64,000 nt of DNA, from positions 295,601-359,600 of the forward strand of contig JACKGU010000001.1 of the NCBI GenBank assembly GCA_020631855.1, given 5' to 3'. The translations under genes were made by a program, and so were the position numbers. Origin of the DNA: Candidatus Nomurabacteria bacterium. Lineage in GTDB: Bacteria; Patescibacteriota; WWE3; UBA101185; UBA10185. Below, piece by piece: positions 1 through 64,000 of the stretch (positions are counted from its first letter, which is position 1; each line of letters begins with the position of its first letter). The notes under the pieces were generated by a model that saw nothing but the letters and a program-made list of their open reading frames with translations, made no database searches and was not told the DNA's origin.

Positions 1-209
1 TTCTCACTTAAATCGAGATTGTGTCTGGCATTAGCAACTGCGGAATCAAGCACTTTTAGTATTAAAGTCGAAGCATTTGTTCGATTAAACATTAGTACTC
101 TTTTTGCCTCAGCTACGTTTTTGCCCCTTATCAGTGCTAAGACGGGATTCACCTTCTTAACAGATGACTTAGCGTATTTATGTTTTGCATAGACTATTGC
201 GTTACTCAT
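1..209 (-). CDS. rplV: 50S ribosomal protein L22, 5' portion (3' end lies beyond the window start)
   Basis: RC of 1-209 translates MSNAIVYAKHKYAKSSVKKVNPVLALIRGKNVAEAKRVLMFNRTNASTLILKVLDSAVANARHNLDL..., matching the L22 N-terminus pattern (..HRHARSS..K.R.V.DLIRGK.V..A..IL...). ATG at 207-209 lies 2 nt from the rpsS stop. Absent from the ORF track because it is truncated. Confidence 0.8.
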   Translation of the reverse strand, partial: MSNAIVYAKHKYAKSSVKKVNPVLALIRGKNVAEAKRVLMFNRTNASTLILKVLDSAVANARHNLDLSE

Positions 210-211
210 TT

Positions 212-481
212 TTATTTCTTCTTCTTAGAGGAATGCCCTCTAAATGTCCTTGTAGGCGAAAATTCGCCCAACTTATGCCCCACCATTGCTTCCGAAATGG
301 ACACTTCAATGTGCTTTTTGCCATTGTGTACTGCTATAACCATGCCTACCATCTCAGGTGTTATAGTTGACGCTCGTGCCCATGTAATTATAGGGCCCTT
401 TTTACCGGCCGCTTTTATTTTAGCGACTTTTTCCATTAGTTTTTGGTCAACGTAAGGACCTTTTTTAAGCGATCTTGACAT
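212..481 (-). CDS. rpsS: 30S ribosomal protein S19
   Basis: 89 aa, [15 protein letters not shown]...HNGKKHIEV...[16 protein letters not shown], typical S19. Sits between rplB and rplV as in the S10 operon. Confidence 0.95.
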
Positions 482-1314
482 TATTTACCCTTTCTCTTTC
501 TTGGTCGAGCTGTTACTACAAACTTATTAGTGTGTGTACGGCTACGTGTCTTAAACCCTCTTGTAGGTTTTCCCCAAGGAGTCTTTGGATGACCTGTACC
601 GTTATCTCTGTAAGAACCTGCATGTGGGTGGTCTTTTGGATTCGACATAGCGACACCTCGTACATGTGGTCTTCTACCCAAATGTCTCATTTTACCTGCT
701 TTTCCTAGTCTTGCAAGTCTATGGTCAGCATTCCCGAGGGTTCCTATTGTAGCATAGCATTTTGCAGCAACTTTTTTAACCTCTCCACTAGGGAGTTTAA
801 CGTTTACGAAATTTCCTTCTTTGGCCAAAACAACAGCGCTGTTACCTGCGCCCCTTACCATCTGTGCACCTTTTCCCGGGTTTAGCTCAATATTATGTAT
901 AGGCATACCTGCAGGAATGTTACTTAACGGTAAGCTATTTCCAACCTGAGCTTTTGCATCTTCCCCTACCTCAACGACCATCCCGACTTCTAAACCTTCG
1001 GGTGCCAAAATATAAGACTTCTCCCCATCTGCATAGTGTAAAAGGGCTAAATCGGGCCCTCGGTTCGGATCATATTCGATTGCGGCCACTTTTGCAGGAA
1101 TGCCGAATTTTATTCTTTTAAATTCTATTATTCTGTAATGCTTTTTTGCGCCTCTTTCTCTGAAGCGACTTGTAACAGTGCCTTTACTACGTCCAACATG
1201 GCCTTTTATTGATTTCGTTAATCTTTTTTCAGGCTTTGATTTAGTTATATTACTCTTTACGAGTGTTTTTCTTGTCCTAATTCCCGGACTTGTAGGCTTA
1301 TATTTTTTTAGCAT
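481..1314 (-). CDS. rplB: 50S ribosomal protein L2
   Basis: 277 aa, conserved L2 motifs (GRNxxGxITxRHRGGGHKR-like '[21 protein letters not shown]', '[16 protein letters not shown]...WGKPTRG'). Stop overlaps the rpsS start by 1 nt. Confidence 0.95.
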
Positions 1315-1315
1315 T

Positions 1316-1609
1316 TTACTTCGTCTCCTCCGTCAGTTTTATCTTTTGCCCTTTTTTAATCTCGATTACCGCTTTCTTCCACTTTGGGGTTTTGGTAAAT
1401 CTTCTGGATTTCAGTATTCTTCTCTTTTTTCCGGGCATAATATATGTTTTTACATCCAAAACTTCAACACCAAACATTTTTGCCGCCACTTCAGCAATTG
1501 CACCTTTGGAGGCTTTCACACCCACTTCGAAAGTGTATTTGTTCTGCCCCTCGGCTTGTACAGACTTTTCGGTTATTATCGGTTTTTTAATTATTTCGTT
1601 TAACTTCAT
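1316..1609 (-). CDS. rplW: 50S ribosomal protein L23
   Basis: 97 aa, basic; position between rplD and rplB; L23-like 'ITEKS...KYTFEV...A.K..I'. Confidence 0.9.
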   Translation of the reverse strand: MKLNEIIKKPIITEKSVQAEGQNKYTFEVGVKASKGAIAEVAAKMFGVEVLDVKTYIMPGKKRRILKSRRFTKTPKWKKAVIEIKKGQKIKLTEETK

Positions 1610-2259
1610 TATTTAAATCTCCCTTTGTATTTTGTCTGTATTATATCAACGGCCTTTTTTGTAAAAATAACTTTGTGGGCATTCATAAGTTCATAAGCAT
1701 TAACATTTTGTACCAAAGCAGTATGAACCCAAGGAATATTGGCGACACTCTTTCTCACATTCATATCATTATCATCTAGTATTATTAAGGATCTTCTTGA
1801 GTCTAAACCGGCAGCCTTCATCATTGCTGCAAATTTAGAAGTACTTGGCTCTGCTGCCTTTAGCGTATCCACAACAAAAACGTTATCCTTAGACACCTTC
1901 AAAGATAGTGCGCTTAGAAGTGCTAAAGATTTCATCTTCTTTGTAAGTTTTAAGCTCCACGATTTTGGCTTAGGTCCGTGCACAATTCCACCTTTTCTCC
2001 ATAGAGGGCTTCTGATAGACCCGACTCTAGCGCGTCCCGTACCTTTTTGACGCCAAGGCTTTCGACCAGCCCCGGATACTTCAGCTCTGGTTTTAGTTGA
2101 TGAAGTTCCCTGTCGCATATTATGCAAAAAGACTCTTACATACTGTTTTAAAGTCTCTATACGAGGCTCAAGTTTAAACACAGAAGTATCAAGATCCATT
2201 TTCTCTAAAACTTCACCCTTTGTATTAATTACATTAATTTGCATTCTGTACCTCCTCAA
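1609..2259 (-). CDS. rplD: 50S ribosomal protein L4
   Basis: 216 aa, L4 signature 'RKPWRQKGTGRAR.GS.RSP.W..GG...GP'. The true start may be Met6 (about 2244). Overlaps the rplC 3' end by 11-26 nt. Confidence 0.9.
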   Translation of the reverse strand: MRRYRMQINVINTKGEVLEKMDLDTSVFKLEPRIETLKQYVRVFLHNMRQGTSSTKTRAEVSGAGRKPWRQKGTGRARVGSIRSPLWRKGGIVHGPKPKSWSLKLTKKMKSLALLSALSLKVSKDNVFVVDTLKAAEPSTSKFAAMMKAAGLDSRRSLIILDDNDMNVRKSVANIPWVHTALVQNVNAYELMNAHKVIFTKKAVDIIQTKYKGRFK

Positions 2260-2719
2260 CGACTGTTCCTTGTTGCGGTAAATCTATGTAAATCGTTATA
2301 TCTGCGTTTCTCGCTCCCGGAACCGGGCCCGTTAAAGCTATGATTTTGGTTTCATTATTAATATCAACAATTCGCAGGCCTTTCAAAGTAACCTGCTTGT
2401 TGCCTTGGTTTCCGGCCATCTTCTTACCCTTAAAAACCTTGCTTGGTGTCTGAGCTCCAATAGAGCCGCCGGATCTTGCCTTGTCTGACTGACCTCGGGT
2501 AGCCTGGGCACCTTTAAAATTCCATTTTTTCATAACTCCTGTAAATCCTTTACCTTTGGAGATGCTGGAAATTACAACTTCATTATTTAAAACCGAGCTG
2601 TCTAAAGCAGACTCCAACGAAACATACGTAACGGGAATAACTTTACCTTCAGGTGTAAATACCTGACTCATGTTAAGTTTCTTACCTTTTAATTTGTTCC
2701 AATTCTTATAGTCTTGCAT
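2234..2719 (-). CDS. rplC: 50S ribosomal protein L3 (short form)
   Basis: 161 aa; N-terminus 'KGKKLNMSQVFTPEGKVIPVTYVSL' matches the L3 consensus 'LGKKLGMTQIFTEDGKVIPVTVIEV'; 'GKGFTGVMKKWNFKG..ATRGQSDKARSGGSIGA' is conserved. Confidence 0.85.
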   Translation of the reverse strand: MQDYKNWNKLKGKKLNMSQVFTPEGKVIPVTYVSLESALDSSVLNNEVVISSISKGKGFTGVMKKWNFKGAQATRGQSDKARSGGSIGAQTPSKVFKGKKMAGNQGNKQVTLKGLRIVDINNETKIIALTGPVPGARNADITIYIDLPQQGTVVEEVQNAN

Positions 2720-2820
2720 TTTATCTCGCTAACTTCGCTTATTACTAAGCATTGGCTCTAAGCTCTATTTTAAACTTTTCAGTTTGTTTTTAGTAATAAA
2801 TGCCGAGCTAAAAGCATTTA

Positions 2821-2843
2821 TATTATTTAAATAAAAAAAGCCC
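2821..2843 (-). terminator. Intrinsic terminator between rpsJ and rplC (minus strand: AGCCC-UUUA-GGGCU followed by U7)
   Basis: Plus strand 2823-2829 A7, then GCCCTAAAGGGC at 2830-2841. On the transcribed (minus) strand this is a 5-6 bp GC stem followed by seven U. It lies in a 220-nt spacer inside what is normally a contiguous S10 operon. Confidence 0.6.
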
Positions 2844-2940
2844 TAAAGGGCTCCTAATACTTTATATTATTTGCCCTGTTATGTAAACCTTTTTATTAAA
2901 ATCAACATTTTTTATTTTGCGCAGTAGGCGCATTTGGCAG

Positions 2941-3264
2941 CTACATTTTAATAGAAATACCTACACCTGCCGGTAAGCTAAGGTTTGATAAGGTTTCTAT
3001 TGTTGCAGCTGTTGGATTGACTACATCCAACACTCTCTTGTGAGTTCTAAGTTCAAACTGCTCTCGAGACCTTTTATCTATGTGGGGGCCTCTTATTACA
3101 GTGTATCGTTCTGTTTTTGTTGGCAAAGGAACAGGTCCTACTATCGACGCTCCGGTTCGAACCGTTGCATCGGCAATTTTTTGGCAACTCAAATCAATGA
3201 TTCTGCTATCGTATGCCTTTAGTTTTATTCTAATTTTTATGTCTTTTTTTTCTGTTTTTGCCAT
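2941..3264 (-). CDS. rpsJ: 30S ribosomal protein S10
   Basis: 107 aa, 'IRIKLKAYD...LD.S...I......GA...GP.PLPT' is typical S10. Directly downstream of tuf. Confidence 0.95.
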
Positions 3265-3276
3265 TTTTTCTGGGGA

Positions 3277-3297
3277 GGGGCGCCTGAATGGCGCCCC
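3277..3297 (-). promoter_or_regulatory. GC-rich stem-loop (GGGGCGCC-ugaau-GGCGCCCC) between tuf and rpsJ
   Basis: Perfect 8-bp all-GC stem in an AT-rich spacer, with no adjacent U-tract. Likely an RNA processing, stability or partial-termination element. Confidence 0.4.
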
Positions 3298-3310
3298 TCA
3301 TTAAATAATC

Positions 3311-4489
3311 TTAAGCAAGCACCTTTGTAATAACTCCGGCTCCTACTGTGTGACCGCCTTCTCTAATTGCGAATTTTAGGCCTTCTTCTAATGCTACAGG
3401 TGTAATAAGCTTAACTTTTATGTTTGTGCTGTCACCCGGCATTATCATCTCAACACCTTCGGTTAAAGTGATTTCTCCGGTTACATCTGTTGTTCTAAGA
3501 TAAAATTGAGGCCTATATCCTGCAAAGAATGGCTTGTGTCTTCCGCCCTCTTCTTTTGACAGAACATATATTTCAGCTTCGAATTCGGTGTGAGGTGTAA
3601 CAGAACCTGCCTTGGCAAGTACTTGTCCTCTTTCTATATCTTCTCGACCAATACCTCTAAGAAGAATTCCGACGTTGTCTCCAGCCTGACCCTCCTGCAT
3701 TGATTTTTTGAACATTTCAACACCGGTTACTGTGGTCTTTCTAGTGTCTTTTATACCAACGATTTCGATTTCTTCTCCTACTTTAACGACACCTCTCTCG
3801 ATTCTTCCCGTTGAAACGGTACCTCTACCTGAAATAGAGAATACGTCTTCAACTGGCATCAAGAATGGCTTGTCAAGGTCTCTCTTAGGAGTTGGGATAT
3901 AACTGTCTACAGCGTCCATTAATTTAACAATTGACTCTGCGGCTTCAGCATCGCCTTCTAGAGCCTTTAATGCTGAACCTCTTATTACAGGGATCTCTTC
4001 TCCCGGGAAACCATACTTTGTTAGAAGCTCTCTAACTTCAAGTTCCACCAGATCTAAGAGCTCTGCGTCTTGAACCATGTCTGTTTTATTCATGAACACT
4101 ACTATTGCAGGAACGTTAACCTGTCTTGCAAGAAGTATGTGTTCTCTAGTTTGAGGCATCGGTCCATCAGGTGCAGAAACAACCAAAATAGCCCCGTCCA
4201 ACTGTGCAGCACCGGTAATCATGTTCTTGATGTAGTCGGCGTGACCCGGACAGTCAATATGAGCGTAGTGCCTTGCGGCGGTCTCGTACTCAACGTGGGT
4301 AATATTTATGGTAATACCTCTTGCTCTCTCTTCAGGAGCTTTGTCTATATCTTCAAATTTTTTAAAGTCTGCCATACCTTTGTCTGATAAGACTTTTGTA
4401 ATAGCAGCAGTAAGTGTTGTCTTTCCATGATCGACGTGACCGATGGTACCGACATTGGCATGTGGTTTATTTCTAATAAAATCTGCCAT
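3311..4489 (-). CDS. tuf: Elongation factor Tu
   Basis: 392 aa; [22 protein letters not shown] motifs. Confidence 0.97.
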
Positions 4490-4637
4490 TTTTGGCCTTT
4501 CTTTATATCTTCAACGGCTTGAACGTAATTTCAAACCCTAAAGACATAAACAATTCTATACTACTTGTTCTTAAAGCAACTAACAGTTAACCAAATAATC
4601 ACGAGAAAATCAAGCCTTTGGGCATAAAACAAAAAAC

Positions 4638-6728
4638 CTACCTATGACTTGAAATGTTTTCAGCAATGTTTGCGGGAACTTCTTCGTAGTGACTTGGCTC
4701 CATTGTAAAAGATGCTCGTCCTTGAGTCATGCCTCGAAGATCGGTCGCGTAACCAAACATTTCGGCAAGGGGAACCTTAGCTCTTACAACTGTTGCTTTT
4801 CCTCGTGTTTCAGTACCTTCTATCTTTCCTCGCTTTGAAGAAAGATTTCCTATGACATCGCCCATAAACTCATCGGGAGTGATTACTTCAACTTTCATGA
4901 TAGGCTCAAGAAGATAAGGCTTAGCCGCCCTCTGCGCCATTTTAAATGCTTCAGATGCCGCTATCTTGAAGGCTATTTCTGAAGAGTCAACTTCGTGGTA
5001 CGAACCATCAGTAAGTGTAACAGATACGTCTACAACCGGATAACCTGCAACTACCCCTGCCTCTGTAGCTTCTCTTATTCCCTTTTCTACAGCAGGAACG
5101 TATTCTTTGGGTATAGAACCTCCAACAATCTTATCGTGGAACTCTATGCCTTTTCCGGGTTCGAGAGGTGCCACAGTTATTACAACATGCCCGTACTGAC
5201 CGCGACCCCCTGACTGTCTTATATACTTGTTTTCTTTTTCAACTGTATCTTTAATAGATTCTCTGTATGCTACCTGTGGTCTGCCGGTGTTTACTTCAAC
5301 CTTAAATTCTCTTTTCATTCTATCTACAATAATTTCTAAATGAAGCTCGCCCATTCCATATAAAACTGTTTCACCGGTTTCAACGTCAGATTTCACCTTC
5401 AATGTAGGATCTTCTTCTAAGAATTTTTTAAGAGCTACGCCCATCTTATCTCGGTCGGTTTTTGTTTTTGGCTCTATCATGAGCCCTATAACAGGCTCTG
5501 CGAAATCAATTGATTCTAAAACAACAGGCCTGCCTTCGTCACAAAGAGTGTCTCCAGTGGTGGTCTCACTTAATCCCACTGCAGCTGCGATTTCTCCTGC
5601 AGAAATTTCTTTGATTTCTTCACGATGGTTTGCATGCATTAATAAAATTCGGCTTAATCTTTCTTTTTTGTCTTTTGTGGAGTTGTACAAATATGAGCCG
5701 GATGTTATTTTTCCAGAGTAAACTCTGAAGTAAGTGAGTCTTCCAACAAAAGGGTCGGTCTGAATCTTAAATGCAAGGGCTGTAAAAGGCTCATTCTCAT
5801 CTGTAAGTAATGTAACTTCTTGGTTATTTTTTGTGTTTACACAAACTATATCAGGAGTGTCTTGGGGAGAAGGTAAATATGCGGTTACACCATCTAAAAG
5901 CTTTTGAACCCCAACGTTTCCTAGCGCAGATCCGCAGAACACAGGATACAACTTAGCTTTTATTGTTAGTTTTCGAATGCCTGCCTTTATTTCTTCTGGT
6001 GTAAATTCATCTCCATTTAAGAACCTTTCAAGCATTGCATCGTCTGCCTCAGCAACCTTTTCAATTAACATGGCTCTAAACTCTTTTACTTTTTCTTTAT
6101 AATCTTCGGGAATCGGAATCTCAGAAACCTCTTCACCAAATTTTCCTGCAAAAGAATAGGCTTTCTGCTCTACTAAATCTATTACTGAGTGCATGTCATT
6201 TTCTATACCAATTGGAATCTGTACGGGAACTGCATCTTTTGACAAACGATCATGAATCGAGTTAAGAGACATGTAGAAATCGCCGCCAACTTTATCCAAT
6301 TTGTTAATGAAACATAAAAGAGGAACGTGATATTTTTCGGATTGTCGCCAAACTGTTTCACTTTGAGGTTCAACGCCCTGGGATCCGTCAAATACAACTA
6401 CTCCGCCATCCAAAACTCTTAATGATCTTTCAACTTCAGCAGTGAAATCTACGTGCCCCGGAGTATCAATAATATTAATTCTAAAATCACTCCAGAAACA
6501 AGTAGTAGCGGCAGATGTAATAGTTATGCCCCGCTCGCGCTCCTGCGCCATCCAGTCCATTTGTGCGGCGCCTTCGTGAACCTCGCCGATTTTGTGGGAT
6601 CTCCCTGTGTAGTAAAGAACACGCTCGGTTAGGGTTGTTTTACCGGCATCTACGTGGGCAATAATACCTATGTTTCTAATTTTATCTAGGGTATATTTTT
6701 TATCGGCATTTGCTTTGGACATAAACAA
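4638..6728 (-). CDS. fusA: Elongation factor G
   Basis: 696 aa; [21 protein letters not shown] motifs; domain IV/V conserved. Confidence 0.97.
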
Positions 6729-7193
6729 TTAGAACCTAAAATGCGCAAAAGCTCTATTTGCTTCAGCCATTTTATGAGTGTCATCTCTCTTTTTAACAGA
6801 ATCACCTATACCCTCGTAAGCGTTCTTAATTTCTACATATAATTTTTCTTCCATGGGCTTACCGTGCTTGGTTCTTGCAGATCTTACAATCCAGCGTAAA
6901 GCTAAAGCTTCAGCCCTTGTATGTTTAACGGGCATAGGAACCTGGTATGTCGCCCCACCTATTCTTCGAGATCTAACCTCTTGTTTTGGCATTACTACCT
7001 TAACGGCTTCTTCAAACATTGCGAGCCCTTCTTTTCGATCTTCAGCTAACTTTTCCAATGCTCCATAAACAACCTTTTCGGCGGTGGACTTTTCACCATC
7101 TAACATAACAATATTAATAAAACGTGCAACGACTCTTGATTTGTATAAAGGATCTGGGGTTGTTATTCTTTTTTTTGCTTTTTTAGATCTCAT
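6729..7193 (-). CDS. rpsG: 30S ribosomal protein S7
   Basis: 154 aa, S7-like 'MRSKKAKKRITTPDPLYKSRVVARFIN'. Abuts the fusA start. Confidence 0.95.
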   Translation of the reverse strand: MRSKKAKKRITTPDPLYKSRVVARFINIVMLDGEKSTAEKVVYGALEKLAEDRKEGLAMFEEAVKVVMPKQEVRSRRIGGATYQVPMPVKHTRAEALALRWIVRSARTKHGKPMEEKLYVEIKNAYEGIGDSVKKRDDTHKMAEANRAFAHFRF

Positions 7194-7207
7194 TAACTAT
7201 ATTCTCC

Positions 7208-7624
7208 TTAGTTAGCCTTTGGCTTTTTAGTACCGTAAATTGACCTTGATGATTTTCGCTTTTGAACTCCCTGTAAATCGTATTTTCCTCTCACAATTGT
7301 GTATTTAATACCGGGCAAGTCTTTAACTCTTCCGCCTCTAACTAACACAACAGAGTGTTCCTGCAAATTATGACCTTCTCCTGGAATATAAGCAGTTATT
7401 TCCTTTTTATTTGTGAGTCTTACCCTAGCAACTTTTCTCAAAGCCGAGTTTGGCTTTCTTGGTGTTTGCGTTTTAACTTGAATACAAACTCCTCGTTTAA
7501 AAGGGCCATTTAAATTTTTGAAGACTCTCTTTTTCGTGTTAAACATCAAAGACAAAGCAGGTGTACTGGCTTTTCTAACAGCCGTCTTTCTACCTTTTCT
7601 TACTAATTGATTAATTGTTGGCAT
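7208..7624 (-). CDS. rpsL: 30S ribosomal protein S12
   Basis: 138 aa, '[13 protein letters not shown]...[41 protein letters not shown]' is classical S12. Confidence 0.95.
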
Positions 7625-7660
7625 AACTTTCTTTCTTTATTCCATCTATCATAAACTCAA

Positions 7661-10600
7661 TTACTCTATCTCCGCCCGTTCGCCGGTTGGGATTAATCTA
7701 CCAATAATAACATTTTCTTTCAATCCCTGGAGCATATCGACTTTACCAGACGAGGCGGCATCGGTCAACACTTGGCTTGTCTGAATAAAAGCCGCGGCAG
7801 ATAAGAAACTGTCTGTATTGAGAGAGGCTTTTGTAATACCAAGAAGTGTGACTCTTGCAGTAGCAGGAGTTCCGCCCTCAGCTATAACCCTTTCGTTCTC
7901 CTCAATAAAGGTATCTTTTGTTGCTATATCGGTCGGCAAAAATGAAGTATCTCCCGCATCCTCAACCTTAACGTGGCCAAACATCTGCTTAACTATAACT
8001 TCAATATGCTTATCGTTCAAAGGCACTCCCTGACTTGCATAAACATTTTGAATTTCACTTAAGATATATTCTTTTGTCTTTGCTACACCCACAGTACTTA
8101 ACAAGTCCGCTAGATCAAGATGACCTTCGGTAAGCTTGTCGCCCTTGGCGACAAGCTGCCCATCCTCAACTATGATTGTTGCAATAGGATCGACAACATA
8201 CTCAACCATCTTTTGTTCCTCAGACGGATCACTTGCTTTAACAAGTATTTTTCTCTCATCTCCGGATTCAATAATAGTAACAGACCCTGTAATATCGCTC
8301 ATAACCGACAAGAATTTAGGAGCCCTGGCTTCAACTAATTCCTCTATTCTCGGCAAACCTTGAGTAATGTCTTTACCAACAACACCTCCGGTGTGGAATG
8401 TTCTCATTGTAAGCTGAGTTCCCGGCTCACCTATTGCTTGGGCTGCTGAAACTCCAACGGCCACGCCCATATCTACCAACGATTGGGTCATTATGTCGGC
8501 GCCATAACATTGTGCACAAATACCTCTGCGGGTTTCACAAGAAAGCGGCGATCTAATAACTACTGTATCTACTTTTTCGTCTTGCAATAAACGTAAATCC
8601 TCAGCTGTTAACATATGCCCACGCTCCAATAGCTTTTTATTGCCTTTCTTCACTTCTTCAGCTAAAATTCTTCCTTTAAATCTTTCCTCAAAGGAATTTA
8701 AGAGAGTCTTTTCTCCCACACGAATTGTTCTACCTGAGGTAGTTCCACAGTCATCTTGTCTAACAATAACCTCCTGGGCTACATCAACCAATTTTCTGGT
8801 CAAGTATCCTGCATCAGCAGTCTTAAGAGATTTATCAACTAGACCTTTACGAGCGCCTCTTGCACCTACGAAGTATTCCAAGGCTGACAATCCAAGCTTA
8901 TAGTTACCGAGCAAAGGCATGGTAACAATGTTTCCTGAAGCATCAAATACTAAACCTCTAATACCGGCCAATTGTGAAACTTGAGTTCTCGAAGCTCTTG
9001 TTGCTTTTGAGTTTATTAGTAATTTCAATGGGTTGCTGTCAGTCAAGTTGCCCCAGATTTTGTCATCTATCTCGGATCTTACGCCTTCCCATAAGTCTTC
9101 CGTATGTCTGTGTTTTTCACGTTCAGTAATGTATCCCATATTAAAGTTTTTATTTACCTCAAAAACTTTAGCTTTTCCTGCTTCAATTAAGGTTTCTCTT
9201 TCGGCTGGAATCGCGACATCGTCAAGTGAAACAGACTGGCCTGCCGATGTTCCGTATTTAAGACCAAAGTCTTTAAGATTGTCGATTAAATCTGCTATAT
9301 CTTGATTTGGGAGCTCATCAAAAACTTTTACTAAAATTTCTTCTACTTTACTCTTATCTACCGCCTCGTTCACAAATGCATAGTTTTCAGGCAAATACTC
9401 ATTAAATCTCAGTCTTCCCAGTGTAGTTTCAACTATTTTTCCGTTTATTCTTACCTTAATTAACTGTCTTTCGGAAATAATTGATAGAGCATCAAAGGCA
9501 TATCTTGCCTCTGCAGCAGAAGCGAATACTTTTTCGTAAAGCTCTGTACTATTATCAAGAGATGTAATGTAGTAAATACCAAACAAAACGATCTTTGCGG
9601 GAATTGAGAAAGGTTTACCGTCGGAAGGGCGTCTTAAATTAGCTATTGAAATCATCTTAGTTTTTGCTTCCTCAACTGATTGCTTTGATAAAGGAACCAA
9701 AACAGCCATTTGGTCTCCGTCAAAGTCAGCGTTATAGCCCGGGCATACGCACAAATGTAATCTAATAGCATTGCCTTCAATTAGCTTGGGATAAAATGCT
9801 TGAATACCTAACCTCCAAAGAGTTGGTTGTCTGTTCAGAAGCACTGGGTGATCTTTAACTACTTCCTCTAAGATGTCCCAGACTTCTGATACTCTTGATT
9901 CTAATACATACTTTGCACTTTTAACATTTGGGGCAATGCCTCGAGATAATAATTCTCTTAACACAAAAGGTTTAAAAAGTTCCAATGCCATTTCCTTTGG
10001 AATTCCACACTCATCCAATCTCAAAGTAGGGCCATTAACAATAACCCCTCTACCGGAGTAATCAACTCTCTTACCTAATAAGTTTTGTCTGAAACGACCC
10101 TGCTTACCTTTTAACTGGTCAGCTAAAGATTTTAAGGTCTTCTTTCCTCTTGAGGATCTCGCCTTATTTCGTTGCTTTGAAGAATCCAACAAAGCATCAA
10201 CCGATTCCTGAAGCATTCTTTTTTCATTTCTAATTATTACTTCCGGGGCTCCTAGATCCAACAATTTTTTCAATCGGTTATTTCTATTTATAACTCTTCT
10301 ATATAGATCGTTTGCGTCTGAAGTTGCGAAACGTCCGCCATCAAGCTGTACCATAGGTCTTAGTTCCGGCGGTATTACGGGCAAAACATCAATAACCATG
10401 CGCGCGGGCTGTATGCCGGCTCTTCTGAAACCCTCAACTACTTTTAATCTTTTCGATAGCTTTACTGCTTTTTGTCCCTTAGATCTCTCTAACTCAGACC
10501 TTAATGATTCGGAAAGATCGTTTAAATCAAGCTCTTCCAAAATATACTTTATGGCATCAGCTCCAATCGCAACTTCACAGAAAAGATCAATGTAATCTGC

Positions 10601-11332
10601 AAGATTAAGATATTCCATGTCTGAAAGAATTGAATGTAGCTGCAATCCTTCGATTTTCTTTTGAACTAGTGAAAAATGGCTTTCAAGATCTTTTATCGAA
10701 TCGTCGTGTTTTTCTTTAAGGACTTGCTGTTTTTGCTTAATCTTAAGTTCCGTTTCTTGTTTCGCCAAATCATTTCCCTTTTGGACACTCTTCAATTCGT
10801 CCTCAACGTCTTTTAGTGCCGAAGTTAGAGTCTTCTCTAAATAAGCTTTTTGCGCTTCTAAATCTTCTGAAATTTTTGAAATAGCCTCTGCTTTTTGATT
10901 CTTATCAATTTCAGTAATTATAAAAGATGAAAAATATATAACAGACTCAAGGCTTCTAGGAGATATATTCAACAATGTTGCCATTTTTGAAGGAATTCCC
11001 TTAAAGAACCAGACATGAACTACAGGGGAGGCCAAAGTAATATGCCCCATACGTTCTCGTCGAACTCTCGATAGAGTTACTTCTACTCCGCACTTATCGC
11101 AAATCACGCCTTTGTATCGGTAACCCTTATACTTACCGCAATAACAATGAAAATCTCGAACCGGTCCAAATATTCTTTCATCAAATAGGCCGTCGCGCTC
11201 AGGCCTAAAAGTTCTATAGTTTATAGTTTCCGGTTTGGTAATCTCGCCGTAAGACCATTCAAGAATATTTTCTTTTGATGCCAGCTCAATTTTTAATGCT
11301 TCAAAATCTTTAAGTTTGGTTAAATCTTTCAT
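7661..11332 (-). CDS. rpoC: DNA-directed RNA polymerase subunit beta'
   Basis: 1223 aa; Zn-finger 'CYCGKYKG...CDKCG', catalytic 'NADFDGDQM'. Starts 2 nt after the rpoB stop. Confidence 0.97.
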   Translation of the reverse strand: MKDLTKLKDFEALKIELASKENILEWSYGEITKPETINYRTFRPERDGLFDERIFGPVRDFHCYCGKYKGYRYKGVICDKCGVEVTLSRVRRERMGHITLASPVVHVWFFKGIPSKMATLLNISPRSLESVIYFSSFIITEIDKNQKAEAISKISEDLEAQKAYLEKTLTSALKDVEDELKSVQKGNDLAKQETELKIKQKQQVLKEKHDDSIKDLESHFSLVQKKIEGLQLHSILSDMEYLNLADYIDLFCEVAIGADAIKYILEELDLNDLSESLRSELERSKGQKAVKLSKRLKVVEGFRRAGIQPARMVIDVLPVIPPELRPMVQLDGGRFATSDANDLYRRVINRNNRLKKLLDLGAPEVIIRNEKRMLQESVDALLDSSKQRNKARSSRGKKTLKSLADQLKGKQGRFRQNLLGKRVDYSGRGVIVNGPTLRLDECGIPKEMALELFKPFVLRELLSRGIAPNVKSAKYVLESRVSEVWDILEEVVKDHPVLLNRQPTLWRLGIQAFYPKLIEGNAIRLHLCVCPGYNADFDGDQMAVLVPLSKQSVEEAKTKMISIANLRRPSDGKPFSIPAKIVLFGIYYITSLDNSTELYEKVFASAAEARYAFDALSIISERQLIKVRINGKIVETTLGRLRFNEYLPENYAFVNEAVDKSKVEEILVKVFDELPNQDIADLIDNLKDFGLKYGTSAGQSVSLDDVAIPAERETLIEAGKAKVFEVNKNFNMGYITEREKHRHTEDLWEGVRSEIDDKIWGNLTDSNPLKLLINSKATRASRTQVSQLAGIRGLVFDASGNIVTMPLLGNYKLGLSALEYFVGARGARKGLVDKSLKTADAGYLTRKLVDVAQEVIVRQDDCGTTSGRTIRVGEKTLLNSFEERFKGRILAEEVKKGNKKLLERGHMLTAEDLRLLQDEKVDTVVIRSPLSCETRRGICAQCYGADIMTQSLVDMGVAVGVSAAQAIGEPGTQLTMRTFHTGGVVGKDITQGLPRIEELVEARAPKFLSVMSDITGSVTIIESGDERKILVKASDPSEEQKMVEYVVDPIATIIVEDGQLVAKGDKLTEGHLDLADLLSTVGVAKTKEYILSEIQNVYASQGVPLNDKHIEVIVKQMFGHVKVEDAGDTSFLPTDIATKDTFIEENERVIAEGGTPATARVTLLGITKASLNTDSFLSAAAFIQTSQVLTDAASSGKVDMLQGLKENVIIGRLIPTGERAEIE

Positions 11333-11334
11333 AC

Positions 11335-14300
11335 TTACTCCTGATCTTCAGAAATTTCTACCTGTTCAATTTCGAGATCGTCCACAATCTCTTCATCTGA
11401 ATCAACAACAGTCATACCGTCATCCTCGTCCGAGTCATCGAGTAAAACTGCGTTCTTTAAATCGTCGGCGTCTATTGCGCTCTTTGCGGCATCAAATTTA
11501 TCTTGAATCTCGTCTTCTACCTCATCTTCCGAATCAGTACCAACCGATCCCGAAGGAGATATATTCAAGCACAATCCATTCAGCTCTCTTATTAAAAGCT
11601 TAAATGATTCAGGCACGTTAGATTCCGGAATTGGCTGGCCTTGTAATATAGCTTTATAAGCCTGCGTTCTTCCTAACCAGTCGTCCGACTTAATTGTGAG
11701 CATTTCTTTCAAAATATGGGCTGCCCCGTAAGCTTCAAGTGCCCACACTTCCATTTCTCCGAATCTTTGTCCGCCCATCTGAGACTTACCGCCCAAAGGT
11801 TGTTGGGTAATCAAGGAGTATGGTCCGGTAGATCTTGCGTGCATCTTGAGGCTACTCATGTGAACCAGCTTCAAAATGTATGTGCTTCCTACAACCACCT
11901 CGTTATCAAAATACTCTCCGGTTCTTCCGTCAATAAGCTTCATTTTTCCTGACAACGGAATGCCGGCTTCTTGAAGCTCTTTATCAATTTCTACGTGGGG
12001 AACCTCTTCAAAATTAGGCACAATATACTTTCGTCCTAATCTTTCTCCTGCCATGCTTAATGGGGTCTCTAAGAGCTGTCCCATATTCATTCTTTTAATG
12101 ATGGCCTCCGAAGAAAAAATAACGTCAATTATGGTTCCGTCTTCTAGATGAGGCATGTCCGATGCAGGCAAGATAGCTGAAATGACTCCTTTATTTCCGT
12201 GTCGACTTGAGAGCTTGTCTCCGACTTGTATTTTCTTTTGAGTTGCGACATAGACTGTAATTTCTTCAATAACTCCGGTCGGAAGATTGGAGTTTTCCTT
12301 CTTGCTCACTCTTTTAACCCCTATCACCACACCTTTTTTACCGTGAGGAAGTATAAGTGAGGTATCTCTAACTTCTTTTGCTTTCTCTCCGAATATAGCT
12401 CGTAGAAGCCTTTCCTCTGCAGAAAGCTCAACTTCACCTTTTGGAGCAACTTTACCTACCAAAATATCTCCTGCCTTCACTTTTGCGCCTATGGATATTA
12501 TTCCGTCTTCATTTAGATTCCTTAGAGCTTCTTCGGAAATATTAGGTATATCGAAGGTTAGCTCTTCAGGTCCAAGCTTTGTTTCGAGAACTGCAATCTT
12601 ATAATTTTCTATATGGACCGAGGTTAAAACATCTTCAGTAACAAGCCTATCTGACAAAATAATTCCGTCTTCAAACTCATAACCCTCAAAAATCATATAG
12701 CAAGCATTTAAATTTGCTCCTAAAGCAATCTCACCATCCTGCGAAGCCGGACCTTCTAATATAATGTCGCCTTTTTTAATTTTCTGGCCTGTAGATACCT
12801 TTACTCTCTGGTTTAAGGATGTGTCGGAGTTTGATTTAACAAACTTTTTAGCTAAATATTCGGCCGTACCTGCTTTTTCATATTTTACTTTTACTTTTGT
12901 GGAGTCTGCGTATAAAACCTCTCCTTTATCTTCTGCAACTATGACTATTCCCGAGTTACGGGCAATATCGCTCTCCAAACCTGTAGCTATAATCGGGGAT
13001 TCTACTTTCACTAAAGGTACTGCCTGAGACATTTGCTGAGTACCCATTAAAGCTCTGGAAATATCATCATTTGCCAAAAAAGGAATCTGGCTTGCCATAA
13101 TTCCAACCGCCTGTCCGGGAACAAGCTCCATATACTGAGCTTTTGCAGTAGATCCTAAAGTAAAGTCATTTCCTTTTCGCAAAGGAATTTGCTCCTGTGT
13201 TATAAAACCCTTTTCATCTATACTAACTGTGCTATCTGTTATGTAATAGAGCTCTTCGTCGTAGGCCGCCAAGTAAACCACCTCATCGGTTATTCTTACT
13301 TTGCCGTTCTTTTCTTCCAGCTTTACATATGGTGTCTCTAAAAAACCATACTCATTTACCCTAGCGTACGAAGCTATGTAGTTAATAAGACCGATGTTGG
13401 GGCCTTCGGGAGTTCTAACAGGACAGATCTTGCCGAATGAAGAATAATGAACGTCTCGTACAGACATGCTTGCTCTTTCTTTTGTAAGTCCTCCCGGACC
13501 GGTAACCGAAAGTCTGCGCAAATGATCCAGTGCCGTAACCGGATTTTGTTGGTCATGATGCTGTGAAAGCTGACCGGTAGCAAAAAAGCTGTGAATCGCT
13601 GAGGCTACTGTTCTGGAAGAAATGAGTAAAGATGGTTCAGGCATTTCTTCTCGAGGCTGCAAACTCATTCTTTCTTTTATGTTCCTCTCCATTCGAAGGA
13701 AACCGATTCTAATTTCATCTTGAAGTAATTCCCCCACAGAGCGCACTCTTCTGTTTGACAAGTGATCCAGGTCACTCTCCGATTCAATACCGTTGTTTAT
13801 ATTTATTACCTTTTTTAAAGCAGCTACAAGATCATCTTTGTGAAGTAAATAATGTTCCGGCTCATTAGGGAAATTTAAACCTAACACCTGATTCATTTTA
13901 AATCTACCGACTTTTCCTAGGCTATATCTTCTTCTATTAAAGAAGGTTCCTTGCACTAAAGAACGGGCATTCTCAAGCACTAAAGGCTCGCCCGGTCTCA
14001 TTTTTTTGTATATTTCAAGAATTGCTTCGTTATAGGAAGAGCTCGGATCCTTAGAAAGTGTGCTTTCAATAAAACTAATTTCGGGATTTGAATCAACATC
14101 TTCAAAGGCAGCTCTTATATCGTCATTGGTCTCCAGTCCAAAAATTCTAAGCAATACAGAAACAGGAATTTTTCGGCGTCTGTCTATTTTTACGCTCATC
14201 AAACCGGTCTTTGTTGTATCAACCTCTAACCAAGCCCCATTTTTCGGAAGAATCTTACATCCGCCTAAAATGGCCCCTGTGCTGGGGTGAATCTCTTTTG

Positions 14301-14709
14301 TGAAGAGCACACCTTCTGACCTTTTTAACTGACTAACAACTATTCTTTCAACACCATTAATAATAAAGGTCCCGGTAGGTGTCATTAACGGGATATCTCC
14401 CATATATATTTTTTGCTTCTTTTTCTTATTGTTTATCGGGTCTCGCATTTCAGCATTTAAATACCAAGGAGCGTCGTAGGTACGACCTTTGTATAAAGCT
14501 TCGTCCATTGATATGTTCGGCTTGTCAAAAGACGGATCTGAGAGTTCTAAAACCCATCCGCGACCTGAGAAGTCCTCAACGGGACCAATCTCATCTAAAA
14601 CCTCGGCTATGCCGTTTTTCAAGAGGTCGTTATAGGAGTTGATTTGAATTTCTATTAAATTTGGTACGATTTGGTTATTTTTTCTTTTTGAAAAATCGTG
14701 TCTTTTCAT
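11335..14709 (-). CDS. rpoB: DNA-directed RNA polymerase subunit beta, with about 75-aa acidic C-terminal tail
   Basis: 1124 aa; conserved rpoB blocks (e.g. 'GEMEVWALEAYGAA'). C-terminus is D/E-rich (DSEDEVEDEIQD...DDSDEDDG...ISEDQE). Confidence 0.97.
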   Translation of the reverse strand: MKRHDFSKRKNNQIVPNLIEIQINSYNDLLKNGIAEVLDEIGPVEDFSGRGWVLELSDPSFDKPNISMDEALYKGRTYDAPWYLNAEMRDPINNKKKKQKIYMGDIPLMTPTGTFIINGVERIVVSQLKRSEGVLFTKEIHPSTGAILGGCKILPKNGAWLEVDTTKTGLMSVKIDRRRKIPVSVLLRIFGLETNDDIRAAFEDVDSNPEISFIESTLSKDPSSSYNEAILEIYKKMRPGEPLVLENARSLVQGTFFNRRRYSLGKVGRFKMNQVLGLNFPNEPEHYLLHKDDLVAALKKVININNGIESESDLDHLSNRRVRSVGELLQDEIRIGFLRMERNIKERMSLQPREEMPEPSLLISSRTVASAIHSFFATGQLSQHHDQQNPVTALDHLRRLSVTGPGGLTKERASMSVRDVHYSSFGKICPVRTPEGPNIGLINYIASYARVNEYGFLETPYVKLEEKNGKVRITDEVVYLAAYDEELYYITDSTVSIDEKGFITQEQIPLRKGNDFTLGSTAKAQYMELVPGQAVGIMASQIPFLANDDISRALMGTQQMSQAVPLVKVESPIIATGLESDIARNSGIVIVAEDKGEVLYADSTKVKVKYEKAGTAEYLAKKFVKSNSDTSLNQRVKVSTGQKIKKGDIILEGPASQDGEIALGANLNACYMIFEGYEFEDGIILSDRLVTEDVLTSVHIENYKIAVLETKLGPEELTFDIPNISEEALRNLNEDGIISIGAKVKAGDILVGKVAPKGEVELSAEERLLRAIFGEKAKEVRDTSLILPHGKKGVVIGVKRVSKKENSNLPTGVIEEITVYVATQKKIQVGDKLSSRHGNKGVISAILPASDMPHLEDGTIIDVIFSSEAIIKRMNMGQLLETPLSMAGERLGRKYIVPNFEEVPHVEIDKELQEAGIPLSGKMKLIDGRTGEYFDNEVVVGSTYILKLVHMSSLKMHARSTGPYSLITQQPLGGKSQMGGQRFGEMEVWALEAYGAAHILKEMLTIKSDDWLGRTQAYKAILQGQPIPESNVPESFKLLIRELNGLCLNISPSGSVGTDSEDEVEDEIQDKFDAAKSAIDADDLKNAVLLDDSDEDDGMTVVDSDEEIVDDLEIEQVEISEDQE

Positions 14710-14801
14710 TAAAAAATTCTACTTAAAATTTTGATAAACTAAGAAGCCAATAGACAAAGCGAAAGTTACCATTTTAACAGCATCCTGTCAATAGTTTCGC
14801 A

Positions 14802-15404
14802 CTAAAAAAACATGATATCACTAATCGGCCAAAAACGAAACACAACTTTTCCAACAATGGCTTCTGATTGCACTATACCAAAAATCCTTGAATCTTGGGA
14901 AACATCTCGATTATCCCCCAATACAAAAAATTCATTTTCCTCAAGATGCAACGACCTTCCATCTCTAAATCTTGTACCTGAGGTTGTACACTGATCCGTA
15001 AATAAATACTTTTCCTCTAACTCAAACTTGCCATCGGAGTTAGATACATAGACCTTACAATTGAAAATTTTTATATCTTCTCCAGGTAAAGCTACGATTC
15101 TTTTTACATATTCTTTCTGCTCATGCCCCGGGGGATGCAACACAACTATGTCTCCGCGCCTATAAGGTTTAAAGTGCTTTGAAACTTTTTCGACTAAAAC
15201 CCTCTCTTTGTCGTATAAAGTAGGCTCCATGCTTGCCCCGTCAACTTTTTCTGGCACAGCAATAAGAGTAAAAATTAACAGCAGAACAATAAAAGACATG
15301 GAAACTGTTTCAATTATTTCCGCCAACAAGGCTTTGAAGGGTGTTTTTTTAAGCTCCTCATTCGAATCGCTCACTTGCTGTGAAGGCCTGCTGATTTTCT
15401 TCAT
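14802..15404 (-). CDS. lepB: Signal peptidase I
   Basis: 200 aa, N-terminal TM, box B 'GASMEPTL', 'VLGDNRDVSQDSR' (box E). Confidence 0.85.
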   Translation of the reverse strand: MKKISRPSQQVSDSNEELKKTPFKALLAEIIETVSMSFIVLLLIFTLIAVPEKVDGASMEPTLYDKERVLVEKVSKHFKPYRRGDIVVLHPPGHEQKEYVKRIVALPGEDIKIFNCKVYVSNSDGKFELEEKYLFTDQCTTSGTRFRDGRSLHLEENEFFVLGDNRDVSQDSRIFGIVQSEAIVGKVVFRFWPISDIMFF

Positions 15405-15408
15405 CTAA

Positions 15409-16041
15409 TTACCGTCCTTCCAAAATTACGTTCTTAAGTTGTTCCGGAGTATCAACAAGAAACTTGGGTGATTTTTTTGCTAAAGTTGCTGAGTCATTAA
15501 AGCCCCAAGTCACCGAGGCAATATCAATTCCTGCTTTTTCGCAAGCTACGATATCCCTAATCTCATCGCCAACATAGAGCGTTTCCTTTTTTCGTAAGTG
15601 CTTTTTTCGAAGCATTTTTTTTATTAATCTATGCTTTTTAAACAATTTACGCCCTGAATAAATGTCTAAAATGCCTGATATTTTGTGCATTTTAAGATAT
15701 GCCGTAACTATTCTCCTGTCATTGCTTGTAAGAATGTAAATTTTATAGCCATGCGACTGCAGCCCTGAAATTATCTCTGCCATTCCTTCAATGAGGGCTA
15801 AGTCGGAAAGATTATTTCGCATCTCTTCGCGAAGCATTTTTACAAAACGAGGTATTTTAAAAACATTTATATTAAATTCGCGGAAGATGTATCGCATAGA
15901 CAAACTCCTCAACTTAGGAATTTCGTTAGCATCAATACCGTCTATACCGTATTTTGAGGGATTAGAATTTACTACCTTTAATAAAAAGTTAAATGAATCG
16001 GCTATAGTACCGTCAAAATCAAAGATTATGTTTTTATACAC
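15409..16041 (-). CDS. HAD-superfamily hydrolase (phosphatase-like)
   Basis: 210 aa, motif I 'IIFDFDGTIADS', motif IV 'VGDEIRDI'. Confidence 0.7.
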   Translation of the reverse strand: MYKNIIFDFDGTIADSFNFLLKVVNSNPSKYGIDGIDANEIPKLRSLSMRYIFREFNINVFKIPRFVKMLREEMRNNLSDLALIEGMAEIISGLQSHGYKIYILTSNDRRIVTAYLKMHKISGILDIYSGRKLFKKHRLIKKMLRKKHLRKKETLYVGDEIRDIVACEKAGIDIASVTWGFNDSATLAKKSPKFLVDTPEQLKNVILEGR

Positions 16042-16080
16042 TTTAAAAATTCTCCAATAATATCATCAAAACTACCAATC

Positions 16081-16190
16081 ACCGCCAGCTTACGCAGGTG
16101 TTTTGCTGTAATTTCTTTTTGTTGCAAAGCCCAACATGCTGGGTAAGCTACCTCTACTAGCTTACGCAAGCAGCTATAAGTAACAAAATT
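16081..16190 (+). repeat. Copy A of a ~115-nt structured intergenic repeat family
   Basis: CACCGCCAGCTTACGCAGGTG...TTGCAAAGCCCAACATGCTGGGTAAGCTAC...CTAGCTTACGCAAGCAG... About 85-90% identical to the copies at 30264-30380 and 32801-32920. Lies between the secA stop and the HAD gene start. Confidence 0.85.
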
Positions 16191-16196
16191 ATAAAA

Positions 16197-18755
16197 TTAA
16201 GCGTCTTTGCCGTGGCATTTCTTGTATTTTTTACCGCTCCCGCAAGGACAAGGATCATTTCTACCAATCTTATCTACAGATTTAGTAGTTGGGGCTTTTG
16301 TACTTTTATTTTTTAACTTTGCTTCGTCTTCGACACCGCTATTTAGCTCTCCCTGCTCATAAACGGCCGACTGCAACTCACTCTTTAGTTTGCTTTCTAA
16401 TCTATTTTCTACGCTACGAACTTGCTCAGGAGCTCTTTTTATTTCTTTTAACCTCAGCAGTCTCTCGCTAATACCCGAGTATATACTATCAACCAGCATA
16501 TCAAATCTGGTGTGACCTTCTCGTTTATATTCAACAATAGGATCTTTTTGCGCGTAACCTCTGAGCCCAATTCCATCTCGTAAGTTGTCCATATCTACCA
16601 AATGCTCCATCCATAGCATATCAACAACTTCCACACTCAGCTGTGCAACAACCTGGGCCCATATTTCTTCACCTAGCTCTTTGCTATAATAATCCCAACG
16701 CTCCGAAACCTCAGAAGAAAGTTTTTCCAAAAACCAATCTTTGTGTGTCAAATCTTTGGACCCAATTTCAAGAATTCTACGCCTCAGTTTATACACTACT
16801 TCCCTATGCACATTCATAACATCGTCCATTTCAACGACCTGTTTTCGTCTGTCGAAGTTAAAGTTTTCAACTTTCTTTTGCGCGTTTTCGATAGCCTTAG
16901 ACACTATACCGGCTTCTAAAGGAACCGAATCATCTATGCCAAAGCGGTTCATCAACCTTTCTACCTGGGCGCCTCCGAAAACGCGCATCAGGTCATCCTG
17001 CAACGAAACATAAAACCTCGAAGAGCCGGGGTCGCCCTGTCGACCGGAGCGACCTCTCAACTGATTATCAATTCTTCTAGACTCATGTCTTTCGGTTCCA
17101 ATAACATGCAGGCCTCCAAGCTCCCTGATTTCAGCTTGTTCTTCTTCAGTCGACGGATCTCCACCTAATATAATGTCCACACCTCGGCCCGCCATATTAG
17201 TTGAAATAGTTACAGCACCTTTTTTACCCGCTTGAGCAACAATTAATGCCTCACGTTCGTGATTCTTTGCGTTTAATATCTCGTGTGGAATTTTTCTTCG
17301 TTGTAAGAAATTATGTAGAAGTTCGCTTTTTTCAACCGTTGTTGTACCAACAAGAACCGGCTGACCTTTTTCATGTAGTTTTGCTATTTCATCGGCCACG
17401 GCCTTAAATTTTCCTGCCTCTGTTTTGTACACCACATCGTTATAGTCAATTCTAGCTACAGGCATGTGGGTAGGAATTACAACTACTTCAAGTTTATAGA
17501 TTTTAAACAACTCCTCGGCCTCAGTCACCGCAGTACCGGTCATGCCGGCCAGCTTTGAATACATTCTAAAATAATTTTGATAAGAAATCTCAGCTACTGT
17601 TTTGCTTTCTTGCTGTATTTGAACATTTTCTTTAGCTTCAATTGCCTGATGCAATCCTTGAGAGAATCTATTCGAGGGCAAAAGTCTGCCGGTAAATTGA
17701 TCTACAATTACAACCTGGCCGTCTTTCACAACATAATCTCTGTCTTTCTCATACAAGGCGTGTGCGCTCAAAGACTGCTCTATCAAATGAACCATCTCGA
17801 AATCTTGTTCATAAAGATTATCTATTTTTAGTAAATTCTCAACTCTCCTTATACCAAAATCTGTTAGCGAGGCGTTTCTAAATTTTTCTTCTACTTCATA
17901 GTCAGTATTTTTTTCTAGCTGATCTATAATTCTGTTCGCCTGCATGTAACGTTCAGTGGGTTGAGCTGAAGAAGTGGAAATTATTAAAGGCGTTCTAGCT
18001 ACATCAATTAAAATTGAATCTACTTCATCAACAATAGCAAAATTATGGCTCCCCCAATCACCGTTTGGATTGGTCTGTACGGTTTGATCAAGTGTAAGTA
18101 CCATGTTATCTCTTAAGTAATCGAAGCCGAATTCGTGGTTAGTACCATAAGTTATATCTGCACGGTAGGCATCAGCCTTGCTGATCTCGCGCAGATGCTT
18201 TGTATACTCATCTTGAAACTCGGAACTAACAAACTCAGGATCGAAAATAAACGCTCGTTGCTGCATAATTACACCCGTCTTCAGTCCAAGATAATCGTAC
18301 ACTCCGCCCATCCATCCGGCCCCGTGTTTTGAAAGATAATCGTTAGGCGTTACGAGATGAGCACCCTTACCTGTTAGTGCATTAAGATACAAGGGTAAAA
18401 CGGCCGTAAGAGTCTTACCTTCGCCGGTCTTCTGTTCCGCTACCTTGCCTTGGTGCAAAGCAATGCCGGCCAACATTTGCACATCATGAATTCTGATTGT
18501 CTTATTCTCATCGCTCAAAACCCTTCTTGCCGCCTCTCTTACTAATGCGAAAGCTTCCGGCAAAATTGAATCCATATACCTTGAGGCTTCCTTGTCATCC
18601 ATTTTGGATAGAGCCTCTTTCCAAAAAGCCGTCTTTTGTAAAAAAGCAGGTCGGTCTAACCTCTCGAATTCAGGTTCAAAAGAACTGATCTTACTCAGTA
18701 TGGGGGCTTGCTTGGCAAGCAATTTTGAATTTGTATCGAAAAATTTTTTAAACAT
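16197..18755 (-). CDS. secA: Preprotein translocase ATPase SecA
   Basis: 852 aa; DEAD-like motor, C-terminal Zn-binding '[14 protein letters not shown]'. Confidence 0.97.
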
Positions 18756-18818
18756 GCTGAATGATTATAGCACTATAGAAAAGTTGAAGTGTAAATTCTT
18801 TATTTATATAATTTTCTC

Positions 18819-19322
18819 ATGGGATATATACTCGACCTTGATACCGTTGTTTATATCTCACAAGACCTTAGAAGAAGAAAAAAGAAAATAATATACACCC
18901 ACGGAAGCTTCGATCTATTTCATTCCGGACACTCATACCTATTTAATAAAGCAAAAAAACTGGGCGACGTATTAATAGTAGGCGTAGATTCTGACGAAAA
19001 AGTAAGGAAATTTAAAGGGGAGAGAAGACCGGTAAATCAGCACTCGCTTAGAGCTGAGATGGTAAACAACCATAAAGATGTTGATATAGTCTTTTCAATA
19101 GAAGGGTTAGCAGAAAACGAGGAAGATTACTATGTTGGACTATATAAAAAGCTATCTCCGCACATCGTCGTTGTAGGAAACTCTTTTGGGTTTCGGAACA
19201 ATTTCAGAAAGAAACTTGCAAACACTGAGTTCGTTTTAATAGATCTTTTACCCGAACACCAGATCTCTACCACCGACATAATTCAAAAAGTATTAGATAC
19301 GCACGTAGAAAAGTCCGAGTAG
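18819..19322 (+). CDS. Cytidylyl/adenylyl-transferase of the TagD/RfaE-domain-II family
   Basis: 167 aa; (H/T)xGH nucleotidyltransferase motif 'HGSFDLFHSGH'; 'LIVGVDSDEKVRKFKGERRPV' resembles glycerol-3-phosphate cytidylyltransferase and heptose-1-P adenylyltransferase. Confidence 0.65.
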   Translation: MGYILDLDTVVYISQDLRRRKKKIIYTHGSFDLFHSGHSYLFNKAKKLGDVLIVGVDSDEKVRKFKGERRPVNQHSLRAEMVNNHKDVDIVFSIEGLAENEEDYYVGLYKKLSPHIVVVGNSFGFRNNFRKKLANTEFVLIDLLPEHQISTTDIIQKVLDTHVEKSE

Positions 19323-20114
19323 AACCAAAACAATAAGAATCCTATAGACTATAAAGGTTGTTAAAGAATTGTTACGCAAAAATTTCATTAAAAAGCTTAT
19401 TGCTAAAATTCCGGTTATAAAGCTCGATAGAAAACCAACAACTACAAGCAGGCCGCCCAATTGCTGAAGACTTTCAAAAGAGGAATAGATTTTATACAAA
19501 GCGGCGCCGAGTATAGTGGGAATAGCCATAATAAAAGAGAATCTTGCCGCTTCTTTTCTGCTTAAACCAACGATCATGCCTCCGGAGATTGTGGATCCTG
19601 ATCTGGAGAAACCTGGCAACAAGGCGAGCATCTCAAAAAGTCCTATTGCGATTGATTTTTTTAAGGTAAGTTCTGACTTAGTTTCGATACGAGCAAATCT
19701 TTTTTCAGCCACGTACATTAAAATCGTGCCTAAAAGCAAAAAGAGCTCGACCCACAAAGCACTTCTAAAAACTTGTTCGAGAGTAGCATCTAATACAATA
19801 CCGGCGATACCTGCAGGAATAACTGCAACCAGAGCAAATAAGCCGTACTTTCCAGATCGGGAATATTCTTGCAACTTGTTTCTTTTTTGAGCAATGTTGA
19901 AAAATAAAGCCTTGGCAATATCCAAAAGATCGCGAAAAAAATACACTATAAGAGCAACCGAGGTTCCCACATGCAGGACCAAATCAAATGCCAAAGACTG
20001 CTCATTCCAGCGTAGAAGATAGGGTAAAAGAATGAGATGTCCTGAGGACGAAATAGGTAGAAACTCGCTAAGACCCTGAATAGTTCCTAAAACCAGTGCT
20101 TGAAAAATTGTCAT
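19293..20114 (-). CDS. uppP: Undecaprenyl-diphosphatase (BacA/UppP)
   Basis: 273 aa, polytopic; 'GLSEFLPISSSGHLIL' and 'PGFSRSGSTISGG' UppP motifs. The 3' end overlaps the convergent cytidylyltransferase gene by 30 nt. Confidence 0.85.
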   Translation of the reverse strand: MTIFQALVLGTIQGLSEFLPISSSGHLILLPYLLRWNEQSLAFDLVLHVGTSVALIVYFFRDLLDIAKALFFNIAQKRNKLQEYSRSGKYGLFALVAVIPAGIAGIVLDATLEQVFRSALWVELFLLLGTILMYVAEKRFARIETKSELTLKKSIAIGLFEMLALLPGFSRSGSTISGGMIVGLSRKEAARFSFIMAIPTILGAALYKIYSSFESLQQLGGLLVVVGFLSSFITGILAISFLMKFLRNNSLTTFIVYRILIVLVLLGLFYVRI

Positions 20115-20116
20115 AA

Positions 20117-20827
20117 CTAAGCTCGGCCAAAAATTAAAATATTATCGGCATTGCTTTTACCGGGAATGATTTCAGTCTCAACGTTTGTAAAAAAATCTTT
20201 TACATTATCCAAAAACATATGGGCCTCATCCTGGTGGTCATCGGTTTTATAGTATCTGTGAAACACAACTAAGCCCCCAGGGTGAGTCATGCTTTTTAAA
20301 AGTGAAAAAAAGTTTCCGGAATTCCCTAAATCTGGGTATACATCACCAATAAAAATATCAACAACAACAGCACTAAAAGATTGTTTACGCAGTCCGTACT
20401 TTTCAGGCGATACAACCACCGCACAAGCATCGGCAACTATAATCGAGTGGTTTGGAATCTCGTCCGCACGGAAATGTGTCCTTGCTATATCAACTACAAC
20501 CGGGTCAATTTCCACACTAACAATATGTACACCGGGATACGCTTTTGCAAGGAGATGCTGGAAAGTCGCGCCTCCCAGACCCATTACAAGAACACTCTGC
20601 AGTTCGGGCTCTTGCTCTTTAATGACCTGTACCATATTTCCCCACACCAATGCCTCAGCAGATTTGGAATCATGCGCTACAGAGTGAATCACACCATTAT
20701 TAATAAGTTTTTTTGTAGTTCCAACTTTTACGACCTTCAAAGATTTACTGAAATCCGATGATGTAGATAATATAACCTCAGGCTCCTTGATATTACTAAA
20801 TACGGAATACATATTTTGATAATACAA
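20117..20827 (-). CDS. Spermidine-synthase-like class I methyltransferase-fold protein
   Basis: 236 aa; Rossmann 'VLVMGLGGATFQ...HIVSVEIDPVVVDIAR', acidic loop 'VVDIFIGD'. Assignment by motif only. Confidence 0.45.
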   Translation of the reverse strand: MYYQNMYSVFSNIKEPEVILSTSSDFSKSLKVVKVGTTKKLINNGVIHSVAHDSKSAEALVWGNMVQVIKEQEPELQSVLVMGLGGATFQHLLAKAYPGVHIVSVEIDPVVVDIARTHFRADEIPNHSIIVADACAVVVSPEKYGLRKQSFSAVVVDIFIGDVYPDLGNSGNFFSLLKSMTHPGGLVVFHRYYKTDDHQDEAHMFLDNVKDFFTNVETEIIPGKSNADNILIFGRA

Positions 20828-20862
20828 TAAAATTTAATCTAAACATATACTGTACTCCATGC

Positions 20863-22164
20863 TCACTGAGGTCTGGGCTTATCTCTCAAAGAAATTGGTC
20901 TAATAACCTCCAAGCCATTCATGTAGGGCTTTAAAACTTCCGGTATTAAAACAGAGCCGTCTGCTTGCTGGTAATTTTCCAATATAGCGATAATTGTTCT
21001 TGACGTTGCAACTGCAGTTCCGTTTAACATGTGAACATACTCAGTGCCGCCTGTGTCTAATTTATACTTAATATTTAAATTTCTCGCTTGGTAATCTGTA
21101 CAATTTGAAGTGGATGTCACTTCCCCATAGTCTTTTCTACCAGGCATCCAAGCCTCTATATCATATTTTCTTGCTGCCATCGCACCTAAGTCTCCGGTGC
21201 ATTGCTTTAGAACCCTATAAGAAATGCCCAGGCCTTGGTAAATTGATTCTTCCATCTCCAGCAGATAATCATGCATCTGCATTGATTCTTCAGGCTTACA
21301 ATAAATAAACATTTCCACTTTTGTAAATTGGTGAACTCTATATAGCCCTTTTGAATACTTTCCATAAGCGCCGGCCTCTTTTCTAAAACAGTGAGAATAG
21401 CCAACATATTTTAAGGGTAAATTTTCCAGAAGTAGAACCTCGTCAGCATGCTTACCGGCAAGAGTTACTTCAGCAGTTGCAATTAAACCCAAATCCTCAC
21501 CTTCGATTGTATAAGTTTGGGCCTCATCTCCTCTAGGGGCATAGCCTGTTCCAAGATAATAACGGGACTTTGCTAAATCAGGCGTCAAGGTCGGAGTAAA
21601 ACCAGCTTTACTAAGCTTTTCAAACGCGTATTGCACAAGCGCAAGCTCCATTAAGACACCGGCACCATATAGAAAATAAAATTGAGAACCTGAAACTTTG
21701 GCACCGTCTTCAAAACTTATAATTCCGAGGGATTCTCCCAATTCAACGTGATCTTTTGGTTCAAAATCAAGCTTTGGAATGTCACCCACATGCTTTAATA
21801 TTTCATTTCCTGATTCATCTCTTCCTACAGGAACGTCTGCCGAAGGTATATTTGGAACAGCCATAACCATAGCGTCCAATTCGTTTTTTAAAACCAACAG
21901 TTTATCTTCCAACCCCTTTAGTTCCTCTTTCGTGTCACTAGCTTGTGTGATTAATTTTTCACGAGCATCGCCAGATACTTTTGAAATGTCTTGAGAGAGC
22001 TCGTTGCGAATTGCTCTAAGCTCTTCTACTTTCTTAAGTAAATTTCTATACTCAACGTCAACTTGTAGAAGCCTATCTATGTCCACAACGCCATTCATGT
22101 TTTTGTCTTCTATTGCTTTTTTTACAACCTCAGGGTTTTCTCTTATTATTTTTATGTCCAACAT
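20863..22164 (-). CDS. serS: Seryl-tRNA synthetase
   Basis: 433 aa; N-terminal coiled-coil arm, class II motifs ('FRKEAGAYGKYSKGLYRVHQFTKVE', 'GTAVATSRTIIAILENYQ'). Confidence 0.95.
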   Translation of the reverse strand: MLDIKIIRENPEVVKKAIEDKNMNGVVDIDRLLQVDVEYRNLLKKVEELRAIRNELSQDISKVSGDAREKLITQASDTKEELKGLEDKLLVLKNELDAMVMAVPNIPSADVPVGRDESGNEILKHVGDIPKLDFEPKDHVELGESLGIISFEDGAKVSGSQFYFLYGAGVLMELALVQYAFEKLSKAGFTPTLTPDLAKSRYYLGTGYAPRGDEAQTYTIEGEDLGLIATAEVTLAGKHADEVLLLENLPLKYVGYSHCFRKEAGAYGKYSKGLYRVHQFTKVEMFIYCKPEESMQMHDYLLEMEESIYQGLGISYRVLKQCTGDLGAMAARKYDIEAWMPGRKDYGEVTSTSNCTDYQARNLNIKYKLDTGGTEYVHMLNGTAVATSRTIIAILENYQQADGSVLIPEVLKPYMNGLEVIRPISLRDKPRPQ

Positions 22165-22578
22165 AATTTATTCCTAAAATATAAATAACTACTAACCGGG
22201 GATTGAGAATAAAAAACCCCCTGGTTTTACCCAAGAGGCTCAATACTAATGTATTGAAGGTGCCAGCCTTCTTCATACTTATTAACAGCTATAACGGGCA
22301 TTCCCGACTTGGCATTTCCTCCAAGCAGCTCCGTGATTGGAAAATTCACATCAAAGCTTTTTTAGTTTTTTTATACAAACAAACTCAATTATTTGTTAGT
22401 CTGTGTTCGTAAATATAACAATTAAGTGGTCGAGATTCAACCAGTAAATACTTTTTTTAGCAACGATTGATTGCTTTACAGGTCTGCAATCAACACTAAG
22501 AAATGATCCGGACGAAAAACCTGTTCAAACGGTAAGAGCTGGGGAAGAAGCGCAGAAACTTAAATGTTTAATCCCTAT

Positions 22579-24696
22579 CTATTTGGCTTGATTTTTGTAA
22601 ACATTGATCAAAAACTCTACATGTGCATCAAAACCCTCACCTAGTTGTTCAACACCATATAAAATCTCTTCACGATCAATTTTAGCCGCAAAAGCCCTAT
22701 CTTTAAATTTCTTCTTTACTGACGATACTTTCATGCCGTCGTAACCTTCGGGGCGCATCAATGCGTACGCATATAGAAATCCGGCCATCTCATCCACGGC
22801 AATAAGCGCAGAGGCCAGCCTGGTCTGAGGTTTTACATTGGTTCTCATGTGAGCATGAGCTGCAACTGCATGAATTAAACTCTCAGGATAGTTTCTCTCT
22901 TTAAACCATTCTAATGATTTTGCAGGATGCTCATCAGGGTATTCAAAATAATCAAGGTCATGTAATAAACCTGTGATATACCAGAGTTCGCGATCTTCAT
23001 TGAATTTTTCAGCATATGCTTCAAGACCGCGGGCGATCATAAGAGCATGCTGTATTTGATAGCTGTCCTTGACATGGTCCCGTAAAAGCGCCTCCGCCTC
23101 CTTTCTAGAAGGTAGAAATCCCTCGGAGCTAATGTATAAACTCTCGTTTAAATCAGTTTTACTTAGAGAGTCTTCTACTAGAGGATCGCTCTTGGATAAC
23201 CCGTAGATTTCAGCGTTTGCATCGTCGTAAACATGCTTCAATTGAGGAAATGGAACTCCTTCCCTTGCTGTAACATCCTCTAAAAACCAAAAAACTCTTT
23301 CTGAATGACCATAACCAAATGTCGGCGGCATGCCGTATTCAAGCATTTCAACATAATCAATATCGAGCCACTGCGCTTCCGAATCACCGGAATCTCTCAT
23401 TGACTGCTGTTCCGAAAATCGTTCAAACTGATCCAAGCCACTATTTATTTCCGACCAGCCATTTCCGAGTTCGGAGCCGGCAATAATTGGCTGGAAACGC
23501 TCTGTTATTCTGGTATCTTTTGGGTTCGCCTTTGCTAACGGCGACAAATACTTAGGGTGATTAATTAAAAAGGCAGGCCCCCCAATAGTTCTACGTATTT
23601 CTTTCCAAAGAGCGTCCACTAATCGTGGCCGATTCTCTGTCTCTGCCTTTATTCCGGCTTTTTCGCAAGCTAGCTTTAAATCTTCAATACTTGAATTGTG
23701 TACGTCTACTCCATATCTCTGCTTCATGATGTCAGAGAAATCAATCCTTTCCCACTCTTTTTTGGAGAAATCAACTTCAAAACCCCTAATACTGAACTTC
23801 TTCTTATCTCCGTAAAGAGATTCAATCACGTAATTAAAAAGGTCTTGAATAAAATCCATACCTGATTGCCAATCAGCGTAAGCCCAATAAACCTCCATCG
23901 CCATGTGTTCGGGAAGATGCTCGTCGGATAAACCCTCATTTCTGAATCTTGGGCCTATTTCATAAACTTTTTCATAGCCCCCTCCAATTAATCTTTTCAA
24001 AAAAAGTTCATGGGAAATTCTAAGATAAAGAGTCTCATCGATGGAGTCCATATGAGTCACAAAAGGATTCGCGTCTGCCCCTCCGGGCACTGCTTCTAAA
24101 ACAGGAATATTAATCTCATAGAAACCCCTTTTTTCAAAAAACTCGCGATGAGCAGCCCAAAACTTAGAACGTCTAATGTATCTATCACGAACATCATCAT
24201 TTATCCTTGTATCTAGATATCTTTTACGCATTCTGGTCTCTCTGTCTTTAAGCCCATCGTGCTTGTCGGGCAATGGTCTAAGGGATTTGGCCAATATTCT
24301 TATGCTGTGGGGCTCTATAGACTGCTCGCCGCTATTTGTTATTACTAAAGCTCCCTTGCACTCTATATAATCTCCAATATCTAATAAATCCAGCTCAGAG
24401 TAGGATATTTCACTATTTTTGTGTTCAACTTTTTCAAGATTTTGTTCCTTAATATATACCTGAATTGTGCCTGAAAAATCTTTTATATCAAAAAATGTCA
24501 GCTTTCCATGTCTTCTCAACGACATGATCCAACCGGCTAAAATTACTTCCTTTCCCCCAAGTTTGCCAAAGCTGCTTATAACTTCAGAGATTAGGTGGGT
24601 CCTAAAAGACGTTGCCGGATAAGGATCAACGCCTAGATCTTGAAGATTTTTAAGTTTTTGTAATCTTACATCCCTTAGCTCTTTTAAAGTGGCCAT
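22579..24696 (-). CDS. lysS: Lysyl-tRNA synthetase (class II) fused to a C-terminal HD-domain (YqeK-like) phosphohydrolase module
   Basis: Start taken at the 'MATLKELRDVRLQKL' Met (ATG 24694-24696; the ORF extends to 24762). Residues about 1-510 are LysRS (OB anticodon domain, class II motifs 'FRNEGLSDEHLPEHMAMEVY', 'GSELGNGWSEI'). Residues about 525-705 carry H...LLHDLDY...HAVAAHAH...D, the HD-superfamily metal-ligand order. Confidence 0.9.
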   Translation of the reverse strand: MATLKELRDVRLQKLKNLQDLGVDPYPATSFRTHLISEVISSFGKLGGKEVILAGWIMSLRRHGKLTFFDIKDFSGTIQVYIKEQNLEKVEHKNSEISYSELDLLDIGDYIECKGALVITNSGEQSIEPHSIRILAKSLRPLPDKHDGLKDRETRMRKRYLDTRINDDVRDRYIRRSKFWAAHREFFEKRGFYEINIPVLEAVPGGADANPFVTHMDSIDETLYLRISHELFLKRLIGGGYEKVYEIGPRFRNEGLSDEHLPEHMAMEVYWAYADWQSGMDFIQDLFNYVIESLYGDKKKFSIRGFEVDFSKKEWERIDFSDIMKQRYGVDVHNSSIEDLKLACEKAGIKAETENRPRLVDALWKEIRRTIGGPAFLINHPKYLSPLAKANPKDTRITERFQPIIAGSELGNGWSEINSGLDQFERFSEQQSMRDSGDSEAQWLDIDYVEMLEYGMPPTFGYGHSERVFWFLEDVTAREGVPFPQLKHVYDDANAEIYGLSKSDPLVEDSLSKTDLNESLYISSEGFLPSRKEAEALLRDHVKDSYQIQHALMIARGLEAYAEKFNEDRELWYITGLLHDLDYFEYPDEHPAKSLEWFKERNYPESLIHAVAAHAHMRTNVKPQTRLASALIAVDEMAGFLYAYALMRPEGYDGMKVSSVKKKFKDRAFAAKIDREEILYGVEQLGEGFDAHVEFLINVYKNQAK

Positions 24697-24907
24697 TATT
24701 TTATTTCCTAAACTGAATACGTACTTCGCAATTATAACAGAAAAGGGGCAGGTACAAAGCACCCAAAAATAGTGCTAAAACATTTTTACGGCCTAAATTT
24801 TTTTATTTGCTTTTATATTGCTAACCCGAACAAAATTCTTTTAGTACATGGCCTAACCTGCTTATACTAGCCACAAACAACAAAGAACTGTAAAATATCT
24901 GCAGAGT

Positions 24908-25873
24908 ATGAAAAAAATAACTGAAGCTACGATCGCTCAAGGCACTAGGGTTTTTGTGAGTACAGATATAGATGTACCTATAGATAATGGGCATATTAGA
25001 AATACTTTTAGACTCGACCGTGGCTTAGAAACTCTTAAGTACATAGTAGATAAAGGAGCAATCCCAGTAATTGGGGGCCATATAAAAAATCCTCAAGGAA
25101 AATACGATCCCCAGCTTAGTACAGCACCTCTTAAAAAGTATTATAATGAAAAATTAGGGGAGGGTTCTTACGAACTATTAGAAAATCTGCGTTTTGACAT
25201 TAGAGAAGATCAGAATGAGGATACCTACGCACAGGAACTGGCAAATAAAACAGAGGTCTTTGTAAACGAGAATTTTGCAACCTCACATCGAACAAATGCT
25301 TCTTTAGTTGCTATTACTAAATACTTACCTTCATTCGCGGGACTTAATTTGAGCAGAGAAATCGAAGCTTTGGATAAAATACTTATCGACTACAAAAAGC
25401 CTTTTACTGCAGTTATTGGCGGAGCGAAAGTTGAAAGCAAGGCACCTGTTATTGATTCGCTTTGCAACATAGCTGACAATATCCTGCTTGGTGGGAAAAT
25501 AGGCTTAAACTATTCTACGGATAATGCTAGGGTGAGCTCTCCGGCCGACTACGCAGACGGTAATCAAGATATCGGCCCGAAAACAATCCTAAACTATACA
25601 GGATACATACTGTCAGCCCAAACACTTTTATGGGCCGGGCCTATGGGAGCTTATGAAAAAGACGAATTCTGTATTGGTACAAATCTAATCGCAGATGCGA
25701 TAGTGGAAGCAACAAAAGGCGGCGCTTATAGCATAATAGGAGGCGGAGATACGATTACAGCTTATAGCAAGAACCACGCATTGGGAGAAGTAAGTTTTGT
25801 TTCAACAGGAGGAGGGGCCATGCTGACATATCTGGCGCATAAGAATATGCCCGGCATTGAGGCTTTAGGATAA
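24908..25873 (+). CDS. pgk: Phosphoglycerate kinase (compact, 321 aa)
   Basis: 'RVFVSTDIDVPIDNGHIRNTFRLDRG', 'LENLRFDIRE', 'VIGGAKVESKAPVIDSL', 'GGGDT...STGGGAML' PGK blocks. About 70 aa shorter than typical PGK. Confidence 0.9.
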   Translation: MKKITEATIAQGTRVFVSTDIDVPIDNGHIRNTFRLDRGLETLKYIVDKGAIPVIGGHIKNPQGKYDPQLSTAPLKKYYNEKLGEGSYELLENLRFDIREDQNEDTYAQELANKTEVFVNENFATSHRTNASLVAITKYLPSFAGLNLSREIEALDKILIDYKKPFTAVIGGAKVESKAPVIDSLCNIADNILLGGKIGLNYSTDNARVSSPADYADGNQDIGPKTILNYTGYILSAQTLLWAGPMGAYEKDEFCIGTNLIADAIVEATKGGAYSIIGGGDTITAYSKNHALGEVSFVSTGGGAMLTYLAHKNMPGIEALG

Positions 25874-25876
25874 ATT

Positions 25877-26179
25877 ATGGCAAAAAGTTTAAAAGTTCAG
25901 TTTCCGGAACGTTGCATAGGCTGCGAACTGTGCATCATGGAAATACAAAGACAGCTTAAAAAACACGGCCTCGAAGGTTCTCTGATTAGAGTTTTTAAAA
26001 GTGCCAAAGAAGGAAAAGAAATATGCGAGACTCTGGAATACTCAATAGATCTAGACCCGAGCATAAATTCATACGACATTGAACAAATTAGGAAAATTTG
26101 CCCAAAAAGTGTTTTTGTTGTGGCCGACATGACAGAAGAAGAGAACTACGAAGACGCTCTGCTGGAACAGAAAGATTAA
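25877..26179 (+). CDS. Small ferredoxin-like Cys-cluster protein
   Basis: 100 aa; 'CIGCELC' (C-x2-C-x2-C) plus a distal 'ICP' Cys-Pro could ligate one [4Fe-4S]. Starts 4 nt after the pgk stop. Confidence 0.5.
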   Translation: MAKSLKVQFPERCIGCELCIMEIQRQLKKHGLEGSLIRVFKSAKEGKEICETLEYSIDLDPSINSYDIEQIRKICPKSVFVVADMTEEENYEDALLEQKD

Positions 26180-26181
26180 AT

Positions 26182-27015
26182 ATGCATAAATCAGTCTTAT
26201 TTGTTAATTTAAAAAATAAAACATACGAGGTTAAAAAATTTGACGAACTCGCAAAATACATAGGAGGAGTTGCTGTTGGATTTAAACTTCTTCTTGATAA
26301 TATAGAGCACGATCCAATTATATTTTCTATCGGACCTTTGAACGGCGTGTTTCCTTTCGCATCAAAAACTTCTATCGTTCTGCATAACAATGGCGTAGTC
26401 GAAGACTTATATATCGGGGGTTCCCTAAGCTCCAGAATGGCCTTTTCCGGGGTTGACTCCATAGTATTTATAGAATCCGCAGAAGAGCCCACATACGTTG
26501 AAATAACGAATGAGGAAGTGTTCTTTAAACCAATAACAACTGATATAGATTCTTTAGGATTACCGGGGAAAAGATCAGTTTTAAAACCAATTAAAAATAA
26601 ATACTTTTTAGATGATTATTTTTTAACTCCGGAGTTATTTTTTGAAGAAAAGCTTGCAAAGAAAAATGTAGGAGGAATAGTGTTAACAGGAACAAAAACA
26701 CGTGAAATAAAAAATCCTGAAAAATATAAGGAACTTTTACACGAAATATTAGGTAAAAAGTCTTTAATGGAAATAGATGAGGGAGATAGCCCCTCTTGCA
26801 CATTTTGTCCAATGGGGTGCTCAAAGTCTCGTACCGGAGAAATTGGAGGAAACATATTGGTACACAGCATGGTGGGATGCAAGCTTAGCCAAAAAATATA
26901 CAGCGACGTGGGAACAATTTTTTCTTGCTTGAGTGTGTTGGGCTATTCCTACACACACGAAGATATTGAAGACCTGCCTCTTCTGGTAAAAGAGGTACTG
27001 GAAAAATTAAATTAA
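26182..27015 (+). CDS. Truncated aldehyde:ferredoxin oxidoreductase (AOR) N-domain-like Fe-S protein
   Basis: 278 aa (start taken at 26182, not the upstream out-of-context ATG at 26098). 'VLFVNLKNKTYEVKKFDEL...GGVAVGFKLLLD...PIIFSIGPLNGVFPFASKTSIV...DLYIGGSLSSRMAFSGVDSIVFIESAEEPTYVEI' parallels the AOR N-domain ('IRVNLSTG.I...LGGRGL...LL..E....DPL.P.N.L..A.GPLTGT.AP...R..V..KSPLTG......GG..G.ELK.AG.D.IVV.G.AEKPVY'). 'CTFCPMGC' matches the AOR C-x2-C-x3-C cluster motif. There is no pterin-binding C-terminal half. Stop overlaps the tpiA start (TAATG). Confidence 0.55.
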   Translation: MHKSVLFVNLKNKTYEVKKFDELAKYIGGVAVGFKLLLDNIEHDPIIFSIGPLNGVFPFASKTSIVLHNNGVVEDLYIGGSLSSRMAFSGVDSIVFIESAEEPTYVEITNEEVFFKPITTDIDSLGLPGKRSVLKPIKNKYFLDDYFLTPELFFEEKLAKKNVGGIVLTGTKTREIKNPEKYKELLHEILGKKSLMEIDEGDSPSCTFCPMGCSKSRTGEIGGNILVHSMVGCKLSQKIYSDVGTIFSCLSVLGYSYTHEDIEDLPLLVKEVLEKLN

Positions 27016-27671
27016 TGAAATATTTAGTAGCAAACTGGAAATCTAATATGACAGTCTCCGAGGTTATTGTCTGGCTAAAAGCTTGGGATAAACTAATAAA
27101 AAGCGCAGAGAGTAATGATGCGGTAAGAGTTTTAGTAGCCCCTTGTTTTATACATCTTCCATTATTTACCGGTCTGGAAAATATTTATTCTTGCGGGCAG
27201 GATGTCTCGGAGAACAGCGTAGGGCCTTATACCGGATACGTGAATGCTACACAGCTAAGGGAATTCGCTGATTACAGCATAGTCGGGCACAGCGAAAGAA
27301 ATGAAGACTCTGAAACAGTTGTCAAAAAGATTAATCAGTGTAGAAATAACGGAATTGAGGCCATTGCTTGTTTCACTCACACTGAAAATGCAACAGAGTA
27401 TTCAAAATTCACAAAGATCTTAGCTTGGGAGGACCCTGAAAATATATCAAAACAAGGAAAGTATGCAGAATTAAGGTATGGTGAAATAAATCACTCTATT
27501 GAAAAAATTTACTCTAATATTGAACCCGATACTGTGTTATTATACGGAGGCTCTGTTAACTCGAATAATATTAGCGAATTAACTAGAATTAAGAGTATAT
27601 CGGGGTTTTTAGTAGGAAACGCAAGTCTGGACGTGGCTCACTTTTATAAGCTATACTGCTCCATGATCTAG
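27015..27671 (+). CDS. tpiA: Triosephosphate isomerase (compact, 218 aa)
   Basis: 'VANWKSN', 'GHSERN', 'YGGSVN', 'GFLVGNASL' TIM motifs. Confidence 0.9.
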   Translation: MKYLVANWKSNMTVSEVIVWLKAWDKLIKSAESNDAVRVLVAPCFIHLPLFTGLENIYSCGQDVSENSVGPYTGYVNATQLREFADYSIVGHSERNEDSETVVKKINQCRNNGIEAIACFTHTENATEYSKFTKILAWEDPENISKQGKYAELRYGEINHSIEKIYSNIEPDTVLLYGGSVNSNNISELTRIKSISGFLVGNASLDVAHFYKLYCSMI

Positions 27672-27750
27672 TACAATAAAGTGTAAGAAGTTAAAATTAA
27701 CTTTCTAAAGAAGTCTTTTTAATAGTAGAGAGCTAAGAGAAAAATTTAAA

Positions 27751-28815
27751 ATGAAATACATTGATGCGCATAAAAAAATAAATACAATTACTAAACCTGT
27801 AGCTAAAAAAAACTCAAAAGGAAGCTTCAAGGGTATTGCTACACTGGCACTTATACTTCTAATCTTCGTTGCCGTCGGGGGAACAGTTTTACTTTTTAAA
27901 AGCAAGCTGAACCCCGTTTCAATTGTTGCAAGCGCAACAAAGGCAAATATCAAAGAAACTGACGGGAGAACAAACATTCTAGTTCTCGGAAGCGACAAGA
28001 GAGATAACGGCAATGCTGTCACGTCAGTATTGACCGACACCATACTGCTAGTCTCAATAGGAAGGGTCGAGCACGACGTACTACTACTTTCCATGCCCAG
28101 AGATCTGTATGTTGAAAATTCAAAGGGATACAGTACAAAAATTAACGCTGTGTATACTTTAGAGGGGCCGGAGGAACTCCAGTCTGTAGTTGAAGACGTT
28201 CTTGGTGTTCCAATTCATTACTATGCCGTAGTTGACTTTAATTTGTTTGTAAATGCCATAAACGTACTTGGCGGCATTGATGTTAATGTTCAAAATGCGT
28301 TCACAGACTACCAGTATCCTATTGAGGGTAAGGAGAACGCGCCTATTGAGGAAAGATACGAAACAATATCTTTTGCGGCCGGAAAACAACACATGGACGG
28401 AGAGACAGCATTGAAATTCGCGAGATCAAGAAAAGGCGACAATAACGAAGGTACTGATTTCGCAAGAGCAGCAAGACAACAGTTGGTGATTGAGGCAATT
28501 AAGGAAAAGGCCCTATCCTTAAAAACAGTTACAAACGCTTCAAAGATTAAAGAGTTATACGACCTATACGCAGAAGGAATAGATACAAACCTGGGGTTTG
28601 CTGACGTCCAGGGCTTCTACCTATTGTCACAACAAATCAACTTTGACAGCATCAGATCTATTGTTCTCGACGACAGGAGCGAGGCAGATAAAGGTGGTCT
28701 ACTTTATGCTCCAATCGATACGGCCCTTTACGGCAATCAATATGTTCTCATTCCGCAGTCCGGAGACTATAGCCAAATACATGCATATGTTCAAAGATAT
28801 CTCTTTGGAGAATAA
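27751..28815 (+). CDS. LytR-CpsA-Psr (LCP) family cell-wall glycopolymer ligase
   Basis: 354 aa; N-terminal TM then 'TNILVLGSDKRDNGN...TDTILLVSI...LLLSMPRDLYV...INAVY...VPIHYYAVVDF', the LCP domain signature. Confidence 0.85.
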   Translation: MKYIDAHKKINTITKPVAKKNSKGSFKGIATLALILLIFVAVGGTVLLFKSKLNPVSIVASATKANIKETDGRTNILVLGSDKRDNGNAVTSVLTDTILLVSIGRVEHDVLLLSMPRDLYVENSKGYSTKINAVYTLEGPEELQSVVEDVLGVPIHYYAVVDFNLFVNAINVLGGIDVNVQNAFTDYQYPIEGKENAPIEERYETISFAAGKQHMDGETALKFARSRKGDNNEGTDFARAARQQLVIEAIKEKALSLKTVTNASKIKELYDLYAEGIDTNLGFADVQGFYLLSQQINFDSIRSIVLDDRSEADKGGLLYAPIDTALYGNQYVLIPQSGDYSQIHAYVQRYLFGE

Positions 28816-28817
28816 AA

Positions 28818-29456
28818 ATGATCGTTTTAGTTCACGGTAATAACTCTGTAAACAAAGCCGATGTAGTTTTTAAACTTAGTGAAAAAATCTCAACCCCAAG
28901 AAAATATCTTTCAATTGACGAGAATTCACCAACAGATGTTCTAACTGCAACAGCGACTAATAATATGTTTACCGGTGCACCAATTGTAATTCTGGATCTG
29001 GGTTCAAATACAAAAAGCGATGCAAAGAGTTTCCTAGATATTTTCCCGCGAGTACCTGCAAAAAGTTTGCTAATTTTATTGGCACAAAAAGAACTTCCTA
29101 AGTCAAATCAATTCCTTCAGCACGCACAGCAACAAGGCTATAAAATAATACTTAGCAACACTACTCCCACAGCAAACATTTTTTCTTTTGTCAGCTCCCT
29201 ATACTCAAAAAATAGAAAGAAAACATATAGAGAATACGAGACTTTAATAGCAGAAGGTGCTGATCCTTTTTACATTCTTTCTATGGTAATGTTCGGCGCG
29301 AGAAAGCAAGCAAAAGCTGTGAATGGGGATAAAATAGATGAAAAAACACTATCTTTATATAAATATATCTTCGAGACCGACCTAAAAACAAAAACCGGCA
29401 AAATTCCTGTTGACGTTGCTCTTCCTTTGATCATAGAAAAAGTGCTAACATCTTAG
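28818..29456 (+). CDS. Hypothetical protein (weak resemblance to the DNA pol III delta-subunit N-terminal fold)
   Basis: 212 aa, starts 3 nt after the LCP stop and ends 4 nt before the sortase gene, implying an LCP-X-sortase operon. No diagnostic motif. Confidence 0.3.
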   Translation: MIVLVHGNNSVNKADVVFKLSEKISTPRKYLSIDENSPTDVLTATATNNMFTGAPIVILDLGSNTKSDAKSFLDIFPRVPAKSLLILLAQKELPKSNQFLQHAQQQGYKIILSNTTPTANIFSFVSSLYSKNRKKTYREYETLIAEGADPFYILSMVMFGARKQAKAVNGDKIDEKTLSLYKYIFETDLKTKTGKIPVDVALPLIIEKVLTS

Positions 29457-29459
29457 TGC

Positions 29460-30215
29460 ATGGGAAAATTTAAAAAGAAGGTTTACCACAAAAAATATAC
29501 TAATGATCAGATCTATAACAACGTAAATCTGGGATTTACCTTAAAAAGCTCTGCGGTCCCACTTGTACTTACAGTTACGGCATGCGCCATATTTGCAACC
29601 CAAGTACTTTACCCGCTTATAAATTTTACGACCCAAGATCTTACGTCCGTCGCCGCTCAACACACAGCTTTAGCAAAAATATCAGGTTTTCGCGAGTTTC
29701 AATACTCAGAGTTACAAAGAAATGTACTAGGCTCAACAAATAATAGCGAACAGGTACAGGAGAAGTTTTATATTTCGATTCCAAAACTTAATATTGAAAA
29801 CGCTGAGGTAGAGACAAACTCTTCGAACCTAAATCCTGAAACCGCTCTTGGCCATTATCTGGGCTCAGCCTTACCGGGGCAAAATGGCACAGCGTTTGTG
29901 TACGGACACTCTGTGCTGCCTTTCTTTTACAACCCAAAAAACTATAAAACTATATTTTCAACCCTGGGAGATCTAGAAAAAGGAGATTTGATATATGTCA
30001 TATACGGCAATAGATCTTATACATACGAGGTAGAAGGGCAGAGAGAGCTTAAACCGGAAGAGGTTAATCCTATTGAGAACATAAAACCTGAATATCTACG
30101 AAAATCGTCCTTAGTTCTTATGACCTGCTCACCGCCGGGAACAAAGCTTAAAAGGCTACTTATAGACTCTGTTCTAATAAACACATCGATAATACAACAG
30201 AATTCAATAGAATAG
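29460..30215 (+). CDS. Sortase-family transpeptidase
   Basis: 251 aa; N-terminal TM; His 'FVYGHSVLPFF', catalytic Cys in 'LVLMTCSPPGT' (TLxTC-like), Arg in 'KLKRLLIDSV'. Confidence 0.8.
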   Translation: MGKFKKKVYHKKYTNDQIYNNVNLGFTLKSSAVPLVLTVTACAIFATQVLYPLINFTTQDLTSVAAQHTALAKISGFREFQYSELQRNVLGSTNNSEQVQEKFYISIPKLNIENAEVETNSSNLNPETALGHYLGSALPGQNGTAFVYGHSVLPFFYNPKNYKTIFSTLGDLEKGDLIYVIYGNRSYTYEVEGQRELKPEEVNPIENIKPEYLRKSSLVLMTCSPPGTKLKRLLIDSVLINTSIIQQNSIE

Positions 30216-30263
30216 TGTTATTTACTGACAATAGCAGATTTAATGAGCCAGGTCTTAAAATCA

Positions 30264-30380
30264 TCCGCCACCAGCTTACGCGGGTGGTTTGCTGTAATTT
30301 CTTTGCGTTGCAAACCCAACATGTTGGGTAAACTATACCTACTAGCTTAAGCAAGTAGTTTTAAGTAATGAGATTATAAA
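30264..30380 (+). repeat. Copy B of the ~115-nt structured repeat family
   Basis: CCGCCACCAGCTTACGCGGGTGGTTTGCTGTAATTTCTTTGCGTTGCAAACCCAACATGTTGGGTAAACTATACCTACTAGCTTAAGCAAGTAGTTTTAAGTAATGAGATTATA. Sits in the convergent spacer between the sortase gene and the putative substrate gene. Confidence 0.85.
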
Positions 30381-30391
30381 CAAGAATACAG

Positions 30392-30412
30392 AAATACGCC
30401 TCATGGGCGTAT
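30392..30412. terminator. 8-bp hairpin AATACGCC-ucaug-GGCGTATT in a convergent intergenic region (possible bidirectional terminator)
   Basis: Perfect inverted repeat between the 3' ends of the sortase gene (+) and the ORF 30460-31074 (-). No strong U-tract on either side. Confidence 0.35.
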
Positions 30413-30459
30413 TCCTAAAATGTTCTATAATTATAGTGCTCTGGGCTCAACGCAGATAC

Positions 30460-31074
30460 CTAATCTCTTAGAATCTTCTTTTCAAATCTAGTTTTAATAT
30501 AGCTCTTTGGGTTCATGAAGAAGTTGTAAAAGACAAACGTAAACAATGTTAACGAAATTAGCAAACCCAAAGTTACGCTAGTAGAGCCAGTTACAGGAAC
30601 TGGTGCGGTAGTTTGAGTTGTTTGAATTACTCCCCCGCCACCTCCTGCTGCAGCAGCTAAGACTGCAGGTGTATTTACTCCTCCTACCGACTCGGAATCA
30701 CCAGCACCGGTTACTAAAGATGCAAAAACACTTGGCTCTTCCATTGCCCCATCGGTTGCCTGAGTCACGGAAGTTGTTGTAGGTTCAGCAGAACCTGTTT
30801 CTTTTATTGAATAAATTCCCATAACGGCCTCATTGTCGCCTGGAGTCTTTTTCTGAGCATTTTTAGAGGAAATTGAAGAATCGGAAATTGAAACCGAATC
30901 AACGGAAGTCTCAGAAACCATAAAATACAGCGCACTGAAAACCAAAACTGATATCGAAAAAGTTATTATAAATGTTTTTAAGCCATTCTTAGCTTGACTG
31001 TTAGTATTCATAGGCAGGAATCCTAATACTATCAATATACTGAATGTCGAGATCTCCCTTAAACGGCACAGCAT
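30460..31074 (-). CDS. Secreted Thr/Gly-rich protein with C-terminal sorting-signal-like tail (candidate sortase substrate)
   Basis: N-terminal hydrophobic segment (FIITFSISVLVFSALYFMV), low-complexity T/S/G/A-rich middle (AAAAGGGGGVIQTTQTTA). C-terminus 'PVPVTGSTS' + hydrophobic 'VTLGLLISLTLFTFVFYNFF' + basic 'KSYIKTRFEKKILRD', which is the tripartite architecture of LPXTG-type cell-wall sorting signals. True start uncertain. Adjacent to the sortase gene. Confidence 0.4.
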   Translation of the reverse strand: MLCRLREISTFSILIVLGFLPMNTNSQAKNGLKTFIITFSISVLVFSALYFMVSETSVDSVSISDSSISSKNAQKKTPGDNEAVMGIYSIKETGSAEPTTTSVTQATDGAMEEPSVFASLVTGAGDSESVGGVNTPAVLAAAAGGGGGVIQTTQTTAPVPVTGSTSVTLGLLISLTLFTFVFYNFFMNPKSYIKTRFEKKILRD

Positions 31075-31246
31075 TTATTCTAGCTTGTTCCGAAATTTCA
31101 AAGGATCTTGAGATCTCTTCTCTTCCTTTTGAAAGTACTATAAAAAGTATAAAGATACTTGAGCAAAAAATCAACAAGAACCATTTCATATTATTATTTT
31201 ATATCTTTCTACAAACAAATACTTCATAAAAATGCAAAGCTTAGTA

Positions 31247-31828
31247 TCAATTAATATAGTAAATAGCAAATGTAACTATAAGAGTATCCTTTCCGGAATT
31301 GGGATTGGAATCTACATCCGCCCGTGCACTAACCACTGCGTATACTCTTTTTGAGACACTCAGGTCCTGCAGAAATTTAGGCAAAGCAGAAATATCTCCT
31401 GTTAACTTAGCAGAATAGAGCTCAGAGTATTCAACATAATCCGACTTCGTCACACTGGAATCATTGGAGGATGTCCCCTTGACTTCATCAAGCGACAGTC
31501 CGTTAATCCTTGCTATCTGTGATAGTTCAAAAATCATACCATCGTAGTCCTTTTCAACGGGAACTCCATTCATAATAATTTCAGTTTTTAAATTTCTTAC
31601 TAAATAAGGCTCGAGCAGAGCTACACGATTTATATTGTTTTTTATAATAGTTCCTTGCTCCGAAAACTCTTTAACGAGATCTTTCTTATATTTATAGGCG
31701 GAATAACCCCTAACGGCACCGAAATATCCCACAACAACTACATTAAAAGCTAAAAAGCACAGAAACAAAACAAAATTTCTGTAAGGTCGGCTTTGTATTT
31801 CTCGATCATAATAATTATTCAACTTCAT
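31247..31828 (-). CDS. PilO-like bitopic membrane protein (putative type IV pilus alignment component)
   Basis: 193 aa; single N-terminal TM (FVLFLCFLAFNVVVVGYFGA); 'MIFELSQIARINGLSLDEV' resembles the conserved PilO segment. 4-nt overlap with the upstream PilN-like gene. Confidence 0.35.
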   Translation of the reverse strand: MKLNNYYDREIQSRPYRNFVLFLCFLAFNVVVVGYFGAVRGYSAYKYKKDLVKEFSEQGTIIKNNINRVALLEPYLVRNLKTEIIMNGVPVEKDYDGMIFELSQIARINGLSLDEVKGTSSNDSSVTKSDYVEYSELYSAKLTGDISALPKFLQDLSVSKRVYAVVSARADVDSNPNSGKDTLIVTFAIYYIN

Positions 31829-32466
31829 TTGTATGTAACCTCTATCGAAATATCATACGAGCCCCCGCGATTTAAGCCTGCGTACAATAAACTGATTGAT
31901 TCTATATCTTTGTTTGAAAAAAGATTAGACATATAGATAGAAGCGTTTATCGGCTCGGAAACAACAATGTTTAGGTTTGCTTTATCAGTATCAAATGACG
32001 TGCTAGAGTAAAAACCCTTCGGCACATCCGTATTCATTACTTCTGCGTGTCTGCTGATCAGACTTCTTTTTGACTCTATAGATTTGTAAGTAGCTATACG
32101 ATCATTTACTTTAGTAACATCGGCAATAATATCTTTTCTGCTGCTGAAAGTATCTGACAAGTCTTCGACTTCTATTACAAGCTGCTCAAGCTGTCGGTTA
32201 ACTGAAAAGTTAAGCAGAAGGATAATCAAATATATTACCTGAATAAAAATGATTAAATAAACTATTATCCTCGGGGTAGAGTCGGGAATACTAATACTTT
32301 TTTCTTGAAATAAGTTTGGGGTATAAATAGGCTCAGTTGCCTCTAGCGGCTCATTTAGTGGCTGGTTTAGTCTTTGCTTTAGATTTTGAAGCTTTTTCTT
32401 TGCTGGCAGTAGAAACTTTAGTTTCTTTTTCAGCTGTATTTTTTTCTTTTTCTGGACCTTGGGCAT
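31825..32466 (-). CDS. PilN-like bitopic membrane protein (start uncertain; ORF overlaps rpsT 3' end)
   Basis: 213 aa ORF; K-rich N-terminus, TM (IIVYLIIFIQVIYLIILLLNFSV), coiled-coil 'NRQLEQLVIEVEDLSD', then an alpha/beta region. The first 39 codons overlap rpsT in another frame. Confidence 0.35.
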   Translation of the reverse strand: MPKVQKKKKIQLKKKLKFLLPAKKKLQNLKQRLNQPLNEPLEATEPIYTPNLFQEKSISIPDSTPRIIVYLIIFIQVIYLIILLLNFSVNRQLEQLVIEVEDLSDTFSSRKDIIADVTKVNDRIATYKSIESKRSLISRHAEVMNTDVPKGFYSSTSFDTDKANLNIVVSEPINASIYMSNLFSNKDIESISLLYAGLNRGGSYDISIEVTYK

Positions 32467-32728
32467 TGGCAGATACTTTCTTTGAAATCTTTGATTTTAT
32501 TCTGGCAGCCTTGTTCTTATGAATAACGTTATTTTTTGCAGCTTTATCTACTACTTTATACAATACTCTTTCCTGCTCTTTGATTATATCAAGTTCTTTT
32601 GTATTTGTAGAAAGCAATTTTTCTATTGCCTTCACAGAAGCCTTAATCTTGGTTTTCCAGAATATGTTATGAAGTCTTTTCTTCGCAGAAGATCTGACGG
32701 CTTTTTTTGCTGACTGTGTATTTGCCAT
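32351..32728 (-). CDS. rpsT: 30S ribosomal protein S20 with Lys-rich C-terminal extension
   Basis: Start at 'MANTQSAKKAVRSSAKKRLHN' (ATG 32726-32728; the longer ORF to 32767 is rejected). 'NVIHKNKAARIKSKI' matches the S20 'GLIHKNKAARHKANL' block. About 30 extra K/E/T/A-rich residues at the C-terminus. Confidence 0.85.
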   Translation of the reverse strand: MANTQSAKKAVRSSAKKRLHNIFWKTKIKASVKAIEKLLSTNTKELDIIKEQERVLYKVVDKAAKNNVIHKNKAARIKSKISKKVSANAQGPEKEKNTAEKETKVSTASKEKASKSKAKTKPATK

Positions 32729-32800
32729 ACTGCGGTAGTATGATAACACAGTAGCACAATTTGACAATACTTTGTTATACTAGGACCCCATAACTGATCA

Positions 32801-32920
32801 ACCACCACCAGCTGACGCAGGTGATTTGCTGTAATTTCTTTGCGCTGTAAAGCCCAACATGTTGGGCAAACTACATTTACTAGCTTACGCAAGTAGTTTT
32901 AAGTAACGAAATTATATAAG
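32801..32920 (+). repeat. Copy C of the ~115-nt structured repeat family
   Basis: ACCACCACCAGCTGACGCAGGTGATTTGCTGTAATTTCTTTGCGCTGTAAAGCCCAACATGTTGGGCAAACTACATTTACTAGCTTACGCAAGTAGTTTTAAGTAACGAAATTATA. Sits in the divergent spacer between rpsT and murJ. Confidence 0.85.
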
Positions 32921-32976
32921 ATAGCAAAAATTAAGACGGTGCTTAAATAATCGGCTGTGTACACAGGCCGTAATTT

Positions 32977-34671
32977 TTGCTAAAAAGAAACATACATAGA
33001 TACAAAAAAATGAAAAAGTTTTACAAAAACATAACCAATAAAATAAAAATTCGCGGAAGATGGAGCTTTATAGCCAAGGCGCAAAAAACTATACTTTCGG
33101 CAGCATTCGTGATCGCACTCTTTGCAGGCCTTTCTTCCATACTGGGCTTTGTCAAAGGGAGAATGCTAATTAACTTTTTCGGAGTTAGCGACGAGCTGGG
33201 TATCTTTTACGCCGCAGACAGAGTGCCCAACATGGTGTACTCAATAATAGTTGCCGGAGCTATATCCACTATATTCATTCCTGTATTCACCGATTTATTA
33301 AAAAAAGACAAAAAGGAGGCGTGGAAAACAGCCTCGAACGTCATTAACATTACACTGATTTCTTTCCTTTTTTTAGGGGGATTTCTGGTAATTTTTGCTT
33401 ATCCTGTCATGAATCTTTTATCCCTGGGCGAATTAACGCCGGAACAACTTAAGCTAGGGGCGGGCTTAATGAGAATAATGGTAGGATCACAGTTAATTTT
33501 AATTTTGAGCAGCCTGCTCTCAAGTATTCTCCAATCACATAAGTTCTTTTTAGTCCCAGCTGCAGCTCCAGTACTTTACAATGTGGGCATGATCGTCGGC
33601 TTGATTGCTCTATCCGGAAAATATGGGATATATGCTCCGGCGCTGGGCACAGTAGTTGGAGCCGCACTCCATTTGCTAATTCAGATACCTTTATTAAAAA
33701 AGACAAGCTTCTCCTATGTTGTAAGTAAAACATTGCTAAACAAAGAGACACGAAAAATTTTTTCACTTGTACCGCCTAGAATTGCGAGTGTGGTTCTAAC
33801 ACAGCTCTCCATTGTGGTCAACAACTCTCTTGCCATACTTATATCTCCTGCCTCGGTAGTTATCTTAAAATCCGCAAGCCAAGTTCAGTTTTTACCTGTA
33901 AACATTTTTGGGGCTTCTATGGCTTTAGCCTCGCTCCCCGTTCTTGCGGAACATGCGGATACAAGCGAGCACGACAAGTTTAAACGAATTTTTATAACCA
34001 CCTTACACCAAACCGCATACCTAGTACTTCCTTTTAGCGCCCTGATGCTTGTTCTAAGAGTTCCCATAGTGAGGATTGTTTATGGGGTTGCCAACTTTCC
34101 GTGGGAGGCCACGATAGAGACAGCCTTAACGCTTGGATTTTTCAGCTTATCAATATTTTCTCAAAGCGTAGTGTACCTGTTTACCAGAGCTTTTTATGCT
34201 CTAAAAGACACTACCACTCCTGTCACAGTGAGTTTGCTCACCATTATTATAAATACAACTCTTTCAGTATTTTTTGTACATTTTTTAAGATTGGGGGTGT
34301 GGTCTCTCGCAATGTCTTACACAATTACCAGCCTTCTGGACTCTATCTTACTTTTCTACAAACTGGATAGAAAATTAAACGGATTTATATTATCCGAGGT
34401 TTTAGTTCCTTTAATAAAGATATCGACCGCCTCCGCTATGATGGGTGTTTTCGTTTACGTGCCAATGAAAATACTTGATCTGTACGTTCTTGATACGTCC
34501 AGAACAATTCAACTTATCATAACCACAGGCACGTCTGCAGCGTCAGGGCTAGGGATCTACCTACTTCTTACTAAACTACTAAAAGTAGAGGAAGTGAATC
34601 TATTCTATAAACTGATACTCAAAATTAAACCGAAAAAAACTTTTCAAGAAGTAGTTTCAGAAGAACAGTAA
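32977..34671 (+). CDS. murJ: Lipid II flippase MurJ (MviN)
   Basis: 564 aa, about 14 TM; N-terminal 'FGVSDELGIFYAADRVPNMVYSIIVAGAISTIFIPVF' matches the MurJ consensus. Confidence 0.85.
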   Translation: MLKRNIHRYKKMKKFYKNITNKIKIRGRWSFIAKAQKTILSAAFVIALFAGLSSILGFVKGRMLINFFGVSDELGIFYAADRVPNMVYSIIVAGAISTIFIPVFTDLLKKDKKEAWKTASNVINITLISFLFLGGFLVIFAYPVMNLLSLGELTPEQLKLGAGLMRIMVGSQLILILSSLLSSILQSHKFFLVPAAAPVLYNVGMIVGLIALSGKYGIYAPALGTVVGAALHLLIQIPLLKKTSFSYVVSKTLLNKETRKIFSLVPPRIASVVLTQLSIVVNNSLAILISPASVVILKSASQVQFLPVNIFGASMALASLPVLAEHADTSEHDKFKRIFITTLHQTAYLVLPFSALMLVLRVPIVRIVYGVANFPWEATIETALTLGFFSLSIFSQSVVYLFTRAFYALKDTTTPVTVSLLTIIINTTLSVFFVHFLRLGVWSLAMSYTITSLLDSILLFYKLDRKLNGFILSEVLVPLIKISTASAMMGVFVYVPMKILDLYVLDTSRTIQLIITTGTSAASGLGIYLLLTKLLKVEEVNLFYKLILKIKPKKTFQEVVSEEQ

Positions 34672-34730
34672 TTATCTTTTCAATACAGAGAGGGGTTGTA
34701 GTTTTAGATCAAGAATTATAAAGTACTTTT

Positions 34731-36542
34731 GTGAACCATACAGCCAATATTAGAAATTTTAGTATTATTGCCCACATTGATCACGGCAAGTCTACCTTGG
34801 CGGATCGCTTGCTGGATATAACCGGCACTATAGAAAAAAGACAACTCAAAGATCAAACGTTAGACAGCATGGAGCTTGAAAGAGAAAAGGGTATAACAAT
34901 AAAGCTAAAGGCCGTTCGCATGAACTATACCCTCGATTCAATTGAATATCAGCTTAATCTCATTGATACGCCCGGACATGTGGACTTTTCCTATGAAGTT
35001 TCACGCTCTCTGGCTGCTTGTGAGGGCGCTGTTTTAGTTGTAGATGCTACACAAGGAATTCAGGCACAAACCGTTTCAAATGTTTATAAAGCTATAGATG
35101 CTAACCTAACAATCATTCCGGTCATAAATAAGGTAGATTTGGCAGGAAGTAATGTGGAAAAAACGGCCCAAGATTTAGTGGATACTTTTGGTTTTAAACA
35201 CGATGAAATTTTGCAAATCTCGGCAAAAACCGGCCTCGGGATTGAACGGCTACTTTCCGAAATTATTAAGAGAGTTCCTGCACCAAAAGATACCTATGAC
35301 AAGAATTTTCGAGGATTAATATTTGATACATATTACGATGAGTTCTTGGGCGTCATCGCGCTTATTAAGGTCGAGGACGGAAAAATTGAACTCCAGGATG
35401 TGAAAAACCATAGAAAAATATACTTAATGGCAACCAAAGCAGAGTCTGATCCTGAAAGTATAGGAATAATGGTTCCCCACCGCAAAGAAGTGGGATCTTT
35501 ATCTGCGGGGGAGGTTGGCTTCATCTCGACAGGCGTCAAAGATATAAAAACGGTCCGAGTAGGCGACACGGTTACTTTTAAAGATATCGCCTCCGCAACA
35601 CAGCAACTGGAGGGATACAAAGAAGTTAAACCCTTCGTATTCATGTCCATCTACCCAATTGAAAACGATAAATACCCTGAATTAAAAGACGCTTTAGAGA
35701 AGCTGTCTTTATCAGATTCTGCCCTTCAATACACCGCCGAAAGTAACTCCGCTCTAGGATTCGGATATCGTTGCGGTTTTTTAGGACTTCTTCACGCTGA
35801 CATAGTGCAGGAAAGGCTTGAAAGAGAATACAATCTGGAACTGATATCGACTACCCCTAGCGTAGAATATACCGCAACACTAACCACAGGGGAAACCGTA
35901 AAAGTGAAAAACCCATCAGAAATGCCCGAGCCCACTAGAATACAGAGTGTGCAAGAGCCGTGGATTATTTTACATATTTTTTCGCCGGCAACATACACAG
36001 GAGGGATAATTACCCTATGTGAAAGTCGGAGGGGCATTATGAGAAAAATGGAATACCCTACACAAGACACGATTATGTTTGAATACGAACTGCCTCTATC
36101 TGAACTTGTAAATAATTTTTTCGATGAACTCAAAACAATATCTTCCGGATATGCATCAATTGATTACGACTTTCTGGAATACAGAAATGTAAAAGTAATA
36201 AAAATGGACATTCTGGTACACGGAGCTGAGGTTGAGCCTTTGGCACAAATAGTTCTAAAAGATAACGCCCAAGCAATCGGCAAAAAAATAATAAACAGAC
36301 TAAAAGATGTAATACCACGACAACAGTTTGCAGTCGCTGTTCAAGCCGCCATAGGCGGAAAAATCATAGCTCGCGAGACCATACCGGCCATGAGAAAAGA
36401 TGTTCTATCGGGCATATATGGAGGCCACAGAGAAAGAAAAGATAAGTTATTAGAAAGACAAAAAAAAGGTAAAAAAAGAATGAAGAGACTAGGAAAAGTT
36501 GATATTCCGCAAGAAGCCTTTAGACAAGTTCTAAGTAATTGA
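34731..36542 (+). CDS. lepA: Elongation factor 4 (LepA)
   Basis: 603 aa; 'IRNFSIIAHIDHGKSTLADRLL', 'DTPGHVDF', 'NKVD', LepA C-terminal domain. Confidence 0.95.
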   Translation: MNHTANIRNFSIIAHIDHGKSTLADRLLDITGTIEKRQLKDQTLDSMELEREKGITIKLKAVRMNYTLDSIEYQLNLIDTPGHVDFSYEVSRSLAACEGAVLVVDATQGIQAQTVSNVYKAIDANLTIIPVINKVDLAGSNVEKTAQDLVDTFGFKHDEILQISAKTGLGIERLLSEIIKRVPAPKDTYDKNFRGLIFDTYYDEFLGVIALIKVEDGKIELQDVKNHRKIYLMATKAESDPESIGIMVPHRKEVGSLSAGEVGFISTGVKDIKTVRVGDTVTFKDIASATQQLEGYKEVKPFVFMSIYPIENDKYPELKDALEKLSLSDSALQYTAESNSALGFGYRCGFLGLLHADIVQERLEREYNLELISTTPSVEYTATLTTGETVKVKNPSEMPEPTRIQSVQEPWIILHIFSPATYTGGIITLCESRRGIMRKMEYPTQDTIMFEYELPLSELVNNFFDELKTISSGYASIDYDFLEYRNVKVIKMDILVHGAEVEPLAQIVLKDNAQAIGKKIINRLKDVIPRQQFAVAVQAAIGGKIIARETIPAMRKDVLSGIYGGHRERKDKLLERQKKGKKRMKRLGKVDIPQEAFRQVLSN

Positions 36543-37445
36543 CGAGATATAGGACTTCAATTTTTTCAGCTTAATTACATCTTCTAGCCTTCTGGTGCCG
36601 GCCTTTATCTCCATATAATATTCAAAAATATTAGTCACATCGTTGAGAAACTTCTTTGTTGAAACAACATACCCGGCTATTAGAACGAGCTCGGAGATTT
36701 GTTTAGTACCCATAAATACATCGCGCACAACAAGTAGCAAAATACTAAGTTTAAAAAAAGACACTAATGATTGAAGGCTGAACCAGGAAATAAAACGAAA
36801 AGACTGAACATCACCATACTTACCCCAAACTTTCTCAGCATAACTTTTTACGCGATCATTAACCAAAAGCCGTGAGTAATATTTCTCTCTAACCTGATCG
36901 AATTTTTCGTATAAAACCTCATAGTGTCTTGAAAGAAAATAAGAAGAGATAATATAGAAAGATATCGCAGAAACCTCTAAATAAAAGACTCGTACATCAA
37001 TCAACAATAAGATGAAAGGGATTAAAATAAACTCAACAATTCCCTGAAAACCATCGTCAATCATATGAGTTACAAACCGTCTAATGGCATGAGTTAAATT
37101 ACGAACTGCCTGCACTACCTCCATACGGTCTTTTTCTTTCGGAGAAAACGTTATTAAAAAGTCTGTTTGAACTTCAACAAGCTTTTTTTCTGTCGTAAAA
37201 GAAATCAAAGATTTTGATCCGACACGAACAAGGTGCTCAATAATTTCTGTAACTAGAATAAGGGCAAGGGGCAAAACGATTTCGCTAAGGGACATTCTTT
37301 GCTCTATACGATAAATGCCTAATGAAAATAGAAAAGTTACTAAAAGAGGCCCTAAGGTGCAAATAAGACGCAACAAAATATACAGGTTATACTCTCGCGT
37401 GAAAAAAAATTTAATTAAGTAGTTTCTTATAAGACGGGCAGTCAT
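36531..37445 (-). CDS. Polytopic membrane protein resembling an ABC-exporter transmembrane domain with no ATPase domain
   Basis: 304 aa, about 6 predicted TM helices with long cytoplasmic helical extensions; no Walker motifs. 12-nt convergent overlap with lepA. Confidence 0.35.
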   Translation of the reverse strand: MTARLIRNYLIKFFFTREYNLYILLRLICTLGPLLVTFLFSLGIYRIEQRMSLSEIVLPLALILVTEIIEHLVRVGSKSLISFTTEKKLVEVQTDFLITFSPKEKDRMEVVQAVRNLTHAIRRFVTHMIDDGFQGIVEFILIPFILLLIDVRVFYLEVSAISFYIISSYFLSRHYEVLYEKFDQVREKYYSRLLVNDRVKSYAEKVWGKYGDVQSFRFISWFSLQSLVSFFKLSILLLVVRDVFMGTKQISELVLIAGYVVSTKKFLNDVTNIFEYYMEIKAGTRRLEDVIKLKKLKSYISSIT

Positions 37446-37540
37446 GAATCAATTATACACAGCTAGACACTAGTTTAAACAAATTTTGCATTATAGGTTT
37501 TGTAAGAATTTCAAAGATTAATACAAGCAAACCATACTGC

Positions 37541-37576
37541 TTGACACTCTTAGCACTCATGATAATATAGTGACAA
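37541..37576 (+). promoter_or_regulatory. Sigma-70-like promoter (TTGACA-N16-TAATAT) overlapping a CIRCE-like inverted repeat, immediately upstream of hrcA
   Basis: TTGACA at 37541-46, TAATAT at 37563-68. The CIRCE-like element is at 37550-37576: TTAGCACTC-N9-TAGTGACAA. The left arm is a perfect CIRCE half-site; the right arm matches GAGTGCTAA at 6 of 9 positions with the canonical 9-nt spacer. Confidence 0.5.
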
Positions 37577-37577
37577 T

Positions 37578-38309
37578 ATGTTGTTAACAGAAAGACAGAT
37601 AAACCTACTAAAAGCTATCATAGAAGAGTATTTAGATACTGCTCAACCTGTTGGGTCCTCTCTTATTGTCGAGAAATACAACGTTAAATGCTCCCCTGCC
37701 ACAGTTAGAAACGAAATGGCAAGATTGCTCAGCGAAGGTTTTTTGCAGATGGAGCATACATCTTCGGGAAGAATTCCAACTTCTTCGGCTTATAAGTTCT
37801 TTTTGGAGGAATTGATGGAAGAAGAAGAGCTGGATGTCCTGCAGGAAGTTGCGATGAAACAGAAACTTTGGGCTAACAGATATGAATTTGAAAAACTTCT
37901 AAGACAAGCGGTACTCGCGTTATCTGAAATAACGCAAGAATTGGCCCTAGCTACAACCGATGACGGATACGTAATTCATGCAGGATCGGTTAACCTTTTG
38001 GATCACAAGGAGTTCACTGATGAAAATACAATAAAAAGCATACTACATATGCTGGACAGACACGAGGCGCTAGCAAAAATATTTGAAAAAATAAGCTTAG
38101 TAGATGACGGAGAAGTAAAATGTCTGATAGGCGCAGATTTGGAGCACCCGAACTTAGAAGGTTGCAGCGCAATTGTCGCAAAATACAGCGTGGGGAAAAG
38201 AAAAGGTTATATAGCGGTATTAGGTCCCTCAAGACTTCAGTATCAAAGAATAATCCCTTCACTTAGGTACACTAAAAATTTAGTAGAAGAACTTGGCGGT
38301 TCTTGGTAA
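37578..38309 (+). CDS. hrcA: Heat-inducible transcription repressor HrcA (short, 243 aa)
   Basis: 'LTERQINLLKAIIEEYLDTAQPVGSSLIVEKYNVKCSPATVRNEMARL' is the HrcA winged-helix N-terminus; operon with grpE-dnaK-dnaJ. Confidence 0.85.
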   Translation: MLLTERQINLLKAIIEEYLDTAQPVGSSLIVEKYNVKCSPATVRNEMARLLSEGFLQMEHTSSGRIPTSSAYKFFLEELMEEEELDVLQEVAMKQKLWANRYEFEKLLRQAVLALSEITQELALATTDDGYVIHAGSVNLLDHKEFTDENTIKSILHMLDRHEALAKIFEKISLVDDGEVKCLIGADLEHPNLEGCSAIVAKYSVGKRKGYIAVLGPSRLQYQRIIPSLRYTKNLVEELGGSW

Positions 38310-38776
38310 TCAAAATGACAAGTAAAAAAAGCACAACAAAAGTAGTCGAAGAACTACAGAAAAAAATTGAAGAATACGAAGAAAATTGGAAACGAGCTCT
38401 AGCGGACTATAAAAATCTTCAAAAAAGGGTTGAGGAAGAAAGGGCTGAGATATTCGGGTACGCAAATAAAAACCTAATTCAAAGATTTATACCTGTTCTG
38501 GACAACCTGGAAACTATGGCAAAGCACTTTGAAGACCAAGGAATAAAATTAATTTTAAAACAATTGATACAAATTCTTGAAGAAGAGGGTGTAGCAGAGA
38601 TAGAGTCCGATAAGAAAACGTTTGATCCACATGAAATGGAAGCAGTTGAGCATGTAGAAACCGGAGGCGATCTAGACAACAAAGTTATTGAGACTACTCA
38701 AAAAGGATACAAGATGGGAAACAAAGTTATCAGGCCTGCTAGAGTAAAAGTAGGCAAAACAAAAGGAGAAAAATAG
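38303..38776 (+). CDS. grpE: Nucleotide exchange factor GrpE
   Basis: 157 aa; '[19 protein letters not shown]', '[13 protein letters not shown]', '[19 protein letters not shown]' GrpE blocks. 7-nt overlap with hrcA. Confidence 0.85.
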
Positions 38777-38777
38777 T

Positions 38778-40658
38778 ATGGGTAAAATAATAGGCATAGA
38801 CCTAGGTACAACAAACAGTGCGATGGCCGTAATGGAAAGTGGCCAACCAAAAATAATTCCAAACTCTGAGGGTATGAATACAACTCCCTCGATAGTAAAC
38901 CCTACTGCAAACTTGGTAGGCGTAGCTGCAAAGAGACAGCAGGTGGTAAATCCAAAAAACACCATTTTCAGCATCAAAAGGCTGATAGGTATGAAGTTCA
39001 ACGATCCTGAGATTGACACACTCAAAAAAAACTATCCCTACACTATAGTGGAAGGTAAAAATGGAATGGCTGCAGTAGAGGTAGACGGGAAAACCTTCAC
39101 GCCACAAGAAATATCAGCCATGATTTTAAGAAAACTTAAAGCTGATGCTGAAAAATATTTGGGGCAAGAAGTAACAGAGGCGGTAATTACCGTCCCTGCC
39201 TACTTTAATGACGCGCAAAGATCAGCAACTAAAGAAGCCGGACAAATAGCAGGCTTAGAGGTTAAAAGAATAATTAACGAGCCTACTGCAGCTTCTCTAG
39301 CCTATGGCTTGGATAAGAAATCAAATGAAAAGATAGTGGTTTATGACTTAGGTGGAGGAACCTTTGATGTTTCTGTACTTGAGGTGGGAGACGGAGTTTT
39401 TGAGGTTAAATCAACGAACGGAGATACACATTTAGGGGGAGATGACTTTGACGTATGTTTAATAAATTGGCTGCTTGAGGAGTTTAAGAAAGAAACAGGC
39501 ATAGAACTAACTCAAGACAAGCAAGCAATGCAAAGACTAAAAGATGCAGCGGAAAAAGCCAAAATAGAGCTATCAAGTACTCTTGAAACAGAAGTAAATA
39601 TACCTTTCATCACTGCAGATGCAAATGGCCCAAAACACATGAATATTAAACTCACTCGATCTAAATACGAACAACTAGTCGAGGAGTTGATTAATAAAAC
39701 ACTCAAGCCAATAGAAAACGCACTAAAAGATGCGTCCTTAGATAAAGGGCAGATAGACGAAATTGTGATGGTCGGAGGTATGACTAGAACTCCAAAAGTG
39801 AACGAGGTTGTTAAAAAATCTTTCGGAAAAGAGCCGCATAAAGGAGTTAACCCCGATGAAGTTGTTGCAATTGGGGCCGCTATACAAGGGGGCGTACTAG
39901 GTGGGGACGTAAAAGATGTTCTACTACTCGATGTCACACCCCTAACCTTGGGGATCGAAACACTAGGCGGAATTATGACTCCTTTAATTAAACGGAACAC
40001 AACAGTGCCGACTGCAGCAAATCAAATATTCAGCACTGCTGCCGATAGCCAAACTAGCGTGGAAATAAACATTCTTCAAGGAGAACGCGAAATGGCAATA
40101 GATAACAAGAGTCTTGGCCGCTTTATATTAGACGGAATACCGCCGGCCCCAAGAGGCGTTCCTCAGATAGAAGTTACATTTGACTTAGATGCCAGCGGCA
40201 TAATACACGTTAGCGCCAAAGACAAGACCTCAGGCAAAGAACAAAAAATAAAGATTGAAGGTGGAACAGGCCTTAGTCAAGAAGAAATAGATAAAATGGT
40301 AAAAGACGCCCAACTTCATGCTGAAGAAGATAAAAAGAAAAAAGAACAAATAGAGGCCAGGAATATAGCTGATAACATGTGCCATGCCGCAGAGAAAGCC
40401 TTAAAGGATTCCGAAGGTAAGCTGACAGAGGAAATTGTTTCTGATATTACAGCTAAGGTGAAGGGTGTCAGAGATGTTCTGTCCACAGCTTCCACAGAAG
40501 AACTCAAGCAAAAAACCGAAGAGTTAAGTAGCGCTATGCAGAAAATAGGAGAGCACCTTGCAAAGCAATCACAAACCGGCACGGAAGAGCAAGGAAATGA
40601 CCCTAAAAGAGAAGGTCCGGAGGATGAAGTAACAGAAGGGGAAGTGGTGCAAGAGTAG
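38778..40658 (+). CDS. dnaK: Chaperone DnaK (Hsp70)
   Basis: 626 aa; '[10 protein letters not shown]', 'DLGGGTFD', 'VGGMTRTP' Hsp70 signatures. Confidence 0.97.
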
Positions 40659-40688
40659 AGTTTACGGACAGATTCTGAGTGTCTTTTG

Positions 40689-40714
40689 GTGTGCGGGCCG
40701 TAAGGCCCGCACAC
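40689..40714 (+). promoter_or_regulatory. 11-bp GC-rich hairpin (GTGTGCGGGCC-guaa-GGCCCGCACAC) between dnaK and dnaJ
   Basis: Perfect stem with a GNRA-type tetraloop and no U-tract. Likely a partial terminator or mRNA-stability element setting the dnaK:dnaJ ratio. Confidence 0.5.
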
Positions 40715-40746
40715 TACGTTAAAACTAAGAGAAAGAAAAGAACAAT

Positions 40747-41661
40747 ATGGAAAAAAGAGATTACTATGAAATACTAGGCATTTCTAAAAGCGCCTCTCCG
40801 GAAGAAATAAAAAGCGCTTACAGAAAACTTGCCAGAGAGCACCATCCGGATATGGTAAAAGATGGGGACAAGGCAGCTGCTGAGAAAAGATTTAAAGAAA
40901 TAAATGAAGCTTATCAAATATTAAGCGAGCCCGATAAAAGAAAAATGTACGATCAATTCGGCCACGAAGGCGCTAAATATCGAAATACCGGACAAGGTTT
41001 TAGCGGGGGAGGCGCCGGAGGTCCTTTCAGCTATACCTACACAACGGGAGGCGCGGGCTTTGACGGAATAGATCCTTTTGATATATTCGAACAATTTTTC
41101 GGGTTTCGCGGCTTCGGGGGAAGAAGGCAAAACAAAGGAAAGAATCTTTACTACGAACTACATGTTGCATTTGAAGACGCAGTGCATGGTGCAAAAAAAG
41201 ATATAACCACAGAAGCCGGCAAAATAACAATAAAAATCCCGCAAGGAGCCAGAGACGGTATAGAGCTAAGATTCGCGGGCAAGGGAATGCCGGGTCCGGC
41301 AAAAGACATACCTAACGGAGATTTATTTATAACATTAAGGATCGCAACACCGAAGATTTTTCAAAGAGCCGGAGATAATCTTGGGACACTACTAAAAATT
41401 GACTTCATTCAGGCTATATTGGGTGACGAGGTGCCTGTAGATGTAATAGATACATCAGAGAAAACAGGCATGGGCCACGTGAAACTTAAAATACCAGCGG
41501 GTACTCAAAACGGGGCCCAATTCAGGCTTAAAAACCGAGGTATGCCGAAACTTCAAGGAACAGGACAAGGAGATTTAATAGTTCAAGTTGAGGTAATAAC
41601 ACCAAAAAAAGTTTCAAAGAAACAGAAACAGCTACTTGAAGAATACCGTAAAAACTCATAA
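40747..41661 (+). CDS. dnaJ: DnaJ-family co-chaperone lacking the Cys-rich zinc-finger domain
   Basis: 304 aa; J-domain '[31 protein letters not shown]', G/F-rich linker, C-terminal substrate-binding domains; no CxxCxGxG repeats. Confidence 0.85.
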
Positions 41662-41797
41662 AACAGGCATGGTAAGGGGGCGACTTTAGTACAACGCCGG
41701 TCTTAAAATAACATAATCATCAATGCACTATTTTAAGTTGCTAGATTTTCCTGTACACTTTCATACACACAAACTTAACATGGGAAGTTAAAGAATC

Positions 41798-42469
41798 ATG
41801 ACAACTATTTATCTAGTTAGACACGGAGAAAACCTAGCAAACATTACCAGAGAACTTTCTTATAAACACATAGACTATGAGCTGACGAACAAAGGACATT
41901 TTCAAGCAGCTCAAACTGCTACAGCCTTTGATAATATAACCATAGATGCAATCTACTCTTCTCCTCTTAAAAGAGCGATGCAAACGGCAGAATATATAGC
42001 TAAAAGAAAGAAACTAATACCAAAAATTTTAGAAAACTTCAGAGAAATAAATATGGGAAAGGTCGAAGGGATGAAGCCAAATGAAGAAAGTTGGAAACAA
42101 TATTTTTTAATCACACATAAATGGTATATGGGCGAAGAAGACATAAGCTTTCCTGAAGGAGAAAACTACTCTCAGCTAGTTAACCGCTTTGCAACGGGCC
42201 TACTAGAAGCAATCAAAAAAACTCTGCACGGTAATATTGCAGTTATTGGGCATGCAGGCATCTTTGCAGCCGGAGTGATCCATCTTTGTAAAATAGAAAA
42301 TAAAAAAGAGTTTTCTGCTATACAAAACCATAACTGCTCAATAAGCGAGCTGTCGGTCACACAAAACAATCAAAACCTATCTTACTCCTTAGTCAAGTGG
42401 GCCGACAGCTCGCACTTAACGGGCAGCGCCGCGAAACTAGTTAAAGGCATGCCCGAATCGTCATCCTGA
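41798..42469 (+). CDS. Histidine phosphatase family protein (phosphoglycerate-mutase-like)
   Basis: 223 aa; 'IYLVRHGEN' RHG catalytic motif, downstream 'GHAG' His. Confidence 0.75.
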   Translation: MTTIYLVRHGENLANITRELSYKHIDYELTNKGHFQAAQTATAFDNITIDAIYSSPLKRAMQTAEYIAKRKKLIPKILENFREINMGKVEGMKPNEESWKQYFLITHKWYMGEEDISFPEGENYSQLVNRFATGLLEAIKKTLHGNIAVIGHAGIFAAGVIHLCKIENKKEFSAIQNHNCSISELSVTQNNQNLSYSLVKWADSSHLTGSAAKLVKGMPESSS

Positions 42470-42609
42470 GGCCAAGCTTGACCAACACACTTAATGTGTG
42501 GTAATTTACCTAGTGGACTTAAAAGGTGCTTAAAAACACCTATTAGCAAAAAACCATTATTCTTAGCCCAAGCTTAGGCTTGGAAAGATTAACTATAAAA
42601 ACAAAATGA

Positions 42610-42632
42610 GGTGGGAAGTTCCCGCCTTTTTT
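42610..42632 (+). terminator. Intrinsic terminator (GGUGGG-aaguu-CCCGCC followed by U6) 47 nt upstream of the nusA start
   Basis: Stem 42610-42626 then TTTTTT at 42627-42632. Preceded by three more hairpins in the 209-nt spacer (CACAC-uuaa-GUGUG; GGUG-cuuaaaaa-CACC; CCAAGC-uuag-GCUUGG). Confidence 0.6.
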
Positions 42633-42678
42633 GATAGAATTATACTGTTAGTAAAGGTTAATTGCTAAAGTAATAAAT

Positions 42679-43815
42679 TTGGATAAAAAAATGGCAACAA
42701 CAGAATTTAAAGCAGCATTAATACAGGTGGCAACTGAAAGAGGAATATCGGCCGAAGATGTTATAGAGTCTATTAAAAGTGCGCTGATTTCGGCATACAA
42801 AAAAGATTATGGGGCTGATCTCACTGAAGAGCAAATAGAGGAAATTACTGTAATTGTTGATCCTGACACCGGAGAAGCTAAAATAATTAAAGACAAGAAA
42901 GACGTTACGCCTCCGGGATTTGGCCGCATTGCAGCTCAGACGGCAAAACAGGTTATTTTGCAAAAAATACGCGAAAGCGAGAAAAAGGTCTTATTCGACG
43001 AATTTAAAGATAAGATAGGAATCTTAATTACAGGACAAATTTTTAGAATTGAGAACGGTCTTATTATATTGGACATCGGAAAAGCACAGGGCGTACTACC
43101 TCAGTCGGAACAAGTTGAGAATGAGCATTACAGAATTAATCAAAGACTAAAAGTTTACGTAAAAGACGTTAGAACAGGCCCTAGAGGCACAGAAGTAATT
43201 TTAAGCAGGAGCGACGCTGAATTAGTAAGAAGGCTTTTTGAACAGGAAGTTCCTGAAGTGTCCTCCGGGGTCGTAGAAATAAAAGCTATAGCTAGAGAAG
43301 CCGGCTCACGAACAAAAATAGCGGTTTCATCAAACGACGCAAAAATAGATCCGGTGGGCAGCTGTGTGGGCCAAAAGGGTGTAAGAGTACAGGCTATAAT
43401 CTCAGAGCTATTCGGGGAAAAAATAGATATAATCCCCTTTTCTGCTAGTATTGAAAAGTACATAGCAGCAGCGCTATCGCCAGCTAGAGTTACGGGAGTA
43501 GAAATAATCGAAGATGAAAATAGGGCCGTAGTATCGGTTCCGGAAGATCAGCAGAGCCTTGCTATAGGACGCGAAGGACAAAACGCCCGCCTAGCAAATA
43601 AACTAACTAAATGGAAAATAGATATAAAGGGCACAAAAGGGGTATTCGACACAACCGAAGACACATCTTCACAGTCAACTGAAAATAGGGATGTGGTAGG
43701 AGTATGGGACGCTGCTATTGAAAAAGTAAACAAGCAGTTAGAGGACTCTGCCAAAACAACAGAAGAAAAAATACAAGAAAACACTGAGAGCGAAAAAACA
43801 GAATCTACCCAATAG
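42679..43815 (+). CDS. nusA: Transcription termination/antitermination factor NusA
   Basis: 378 aa; N-terminal RNAP-binding domain, S1 region, KH motifs 'GSRTKIAVSSNDAKIDPVGSCVGQKGVRVQAI' and 'LAIGREGQNARLA'. Confidence 0.9.
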   Translation: MDKKMATTEFKAALIQVATERGISAEDVIESIKSALISAYKKDYGADLTEEQIEEITVIVDPDTGEAKIIKDKKDVTPPGFGRIAAQTAKQVILQKIRESEKKVLFDEFKDKIGILITGQIFRIENGLIILDIGKAQGVLPQSEQVENEHYRINQRLKVYVKDVRTGPRGTEVILSRSDAELVRRLFEQEVPEVSSGVVEIKAIAREAGSRTKIAVSSNDAKIDPVGSCVGQKGVRVQAIISELFGEKIDIIPFSASIEKYIAAALSPARVTGVEIIEDENRAVVSVPEDQQSLAIGREGQNARLANKLTKWKIDIKGTKGVFDTTEDTSSQSTENRDVVGVWDAAIEKVNKQLEDSAKTTEEKIQENTESEKTESTQ

Positions 43816-43937
43816 TAAGACCTAAACAAGAAGCATTAGAGTGTGAGGAAAAAAATAAAAGGGCTTTTTAAATCCTTCCCGTGCTAAAATATTGCGTTAG
43901 ATTTACACATAATTAAAAGATCGGTGTATAGTAAAAG

Positions 43938-45440
43938 GTGAACATGAGTACAACAAATAAAACAAATACTAAATCAAATAAAGCTGTGAGACCTCCTATT
44001 GTAACAATAATGGGACATGTGGACCACGGTAAAACGAGCATACTGGATTACATTAGAAAAACAAAAATCCAAGAACGAGAGTACGGCGGAATAACTCAGC
44101 ACATAGGCGCATACCAAATAAGTCATAAATCTAAATTGATAACATTTATCGATACACCGGGGCACGCAGCCTTTTCTCAAATGCGTTCCAGAGGGGGCAA
44201 AGCTGCCGATTTGGTGGTTTTAGTTGTAGCCGCTGAAGAAGGCGTAAAGCCGCAAACAAAAGAAGCGATTCTACACGCTAAAGCGGCTGGGGTACCAATT
44301 ATTGTTGCAATAAACAAAATAGATAAACCCGGCGCGGATTCTCAAAAAGTAAAACAAGAGCTTGCCCAAGCCAATATAATGGTCGAGGATTGGGGCGGAG
44401 ACATAGTATGTGTAGAAACCTCAGCAATCTCCGGAAAAGGCATATCTGAGCTTTTAGACGCCATTTTAGCTGTAGCCGAGATGGAGAATTTAGTAGCAGA
44501 CAGCAATGCGGAACTTGAAGCAATAATCATTGAATCAAAACTTGACCCTAAAAGAGGTGTGGTTGTAAGTTGCATAGTTAAAAGCGGCTCCTTGAAAGTC
44601 GGCTCTGAAGTTACGGGCAGCGGCATAGAGGCAAAAGTAAAATCAATGGTAAATCCTTATGGTATAAGCATTGATATCGCAGGCCCTTCTACCCCTGTTG
44701 AAATACTGGGTTTTAAAACCACGCCGCACATAGGCGATTTGATTGTCGAAAAAGGAAGCGAACTTGCTGAGTTAAGCATTGTTGATGATCACAACGAAGT
44801 TATAGGGGCTAACACAAAACGTACTGTAGGAATTATTATTAGAGCCGACACGCAAGGCACACTCGAAGCAGTTAAACAGAGCCTAGCCAACCTCATTACC
44901 GAATCGGTGGGCTTAGACTTTTCTATAAAATTTGTACACACTGCAACGGGAGATATTACAGACTCAGACGTACTTCTGGCTTCAACAACCGACAGCGTTA
45001 TCGTGGGCTTTAATGTTAAAGAGGGAAAATCGGTTACTGAGCTCGCATCAGAACTAAAAGTAACAGCAAAAACATATAAAACTATATACGACCTCATAGA
45101 TGAAATAAAGGATCTTTTAGAAGGTACTGCGATTAAAGAGGAGCAAAAAATAAAAGGTCGTGCTCAGGTTATAAAAAAGTTTAAACTTCCATCCGGAGAC
45201 GTAATTTTGGGCAGTAAAATTTTGGCAGGAAAAGTAAAAGAAAACGACAGGGTCGGCATATTTCTAATCAATCCATCAGAGGCCACCGAGCAAGATACGC
45301 CTCTATATTACTCTAAAATTAAGAAAATCAAGGTTCAAAAAAACGAAGTAAAAGAAATAAAAAAAGGTCTTGAATGCGGCCTACTGTTAAAACCTCAAAT
45401 AGACGAAATCGAGCCCGGCATGTACATAGAAGTTCTTTAG
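43938..45440 (+). CDS. infB: Translation initiation factor IF-2 (short, 500 aa; G-domain onward)
   Basis: '[18 protein letters not shown]', 'DTPGHAAF', 'NKIDK' and the C-terminal beta-barrel domains. Confidence 0.9.
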
Positions 45441-45507
45441 AAACTGCAGTTCGCAAGCAAATAAGGCCAATACATTGACACTATAGGACATTTATTGTAT
45501 ACTCTAC

Positions 45508-46191
45508 GTGTTCCAGCCCATACAGATTAATATGCAGATAGAAAACTACGACAATAATCAAATAGCCGAGCTTTTGCGTGATGCAAAAAGCGTTGGCATA
45601 ATAGCCTCAAGACTAAATCAACCGGATACTTTCTGTGCCGCTTCTGGACTCTACTTGATGCTCAAAAATACGTTCGAAGACAAAGAAATTAAACTTATTT
45701 ACAAAGGCGACATCCCCACAGAATGCAGCAATTTAATAAATAGCGAAGACGTTCACGCCAATGTCGATGAGAGAGACTTGGTAGTGACTGTGAACTACAA
45801 AGGGACAAGCGCATCAAAGGTACAATATAGCACTGAAGACGGAGTATTTCAGTTCAGGCTCGGCCCTGTGCCGAAATATTTTGATTTGGGCAACATTCAA
45901 AGCGTACTTTCAGGATTCGACTTCGATGTTGTGGTTACCATAGGTATTCCTGACCTCGAGGTAACAGGGAGTCTATACAGTAGCCTGAAGCACGAACTTA
46001 GCAGCGCAAAAATTGTAAACATAGACAATACAGGACTAAATAAAAGGTTTGGGAGCGTCAATGTAATTGATACGCAAGCAAGCTCACTTAGTACACTGGT
46101 CTTTAATTTAGCGGCAGAATGGAAACTCAAACCAACTGCAAAATCTGCAAAAATGCTGTTAGTAGGGGTTTCATCTACAAGCATAGACTAG
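45508..46191 (+). CDS. Hypothetical protein with possible degenerate DHH-phosphoesterase (NrnA-like) layout
   Basis: 227 aa; 'IIASRLNQPDTFCAASGLYLML' vs NrnA '[23 protein letters not shown]'; 'KIVNIDNTGLNKRFGSV' vs 'KLMKIDHHPNEDPYGDL' (DHH replaced by DNT). Sits between infB and rpsO, where rbfA/truB or a DHH nanoRNase sit in other bacteria. Confidence 0.3.
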   Translation: MFQPIQINMQIENYDNNQIAELLRDAKSVGIIASRLNQPDTFCAASGLYLMLKNTFEDKEIKLIYKGDIPTECSNLINSEDVHANVDERDLVVTVNYKGTSASKVQYSTEDGVFQFRLGPVPKYFDLGNIQSVLSGFDFDVVVTIGIPDLEVTGSLYSSLKHELSSAKIVNIDNTGLNKRFGSVNVIDTQASSLSTLVFNLAAEWKLKPTAKSAKMLLVGVSSTSID

Positions 46192-46230
46192 TTGAAATAA
46201 GTATTTAATATTGTTACAATGTTTTAGCAT

Positions 46231-46491
46231 ATGGCATTAGATAAAAAGAATAAAACACAATTAATACAAGGTAGCAGACTTCACGATACCGACACAGGTT
46301 CCCCAGAGGTTCAAATAACTATATTGTCAAAAAGAATAGCCGAACTTTCTGAACACCTAAAAAAACACAAAAAAGACAACCACTCACGAAGAGGTCTTTT
46401 GCAAATGGTAAATAAACGAAGAAGGCTCCTTGCATTTTTGAAGAAAAAAGATCCTGAAAGATTCGAGAAATACGTAGAAAAACACGAGTAA
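46231..46491 (+). CDS. rpsO: 30S ribosomal protein S15
   Basis: 86 aa; '[54 protein letters not shown]' is canonical S15. Confidence 0.95.
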
Positions 46492-46506
46492 TGGCTTTTC
46501 CATATA

Positions 46507-46540
46507 TCGGGGTATAGCGCCCGAAACTTTTTCAGTTTTT
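46507..46540 (+). terminator. rpsO terminator / pnp leader hairpin (UCGGG...CCCGA + U-rich)
   Basis: Hairpin 46507-46524 followed by AACTTTTTCAGTTTTT. Two further hairpins in the 273-nt rpsO-pnp spacer (GTGCT-ucaa-AGCAC; ATACGC-aca-GCGTAT). Confidence 0.45.
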
Positions 46541-46764
46541 CCATATTTATAGAGTATCTTGAGGCCAAGCCTGGGATCCATGTGCTTCAAAGCACTTAGG
46601 CAGATTTGCCAAATATACGCACAGCGTATAAAGTATATAGTTGAAAGTATAAAAATTAAGGCGGAAGCTTTGTGATTAGGGTCAGACATAATGTACATAA
46701 TGTTTTAAATATTATGGATAGTATCTCTCATCTTAGTCACACAACAGCACTCCGAATAAAATAA

Positions 46765-48999
46765 ATGAAACAAGTCAAAAAAGAAATAGACTTTAACGGT
46801 AAAAAAATTACGCTTGAAACAGGCAAATTAGCCCCTCAAGCAAATGTATCAATCAAGGCCACATACGGCGAAACGGTCATCTTGGTGACCGCAGTGTCAG
46901 GCGGGCAGAATCCAGACCTGGATTACTTCCCTCTTCAGATGTCTTACGAAGAGAAACTTTATGCAAGCGGAACAATAAAAACTTCCAGATTTGTAAAAAG
47001 AGACGGAAGACCCACTGACGATGCAACAGTCACACGAAGACTCATAGATAGAGCTATTAGACCTCTTTTTCCGGATGACTTTTCGGATGAAATACAAATA
47101 ATCATGACAGTATTATCCTTGGACGAAGATTCCGATCCTGCATTTCTAGCGGGCTTGGCGGCTTCTGCTGCGCTGCAAGCCTCAAATATTCCATTTGAAG
47201 GCCCCATGATTCCTGTAAAAGTAGGCTATGCGGATCAAAAATATATTCTCATACCGACCAGAAAACAAACCGAAGAAGATTCCGATCTTAATATGATGGT
47301 CTCTTTTTCAGGAACAGATAGAAAATTTTTATCAATTGATGCCAGCGCCAATATCTTGCCAGAAAAAGTAATTTTAGGAGCAATAGAATTTGCAAGAGAT
47401 AACGCGGAACCATTGTTAAACCTAGTTATGGATTTCGCTAAGGAATATAATCCAGATGGTACGAAATATACTTATATTTCATCAAAACCTTCGGATGAAG
47501 TCATTAACTCCGTAAAAGCAATTGTAAAAGACGAGCTCGCAACGTTAATAAAGGGAAACTACAAGTACAACGAAGCTTTAAATAATCAAAAGAGCATGCT
47601 TGTAGAAAAAGTCTTTACAGAACTTGAAGGCAAGTTTAAGAAATCCGAAATGGTTAAAGCGCTGGAGAAAATAGAGAAAAACATAGCTCGAGCTCTCATA
47701 ATGGAATCAGGAAAAAGAATTGACGGTCGTTCAGAGAGCGACCTTAGACCGATTTCAGGAGAAGTCGGGCTATTGCCACGAACACACGGCAGCGGATTAT
47801 TTAACAGAGGGCTGACTCAAGCTCTAACAGTTGCTACATTAGGAAATCCTTCTTTAGAGCTGCTTATTCAAGACATGTATGGAGAAAAAACAAAACGATA
47901 CCTCCATTACTATAACTTCCCTCCTTTTGCTACAGGCGAAGTAGGACGAATAGGCGGAGCCAATCCAAGAGAAATTGGCCATGGGATGTTAGCTGAAAAA
48001 GCACTTGTCCCTGTAATACCAAGCAAAGAAGAGTTTCCATATACAATTTTACTTATGACCGAAACTTTATCTTCAAACGGCTCCAGCTCGATGGCCGCGA
48101 CATGTGGCTCTACCCTGGCTCTGATGGATGCTGGCGTACCAATTAAAGGCGCTGTAGGAGGAGTTGCAATGGGACTTATGGCAAACGAAGATCAATCAGA
48201 ATTTATGATTCTTAACGATCTTAGCGGCTATGAAGACTCTGTTGGCTACATGGACTTTAAAATGACAGGAACAAAAGAAGGAATAACCGCTATACAAGTC
48301 GACATCAAACTAAAAGGCTTACCAATGGACTTGATTCCGAGAATAATTGAGAAATCGAGAGAAGCTCGACTGGAAATTATTGAAAAAATAGAAGAGATTA
48401 TCTCCTCACCAAGAGATAGTTTGAGTAAATACGCGCCGAAAATGTGTGTAGTCAAGATTGATCCTACAAAAATCGGAATGGTTATAGGCAGCGGAGGCAA
48501 AACCATCAAGGAAATTCAGGAGCAGACTAATACTGAGCTTGGCATCGATGATGATGGGACAGTATTTATCTCAGGAGAATCCGAAGAAGATGTTGCACGC
48601 GCTCAAGGAATGGTTGAGGGCCTGACCAAGGATATTGAGGTTGGAGAAGTGTACGAAGGAACTGTAAAAGAAATAGTAGACTTTGGTGCTTTCGTAGAAA
48701 TTCTTCCTAATAAACAAGGGTTACTTCATATAAGCGAGATTACAGATGATTACGTAGAAAAGGCTTCAGATCACCTAAAAGAAGGTCAAGTGGTTACCGT
48801 AAAGGTAATAGAAACAGGCCCTAATGGAAAAGTCTCTCTATCGATGAGAGCCATGAATCCCGGGTATGAGCCCAAACCAAGGCACAGCGACAGAGGAGGA
48901 AGATCTTCAAGTGGCGGACACAGCGGGCGCGATAGAAACTCACACAATTCCGGAGGCGGAAGAGATAGAGGCGGAAGGAACTTCAGAGATAGAAGATAG
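46765..48999 (+). CDS. pnp: Polyribonucleotide nucleotidyltransferase (PNPase) with RGG/RDR-rich C-terminal tail
   Basis: 744 aa; two RNase PH domains, KH ('IGMVIGSGGKTIKEI'), S1 ('GEVYEGTVKEIVDFGAFVEIL'). Tail 'GGHSGRDRNSHNSGGGRDRGGRNFRDRR'. Confidence 0.97.
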   Translation: MKQVKKEIDFNGKKITLETGKLAPQANVSIKATYGETVILVTAVSGGQNPDLDYFPLQMSYEEKLYASGTIKTSRFVKRDGRPTDDATVTRRLIDRAIRPLFPDDFSDEIQIIMTVLSLDEDSDPAFLAGLAASAALQASNIPFEGPMIPVKVGYADQKYILIPTRKQTEEDSDLNMMVSFSGTDRKFLSIDASANILPEKVILGAIEFARDNAEPLLNLVMDFAKEYNPDGTKYTYISSKPSDEVINSVKAIVKDELATLIKGNYKYNEALNNQKSMLVEKVFTELEGKFKKSEMVKALEKIEKNIARALIMESGKRIDGRSESDLRPISGEVGLLPRTHGSGLFNRGLTQALTVATLGNPSLELLIQDMYGEKTKRYLHYYNFPPFATGEVGRIGGANPREIGHGMLAEKALVPVIPSKEEFPYTILLMTETLSSNGSSSMAATCGSTLALMDAGVPIKGAVGGVAMGLMANEDQSEFMILNDLSGYEDSVGYMDFKMTGTKEGITAIQVDIKLKGLPMDLIPRIIEKSREARLEIIEKIEEIISSPRDSLSKYAPKMCVVKIDPTKIGMVIGSGGKTIKEIQEQTNTELGIDDDGTVFISGESEEDVARAQGMVEGLTKDIEVGEVYEGTVKEIVDFGAFVEILPNKQGLLHISEITDDYVEKASDHLKEGQVVTVKVIETGPNGKVSLSMRAMNPGYEPKPRHSDRGGRSSSGGHSGRDRNSHNSGGGRDRGGRNFRDRR

Positions 49000-49012
49000 C
49001 TTGAATTTTGTA

Positions 49013-49039
49013 TGCGGCACATTACCAATGTGCCGCATA
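49013..49039 (+). terminator. 11-bp hairpin (ATGCGGCACAT-uacca-ATGTGCCGCAT) downstream of pnp
   Basis: Perfect inverted repeat 13 nt after the pnp stop. Weak U-tract (ATCTGATAGAATTT). Confidence 0.45.
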
Positions 49040-49056
49040 TCTGATAGAATTTAAAC

Positions 49057-50157
49057 ATGCCCGACAAAAACTTTAGCATTGCAGACACCCCCAATCTTTC
49101 AGCCGCAGACTACGCATTTGCGGAACTCAGAACACTTTCGTCACTGGTTAATGACACCAGAGATATTCCTGAAGACCTTAAAGATAGGCTGAACCAGATG
49201 CTCGATCGTCTTGATAGAATGGCTAAGCTTGGTCACTATGCCCAAGAGTTCGATACCCTTTCCAGATATATCGAGACTATTGCAGAAATACCTTGGGGAG
49301 AAAAAACAAAAGACAATCTTGATCTAACAGAAACAAAAAATATTTTGGATAAGAATCACTATGGAATGGAGTGGGTCAAAGAGAGAATACTTGAATACCT
49401 AGCAACTATAAAACTTTTAAAAGACAGACAAAAAGAAGGGGTTGGAAAATCTCCGGTTTTGTTATTAGTGGGCTTACAGGGCATTGGAAAAACCACACTT
49501 GCAATGTCAGTAGCTGAAGCCTTGGGCAGAAAATTTATTAGAATATCCATGGGAGGTATAGGGAGTACTCTAGAATTAAGAGGAAGAAGCAAAGCCTACC
49601 CTGAAGCTGAGCCCGGGCAAATAATTAAAGCGTTGATCAAAACTGGCGTTAAAAACCCGGTAATCTTACTTGATGAAATTGAAAAAGCAAGCGGAGAGTC
49701 GGGGCTTAGATCGGATATCATGGCGATACTTCTGGAAATACTTGATCCGAGCCAAAATAACAGCTTTAGAGACCATTATATTGACTATCCGATAGATTTA
49801 TCCGACGTATTGTTCATTTGCTCAGCAAACAACACCGGCACAATAACAACTGCACTTATGGATAGGTTGGAAATAATCAAAATGCCTTCCTACACGGATG
49901 CGGAAAAAGCTACTATAGCCAAAGACTACTTATTACCTAAAGTTATCGAACTAAGTGGACTAAAGCCGGAAGAATTAGAAATTGATCCGGCTCTTTGGCC
50001 TAGCATTGTGCGTCCTTTTGGTTTTGATAGTGGTATTAGAAGCCTAAGTAGAACTTTAGAGGCTATTTGCAGAAAAGTAGCCAAAGAAATAGTTGAAGGA
50101 AAAACTAAAAAAGTAAGGGTAGACGAATCAAATTTAAAATACTACCTTCCCAGCTAA
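49057..50157 (+). CDS. Lon-type AAA+ ATPase module lacking both the N-terminal LON domain and the C-terminal Ser-Lys protease domain
   Basis: 366 aa; aligns along its length to the E. coli Lon region of about residues 240-585: 'NHYGMEWVKERILEYLA' vs 'DHYGLERVKDRILEYLA'; Walker A 'GLQGIGKTTLAMSVAEALGRKFIRISMGG'; 'KNPVILLDEIEKA' Walker B; 'LDPSQNNSFRDHYIDYPIDLSDVLFICSANN'; 'ALMDRLEIIKMPSYTDAEK'. ORF stops right after the AAA+ lid. The next gene is a UDG, not a protease domain. Confidence 0.75.
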   Translation: MPDKNFSIADTPNLSAADYAFAELRTLSSLVNDTRDIPEDLKDRLNQMLDRLDRMAKLGHYAQEFDTLSRYIETIAEIPWGEKTKDNLDLTETKNILDKNHYGMEWVKERILEYLATIKLLKDRQKEGVGKSPVLLLVGLQGIGKTTLAMSVAEALGRKFIRISMGGIGSTLELRGRSKAYPEAEPGQIIKALIKTGVKNPVILLDEIEKASGESGLRSDIMAILLEILDPSQNNSFRDHYIDYPIDLSDVLFICSANNTGTITTALMDRLEIIKMPSYTDAEKATIAKDYLLPKVIELSGLKPEELEIDPALWPSIVRPFGFDSGIRSLSRTLEAICRKVAKEIVEGKTKKVRVDESNLKYYLPS

Positions 50158-50192
50158 CACGAACGGGATAAACAGGTGTAAGCAAGAAAAAA

Positions 50193-50804
50193 ATGAGCCA
50201 AAATACAGAAAAACTACAAATTATAGAAAGAGAAATACGCAAGTGCGAAAAGTGTTCTCTGTGCAAAACTGCCCTACAGGCAGTACCCGGAGAAGGTTCA
50301 AGCACGGCAAAAGTAGTTTTTATCGGCGAAGCTCCGGGAGCAACAGAAGATAAAACAGGCCGACCATTTGTAGGAAGAGCCGGAAATCTACTGGAAAAGC
50401 TTCTTGAAAAAATAAACCTGTCGAGGGAGGAAGTTTGGATAGGAAATATTATCAAACACAGGCCCCCTAAGAACCGCGACCCTCTGCCTGAAGAAATTAA
50501 AGCTTGCAGAGGGTATCTTGAAAACCAATTGGCAGTAATAAAGCCATCCCTGATAGTGACTTTGGGGAGATTCGCAATGAACCACTTCTATCCCGAAGGA
50601 AAAATTACAAAAGATCACGGCAAACTAATCAAACTGCACAATTTCAATGTTTTTCCTGTTTATCATCCTGCCGCGGCTTTAAGAAACAGATCATTTGCTG
50701 AAGCTTTAGCAAAAGATTTTTTAAATATTCCGAACGTACTTACGGAACTTAGTAAAAATGAGAAGAGTACAAATAACACAATGATGGCGAAGCCGTTATT
50801 GTAA
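50193..50804 (+). CDS. Uracil-DNA glycosylase, family 4 (Fe-S type)
   Basis: 203 aa; 'CEKCSLC', 'VVFIGEAPGATED', 'GRPFVGRAGNLL', 'FPVYHPAAALRN' family-4 UDG motifs. Confidence 0.8.
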   Translation: MSQNTEKLQIIEREIRKCEKCSLCKTALQAVPGEGSSTAKVVFIGEAPGATEDKTGRPFVGRAGNLLEKLLEKINLSREEVWIGNIIKHRPPKNRDPLPEEIKACRGYLENQLAVIKPSLIVTLGRFAMNHFYPEGKITKDHGKLIKLHNFNVFPVYHPAAALRNRSFAEALAKDFLNIPNVLTELSKNEKSTNNTMMAKPLL

Positions 50805-50841
50805 ATAACTAATTCACAATAGAAAGGATTTTTAGTTAATA

Positions 50842-52551
50842 ATGAATACAAATAATTTTAATAGCGTCAATTCAATTCAACCTGAATTACGAATAATAGG
50901 TTTTAGCGGCGCCGAAGGCGCCACAAAAAACATGACAGTATATGAGTCCGGAACCGATATCATAATCGTAGACTGTGGTATAGGCTTTCCCGACGACGAA
51001 CTAAGAGGGGTCGACGTAGTAATACCTGATTTCACGTATATTCTGGAAAATATCGAGAAAGTAAGAGGGCTCTTTGTAACACACGGGCACGAGGACCATC
51101 TTGGTGCCATACCATATCTCCTGAAAGAAGCGAATATCAAGATCTTCACAACCCCGATTGTTCAAGGATTTATAAGGTCTAGGCTTTTAGACAGAGGGTC
51201 TCAGAAAATACACGATGATGTGAGTTTTTATACAATGGTGCCCGGAGGAGAAGCAGTAACATTAGGAAATTTCTCTGTTTCAGCTTTTCATGTTAATCAT
51301 TCCGTACCCGATTCAGTAGGGCTTGCAATAAAAACTCCGCAAGGCACAGTATTGCATATGGCGGACTATAAAATTGACCTTGCACCGGTAATTGATAAGC
51401 CCATGGATTTTGCAGCAATATCAAACTTCGGTAAAGAGGGAGTGCTGTGCCTGCTTTCGGACTGTCTAGGAGCCAATAAAGAAGGCCATTCTAAATACGA
51501 GCAATCGATGAAGGGCGTTTTTACAGATCTCTACGAAAAGGGCGAAGGTAAGCAAATAATCATTACTACGATATCTTCAAATATATCCAGAATGTATCAG
51601 ATAATGGACGCCGCTACTAAATCAGGGAGAAAGGTTGTTTTATTAGGCAGATCAATAAATAACAGTGTTGAGATTGCAAGAGGTTTAGATATGTTGCCTT
51701 TTTCAGATGAACTTTTTGTCAGCCATAGAGACTCCATGAAACATAGTCAGTCGGAGCTGGTTTACATTGCGGCCGGATGTTTCGGCCAGCAAGGTTCCGC
51801 TCTCGATAGAATAAGTAGAGGAGAACACAGAGATGTTACGCTTGAAGAAGATGCGTTAGTGATTTTCTCGGCAGATCCTGCACCTCCGGGAACAAGAATA
51901 CCTGTCGAAAGATTAATGGACCAACTAACCTTAAAAGGTGCTGAGGTTATATACACAAAGATTCAGGACAATCTGCACGTCTCGGGGCACGGCCCAAAGG
52001 GAGATCTCGAACTTGTAGCCTCAATGGTAAATCCAAAATATTTCATACCGATTGGCGGAAGCGTAACTCAAATGAGAGCTTACACGAGCATGGTAAAAGG
52101 TTTGGGATATTCAACAGATCAGGTTTTTGAAATGCTTGAGGGGGAAATATTGGAATTTACTGAAAATGGAGCTTTGATGTTGGACGAGAAAATAGACGTA
52201 AAACAGGTCTATGTTGACGGCACAGATGTAGGAGAAATAGGCGAAGTAGTAATAAAAGACAGAGAAATCCTCGCAAATGAAGGTGTCTTTGTAGTTGTAG
52301 TTCCTTACTCAAAAACAGACAAACAGGTGAAGGGCAATTCTGACGTCATAACCAGGGGCTTTGTATATGTTAAAAACTCAAAACAACTCATGGGGACTGC
52401 TAAAGACTTAGTAAACAAAATTATCGATAAGTCATCAACGGACGAGCCTTGGACAAAGCTACAAGCTAAAATTGAACAAGAAGTCTCAAAACTACTGAAA
52501 AAAGAGACCGGAAGAGATCCGATGGTAATAGTCCATGCATTATACGTGTAA
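50842..52551 (+). CDS. rnj: Ribonuclease J
   Basis: 569 aa; metallo-beta-lactamase 'THGHEDHLGAIPYLL', beta-CASP and C-terminal domains. Confidence 0.9.
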   Translation: MNTNNFNSVNSIQPELRIIGFSGAEGATKNMTVYESGTDIIIVDCGIGFPDDELRGVDVVIPDFTYILENIEKVRGLFVTHGHEDHLGAIPYLLKEANIKIFTTPIVQGFIRSRLLDRGSQKIHDDVSFYTMVPGGEAVTLGNFSVSAFHVNHSVPDSVGLAIKTPQGTVLHMADYKIDLAPVIDKPMDFAAISNFGKEGVLCLLSDCLGANKEGHSKYEQSMKGVFTDLYEKGEGKQIIITTISSNISRMYQIMDAATKSGRKVVLLGRSINNSVEIARGLDMLPFSDELFVSHRDSMKHSQSELVYIAAGCFGQQGSALDRISRGEHRDVTLEEDALVIFSADPAPPGTRIPVERLMDQLTLKGAEVIYTKIQDNLHVSGHGPKGDLELVASMVNPKYFIPIGGSVTQMRAYTSMVKGLGYSTDQVFEMLEGEILEFTENGALMLDEKIDVKQVYVDGTDVGEIGEVVIKDREILANEGVFVVVVPYSKTDKQVKGNSDVITRGFVYVKNSKQLMGTAKDLVNKIIDKSSTDEPWTKLQAKIEQEVSKLLKKETGRDPMVIVHALYV

Positions 52552-52570
52552 TTTTGTTATTATCTAAGCA

Positions 52571-54832
52571 ATGTCCGCAAGAAGAGGCCGTAAAAAAAAG
52601 TTTAAGCTGAAGTTTAATATACGTGGGGAAACTGTACGATCAATTGCAGCGTTATTACTAATATTGCTGGCTGGGGTCGTGCTAGTGTCCTTTGCTGCAG
52701 GAGTAGTCTCAGTTGACTCATCTATTCAAAGAGTTCTAAAAATTCTATTTGGATACGCGCACCTTGCTCTAGTGCCGATTTTCCTTATCACCGGACTACT
52801 CTTAATAGACAGTATTGATTGGAGATTTGTAGAGGGCCGGGTCTTAGCCGGCTTCAGTATACTACTTTTCGGAGCATCGGGATTACTTCACGCATTCTAT
52901 CTCGGAGACGGCTACGAGGCAGCAAAAGCAGGAAAAGGCGGGGGAATAGTAGGATACAAGATTTTTTCTGTACTAAGTTCTAATACCAGCTCTCTTGGGG
53001 CAATTCTTGTTCTGCTTACCCTGGTTATAATCTCTATCCTTCTTATCTGGGATAAGCCTATCGAAGAACTTGCAGCAAAACTTTCTGCATTAGGTCTACC
53101 CTTCTCTAAACTCAAGGCGGCGGGACTTGAAAGAAAATCAAAGAACGCTAGCACACACCAGAAAGAGGATATTCACATTACTTCAGGACTCAATCTAAAC
53201 TTCAGCGATAACACAGGTTACAACGAAAGCATAGAGAGTTCTCCGGAAGAAGATGCAACAAATTATCACGACGAAGATTCTGCAGCCGAGGAGATAGAAA
53301 TAATTCCTTCTCTAGCCGAGCCTAAATCTAAGAATTCTCACGAATTCAAAACAAATCCAAAAGTAACAGATACTTTGGCCCCGGCACCCCTTCCCTATTC
53401 GGATAGGGTGTGGGAAAATCCCCCCTTGGATATCTTAAACGATCCTCCGAATACTCCCGTAGATCGAGGAGACATCAATCAGAGATCGGCAATTATTGTT
53501 AACGCCTTAGCTTCTTTCGGCATAAATGTTGTGGTTAAAGACGTGCGTTTTGGTCCCTCTGTAACCCAGTATGCGCTAGAAACGGAGCCGGGAACCAAAA
53601 TTACTAAAATTTTAAGCCACCAATACGACTTAGCCCTAGCTTTGGCTTCGCCCACAGGTTCGGTTAGAATAGAAGCTCCAATCCCCGGAAAAAGTTTAAT
53701 CGGTGTGGAAGTACCAAATAACACGAGGGTCGTAGTTCATTTCAAAGAACTCTTACTGTCTGAGCAGATGAAAAACATGAAATCAAAAATCGGCATGGTT
53801 CTGGGGCTTGATGTTGGGGGGCAGCCGAAAGTTTATAATATCGCAAAAATGCCACACTTACTTATCGCAGGAGCTACAAACTCAGGTAAATCGGTACTCA
53901 TTCACAACATAATGTTCTCAATACTTTTTAGGGCAAGTCCGGAAGAAGTAAAGTTCATACTCATAGATCCCAAGCGCGTTGAACTAATGTACTACAACGA
54001 CATACCGCACTTGCTAACCCCTGTAATCACAGAGACAGAAAAAGCTCCTGCAGCTTTTAAATGGTTGGTGGGCGAAATGACCAGGAGATACAACCTTCTG
54101 GAATCGGCGCACGTAAGAAATATAGAATCTTACAACGAAAAGTCGGGCTTTCAAGCAATGCCATACATAGTAATGATAGTCGACGAGCTGGGGGAAATAA
54201 TGGTAACCGATCCTGCAGCAGTAGAAAAAAGTATTATAAGACTAGCTCAATTAGCAAGGGCTACCGGAATACACTTGGTGTTAGCGCTGCAAAGGCCTTC
54301 CGCAAATGTAGTTACAGGACTTATTAAAGCCAACGTGCCTTGTAGGATCGCGTTTAATGTTACCAGCCAGGTAGATTCCAGGGTAATTATCGACCAGCCG
54401 GGGGCGGAAAAATTGCTAGGAAAAGGAGACATGCTTTTTATTCCTCCAGACGACTCCAAACCCACCAGAATTCAAGGCTCTTATATTGCCGATAACGAAA
54501 TCAATGCCCTGGTATCATATCTTAAAAGCACAGGCGTAAAACCCGACTATAAAGAAGAGATTCTCTCCACACACGAGCCGGAAAAAAGCGTCTCTCTAGG
54601 AGGAGATAATGTCGATGAATATTATGACGAAGCTATGCGAACTGTAATTTCGGAAGGCAGGGCTTCCGCATCCTTATTGCAGAGACGACTGCAGATAGGT
54701 TATTCACGAGCAGCAAGAATTCTGGACGAGCTTGAGGCAAACGGTGTTATAGGTCCGGCGAGAGGTGCAAAACCCAGAGAAATTCTAAACAACTCCATTG
54801 CCGATCTTGAAGACGAAGAAGATGTGATATAA
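52571..54832 (+). CDS. ftsK: DNA translocase FtsK/SpoIIIE
   Basis: 753 aa; N-terminal TM helices, linker, motor domain 'HLLIAGATNSGKSV', 'MIVDELGEIM', and a gamma winged-helix at the C-terminus ('SASLLQRRLQIGYSRAARILDELEANGVI'). Confidence 0.9.
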   Translation: MSARRGRKKKFKLKFNIRGETVRSIAALLLILLAGVVLVSFAAGVVSVDSSIQRVLKILFGYAHLALVPIFLITGLLLIDSIDWRFVEGRVLAGFSILLFGASGLLHAFYLGDGYEAAKAGKGGGIVGYKIFSVLSSNTSSLGAILVLLTLVIISILLIWDKPIEELAAKLSALGLPFSKLKAAGLERKSKNASTHQKEDIHITSGLNLNFSDNTGYNESIESSPEEDATNYHDEDSAAEEIEIIPSLAEPKSKNSHEFKTNPKVTDTLAPAPLPYSDRVWENPPLDILNDPPNTPVDRGDINQRSAIIVNALASFGINVVVKDVRFGPSVTQYALETEPGTKITKILSHQYDLALALASPTGSVRIEAPIPGKSLIGVEVPNNTRVVVHFKELLLSEQMKNMKSKIGMVLGLDVGGQPKVYNIAKMPHLLIAGATNSGKSVLIHNIMFSILFRASPEEVKFILIDPKRVELMYYNDIPHLLTPVITETEKAPAAFKWLVGEMTRRYNLLESAHVRNIESYNEKSGFQAMPYIVMIVDELGEIMVTDPAAVEKSIIRLAQLARATGIHLVLALQRPSANVVTGLIKANVPCRIAFNVTSQVDSRVIIDQPGAEKLLGKGDMLFIPPDDSKPTRIQGSYIADNEINALVSYLKSTGVKPDYKEEILSTHEPEKSVSLGGDNVDEYYDEAMRTVISEGRASASLLQRRLQIGYSRAARILDELEANGVIGPARGAKPREILNNSIADLEDEEDVI

Positions 54833-54878
54833 TTTTTTCATATACTGCATGTATCAGTAATCTAAAAATAAACTGCCT

Positions 54879-55166
54879 ATGGAATTACAAACATTTTTAA
54901 TAATTACCTTAATATTCATCACTTTAAGTATAGTTGCAGTTTCTGTTTACATAATACTAATACTTAGAGAGTTTAAATCCACGGTACAAAAAGTTAATGG
55001 TGTCCTCTCTGTTACCGAGACACTATCGACTAAGCTCGCTAATACGAGCATAACCTTTGGAAATATTGTAAATGCCGTAATGGGTGCTGTGAAAACTGTC
55101 AAAACAATAAGATCCATAGCTGATTTTGGAGATGAGGAGAATAAAGATGCCAAAAGCAAAAGGTAA
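54879..55166 (+). CDS. Small membrane-anchored coiled-coil protein (DUF948/YtxG-like)
   Basis: 95 aa; N-terminal TM (FLIITLIFITLSIVAVSVYIILIL) then a helical segment. It directly precedes a YtxH-like gene, as ytxG-ytxH pair in Firmicutes. Confidence 0.35.
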   Translation: MELQTFLIITLIFITLSIVAVSVYIILILREFKSTVQKVNGVLSVTETLSTKLANTSITFGNIVNAVMGAVKTVKTIRSIADFGDEENKDAKSKR

Positions 55167-55446
55167 ATTCATAAAAGGTTTGTTTCTTGGTGCTGCTATT
55201 GGAACCGTGCTCGGGCTTCTTAACGCACCGGCAAAAGGCTCTGAAACAAAAAAAAGCCTTAAAAGCAAGTCAGAAAACTTTAAAAAGAAAATCAATGCTT
55301 TAGAACAAGAAGATATTGAGCAGCTCAAAAAAAGAGTAAATAAAGATGTGAAAAGCTCTATAAGCAAAAGTCTTAAAATACTAGCTTCAAAAATAGAAAA
55401 AGAAAACGAAAAATCTAACAAGGATAAAACAGATCGTATTGCATAG
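55147..55446 (+). CDS. YtxH-like small membrane/stress protein
   Basis: Start taken at 'MPKAKGKFIKGLFLGAAIGTVLGLLNAPAKGSETKKSL' (the Gly-rich amphipathic N-terminus typical of the YtxH family); coiled-coil C-terminus. The ORF track start at 55126 adds 7 aa. Confidence 0.4.
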   Translation: MPKAKGKFIKGLFLGAAIGTVLGLLNAPAKGSETKKSLKSKSENFKKKINALEQEDIEQLKKRVNKDVKSSISKSLKILASKIEKENEKSNKDKTDRIA

Positions 55447-55475
55447 TACTCCCGGAATAATGATACAATTACAGT

Positions 55476-56285
55476 ATGGACCTTAATGCTGCTCAAAACA
55501 CCAATAATCAACAGCTAAACTCGCACCCAGACGATGCTCAGAAAAATAAGCTCAATACGATTTTACCGGGCACCAATTCTCAAAGCTTGGGAGGGAATTC
55601 TCCGATTACAAGCATTGCAGGGGTGTCGGACGACGATCTTCAAAACAAAAGCATAAATCTAGACACGCAAGATACCCTAAGTACAGAAAATAAGACCAAC
55701 ACAAACAAAGAAATAGAAAAAGCAAAAGGCTACAAAGATGACATAAGTAAAATTGTATATGACTTTCTAGAAAAAAACGGAGAGAGCCTAGACAGTATGG
55801 AAGAGGTTCCATCAGACATAGGACCCTCAATAAATAACCATCCCGCAACACTTGGCCCCGGAAAAGGAAGAAGGGAGATTTTTACAAGCCCTGTAATAGG
55901 AACTATTAGTGAAAATGCGCCTATAAGCCATCGCGAAACCTTCCAAACTGAAATAGACCCGGCTTCTCAAACAGAGCAGATTTCTGTAGCTAAGGCAGAA
56001 ACATCCGCTCAAGAAGAAAAAAATTCTTCGGAAATTCAAAGTATACAGGAAGTATTACAAAACCCACAACCAGATTCCGAGAATTACGATAAAATATCAA
56101 CATTGATTCCAGAAACCGAACCTATACCGCAGCCGGATAGTGATTTGAACGTTGTTGACCTGAGAACAGGCCATGAAAATTTGCAACAAATTGCCGATCC
56201 AATAGATAAATTAACTGAAGAAGCAGATGAGAAAGAGGCAGACTTTATAACAAAAGTGGAGGATACACATGCTGTCGCTAACTGA
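55476..56285 (+). CDS. Acidic, low-complexity (predicted disordered) protein
   Basis: 269 aa; D/E/Q/S/T/N-rich, no TM. 3' end overlaps the start of the downstream ATPase gene by 17 nt, implying co-translation. Confidence 0.4.
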   Translation: MDLNAAQNTNNQQLNSHPDDAQKNKLNTILPGTNSQSLGGNSPITSIAGVSDDDLQNKSINLDTQDTLSTENKTNTNKEIEKAKGYKDDISKIVYDFLEKNGESLDSMEEVPSDIGPSINNHPATLGPGKGRREIFTSPVIGTISENAPISHRETFQTEIDPASQTEQISVAKAETSAQEEKNSSEIQSIQEVLQNPQPDSENYDKISTLIPETEPIPQPDSDLNVVDLRTGHENLQQIADPIDKLTEEADEKEADFITKVEDTHAVAN

Positions 56286-58677
56286 TATAGCCTACAACAT
56301 CTTCTGGATACTCTTTTACATTATTTTCTTGGCGAGCACTATATTAGGAATATTTTATATGCTTGCCAAAACCAAAAGACAAAGATTTCTAAAAAACAAA
56401 CAATATAATTTGACCTTCTTCCATGTTAAAGTACCACAACAAAACGAATTCGAAATAGATGCGGCAGAACAACTTTTTGCAGGCGTGGCAGGTTTGAGAA
56501 GATCAACTCTGGAAGGACTTTTGAAAGGCCAATACCAAGTCTCATTTGAGATCTTGGCCAAACACGGGCAAATAGGCTTCTATATAGTAATGCCTGACGA
56601 ATTGGTGGAATTTATGGAAAAGCAGATTAACGGGGCCTATCCTACTGCCGAAATAGACATTATTGATCCAAACGAAGTTTGGGACAGAGGGCACTTCACA
56701 GCTATCGCAGAGCTAAAACTTAAAGGACCGGCATTCTACCCTATTAGAACGATAAAAGAGAAAGAAGGTGACCCGCTAAGCACTCTCACCTCGGTACTAA
56801 CAAAGCTGAAAAAAGACGAGGTTATAGCTATTCAGCTTGTAACCTCACCTGCCAGTAACTGGTGGAGGGCTGCAGGAAATGCTTTTATCGGACATGTCAA
56901 ACACGGCGGAAATCCCGAAAAGAAAAGTGCCCCAGACAACTCCATGCTGGAAGGTGTTGAGAAAAAAATAGGAAAAAGCGGGCTTGATGTCGTTGTGAGA
57001 GTTGTCTCAATAGCTGAAACCAAACACATAGCGGAAAGCCACATAATGAACGTTGTAACCGCCTTCGAGCAGTATACTGATGTTAAATACAATAAATTCA
57101 AAAAAAGCAGAGTTTTATTTAAAACAAAATTTGTAAATGATTTCATTTACAGAAACATAACGCCTCTAAATATATACATCCCGATTTTATATAACACACT
57201 TTATAGCAGAACCTCGGTACTGAATATTACTGAGATGGCAAACATCTTCCACATGCCTAACAAAAACATACAAACTCCAAACATTCTGTGGCTAATTGCA
57301 AGAAAGGCGTCAGCCCCGTCAAACATACCTCACGAAGGCCTGTATTTAGGAATCAATCAGTTTAGAGGCTCACAGAGAGGTATCTATATGAAAGAGAAAG
57401 ATCGTACACGACATATGTATATTATAGGGCAAACGGGCACAGGTAAATCCGAGTTTATGAAGACACTGGTACTACAAGATATTGCCGCGGGAAAAGGTTT
57501 GGCTCTAATTGATCCTCACGGAAGCGATATAGACGATATCTTAGAAAAAATCCCGGAAAGCAGAATAGACGACGTAATACTTTTTGATGTTTCAGATATA
57601 GAACGCCCGATGGGATTAAACATGCTTGAAGCTGAAACCGAGGAAGAGAAACACATGATTATTAACTCATTTATTGCCTTGTTATATAAGCTATACGACC
57701 CAAACAGACAAGGTATCATGGGCCCTCAACTTGAAAGGGCTATAAGAAACGTTATGCTAACCGCAATGGTAGATAAAGAATCAACCATGGTAGATGTTCT
57801 AAGGCTATTGATCGACAACAAATATGTAGAAACTTTTATACCAAGAATTCAAGATCCACTAGTTAAACGGTACTGGACTGATGAAATGGCCAACACAAGC
57901 GACTACCATAAAGGCGAGAAAATGGGCTATTTTGTATCAAAATTTGATAGGTTCGTAACAGAGAGGACCATGAGAAATATACTAGGGCAACCAAAAAGTG
58001 CATTTAATTTTAACAAGATTATGGCAGAAAAAAAGATACTGCTCGTAGACCTGTCTAAAGGTAAGATTGGAGAAGAGAATTCAAACTTTATCGGCCTGCT
58101 TCTGGTTCCACGAATACTTGCTGCAGCTCTATCCAGAGCTTCCCTTTTAGGTAAAGAGGATTTCCCTGATTTTTATCTTTATGTAGATGAGTTTCAAAAC
58201 TTTGCCACACCTGACTTTGCTACTATACTGTCGGAAGCCAGAAAATATAAACTAAATTTGGTTGTCGCGCACCAATTTGTGGCACAGTTAACCGACGACA
58301 TTAAAGAAGCCGTGTTTGGTAACGTAGGAACAACTTGTGTTTACAGGGTTGGTCCGGACGATGCCGAATATCTTGAAAAACAGTTTGACCCTTATTTCAC
58401 AAAGTCAGATTTATTAAACTTGCCAATTGGAAACGCTTACATGAGGCTGCTTGTCGACGGCCACCCAACAACGCCTTTTTCCCTTGCTGTAGATTGGGAC
58501 ATGGTTAATAAAACTAAAAAAGATCCTTCTGTGGCAAAGAGAATAAGAGAAAACTCAAGCATGAAATACGGAACACCAGTAAATGAGGTTGAGGAATACA
58601 TAAATAAAAGGGCAGGGCTGAATAAACAAGGCGAGGATAGCCAACTACTTGAAAAAAGAAGTTTAATACCTTTTTAA
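56269..58677 (+). CDS. VirD4/TraD/TraG-like type-IV coupling-protein-family ATPase with N-terminal membrane anchor
   Basis: 802 aa; N-terminal TM (IFWILFYIIFLASTILGIFYMLA), about 300-aa domain of unknown function, then Walker A 'IIGQTGTGKSEFMKTL', coupling-protein-like Walker B 'YLYVDEFQNFATP' (xxDEFxN), C-terminal 'LNLVVAHQFVAQL'. The FtsK/HerA superfamily is certain; T4CP subfamily is probable. Confidence 0.6.
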   Translation: MLSLTDIAYNIFWILFYIIFLASTILGIFYMLAKTKRQRFLKNKQYNLTFFHVKVPQQNEFEIDAAEQLFAGVAGLRRSTLEGLLKGQYQVSFEILAKHGQIGFYIVMPDELVEFMEKQINGAYPTAEIDIIDPNEVWDRGHFTAIAELKLKGPAFYPIRTIKEKEGDPLSTLTSVLTKLKKDEVIAIQLVTSPASNWWRAAGNAFIGHVKHGGNPEKKSAPDNSMLEGVEKKIGKSGLDVVVRVVSIAETKHIAESHIMNVVTAFEQYTDVKYNKFKKSRVLFKTKFVNDFIYRNITPLNIYIPILYNTLYSRTSVLNITEMANIFHMPNKNIQTPNILWLIARKASAPSNIPHEGLYLGINQFRGSQRGIYMKEKDRTRHMYIIGQTGTGKSEFMKTLVLQDIAAGKGLALIDPHGSDIDDILEKIPESRIDDVILFDVSDIERPMGLNMLEAETEEEKHMIINSFIALLYKLYDPNRQGIMGPQLERAIRNVMLTAMVDKESTMVDVLRLLIDNKYVETFIPRIQDPLVKRYWTDEMANTSDYHKGEKMGYFVSKFDRFVTERTMRNILGQPKSAFNFNKIMAEKKILLVDLSKGKIGEENSNFIGLLLVPRILAAALSRASLLGKEDFPDFYLYVDEFQNFATPDFATILSEARKYKLNLVVAHQFVAQLTDDIKEAVFGNVGTTCVYRVGPDDAEYLEKQFDPYFTKSDLLNLPIGNAYMRLLVDGHPTTPFSLAVDWDMVNKTKKDPSVAKRIRENSSMKYGTPVNEVEEYINKRAGLNKQGEDSQLLEKRSLIPF

Positions 58678-58687
58678 GAAAGACGCT

Positions 58688-60565
58688 ATGGTAGAAACAG
58701 CAACCGCCGCAAATGACGCTTTAACAGCATTAAAGGGAAGGAGCGAAACAAAAGTTTCGCCTCTTGAAGAATTTTGGACAAATATAAATGCGCTTACTGC
58801 GGCTTCGCGACAACTGCTGACTAAAATAGAAACCAGCCCCCAGAGCGGACTGAATCAACGCAGAGCCGCACAGCTAGCTAGACAGGCTTTGGCTAGCTAT
58901 GAGATGACGACTAGCCTGACAGAAAATCCCACTAATAGAGAGGAAATTAATGCCCTTTCCAGGTTAGGCGCTGCGACAAACATCGACCCAACAAATCTAT
59001 ACAGAGAGACAATATTACTACAGCCGGAAGTACACTCGTATGAATATTCGGTCAAGCTGTTATTCTCCCACATAGTGTCTATGACCACTGAGGACAGAAG
59101 CAACACCACAAAAAACTTAGCATTGGTTTTAGCCGGGAATTGCTTAGACGGGAGTAAGGTTGATGTAAGAAAAATTCAAAACGAGCTCAGAGAATTAAAT
59201 TTTCCGAACCACCACTTATCAGAAGCAGCAGAGGCCATCGCTGCTATAATCCGGCATACGCCTTACAATCTAACAGATCATCAAGAAAAATTGGGGGTAA
59301 CAGGATACCCGGAAGTCTTGGCTAAAGCTTATAAGAGACTCTACGATCTAGCAACCAAACTTGATCCGGATACACCGCCTACAAAAGCGGAAGAAAGGTC
59401 ACAGCACCAACCCTATGCCAATTGGGAAGCCAGGGCCAAAGAAAGAGAATCGATACACTACAACAGTAATCCTAGAGAACACAAAATATTTTCACGTAAA
59501 GGAGAGATTTTGACTGCCAAGGGTTCGGAGAATAAAACAGCCCAAGTCTTAATTCCAACTGCCATACTTACCAGAACCGTACCTTTGGCGGACTTTGCAG
59601 GCAATGACAGGGCTTTCAATAAAGGATACGTAAAACTACAGCAGGTATTTACCTGCACAACATTTCAAGAAGTCGAAGCTACCCTTGAAATGCTAAACGC
59701 AGCATCTATTGCAGAAGAAGAAAAAACAGCACAGGTACCCATATATGTTCCTAAAACCGTGGTTCAAAATGGAAAAACAACAATTGAATATGAGATAACC
59801 TACATGGAGATGCCGATTGGAACCTATAATAGCTGGCGTAAAGCTTTAATGGAGGCTCGCAAATCCTACCTTAGAGCAGGATTTTCTATTCAAAACCAAG
59901 ATATAACTGCTGGAGTACGCTTAGCAACAGAGCAAGAGAATGCCTATGCAGAACAGACAATGTTGAATAGATATCAAGAGCTTTTGTCTGGACCTAGCCA
60001 TATCAAAGATTCTCTAGACGCATGGATGAGTCAAAGTCATTCAAGGGACAGATTTTACATTAAAGAATTGATGCAAAATACAATGGAACTAGTAAATGAG
60101 TTGACTGAAGAGCTTAATTTGACCCGAAACCCTCGCAATATAACATTAGAGGCTATGAAAACTCTTTATGAAGAAGGGCATGAGCAGCACCCACTGACGA
60201 TGGAAAAAGAAATAACACAGATGTTCGACAACAGAATGGCCGAGCGCTCTAACTATTATGTTGCAATGAAGGTAGCTTTGACAACTCTTGAAAATGTAAA
60301 TGCTTTACCGCCGCCAAGAGATCGCAAAGAAGCAAAAGAACAGATTAGAATGATTATAAATGTTCAAACACAAATAAAACAAATAATGCTTTTCTTGGCA
60401 CTTCAAGAAAAGGGCGTCTCCGAGAGCCGTGCCTCACAAGTCGCGCTGGAAAACTTCCCGGAACACTCAGTGATTAAAGCTCAAGTACCTTATAGGGCTA
60501 GAAATAGTCAAGCCAGAAGGGTTGCAGGAAAGAGACAAGCTGTTAGCAACCAAGGCTCTAGTTGA
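58688..60565 (+). CDS. Hypothetical 625-aa soluble protein immediately downstream of the coupling-protein-like ATPase
   Basis: No TM, no recognisable catalytic motif; mostly helical. Starts 11 nt after the ATPase gene stop. Confidence 0.4.
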   Translation: MVETATAANDALTALKGRSETKVSPLEEFWTNINALTAASRQLLTKIETSPQSGLNQRRAAQLARQALASYEMTTSLTENPTNREEINALSRLGAATNIDPTNLYRETILLQPEVHSYEYSVKLLFSHIVSMTTEDRSNTTKNLALVLAGNCLDGSKVDVRKIQNELRELNFPNHHLSEAAEAIAAIIRHTPYNLTDHQEKLGVTGYPEVLAKAYKRLYDLATKLDPDTPPTKAEERSQHQPYANWEARAKERESIHYNSNPREHKIFSRKGEILTAKGSENKTAQVLIPTAILTRTVPLADFAGNDRAFNKGYVKLQQVFTCTTFQEVEATLEMLNAASIAEEEKTAQVPIYVPKTVVQNGKTTIEYEITYMEMPIGTYNSWRKALMEARKSYLRAGFSIQNQDITAGVRLATEQENAYAEQTMLNRYQELLSGPSHIKDSLDAWMSQSHSRDRFYIKELMQNTMELVNELTEELNLTRNPRNITLEAMKTLYEEGHEQHPLTMEKEITQMFDNRMAERSNYYVAMKVALTTLENVNALPPPRDRKEAKEQIRMIINVQTQIKQIMLFLALQEKGVSESRASQVALENFPEHSVIKAQVPYRARNSQARRVAGKRQAVSNQGSS

Positions 60566-60628
60566 AAAATATCGAGGGCCTGTTTTTCAAATATACTACA
60601 AAAGCCCATTTATAGTATAATCAAGTAA

Positions 60629-61834
60629 ATGTTTAAACTGCCATTTAAAATAAATTTCAATAAAAAATCAAAAACGGATACTTTTTTAACAATAGACATA
60701 GGATCAAGCACAGTCAAAACACTAGCTTTTTATAATGACAGCGAAAGCAGATTAAAAGTAATCGGGCTGGGGAAGGAATTTTTACCCGAGGGTGCGGTAC
60801 GAGCCGGATATATAACTGATTTAAAAAGTGTCATAGAAGCAGTGGACGAAACAATTTATCAGGCCCTTGCTAATACGGAACACAGAATTACAGATGCGAT
60901 AATAGGAATATCCGAAAACCTGTGCTATTCGCAAGTTACAACCGGCCGGCTAAACAGAACTACGCCGGGAGAACTGGTTACAGAGAAAGAGCTGGATAAT
61001 TTGAAATACAAAATAATTGATGCTGCGTACAACACGGCCCTAGATGATTTTGTCTATAAAACCGGCGATCTTTCAACAGAGCTTATTCATATAAGCTCTA
61101 TTCCGGCCCATACAAAACTTGATTCAAAGATTGTTGACGACCCAACCGACTTGCCGGGAGCAAAAGTTGAGCTGGCAATTTACAATGCCTATTCCCCCGA
61201 ATATCATACAAAGCAACTGCAAAAAATTGCTGACACGCTAAAACTTTCAGTTTTAGCTATGGTTCCCAACATGTTCTCGTTAGGGGAAGCCCTAAAAAAA
61301 CTCACAAAGGACAATGAGTTGGATTGTATCATTTTAGATATCGGGGGAGAAACAACAGATGTAGGAATTATGTTTGGAGGGGGCCTTATAACTACAAAAA
61401 GCTTACCTATAGGAGGAAGGCACTATACAGAACAGCTATCTTTACAGAGCGGCCTTACTTGGGCAGAATCTGAAAAAAAGAAGAATCAGTACTATTTCGG
61501 ACAAACAGCAGATACAGAAACATCTTTCATCGAAACAGTAATGACTGAAACAACCGACCTGTGGCTCAGCGGGCTGGAAACCCTGTTTAATGAATTTAAT
61601 GGGGTCAGGACCTTTGCATCTGATATATTTGTAGTTGGGGGAGGAAGCTTGCTACCCGATATAATGGCAGCTCTAGAGTCCAGGCCATGGACAAAATCCA
61701 TACCTTTTAGAGAGCCGCCAAGAATAAAACGGGTCAGCATTTCTGAGCTGGATTTTGCTAGAGATACAACCGGCAAACTAAATGAATTGGATTATATTCA
61801 AGCCCTGTCTTTAGGTTTGATGGGAGAATATTAA
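60629..61834 (+). CDS. Actin-fold ATPase of the PilM/FtsA family
   Basis: 401 aa; 'FLTIDIGSSTVKTLAF...LKVIGLGKEFLPEGAVRAGYITD' (phosphate-1/adenosine motifs) and 'ILDIGGETTDVGIMFGG' (phosphate-2). No ftsZ follows, which favours PilM-like over FtsA. Confidence 0.55.
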   Translation: MFKLPFKINFNKKSKTDTFLTIDIGSSTVKTLAFYNDSESRLKVIGLGKEFLPEGAVRAGYITDLKSVIEAVDETIYQALANTEHRITDAIIGISENLCYSQVTTGRLNRTTPGELVTEKELDNLKYKIIDAAYNTALDDFVYKTGDLSTELIHISSIPAHTKLDSKIVDDPTDLPGAKVELAIYNAYSPEYHTKQLQKIADTLKLSVLAMVPNMFSLGEALKKLTKDNELDCIILDIGGETTDVGIMFGGGLITTKSLPIGGRHYTEQLSLQSGLTWAESEKKKNQYYFGQTADTETSFIETVMTETTDLWLSGLETLFNEFNGVRTFASDIFVVGGGSLLPDIMAALESRPWTKSIPFREPPRIKRVSISELDFARDTTGKLNELDYIQALSLGLMGEY

Positions 61835-63364
61835 ATGACAAAATTTGAAATTGAAATACACGACGATTTAATAAATGTGCTTGGAAAACTACAAACAATA
61901 AATGACGACGGAATTGAGCTCATTATTCCTGAAGGTTCAGTAATTTTTGAAAACATTTTAAATCTTAGAATTATTCAAAAAGAACTTGAAAAATCTGGAA
62001 AAACAATACATTTCGAGACGTCGGATGAAAACGGAAAAAGACTTATAGAAAATCTTGAAAATGACTCCTCCGGCCTTTCTTCCGAGCTGGATTTTACAGA
62101 AGCTGAAGCAACTGAAATAAACCCAAAAACACACAGAAAAAAACAACGCACGGTCTCGCTTGCATTACCTAAATTTAAATTTTCAGGGGGTACAAAATTT
62201 AAAATAGCAGGTTTAATAGGAGTTGTGACCGCCGTAATCATAGGAAGTTTATACCTATTGATTTGGAAACAGCATAAGGCAATCGTAAATTTAGTCGTGG
62301 AGGCACAGCCTCTGGTTAAGAGCGTACAGATTAGAGTGGCAACAAACAGCGAAACAAATACCGAACAAAAAACTCTAAAAGGCTCACAAGTAAGTACAAG
62401 CACCGTCCAGACCGCGAGCGTGCCAACAACAGGGGAAAAACTGGTAGGTAACCAAGCCTCAGGAACTGTAAAAATTTACAACAAAACAACAAATGGTAAA
62501 ACCTTTAAAAAAGGTACGGTTCTTGTCTATAAAAAAGACGATAAAACCCTAAAATATACACTTGACGAAGAAGTAGAAGTACCTGAAAGAACGGAAGATA
62601 TCTTGCAGGATCCGCCATTAATAACTTGGGGTGAAAAAGAAGTTGATGTTACAGCAGAGGAAATAGGAAATTCTTATAATATTGACTCGGGCGAAAGTTT
62701 GGATTTTGATGATTTCGACAAGGACGATTACACTGCAAAGAGCACGACAAAAATCAACGGGGGCAGCAGCGAGACACTTAAAATTGTGGCCCAAGAAGAT
62801 ATAGACAACCTACTTATCGAGCTGGAAAAAAGTGACGATAAAACTAAAACCGAGCTACAGCAAAAAACTTCGACAGGACGAAAATTAATTCCCGGGTCAA
62901 TCAGCCTTCAGACAACAAAAGATTCCTTTAGCGCCGAACTAGGAGACGAGGCGGAAAATCTAGAGCTTGTCAGAGAAGCGACGGCCACAGGGCTAACTTA
63001 TTCCGAAAATGAACTGGAAGTTCTACTAGACAGACTCGTAGATGATTTCGTCCCGGAAGGCTTTGAGCTATCGACAAAAGACAAGGAGATAAAAGCAGAG
63101 GTCTTAGGTGCAACGGAAACTACGACACTTTCAAGCGAACAGGCCGATTTACAGGTAACCATTAAGGCTTACGTGATACCAAAAATTGATGAGATCGAGC
63201 TAAGGGAGAATTTGGCAGGGGCCCCGTTGTCGAAAGCAGAAGAAATATTAAATGCTATTTCTAATGTTGCAACCTATTCTTTAGATGTAAAACCAAATAT
63301 TCCGCTGCTTAATTCCCTTCCCCATAATCCGGAAAATATAGAGATAACAGTAACTAAAAGGTAA
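61835..63364 (+). CDS. Bitopic membrane protein (about 115-aa cytoplasmic N-terminus, 1 TM, about 370-aa extracytoplasmic domain), hypothetical
   Basis: 509 aa; TM 'IAGLIGVVTAVIIGSLYLLIW'; T/S/E/K-rich external domain. Starts 1 nt after the PilM/FtsA-like gene. Confidence 0.4.
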   Translation: MTKFEIEIHDDLINVLGKLQTINDDGIELIIPEGSVIFENILNLRIIQKELEKSGKTIHFETSDENGKRLIENLENDSSGLSSELDFTEAEATEINPKTHRKKQRTVSLALPKFKFSGGTKFKIAGLIGVVTAVIIGSLYLLIWKQHKAIVNLVVEAQPLVKSVQIRVATNSETNTEQKTLKGSQVSTSTVQTASVPTTGEKLVGNQASGTVKIYNKTTNGKTFKKGTVLVYKKDDKTLKYTLDEEVEVPERTEDILQDPPLITWGEKEVDVTAEEIGNSYNIDSGESLDFDDFDKDDYTAKSTTKINGGSSETLKIVAQEDIDNLLIELEKSDDKTKTELQQKTSTGRKLIPGSISLQTTKDSFSAELGDEAENLELVREATATGLTYSENELEVLLDRLVDDFVPEGFELSTKDKEIKAEVLGATETTTLSSEQADLQVTIKAYVIPKIDEIELRENLAGAPLSKAEEILNAISNVATYSLDVKPNIPLLNSLPHNPENIEITVTKR

Positions 63365-63366
63365 AA

Positions 63367-63804
63367 ATGAAAAATAAAAATACTCCCTCAAAAAACACTA
63401 CCTATCTTGGGGTAGATTATGGAAAAAAGAGAACCGGCCTTGCGTTAGGAAGAAACGGACTCACTGCAATACTCACAGCAATAGACTCAAAAGACACGAT
63501 TTATGCATTAAATGAGTTGGCAAAGATTATTGCCCTAAATAAAGTGGATGTCATAGTTTTTGGACTTCCGCTCGATGCCGAGGGTAAAGACACTGCAATG
63601 TCTATAGAAGTTCGAACATTTGCAAACAGCCTAAAAAGAAAAATTAAAAAGAATATTCAATATGTAAACGAATTCCAGTCATCGGTGGAAGCAACAGAAG
63701 ATGCAATAAGCTCGGGTTTATCAAAAAAAGGTCGAAAATCTGTTGACAGTATATCTGCCGGAATTATTTTGAAAAGGTATTTCGAAAATCTTGATACAGA
63801 GTAA
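63367..63804 (+). CDS. ruvX: Holliday-junction resolvase-like RNase H-fold protein RuvX/YqgF
   Basis: 145 aa; 'YLGVDYGKKRTGLALG' N-terminal Asp motif, 'VIVFGLPLDAEGK'. Confidence 0.85.
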   Translation: MKNKNTPSKNTTYLGVDYGKKRTGLALGRNGLTAILTAIDSKDTIYALNELAKIIALNKVDVIVFGLPLDAEGKDTAMSIEVRTFANSLKRKIKKNIQYVNEFQSSVEATEDAISSGLSKKGRKSVDSISAGIILKRYFENLDTE

Positions 63805-63832
63805 AGGCAGGGATCCCGTAGCGAATATGAGC

Positions 63833-64000
63833 TACCTCTTTTCCTCCATTACAACATCCTTTGAGCCGCACTTCATACATTCGAAATTTTCACCCGGCTT
63901 CAAACAAGCAGGGCAAATGTATAAACCGTCCTTATATATTAACTCGGACCTTTCGCATCTATTACATAAAAAAATAACATCGTCCTGTGAAACATCTCCA
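63833..64000 (-). CDS. Partial ORF (3' end) encoding a C-terminal zinc-ribbon (FmdB-like) tail
   Basis: RC reads ...DDVIFLCNRCERSELIYKDGLYICPACLKPGENFECMKCGSKDVVMEEKR*. Three CxxC pairs. The 5' end lies beyond the window, so identity is unknown. Confidence 0.3.

Follow-up and report, generated by a model that had tools for sequence, protein, structure and literature searches.

A large part of bacterial diversity belongs to the Patescibacteria, whose cells live attached to host cells. To our knowledge, no type IV secretion system (T4SS) before their chromosomal one had been shown to be essential to its own bacterium. VirB4-based T4SS clusters have been found in 2,417 of 3,035 Patescibacteria genomes, and 'T4CP' (type IV coupling protein) homologues in 2,918 genomes, mostly distant from virB4 (PMC12102498). 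Orphan "T4CP homologues" of Patescibacteria, already surveyed in 2025 in that study, are not new as such; the survey included no WWE3-named assemblies. In Ca. Southlakia epibionticum ML1, the T4SS cluster is essential and has no recognisable coupling protein (PMC10633639), and a canonical-looking T4CP paralog of the same strain is not essential.

Here, we describe a membrane ATPase encoded in a 64-kb stretch of a WWE3 genome, referred to below as the window (Table 1). By sequence it belongs to the VirB4/VirD4 branch of the FtsK-HerA superfamily, as a P-loop ATPase that should be catalytically competent. The Walker A, Walker B and Arg/Gln catalytic motifs of T4CPs are all intact, and alignment to TrwB equates R658 with the Arg of the G-R-K motif and Q669 with the Gln of the L-Q-S motif. 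The motifs GQTGTGKS, YVDEFQNF and AHQFVAQL, named in the preliminary description of this locus, lie at aa 387-394, 638-645 and 667-674, and the N-terminal transmembrane (TM) segment and domain of about 300 aa that it placed before the motor are likewise borne out, as a single TM helix and DUF8128. The helix reaches a Kyte-Doolittle 19-mer value of 2.49 at aa 11 and is followed by KTKRQRFLKNK; a scan of the same kind found no second TM segment. In the AF2 model a helix spans aa 4-44, and 79 of the 80 family members compared carry a TM helix. The ATPase is probably hexameric and anchored in the cytoplasmic membrane by this one helix.

Table 1. Features of the ATPase gene and the small gene upstream of it, in window coordinates
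Feature	Position	Strand	Remarks
Small acidic low-complexity partner protein, 269 aa	55476..56285	+	Stop overlaps ATPase start by 17 nt; C-terminal motif EADFITKVEDTHAVAN
DUF8128-family membrane ATPase, 802 aa	56269..58677	+	Intact ORF; TM helix, VirB4-NTD-like domain, VirB4/VirD4-type P-loop motor
Single N-terminal TM helix (about aa 8-34), then basic cytoplasmic stretch	56290..56370	+	Hydrophobicity and AF2
DUF8128 (PF26449) domain, aa 45-350, VirB4 N-terminal-domain-like fold	56401..57318	+	
RecA-like P-loop motor domain, aa 355-785, VirB4/VirD4/HerA branch	57331..58623	+	
Walker A GQTGTGKS, aa 387-394	57427..57450	+	G387, G390, G392, K393 invariant in 80/80
All-alpha insertion inside motor, aa 458-586, eight helices	57640..58026	+	
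Walker B / family signature LYVDEFQNF, aa 637-645	58177..58203	+	D640, E641, F642, Q643, N644 invariant in 80/80
EARKY ... AHQFVAQL segment, aa 656-674	58234..58290	+	R658, K659, Q669, Q673 invariant in 80/80

Sequence profiles favour T4CPs, since in a comparison with the family profile the E-values of DotL (3.8e-6) and TrwB (9.6e-5) beat those of HerA (0.017) and VirB4 (4ag5; 0.89); HerA, considered at the outset, is not the best match. Against the window ATPase itself, PF12696 (TraG-D_C) scores 25.9 bits (cutoff 22) and PF10412 (TrwB_AAD_bind) 21.1 bits (cutoff 20.5), the latter covering the P-loop only, and the CD1115 model matches as well. PF02534 has no match in the window protein and reaches 34.4 bits (cutoff 20.1) in a Saccharibacteria member. 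All NCBIfam T4CP models stay at 18-43 bits, where their cutoffs are 250-800, and the weakest matches are to the VirB4 models of NCBIfam; TIGR00929 (VirB4) gives E 0.017 and 13 bits (cutoff 643), AAA_10 20.5 bits (cutoff 27.5), and the VirB4 model PF03135 no match. Structures were predicted for the monomer and for the N-domain. In structural comparison, VirB4 is the best match for both the N-domain and the motor, and the layout is that of VirB4, with a VirB4-NTD fold ahead of a C-terminal RecA-like ATPase domain. The ATPase has neither the make-up of FtsK/SpoIIIE (above-threshold FtsK_SpoIIIE motor, alpha/gamma domains or a multi-TM N-terminus) nor that of HerA (HAS-barrel N-domain, HerA central ATPase domain, NurA or defence partner). 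It joins a VirB4-like N-terminal domain (DUF8128) to a motor whose signatures are closest to T4CPs. The label of VirD4/TraD-like coupling protein given in the preliminary description agrees with the best sequence profiles, DotL and TrwB; a VirB4-NTD-like domain lies between anchor and motor, and no genetic association with a T4SS was found in the window or among recurrent neighbours.

The surroundings of the gene are those of a core genome, as had been proposed. Three small genes separate it from ftsK (52571-54832) upstream, and downstream a 625-aa ORF precedes an FtsA/PilM-like gene (60629-61834), which agrees with the reported placement between these two genes. All window ORFs of at least 110 aa with a Pfam match are housekeeping genes, among them those for ribosomal proteins, EF-Tu/G, RpoB/C, SecA, aaRS, MurJ, LepA, HrcA-GrpE-DnaK-DnaJ, NusA, IF2, PNPase, RNase J and FtsK; four ORFs without a Pfam match (30.4-32.5 kb and 36.5-37.4 kb) may be divergent small membrane components. 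The 10 kb past the window end are housekeeping too and reveal no integrated conjugative element. Profile searches of the 64-kb window found no relaxase, VirB4, VirB6 or integrase, and a tRNA search of it found none, matching the absences claimed earlier; the 56 kb upstream and 15 kb downstream of the ATPase gene are free of T4SS components. GC and GC3 of the gene match those of its neighbours. A scan for promoters and terminators at 54.7-62 kb was uninformative because its counts were at chance level. A mobile-element origin of the gene was considered and rejected, given the lack of tRNA, integrase and relaxase, the uniform composition and the syntenic context.

Across Patescibacteria, the ATPase family has at least 599 species matches, in WWE3, Microgenomates, Dojkabacteria, ABY1/Parcubacteria lineages and Saccharibacteria. 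PF26449 is annotated on a protein identical to the window ATPase and on all top homologues, and the window protein is confirmed as of this type, with N-terminal DUF8128 followed by a P-loop motor bearing DEFQNF and EARKY, two signatures invariant in the family. Identity drops with taxonomic distance, from 62% to 36%, and the loci are housekeeping. The closest non-CPR relatives are plasmid-borne orphans without T4SS context. Patescibacteria inherit the ATPase vertically as a core gene; it is not carried by a conjugative element as cargo. No literature on PF26449 or DUF8128 was found, nor were the window protein's accessions found in paper supplements.

The neighbouring genes are far less stable. 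When all window neighbours were compared by BLAST with 80 loci, the only conserved ones were the ftsA-like gene, orf509 and ruvX, in two loci, both WWE3, and the DUF948/YtxH gene, in one WWE3 locus; the 625-aa ORF was found at none, and this supposed orphan is a lineage-specific insertion. Adjacency of ftsK and ftsA to the ATPase is restricted to WWE3. In other lineages the recurrent neighbours are XerC/D-like (29 loci), FtsB/DivIC-like (26 loci), RNR/NrdR and DnaX genes, and in Saccharibacteria gyrB-gyrA. The five-gene neighbourhood named in the preliminary description was rejected as a system on this basis. Among 84 loci, no T4SS gene or relaxase recurs near the ATPase. The link to a T4SS is thus one of homology, since no T4SS component lies near the gene in the window or at the 84 loci.

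One neighbour persists. At 72 of 76 loci a small ORF on the same strand ends near the ATPase start, usually within a few nucleotides, and the arrangement is alike in Saccharibacteria. This small upstream ORF is the sole conserved neighbour of the ATPase, and it is fast-evolving. Its product has no TM helix in 65 of the 72 loci. The WWE3 copies have the C-terminal motif EADFITKVEDTHAVAN in common, and the 269-aa acidic protein of the window has no match in Pfam, NCBIfam, PADLOC or PHROG. Iterative HMMs sorted the upstream ORFs of different lineages into four families with no cross-hits. A Trp-basic helix motif is common to the upstream ORFs; as it was defined post hoc, its p-value is inflated. 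The ATPase and the small, disordered, fast-evolving upstream protein probably work as a two-gene module; of the system suggested earlier, made up of the ATPase with its acidic upstream and 625-aa downstream neighbours, the upstream member is conserved and the downstream one is not.

Functional data come from Saccharibacteria, where the locus order is rplT-rpmI-infC-YifB, small ORF-ATPase, gyrB-gyrA. SEML1_0142 of Ca. Southlakia epibionticum ML1 and SEML1_0141 upstream of it are both essential in Tn-seq (Wang et al. 2023, PMC10633639, Tables S1/S2). Synteny via relatives, not ML1 sequence, shows SEML1_0142 to be the positional ortholog of the DUF8128 ATPases of Saccharibacteria. These ATPases align with the window protein end to end (E 1e-154 to 1e-156, with 36% identity over 766 columns) and have the DEFQNF and EARKY signatures in common with it. 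A homology search from P0183 returned Saccharibacteria members, ML1 not among them, and one from the 1024-aa P0132 led to a WWE3-related lineage. As with the window ATPase, a small ORF precedes SEML1_0142, in this case by 13 nt, and a long N-region, here of about 380 aa, comes before the P-loop domain, which starts near residue 381. Unlike the window ATPase, SEML1_0142 is 1019 aa long, ends in a tail of about 220 aa and is flanked by YifB and gyrBA instead of ftsK and ftsA. Tn-seq essentiality was scored in co-culture, a setting in which host interaction is not separable from basic viability.

How might such a module act? In our preferred explanation, to which we give a probability of roughly one half, the core-gene ATPase and its small partner form a motor that docks on a non-conjugative T4SS. 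The ATPase ring would use its VirB4-like N-domain and TM helix to dock onto the chromosomal, non-conjugative T4SS of monoderm type that is encoded at another site in most Patescibacteria genomes, and would fill the place, empty in the T4SS cluster, of a 'second' or coupling ATPase. ATP hydrolysis would feed a polymer substrate, protein or DNA, into the channel, and the small partner could be an adaptor, a regulator or a substrate receptor, acting by way of its conserved C-terminal helix. Since the ATPase is core across Patescibacteria and its ML1 counterpart is essential, it is a good candidate for a missing motor of the host-interaction machinery. We advance more tentatively a stronger version, in which the small disordered protein and the DUF8128 ATPase form a Patescibacteria-wide essential module, the ATPase being a VirB4/VirD4 hybrid or intermediate and the unrecognised motor of the essential, relaxase-less T4SS of these epibionts; 'the' T4CP paralog found to be dispensable would then be a red herring for the T4SS motor.

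It is also conceivable, though we think it unlikely, that the protein has nothing to do with a T4SS and is a housekeeping translocase, a membrane-anchored ring ATPase moving DNA or protein in chromosome segregation, division or envelope biogenesis like FtsK, SftA or SpoIIIE. Core-gene conservation and the essential ortholog speak for it, as do the recurrence of DNA and division neighbours (ftsK and ftsA-like in WWE3, XerC/D-like, FtsB/DivIC-like, gyrB-gyrA) and the lack of an adjacent T4SS gene at all 84 loci. The DNA-replication and cell-division neighbours fit a T4SS-independent role equally well. The structural comparison raises another option, less probable still, that the protein is a second VirB4-type assembly ATPase, resembling a VirB3-VirB4 fusion and energising a pilus or envelope structure rather than coupling substrate. 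VirB4 is the best structural match for both domains, VirB2-like pilin arrays occur in Patescibacteria T4SS clusters, and a TM helix before a VirB4-like NTD recalls the established VirB3-VirB4 fusions (PMC12102498). However, the same survey found no such fusions with its own VirB4 profile (PMC12102498), these genomes already have a bona fide VirB4 and TrsD inside the T4SS cluster, and profiles place DotL and TrwB above VirB4, for which the NCBIfam models are weakest.

PADLOC matches might suggest a role in defence, as an ATPase like HerA, DptH or MADS mad8, but they span the generic motor only, no locus has a nuclease, Sir2, methylase or other defence partner, and the gene is near-universal in a stable housekeeping context, unlike defence islands; with an essential ortholog in addition, this role is very improbable. 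Least credible of all, to the point of being nearly dismissed, is a canonical conjugative coupling protein of an integrated conjugative element or degraded plasmid. Databases label the ATPase so, and there are weak TraD, TraG and TrwB family matches; yet no relaxase, integrase, tRNA or MPF gene occurs in the 64 kb plus 10 kb, composition matches that of the flanks, the core position is syntenic in relatives with identity following taxonomy, and the NCBIfam T4CP scores are all far below cutoff.

For a T4SS cluster without a recognisable coupling protein, the DUF8128 ATPase family offers a concrete, genetically testable candidate: it is phylum-wide, with an invariant active site, a VirB4-like docking domain and a small partner, and both genes of the ortholog pair are essential in ML1, which belongs to the one species known to be amenable to genetics. 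Pfam DUF8128 gains a structural assignment, as a VirB4 N-terminal-domain-like fold, and the family is a possible intermediate form for the divergence of VirB4 and VirD4.

Finally, the window ATPase can be set beside the systems it most resembles. Two TM helices are typical of T4CPs (VirD4/TrwB/TraD/DotL; PF02534, PF10412, PF12696), whereas the window ATPase has one; and between anchor and motor it carries the VirB4-NTD-like domain of about 300 aa, unlike the T4CP layout in which the NBD directly follows the anchor. We know of no canonical T4CP with such a domain in this position. The TM anchor and the all-alpha insertion in the motor are T4CP-like, but the gene is core and vertically inherited, without relaxase or T4SS neighbour, unlike T4CPs borne on mobile elements. 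From VirB4 ATPases (TrwK of R388; T. pseudethanolicus VirB4, MPF-FATA type) it differs in having no significant VirB4 profile match, in not being encoded with VirB3, VirB6, VirB8 or TrsD, and in bringing its own TM helix, while CPR genomes have a separate, cluster-encoded VirB4. Unlike HerA, DptH (DndH) and MADS mad8, it has no HAS-barrel, nuclease or defence partners, and is a membrane-anchored core gene product. With FtsK/SpoIIIE it has the ring-translocase superfamily and the membrane anchor in common. The window protein also matches phrog_5156 (4e-87), and the members of PHROG 5156, Bacillus phage G gp156 and SPO1 gp27.4, resemble it in the N-domain (DUF8128-like; E 2e-29 and 4e-18) as well as in the motor (E 6.5e-44 and 4.6e-26), but are encoded by phages and share only about 21% identity with it. 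In phage G, gp156 directly follows gp155, a VirB4/TraG-P-loop-type ATPase, a pairing that lends support to the proposed docking of the DUF8128 ATPase and its partner on a non-conjugative T4SS.

This Nomurabacteria ATPase is membrane-anchored, catalytically intact as judged from its motifs, and belongs to the VirB4/VirD4 branch; the gene is conserved in the core genome, coupled to a small partner. The protein carries the motifs GQTGTGKS (aa 387–394), YVDEFQNF (aa 638–645) and AHQFVAQL (aa 667–674). Near the N-terminus is one strongly hydrophobic helix (Kyte-Doolittle 2.49 at aa 11); the basic residues after it place the remainder of the protein in the cytoplasm. Gene, motifs and N-terminal membrane helix are all as the preliminary description read them, and its core-genome setting is borne out. 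Essentially all window ORFs of at least 110 aa were annotated, and those with matches are housekeeping throughout; a tRNA search found none in the window; GC and GC3 are uniform in the gene region; and the next 10 kb past the window end, which other contigs of this organism cover, likewise carries housekeeping genes. The genes run co-directionally in the order ftsK, DUF948-like, YtxH, an acidic 269-aa ORF, the ATPase, a 625-aa ORF, FtsA-like, a 509-aa membrane protein and ruvX. The NCBI entry for the identical protein reads 'DUF87 domain-containing protein [candidate division WWE3 bacterium]'.

Coordinates of the ATPase gene, other window features and relatives outside the Patescibacteria (window positions unless a locus is named)
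Feature	Position	Strand	Remark
Aminoacyl-tRNA synthetase-HD fusion	22579-24762	-	727 aa
PGK, 305-aa protein, TIM	24908-27671	+	in a row
Sortase gene	29460-30215		beside three minus-strand ORFs without Pfam match; sortase and ORFs together 29460-32466
ftsK	52571-54832	+	ORF calling and profile matches
ATPase ORF	56269-58677	+	intact, 802 aa
625-aa ORF	58688-60565	+	inserted between ATPase and FtsA-like gene, in this organism only
FtsA-like, 509-aa protein, RuvX block	60629-63804	+	profile matches
Rhodococcus plasmid pYYL1.1 locus	L082 10537-10860		
Bacillus phage G gp155-gp156	L089 2228-6370		
SPO1 gp27.4	L090 3494-6214		

The sequence-model signal is mixed and weak. In Pfam the best E-value, 3e-7, went to DUF87/HerA-central; TraG-D_C (1e-5) and TrwB_AAD_bind (1.6e-4, P-loop only) were matched as well. 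NCBIfam gave far-sub-threshold matches only, with TraD and VirD4-like models on top and the CD1115 VirD4-like model spanning the whole motor. Against all PDB sequences the family profile ranks coupling proteins first (DotL 3.8e-6, TrwB 9.6e-5), followed by HerA (0.017–0.08) and the VirB4 CTD (0.89). An FtsK identity is excluded, with no FtsK match among the PDB sequences and an FtsK_SpoIIIE score under the Pfam cutoff. The N-terminal domain, previously described as a 300-aa domain of unknown function, is PF26449 (DUF8128). AlphaFold2, run with 38 homologues, gives a confident model (pLDDT 83.5), and Foldseek aligns the full predicted chain collinearly with TrwK. On the sequence and structure models together, we place the ATPase in the VirB4/VirD4 branch, with an architecture and predicted fold that look VirB4-like and motifs that read as coupling-protein-like; every structural statement on the family derives from predicted models.

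There are thousands of homologues (4,187 word-sharing matches; 21,229 representatives at E <1e-3); when one genome per species was scanned, at least 599 species had one. The matches listed include WWE3, many Microgenomates groups, Dojkabacteria, Doudna-, Magasanik- and Uhrbacteria; they cover the full length, at identities that drop from 62% to 36% more or less in step with taxonomic distance. Saccharibacteria members were found by a separate search. Some representatives (such as P0152, P0164 and P0204) reach 1,400–2,000 aa, in which the motor is placed at the very C-terminal end (about residues 1000–1500) or else close to the N-terminus, ahead of a long extension. Throughout a set of 80 family sequences, Walker A, Walker B, F-Q-N, R658/K659, Q669, Q673 and G-N-x-G do not vary; the motors are 43–74% identical to that of the window protein, and 79 sequences have the TM helix. 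Such a pattern marks a strongly constrained core gene passed on by vertical inheritance, not cargo of a mobile element.

The five-gene neighbourhood does not form a system as originally proposed, since ftsK adjoins the ATPase in 0/80 related loci and none of 84 loci contains a homologue of the 625-aa ORF. The latter, which had been suggested as a system member, is a lineage-specific insertion: it lacks any Pfam, NCBIfam, PADLOC or PHROG match, has GC like its flanks, is found on 15 contigs of this organism, and is absent from the nearest WWE3 relatives, where 25–46 nt separate the ATPase stop from the FtsA-like gene. In WWE3 relatives the FtsA-like/509-aa/RuvX block lies immediately 3′ of the ATPase, and it recurs there only. 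The FtsA-like gene matches TIGR01174 (3e-29, under cutoff) with PilM second, the 509-aa protein has a single TM and a weak Baseplate_J match, and no ftsZ lies near the block. Other repeated neighbours are lineage-specific housekeeping genes (XerC/D-like, FtsB/DivIC-like, RNR, DnaX, gyrBA).

The suggestion that the acidic upstream protein is a partner of the ATPase is supported. One neighbour alone is constant: a short ORF on the same strand, of median length 141 aa, found in 72 of 76 testable loci and ending, as a rule, within a few nt of the ATPase start. These ORFs are polar, low-complexity and mostly without a TM helix; each has a short conserved C-terminal segment that differs from lineage to lineage. 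Four HMM families take in 42/75 of them with zero cross-hits between families, and a Trp-basic helix motif, defined post hoc, occurs in 39/75 versus 194/2015 decoys. The acidic 269-aa protein, whose ORF shares 17 nt with the start of the ATPase gene, is the WWE3 version, with the C-terminal motif E-x-DFI-x-x-V-x-x-x-H.

Quinonero-Coronel et al. (2025) reported VirB4-centred, monoderm-type T4SS clusters in 2,417/3,035 Patescibacteria genomes, relaxases almost always absent, and 5,713 VirD4-like 'T4CP' genes spread over 2,918 genomes; only 148 of these genes lie near virB4 (PMC12102498). Their dataset contains no WWE3-named assemblies; the Woesebacteria T4CP calls of Table S3, single and virB4-distant, are consistent with the DUF8128 ATPase family. 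In the Saccharibacterium Ca. Southlakia epibionticum ML1, Wang et al. (2023) found an essential T4SS cluster without a recognisable coupling protein (PMC10633639). Their Tables S1 and S2 list two ML1 proteins of this general layout: SEML1_0293, non-essential, with strong TrwB_AAD_bind, TraG-D_C and DUF87 matches; and SEML1_0142 (1019 aa), which Tn-seq scores as essential at all time points, as it does the small SEML1_0141 located 13 nt before it. The 2025 survey calls 'the t4cp homologue' of ML1 non-essential and possibly exapted; the second, essential VirD4/VirB4-like ATPase and SEML1_0141 are apparently undiscussed in either main text. The ML1 order is rplT-rpmI-infC-YifB (-), small ORFs, 0141, 0142, two inserted genes and gyrB-gyrA, and it is matched around DUF8128 ATPases on two Saccharibacteria contigs. 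Over their whole length these ATPases align with the window protein (36% identity, 766 columns, E about 1e-155). They share the DEFQNF and EARKY signatures, and HMMs that were built leaving them out match their N-domain at 4e-62 and their motor at 6e-165. From this alignment and the shared gene order we infer that SEML1_0142 is a positional ortholog of the family, by way of the Saccharibacteria relatives rather than direct comparison of the ML1 sequence.

What is said here on function derives from homology, synteny and a single published Tn-seq data set. It may form a hexameric ring at the membrane, docked by its VirB4-like N-domain onto a chromosomal T4SS encoded elsewhere, where it would serve a non-conjugative substrate as the second, or coupling, ATPase, with the small upstream protein as adaptor or regulator. 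We put the probability of this whole mechanism at about 0.5. Its strongest competitor is a translocase that works independently of any T4SS in DNA segregation, division or envelope processes. The gene neighbours favour that reading, but the VirB4-specific N-domain and the presence of a genuine FtsK speak against it, and we consider it unlikely. Slightly less probable again is a VirB4-type role in assembly. That the protein is a defence ATPase seems improbable, and a conjugative T4CP is scarcely credible.

Several other features of the window were observed. Gene orientation is minus before about 24.8 kb and plus after about 37.5 kb, the cumulative GC skew has its minimum near 34–38 kb, and the sign of the AT skew changes, all of which would fit a replication origin some 20 kb upstream of the ATPase gene; no dnaA turned up in the window. 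The class II aminoacyl-tRNA synthetase is an unusual fusion of tRNA-synt_2, an OB anticodon domain and a C-terminal HD domain. A short PGK (321 aa, three-piece match), a 305-aa protein with only the aldehyde-ferredoxin-oxidoreductase N-terminal domain and a short TIM (218 aa) perhaps represent glycolytic genes that have been reduced or rearranged. Beside the sortase gene, one ORF encodes a Gly/Thr/Ala-rich protein of 204 aa with hydrophobic segments near both ends; the two others encode bitopic proteins (193 and 213 aa) with a basic N-terminus and then a TM helix, a layout like that of PilN/PilO-type proteins.

Orphan VirD4-like genes in Patescibacteria were described in print before, which makes the main observation itself a known one. 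New relative to the searchable literature are the predicted VirB4-NTD-like fold of DUF8128, the small coupled partner, phylum-wide, and the correspondence of the DUF8128 family to the essential ML1 pair 0141/0142, not the dispensable 0293. Large Bacillus phages also encode DUF8128-plus-motor proteins. Outside the Patescibacteria the complete two-domain architecture is found in phage G gp156 and SPO1 gp27.4 (PHROG 5156), and gp156 lies directly 3′ of gp155, a VirB4/TraG-P-loop-type ATPase. Plasmid relatives are orphans with the motor only. On the conjugative Rhodococcus plasmid pYYL1.1, a 738-aa motor-family relative is followed by a DUF5663 protein and surrounded by CYTH, NYN and CHAT-domain genes, which looks less like the MPF_T transfer region of the plasmid than like a possible island for stress or defence functions. 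HerA and DptH have the generic motor alone in common with the ATPase.

Follow-up and report, generated by a model that had tools for sequence, protein, structure and literature searches.

A putative divergent member of a small, fast-evolving protein family encoded directly after a coupling-protein-like ATPase in WWE3 Patescibacteria

Using synteny-guided profiles, we found that a 625-aa cytoplasmic protein of a WWE3-class Patescibacterium (the target), for which standard searches return nothing other than itself, can be tied to a small protein family. Judged from sequence, the homology extends over ~90 residues and is statistically supported but weak. Among the loci found, genes of this family occur only in one position, directly after the gene of a membrane-anchored ATPase and before the gene of an FtsA/PilM-like protein; we refer to this position as the slot, and to the proteins as the slot family. 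The family is unannotated in every library searched. Its sequences change at several times the rate of the neighbouring genes, and it has been lost more than once. The target gene is accordingly an optional add-on, absent from most close relatives. By analogy with known partners of coupling ATPases, the slot proteins may be non-enzymatic accessory subunits (adaptors or regulators) of the neighbouring ATPase, a reading that we put forward tentatively.

The target gene and its operon

The window (the whole 64-kb stretch of DNA analysed) is core chromosome of an ultra-small, WWE3-like Patescibacterium. The target gene lies in a co-directional block with a conserved gene order: FtsK, small ORFs, ATPase, slot, FtsA/PilM-like protein, a bitopic protein of ~510 aa, and RuvX. 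The features of the block are as follows.

52571..54832, + strand: FtsK DNA translocase, with which the conserved co-directional block opens (Pfam/NCBIfam and synteny)
54879..55166, + strand: small single-TM protein of the small-ORF block (TM peak)
55476..56285, + strand: acidic (pI 4.3), low-complexity 269-aa ORF, sharing 17 nt with the start of the ATPase gene
56269..58677, + strand: membrane-anchored VirB4/VirD4/HerA-type ATPase (Pfam/NCBIfam, homologues, AF2 and Foldseek)
58678..58687, + strand: spacer between ATPase stop and target start, 10 nt
58688..60565, + strand: target gene, encoding a 625-aa soluble, mostly alpha-helical protein, putative divergent member of the WWE3 slot family (ORF and translation, coding statistics, profile links)
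59621..59953, + strand: conserved family core, target residues 312-422 by core-profile alignment
60488..60562, + strand: basic C-terminal tail of the target, residues 601-625, PYRARNSQARRVAGKRQAVSNQGSS, net +6, predicted to be unstructured
60629..61834, + strand: FtsA/PilM-like actin-fold protein (Pfam/NCBIfam), directly after the ATPase wherever the slot is empty
61835..63364, + strand: conserved bitopic 509-aa protein, TM segment at ~124-143
63367..63804, + strand: RuvX (YqgF) Holliday-junction resolvase-like protein, with which the conserved co-directional block ends

The coordinates, strand and length of the target ORF, which starts with ATG, agreed with the original prediction, as did its co-orientation with the ATPase gene; the distance of 11 nt given there is the difference between start and stop positions, and the spacer itself is 10 nt long. 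A chance ORF is excluded: a run of 625 codons without a stop has a probability of ~1e-15, and across the gene 52 and 48 stops interrupt the two remaining forward frames. In GC content, GC1/GC2/GC3 profile and usage of synonymous codons the target gene cannot be told apart from neighbouring housekeeping genes, and it is a real, native coding sequence. An assembly of the same organism (L095, 99.9% DNA identity to the window) contains the target ORF split by a 1-nt indel at a homopolymer. Since two similar indels in L095 hit a conserved neighbouring gene, the split was read as an assembly error, and the idea that the target is a pseudogene was rejected. A mobile-element origin was likewise rejected: no match to phage, plasmid or viral contigs was obtained, no meaningful repeats flank the gene, and its composition is native.

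Several features ascribed to the protein earlier were reproduced. It has no TM segment (Kyte-Doolittle means over 19 residues peak at 1.23), no nucleotide-binding motif (a search for Walker A/P-loop sequences was negative), and no HUH/relaxase signature (no H-hydrophobic-H motif was found); an isolated NHH is present in one copy, at residues 174-176. No relaxase (MOB) family of Pfam or NCBIfam was matched either.

A terminator scan revealed no terminator-like site on the + strand in or near the 10-nt spacer, or anywhere from the ATPase stop to the start of the FtsA/PilM-like gene, and promoter and terminator counts over 54700-64000 were at chance level. Shine-Dalgarno motifs are rare genome-wide, so the absence of one before the target gene is uninformative. 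As for the small ORFs of the block, the one at 54879..55166 matches an un-annotated 88-aa ORF of L001, not the YtxH ORF adjacent to it; YtxH-family (PF12732) ORFs adjoin the small single-TM ORF in relatives, and direct orthology with the ORF of the window is not established. The position of the 269-aa ORF is conserved, with an ORF of 113-229 aa overlapping the ATPase start at the equivalent place in most syntenic relatives (none is called in L100); its length and sequence are variable, and only the C-terminal ~45 residues match relatives. No credible domain match was obtained for the 509-aa bitopic protein in the libraries searched, Pfam and NCBIfam among them.

The ATPase is a conserved core gene of Patescibacteria residing in a housekeeping operon. 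More than 4000 homologues with 58-68% identity were found in WWE3/Patescibacteria, and these carry PF26449 (DUF8128), PF01935 and PF12696. The protein consists of an N-terminal TM helix (helix 4-44, with a hydrophobic TM-like peak at ~11-29), the DUF8128 domain, a P-loop (Walker A sequence GQTGTGKS, residues 387-394), a helical insert (~458-586 in the AF2 model), and TraG-D_C. The membrane anchor, Walker A NTPase and inserted all-alpha domain of the type IV coupling protein (T4CP) architecture are all present. With the AF2 model of the ATPase (pLDDT 85.8), Foldseek matched VirB4/TrwK, HerA, HerA-NurA, TrwB and Cagβ, the superposition on TrwB having a TMt of ~0.6 and an rmsd of ~5 Å; a profile search of the PDB matched DotL and TrwB, and weak PADLOC matches were to the HerA and mad8 models. 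The modelled fold is of the coupling-protein type (VirB4/VirD4/HerA), which bears out the earlier description of the ATPase as coupling-protein-like. Neither VirB4, VirB6 or another T4SS gene nor a relaxase was found in the 64-kb window, and neither T4SS channel genes nor a relaxase were found in the flanks of any syntenic relative locus retrieved around the ATPase. A literature search for DUF8128 returned nothing. A study of Patescibacteria (PMC12102498) counts 5,713 VirD4-like T4CP homologues in 2,918 genomes and considers that these ATPases may have been exapted for other roles.

The slot and its protein family

The contents of the slot, defined as the position directly 3' of the ATPase gene and 5' of the FtsA/PilM-like gene, were compared across 17 distinct loci with shared synteny. 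Eight have an empty slot, two (L013 and L015) hold alaS there, and in the remaining seven the slot encodes large unannotated soluble proteins, the target included. Empty-slot junctions are clean (3-120 nt) and leave no room for relics. The most similar ATPase (L098, 68%) is followed by an empty slot, and at least four losses of the slot family are inferred. The slot is a gene-turnover hot-spot inside an otherwise rigid operon. Two ORFs of L015 were considered as relatives and rejected: a target-sized 621-aa ORF is alanyl-tRNA synthetase, and a 462-aa ORF directly after the ATPase is unrelated to the family. A general rule by which Patescibacteria pair this ATPase with a large variable partner was also rejected, distant loci carrying unrelated housekeeping genes downstream.

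The tight coupling of the target to the ATPase gene that had been predicted originally stands as far as position is concerned, since each of the six other family members is encoded on the same strand and starts 2-39 nt past the stop of an orthologous ATPase. Co-occurrence is one-way only: the seven slot proteins found all follow the ATPase, yet the ATPase has more than 4000 homologues and its slot is empty in 8 of the 17 loci. Because the slot also takes the unrelated alaS, adjacency alone is weak evidence of function.

The six other members are encoded in L004 (822 aa), L009 (725 aa), L096 (720 aa), L097 (739 aa), L099 (1181 aa) and L100 (823 aa). The L004, L009, L096 and L097 proteins are mutually homologous (E from 1e-25 to 1e-110), their profile matches L099 at E = 2.6e-9, and L100 matches L099, also at E = 2.6e-9. 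The target occupies the family position, being encoded 10 nt after a DUF8128-type ATPase, co-directionally and upstream of the FtsA/PilM-like gene. Its six relatives are 720-1181 aa long with a pI of 4.3-5.6, as compared with 625 aa and a near-neutral pI of 6.7 for the target; none of the seven (pI range 4.3-6.7) has a TM segment or a signal peptide. No member matches Pfam even at E <= 1, searches of the slot proteins against Pfam, NCBIfam, PHROGs and PADLOC returned nothing, and the family profile found nothing credible among PDB sequences. A profile built from L004 and L009 returned, in a large protein search, only the L009 protein itself.

The target had been called an orphan, and in all standard searches it is one. 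It has no match in Pfam, NCBIfam, PHROGs or PADLOC, and none among PDB sequences. Its sole match among 5.8 billion word-indexed proteins is an identical fragment from the same organism (L095), and an exhaustive HMMER search of 1.84 billion representatives returned only that fragment. No clear housekeeping homologue emerged from the standard searches. The orphan status was lifted by the synteny-guided profile. Of the two approaches to remote homology, structure comparison was negative: the single-sequence AF2 model of the target is of low confidence (pLDDT 41.7), a Foldseek search with it gave no match at E <= 0.001, and the model was left out of fold assignment. Alignment of profiles by hhalign was positive (P = 3.4e-4 over 87 columns, target residues 310-401).

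Significance was reached only with core-restricted, better-sampled profiles. Early BLASTP comparisons of the target with the family (E = 0.45-0.54), hhalign with a two-sequence profile (E = 0.14), the full-length family profile (E = 0.13) and a full-length 5-member HMM (E = 0.15) were all non-significant. BLASTP of the target against L099 gave E = 4.4e-4 on the motif YNSW.K.L.....SY.R.GF.I. An HMM of the core from five members scored the target at 15.8 bits, a value exceeded by 2 of 20,000 shuffles. When the independent member L100 was included, the score was 18.4 bits (E = 0.0012 in 21,430 sequences), the best among 1,424 real non-member ORFs and one that none of the 20,000 shuffles reached. 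Of the six members, L099 is nearest to the target, and the ATPases of the two fall in one clade.

The family core follows the pattern VKAqE..w.LE…G…vPV.r…W.pls…Y..W+..l…..FE+.GldY. Four positions are invariant in all seven members (A331, W383, G398 and E417 in target numbering), and 11 further positions are conservatively hydrophobic or aromatic. In the AF2 model of the target, the core consists of short helices, a beta-hairpin at ~347-376 and an amphipathic helix at 377-396 that carries YNSWRKALMEARKSYLRAGFSI; it is the highest-pLDDT part of an otherwise poor model, and contains its sole beta-hairpin-plus-helix element. No catalytic-type conservation was found in the seven-member core, which has no conserved acidic cluster and no acidic/histidine catalytic set; the sequences suggest that the family is non-enzymatic in character.

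Outside the core, similarity is lost quickly. Where ATPases are 82% identical, slot proteins are 34% identical; at 72-76% ATPase identity, slot-protein identity is 25-30% over partial length; and at 63-66%, only the motif remains. Divergence past the point of recognition accounts for the target better than an origin de novo.

Possible roles of the slot proteins

In the model that we tentatively favour, the family core would dock on the cytoplasmic part of the neighbouring ATPase, while the variable, mostly acidic helical arms would adjust the choice of what the enzyme engages, or the timing of its activity. Only the ~90-residue core, modelled as a beta-hairpin plus helix, is kept in evolution, flanked by long variable helical regions. 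An adaptor had been among the original suggestions and, given the positional link and the fold of the ATPase, it remains a reasonable guess. Several observations speak against the adaptor reading. The tie of the target to the family is weak (~90 residues at 18 bits), and the target is smaller and much less acidic than the other members. The ATPase works without a slot protein in most relatives, so any role must be dispensable; the slot also takes alaS; and the target is equally adjacent to the FtsA/PilM-like gene. A Foldseek search with the target model (pLDDT 42) revealed no structural similarity to CagZ or known adaptors.

In a reading that we consider unlikely, the target is instead a partner of the FtsA/PilM-like and bitopic ~510-aa proteins, an optional cytoplasmic scaffold of a division- or pilus-like membrane complex. 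The slot gene lies immediately 5' of the FtsA/PilM-like gene in all seven genomes, within a co-directional block, the FtsA/PilM-like protein is itself fast-evolving (24-45% identity at ATPase identities of 63-76%), and long helical acidic proteins are common scaffolds. However, the gap on the ATPase side of the slot gene is the narrower one (2-39 nt, against 29-101 nt on the FtsA/PilM-like side for six of the seven occupied loci; L009, where the start of the PilM-like gene is ambiguous, was left out of this range), a -10-like TATAAT in the 63-nt gap before the FtsA/PilM-like gene of the window hints at separate transcription of the latter, and the presence or absence of a slot gene tracks no obvious FtsA/PilM-like subtype. 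The original prediction also put the target forward as a candidate secretion substrate or effector. This suggestion found no support: there are no T4SS genes in the 64 kb, the protein has no signal peptide, and its tail is not shared by relatives. In a form in which the ATPase recruits the target and passes it to a channel encoded elsewhere, with divergence driven by an arms race with the host, the proposal appears improbable. VirB/D4 substrates carry Arg-rich C-terminal signals, and the target does end in an unstructured tail with a net charge of +6 (AF2 gives no secondary structure for residues 601-625, pLDDT ~30); the place beside a T4CP-like ATPase, conserved in seven genomes, and the extreme divergence would also suit a substrate. 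Against this, all six relatives lack the basic tail and end in acidic or neutral sequence; what is conserved in these large, acidic, helical proteins is an internal core and not a terminus; the gene is absent from over half of the close relatives; and a T4SS channel gene is absent from the window and from every retrieved locus around the ATPase. The findings of PMC12102498 bear on both sides, in that T4SSs of Patescibacteria are thought to have been co-opted for non-conjugative roles, whereas only 148 of the 5,713 T4CP homologues lie near virB4, and t4cp is not essential for epibiotic growth of S. epibionticum, for which other T4SS genes are essential.

It is also conceivable, at a low probability, that the target is an unimportant passenger of a permissive slot and that the family is drifting under relaxed constraint towards loss. 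Patchy occupancy with its at least four inferred losses, unrelated slot genes elsewhere (alaS in L013 and L015, the 462-aa ORF in L015), very fast divergence with lengths from 625 to 1181 aa, and the lack of catalytic conservation would all be expected of a passenger. Yet intact ORFs of 625-1181 codons have been kept in seven lineages whose ATPases, at 63-82% identity, show deep divergence; all seven retain a specific core motif, and codon usage is native. The genomes of Patescibacteria are small and gene-dense, and a useless gene of 1.9-3.5 kb would be expected to decay in them, while the clean junctions of empty slots leave no space for decayed copies. That the target is a true singleton, arisen de novo or from an unsampled source and matching the core by coincidence, we regard as very unlikely. 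The return of nothing other than the target itself from 1.84 billion representatives, the E values of the full-length profile (0.13) and of the first two-sequence hhalign comparison (0.14), and a size and charge unlike those of the family would agree with this. What argues against it is that a single candidate, chosen a priori at the orthologous position, ranks first among 1,424 ORFs and above 20,000 shuffles, that three methods (hhalign, BLASTP and core HMM) converge on the same ~90 residues, and that the score rose from 15.8 to 18.4 bits upon the addition of the independent L100 sequence. Moreover, the nearest member, L099, belongs to the ATPase clade of the target, as predicted under vertical descent, the decay of slot-protein relative to ATPase identity predicts motif-only similarity at 65%, and searches for phage, plasmid or viral matches and for flanking repeats gave no hint of another source.

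Comparison with known systems and implications

A close parallel to the adaptor reading is CagZ, an H. pylori-specific protein. It attaches to the all-alpha domain of the coupling ATPase Cagβ, whose assembly into hexamers it governs (PMC9886983). Like CagZ (PDB 8dol), the slot family is lineage-restricted, soluble, helical and without homologues elsewhere, and Foldseek matched the window ATPase to the Cagβ structure, among others. The parallel is one of analogy, CagZ being a partner of its VirD4-type ATPase, whereas the slot family lies beside one. CagZ is ~200 aa long, much smaller than the target, and has no detectable sequence or structural similarity to it. CagZ is also part of a genuine T4SS island, whose substrate CagA is known, while no T4SS genes lie nearby in the window and the partner is optional.

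The window ATPase shares with the T4CPs VirD4, TrwB, TraD and DotL the N-terminal anchor, P-loop NTPase core, helical insert and TraG-D_C. T4CPs commonly act together with soluble adaptors that are specific to their system; the slot protein shows similarity neither to TraM nor to IcmS/W (cf. DotN-IcmSW-LvgA) nor to any Pfam family. The ATPase differs from T4CPs in having an extra DUF8128 domain of ~300 residues, in its best full-length match, which is VirB4/TrwK, and in being a core gene of a housekeeping operon near which neither relaxase nor channel genes occur. It fits the class of orphan VirD4-like T4CPs of Patescibacteria, which are widespread and almost always away from virB4 (PMC12102498); the WWE3 operon context and the downstream accessory gene are not described in the accessible part of that account. 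HerA-NurA and other HerA-effector pairs have the same layout, an ATPase gene of the HerA/FtsK superfamily followed by a co-directional partner gene. In contrast to such partners, the slot protein has no NurA/nuclease, Sir2 or other effector domain (with respect to NurA, no member matches Pfam at E <= 1 and no conserved acidic cluster is present), and the window ATPase is membrane-anchored and universally conserved, whereas defence genes are patchy.

The target is one of very many lineage-restricted hypothetical proteins of Patescibacteria, and the stakes are modest. Its case shows that synteny-anchored profiles can place in a family a protein that appears to be an absolute orphan, with a null result in a HMMER search of 1.84 billion proteins. 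The reading of the locus as a secretion or conjugation module is corrected: in the operon, FtsK, an FtsA/PilM-like protein and RuvX accompany a VirD4/VirB4-like ATPase that occurs throughout Patescibacteria. It is conceivable, if quite doubtful, that the slot proteins form a fast-evolving module that gives specificity to the orphan coupling-protein-like ATPase of nearly all Patescibacteria, either as a host-directed cargo or as an adaptor that selects DNA or protein cargo for passage between epibiont and host bacterium. If so, arms-race divergence would explain why the family is unrecognisable between close relatives, and the operon would be the first handle on the role of the ubiquitous T4CP homologues and on WWE3 host range. 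For the orphan coupling-protein homologues described in PMC12102498, the optional, tightly linked partner is a natural entry to interaction and structural study.

The reading frame and its chromosomal setting

The original prediction placed a 625-aa ORF directly after a coupling-protein-like ATPase gene, and ORF calling confirmed both its position and its length. The features of the region are as follows:

52571-63804, co-directional block from FtsK to RuvX, conserved across WWE3-like genomes
55476-56285, 269-aa ORF, very acidic (pI 4.3), low-complexity, disordered, overlapping the ATPase start by 17 nt
56269-58677, ATPase ORF, ending 10 nt 5′ of the target
58688-60565, + strand, target ORF, 625 aa, ATG start
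60566-60628, 63-nt gap separating the target from the FtsA/PilM-like gene

Chance does not account for the target reading frame. At the stop-codon frequency of the window, 625 codons without a stop have a probability of ~1e-15, and the other two forward frames contain 52 and 48 stops across the same stretch. Its GC content (0.423, with GC1 > GC2 ≈ GC3) and synonymous-codon likelihood score are inside the range of neighboring housekeeping genes. The sole other public sighting of the source organism is L095, a 2.6-kb Logan contig (SRR17907852) corresponding to positions 58776-61383 at 99.9% DNA identity; the differences are three 1-nt indels, without a single mismatch. In that assembly, the target ORF is split by one of the indels. 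Because all three are at homopolymer edges, and two are within the conserved downstream gene, they were treated as assembly errors, and a real disruption of the target in L095 was rejected.

The window is part of the core chromosome of a bacterium with a small genome and encodes SecA, several aminoacyl-tRNA synthetases, PGK, TIM, MurJ, hrcA-grpE-dnaK-dnaJ, short NusA, short IF-2, PNPase, a Lon-like AAA+ protein, UDG, RNase J, and FtsK, as well as EF-Tu/EF-G/rpoBC-sized ORFs assigned from size and order alone. A 727-aa class II aminoacyl-tRNA synthetase (22579-24762, − strand) combines tRNA-synt_2 and anticodon OB domains with a C-terminal HD phosphohydrolase domain; we know of no description of such a fusion. 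The glycolytic cluster at 24908-27671 is odd, with a PGK of only 321 aa followed by a 100-aa ORF without a match, a 305-aa ORF with only an N-terminal aldehyde:ferredoxin oxidoreductase domain, and a 218-aa TIM. The 366-aa Lon-like protein (49057-50157), whose position is kept in all syntenic relatives, matches Lon AAA+ and lid modules and is without a protease domain.

The upstream ATPase and its gene block

More than 4000 homologues of the ATPase were found; the best 120 share 58-68% identity with it and, where named, belong to candidate division WWE3 or Patescibacteria. These carry PF26449 (DUF8128), PF01935 (DUF87/HerA), and PF12696 (TraG-D_C) domains. The AF2 model, built with 48 homologues as input (pLDDT 85.8, pTM 0.76), contains a long N-terminal helix with the TM segment inside it, an alpha/beta domain of ~300 residues (DUF8128), on which a search of the literature library gave nothing, and a P-loop core with GQTGTGKS at 387-394 and a helical insert at ~458-586. 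In a Foldseek search of the PDB, the full-length model matched VirB4/TrwK best (E = 7e-15), with HerA and Cagβ also among the matches. The C-terminal half could be superimposed on TrwB with a TM-score of ~0.6 (normalized to TrwB) and an rmsd of ~5 Å over ~410 columns, and a profile search of PDB sequences matched DotL and TrwB around the P-loop. Thus, the designation "coupling-protein-like" is fair as a statement about fold. The ATPase mixes both T4SS ATPase types: at full length it resembles VirB4/TrwK, and its N-terminal TM helix and the C-terminal half bearing the helical insert resemble TrwB. The S. epibionticum t4cp gene is non-essential for epibiotic growth, and exaptation of Patescibacteria T4CP homologues has been suggested as possible (PMC12102498); the ATPase studied here falls into this class, the "orphan" Patescibacteria T4CP homologues already described.

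Genome segments around ATPase homologues were fetched, and neighboring genes were found by tblastn. The WWE3-like order is PNPase, Lon-like AAA+, (NUDIX), UDG, RNase J, FtsK, one or two small ORFs (often one YtxH-family member), a variable acidic ORF usually overlapping the ATPase start, the ATPase, a slot, the FtsA/PilM-like gene, a ~510-aa bitopic protein, and RuvX. In the window, a small single-TM ORF follows FtsK, at the block position of the YtxH-family ORF in relatives. The overlapping position is occupied in most syntenic relatives by an ORF of 113-229 aa, with conservation limited to the last ~45 residues; like the target, the acidic ORF evolves fast and is a putative partner of the ATPase, but in contrast to the target it occurs in most relatives.

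A rapidly diverging family in the slot

The slot was surveyed in 17 distinct syntenic loci (L numbers); L002 and L003, two assemblies of one sequence, were counted once.

Content of the slot between the ATPase and FtsA/PilM-like genes
Empty (3-120 nt between flanking genes): L001, L002/L003, L005, L007, L010, L098, L101, L102
alaS: L013; L015 (plus an unrelated 462-aa ORF and a 100-aa ORF)
Large unannotated soluble ORF: L004 (822 aa), L009 (725), L096 (720), L097 (739), L099 (1181), L100 (823), window (625)

The ATPase of L098 is the closest to that of the window (68%), yet its slot is empty. The slots with alaS belong to two WWE3 lineages. At L013:1121-2962, AlaRS may be split or truncated, since its ORF is just 462 aa long and a 99-aa ORF comes next; at L015:7877-11484, the two additional ORFs, the longer an unknown, accompany a 621-aa AlaRS. 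In distant Patescibacteria (ATPase identity 35-56%), the ATPase is followed by an unrelated gene (GyrB, DnaX, UDP-glucose dehydrogenase, peptidoglycan-binding proteins, or a second T4CP-like paralogue) or, often, by none that is co-directional. One such locus, L065:6001-11000, has two tandem T4CP-like ATPase paralogues with a 4-nt overlap. The co-occurrence check suggested by the original prediction therefore fails in the direction from ATPase to target: many ATPase loci are without a target-type gene, and the ATPase has no need of the target.

By all standard searches, the target is an orphan, as had been claimed. It had no family match in Pfam, NCBIfam, PHROGs, or PADLOC, no relative among PDB sequences, and no match in phage, plasmid, and viral collections. 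A word-indexed search of 5.8 billion proteins and an exhaustive phmmer search of 1.84 billion cluster representatives returned nothing beyond the identical L095 fragment. The slot family as a whole is absent from every library searched, with no relative of known structure detected. The identities of relaxase, NurA-type nuclease, defense effector, and phage or plasmid cargo were rejected.

The orphan status is qualified by a weak, synteny-guided profile link to the other slot proteins. Those of L004, L009, L096, and L097 are mutually homologous (E 1e-25 to 1e-110), their profile matches L099, and so does L100, both at E = 2.6e-9. Pairwise and early profile comparisons of the target with the family were non-significant, although each time the top local alignment landed on the motif that the family conserves best. 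Against L099, which shares the target's own ATPase clade, the motif is plain: YNSWTKELDGCIRSYERSGFDI of L099 aligned with YNSWRKALMEARKSYLRAGFSI of the target (BLASTP E = 4.4e-4). The target was then treated as one a-priori candidate against realistic backgrounds. With a five-member core HMM, it scored 15.8 bits, the top real ORF, a score exceeded by 2 of 20,000 composition-matched shuffles. Addition of L100 raised the score to 18.4 bits (E = 0.0012 in 21,430 sequences), ranking it first among 1,424 real non-member ORFs, with none of 20,000 shuffles reaching this value (best 14.6 bits). Alignment of the five-member alignment with the target by hhalign (P = 3.4e-4, 87 columns) covered target residues 310-401, a stretch that coincides with the only beta-hairpin-plus-helix element and the most confident part of an otherwise poor single-sequence AF2 model (pLDDT 41.7). 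We consider it highly probable that the target is truly homologous to the slot family.

Slot proteins diverge far faster than neighboring genes.

Divergence of slot proteins relative to the ATPase
ATPase identity 82%: slot-protein identity 34%
ATPase identity 72-76%: slot-protein identity 25-30%, over part of the length only
ATPase identity 63-66%: motif only

Given this decay, motif-only likeness is what would be expected for the target, as seen, and the rapid divergence explains why the exhaustive search came back empty. Family members fall into two sister WWE3 subclades of the ATPase tree, interleaved with empty-slot genomes, and the outgroups lack them; a single origin followed by four or more losses is the most parsimonious history.

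As originally predicted, the target has no TM segment (highest 19-residue hydropathy 1.23), no nucleotide-binding motif (Walker A not found), and no HUH signature (H-hydrophobic-H not found, one isolated NHH at 174-176). No TM segments or signal peptides were found in any of the seven family members. The proteins are acidic (pI 4.3-5.6), the target being the least so (6.7), and the target is predicted by AF2 to be mostly alpha-helical. Invariance across all seven is limited to A331, W383, G398, and E417 (numbered as in the target), and eleven further core positions are conservatively hydrophobic or aromatic. Such a pattern is typical of a small folded module with a binding or structural role and not of an active site. 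The C-terminal tail of the target (601-625) is basic (net +6), predicted to be unstructured, and not common to relatives.

Possible role of the target

The data show that the target is an optional, fast-evolving, non-enzymatic cytoplasmic protein, and that, besides the core, the position directly after the ATPase is the sole conserved property of the family. Most likely, the target would be an accessory adaptor or regulator of the ATPase, which may dock on it via the conserved core, with the variable helical arms modulating ATPase engagement or activity. A precedent is provided by CagZ, found in H. pylori only, which grips the coupling ATPase Cagβ by its all-alpha domain and keeps it monomeric (PMC9886983). 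By this analogy, the target would be a lineage-specific accessory protein of a coupling-type ATPase.

Other explanations appear less likely. The target could be a translocated substrate or effector, as the original prediction had framed it; the link to the ATPase is supported by the conserved position, and the secretion-substrate framing is not supported, with no VirB4, relaxase, or other T4SS components found within the 64-kb window. It could also act together with the FtsA/PilM-like and bitopic proteins encoded on the other side of the slot. The gap in front of their genes has TATAGTATAAT ~10 nt before the ATG, a possible −10 element from which these genes might be transcribed separately, perhaps with almost no leader. 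The target might instead be a passenger, drifting in a slot that is permissive; this would be compatible with the empty and alaS-containing slots, to be set beside a core with residues kept in every member. Finally, the target could be a true singleton that matches the motif by chance, a reading that the early comparisons would allow and that the six-member HMM argues against.

For the ATPase, the conserved block places this coupling-type enzyme in a chromosome-handling or division context and not in a secretion island. An operon with a VirB4/VirD4-like ATPase amid FtsK, FtsA/PilM-like, and RuvX genes may be more interesting than the target itself.
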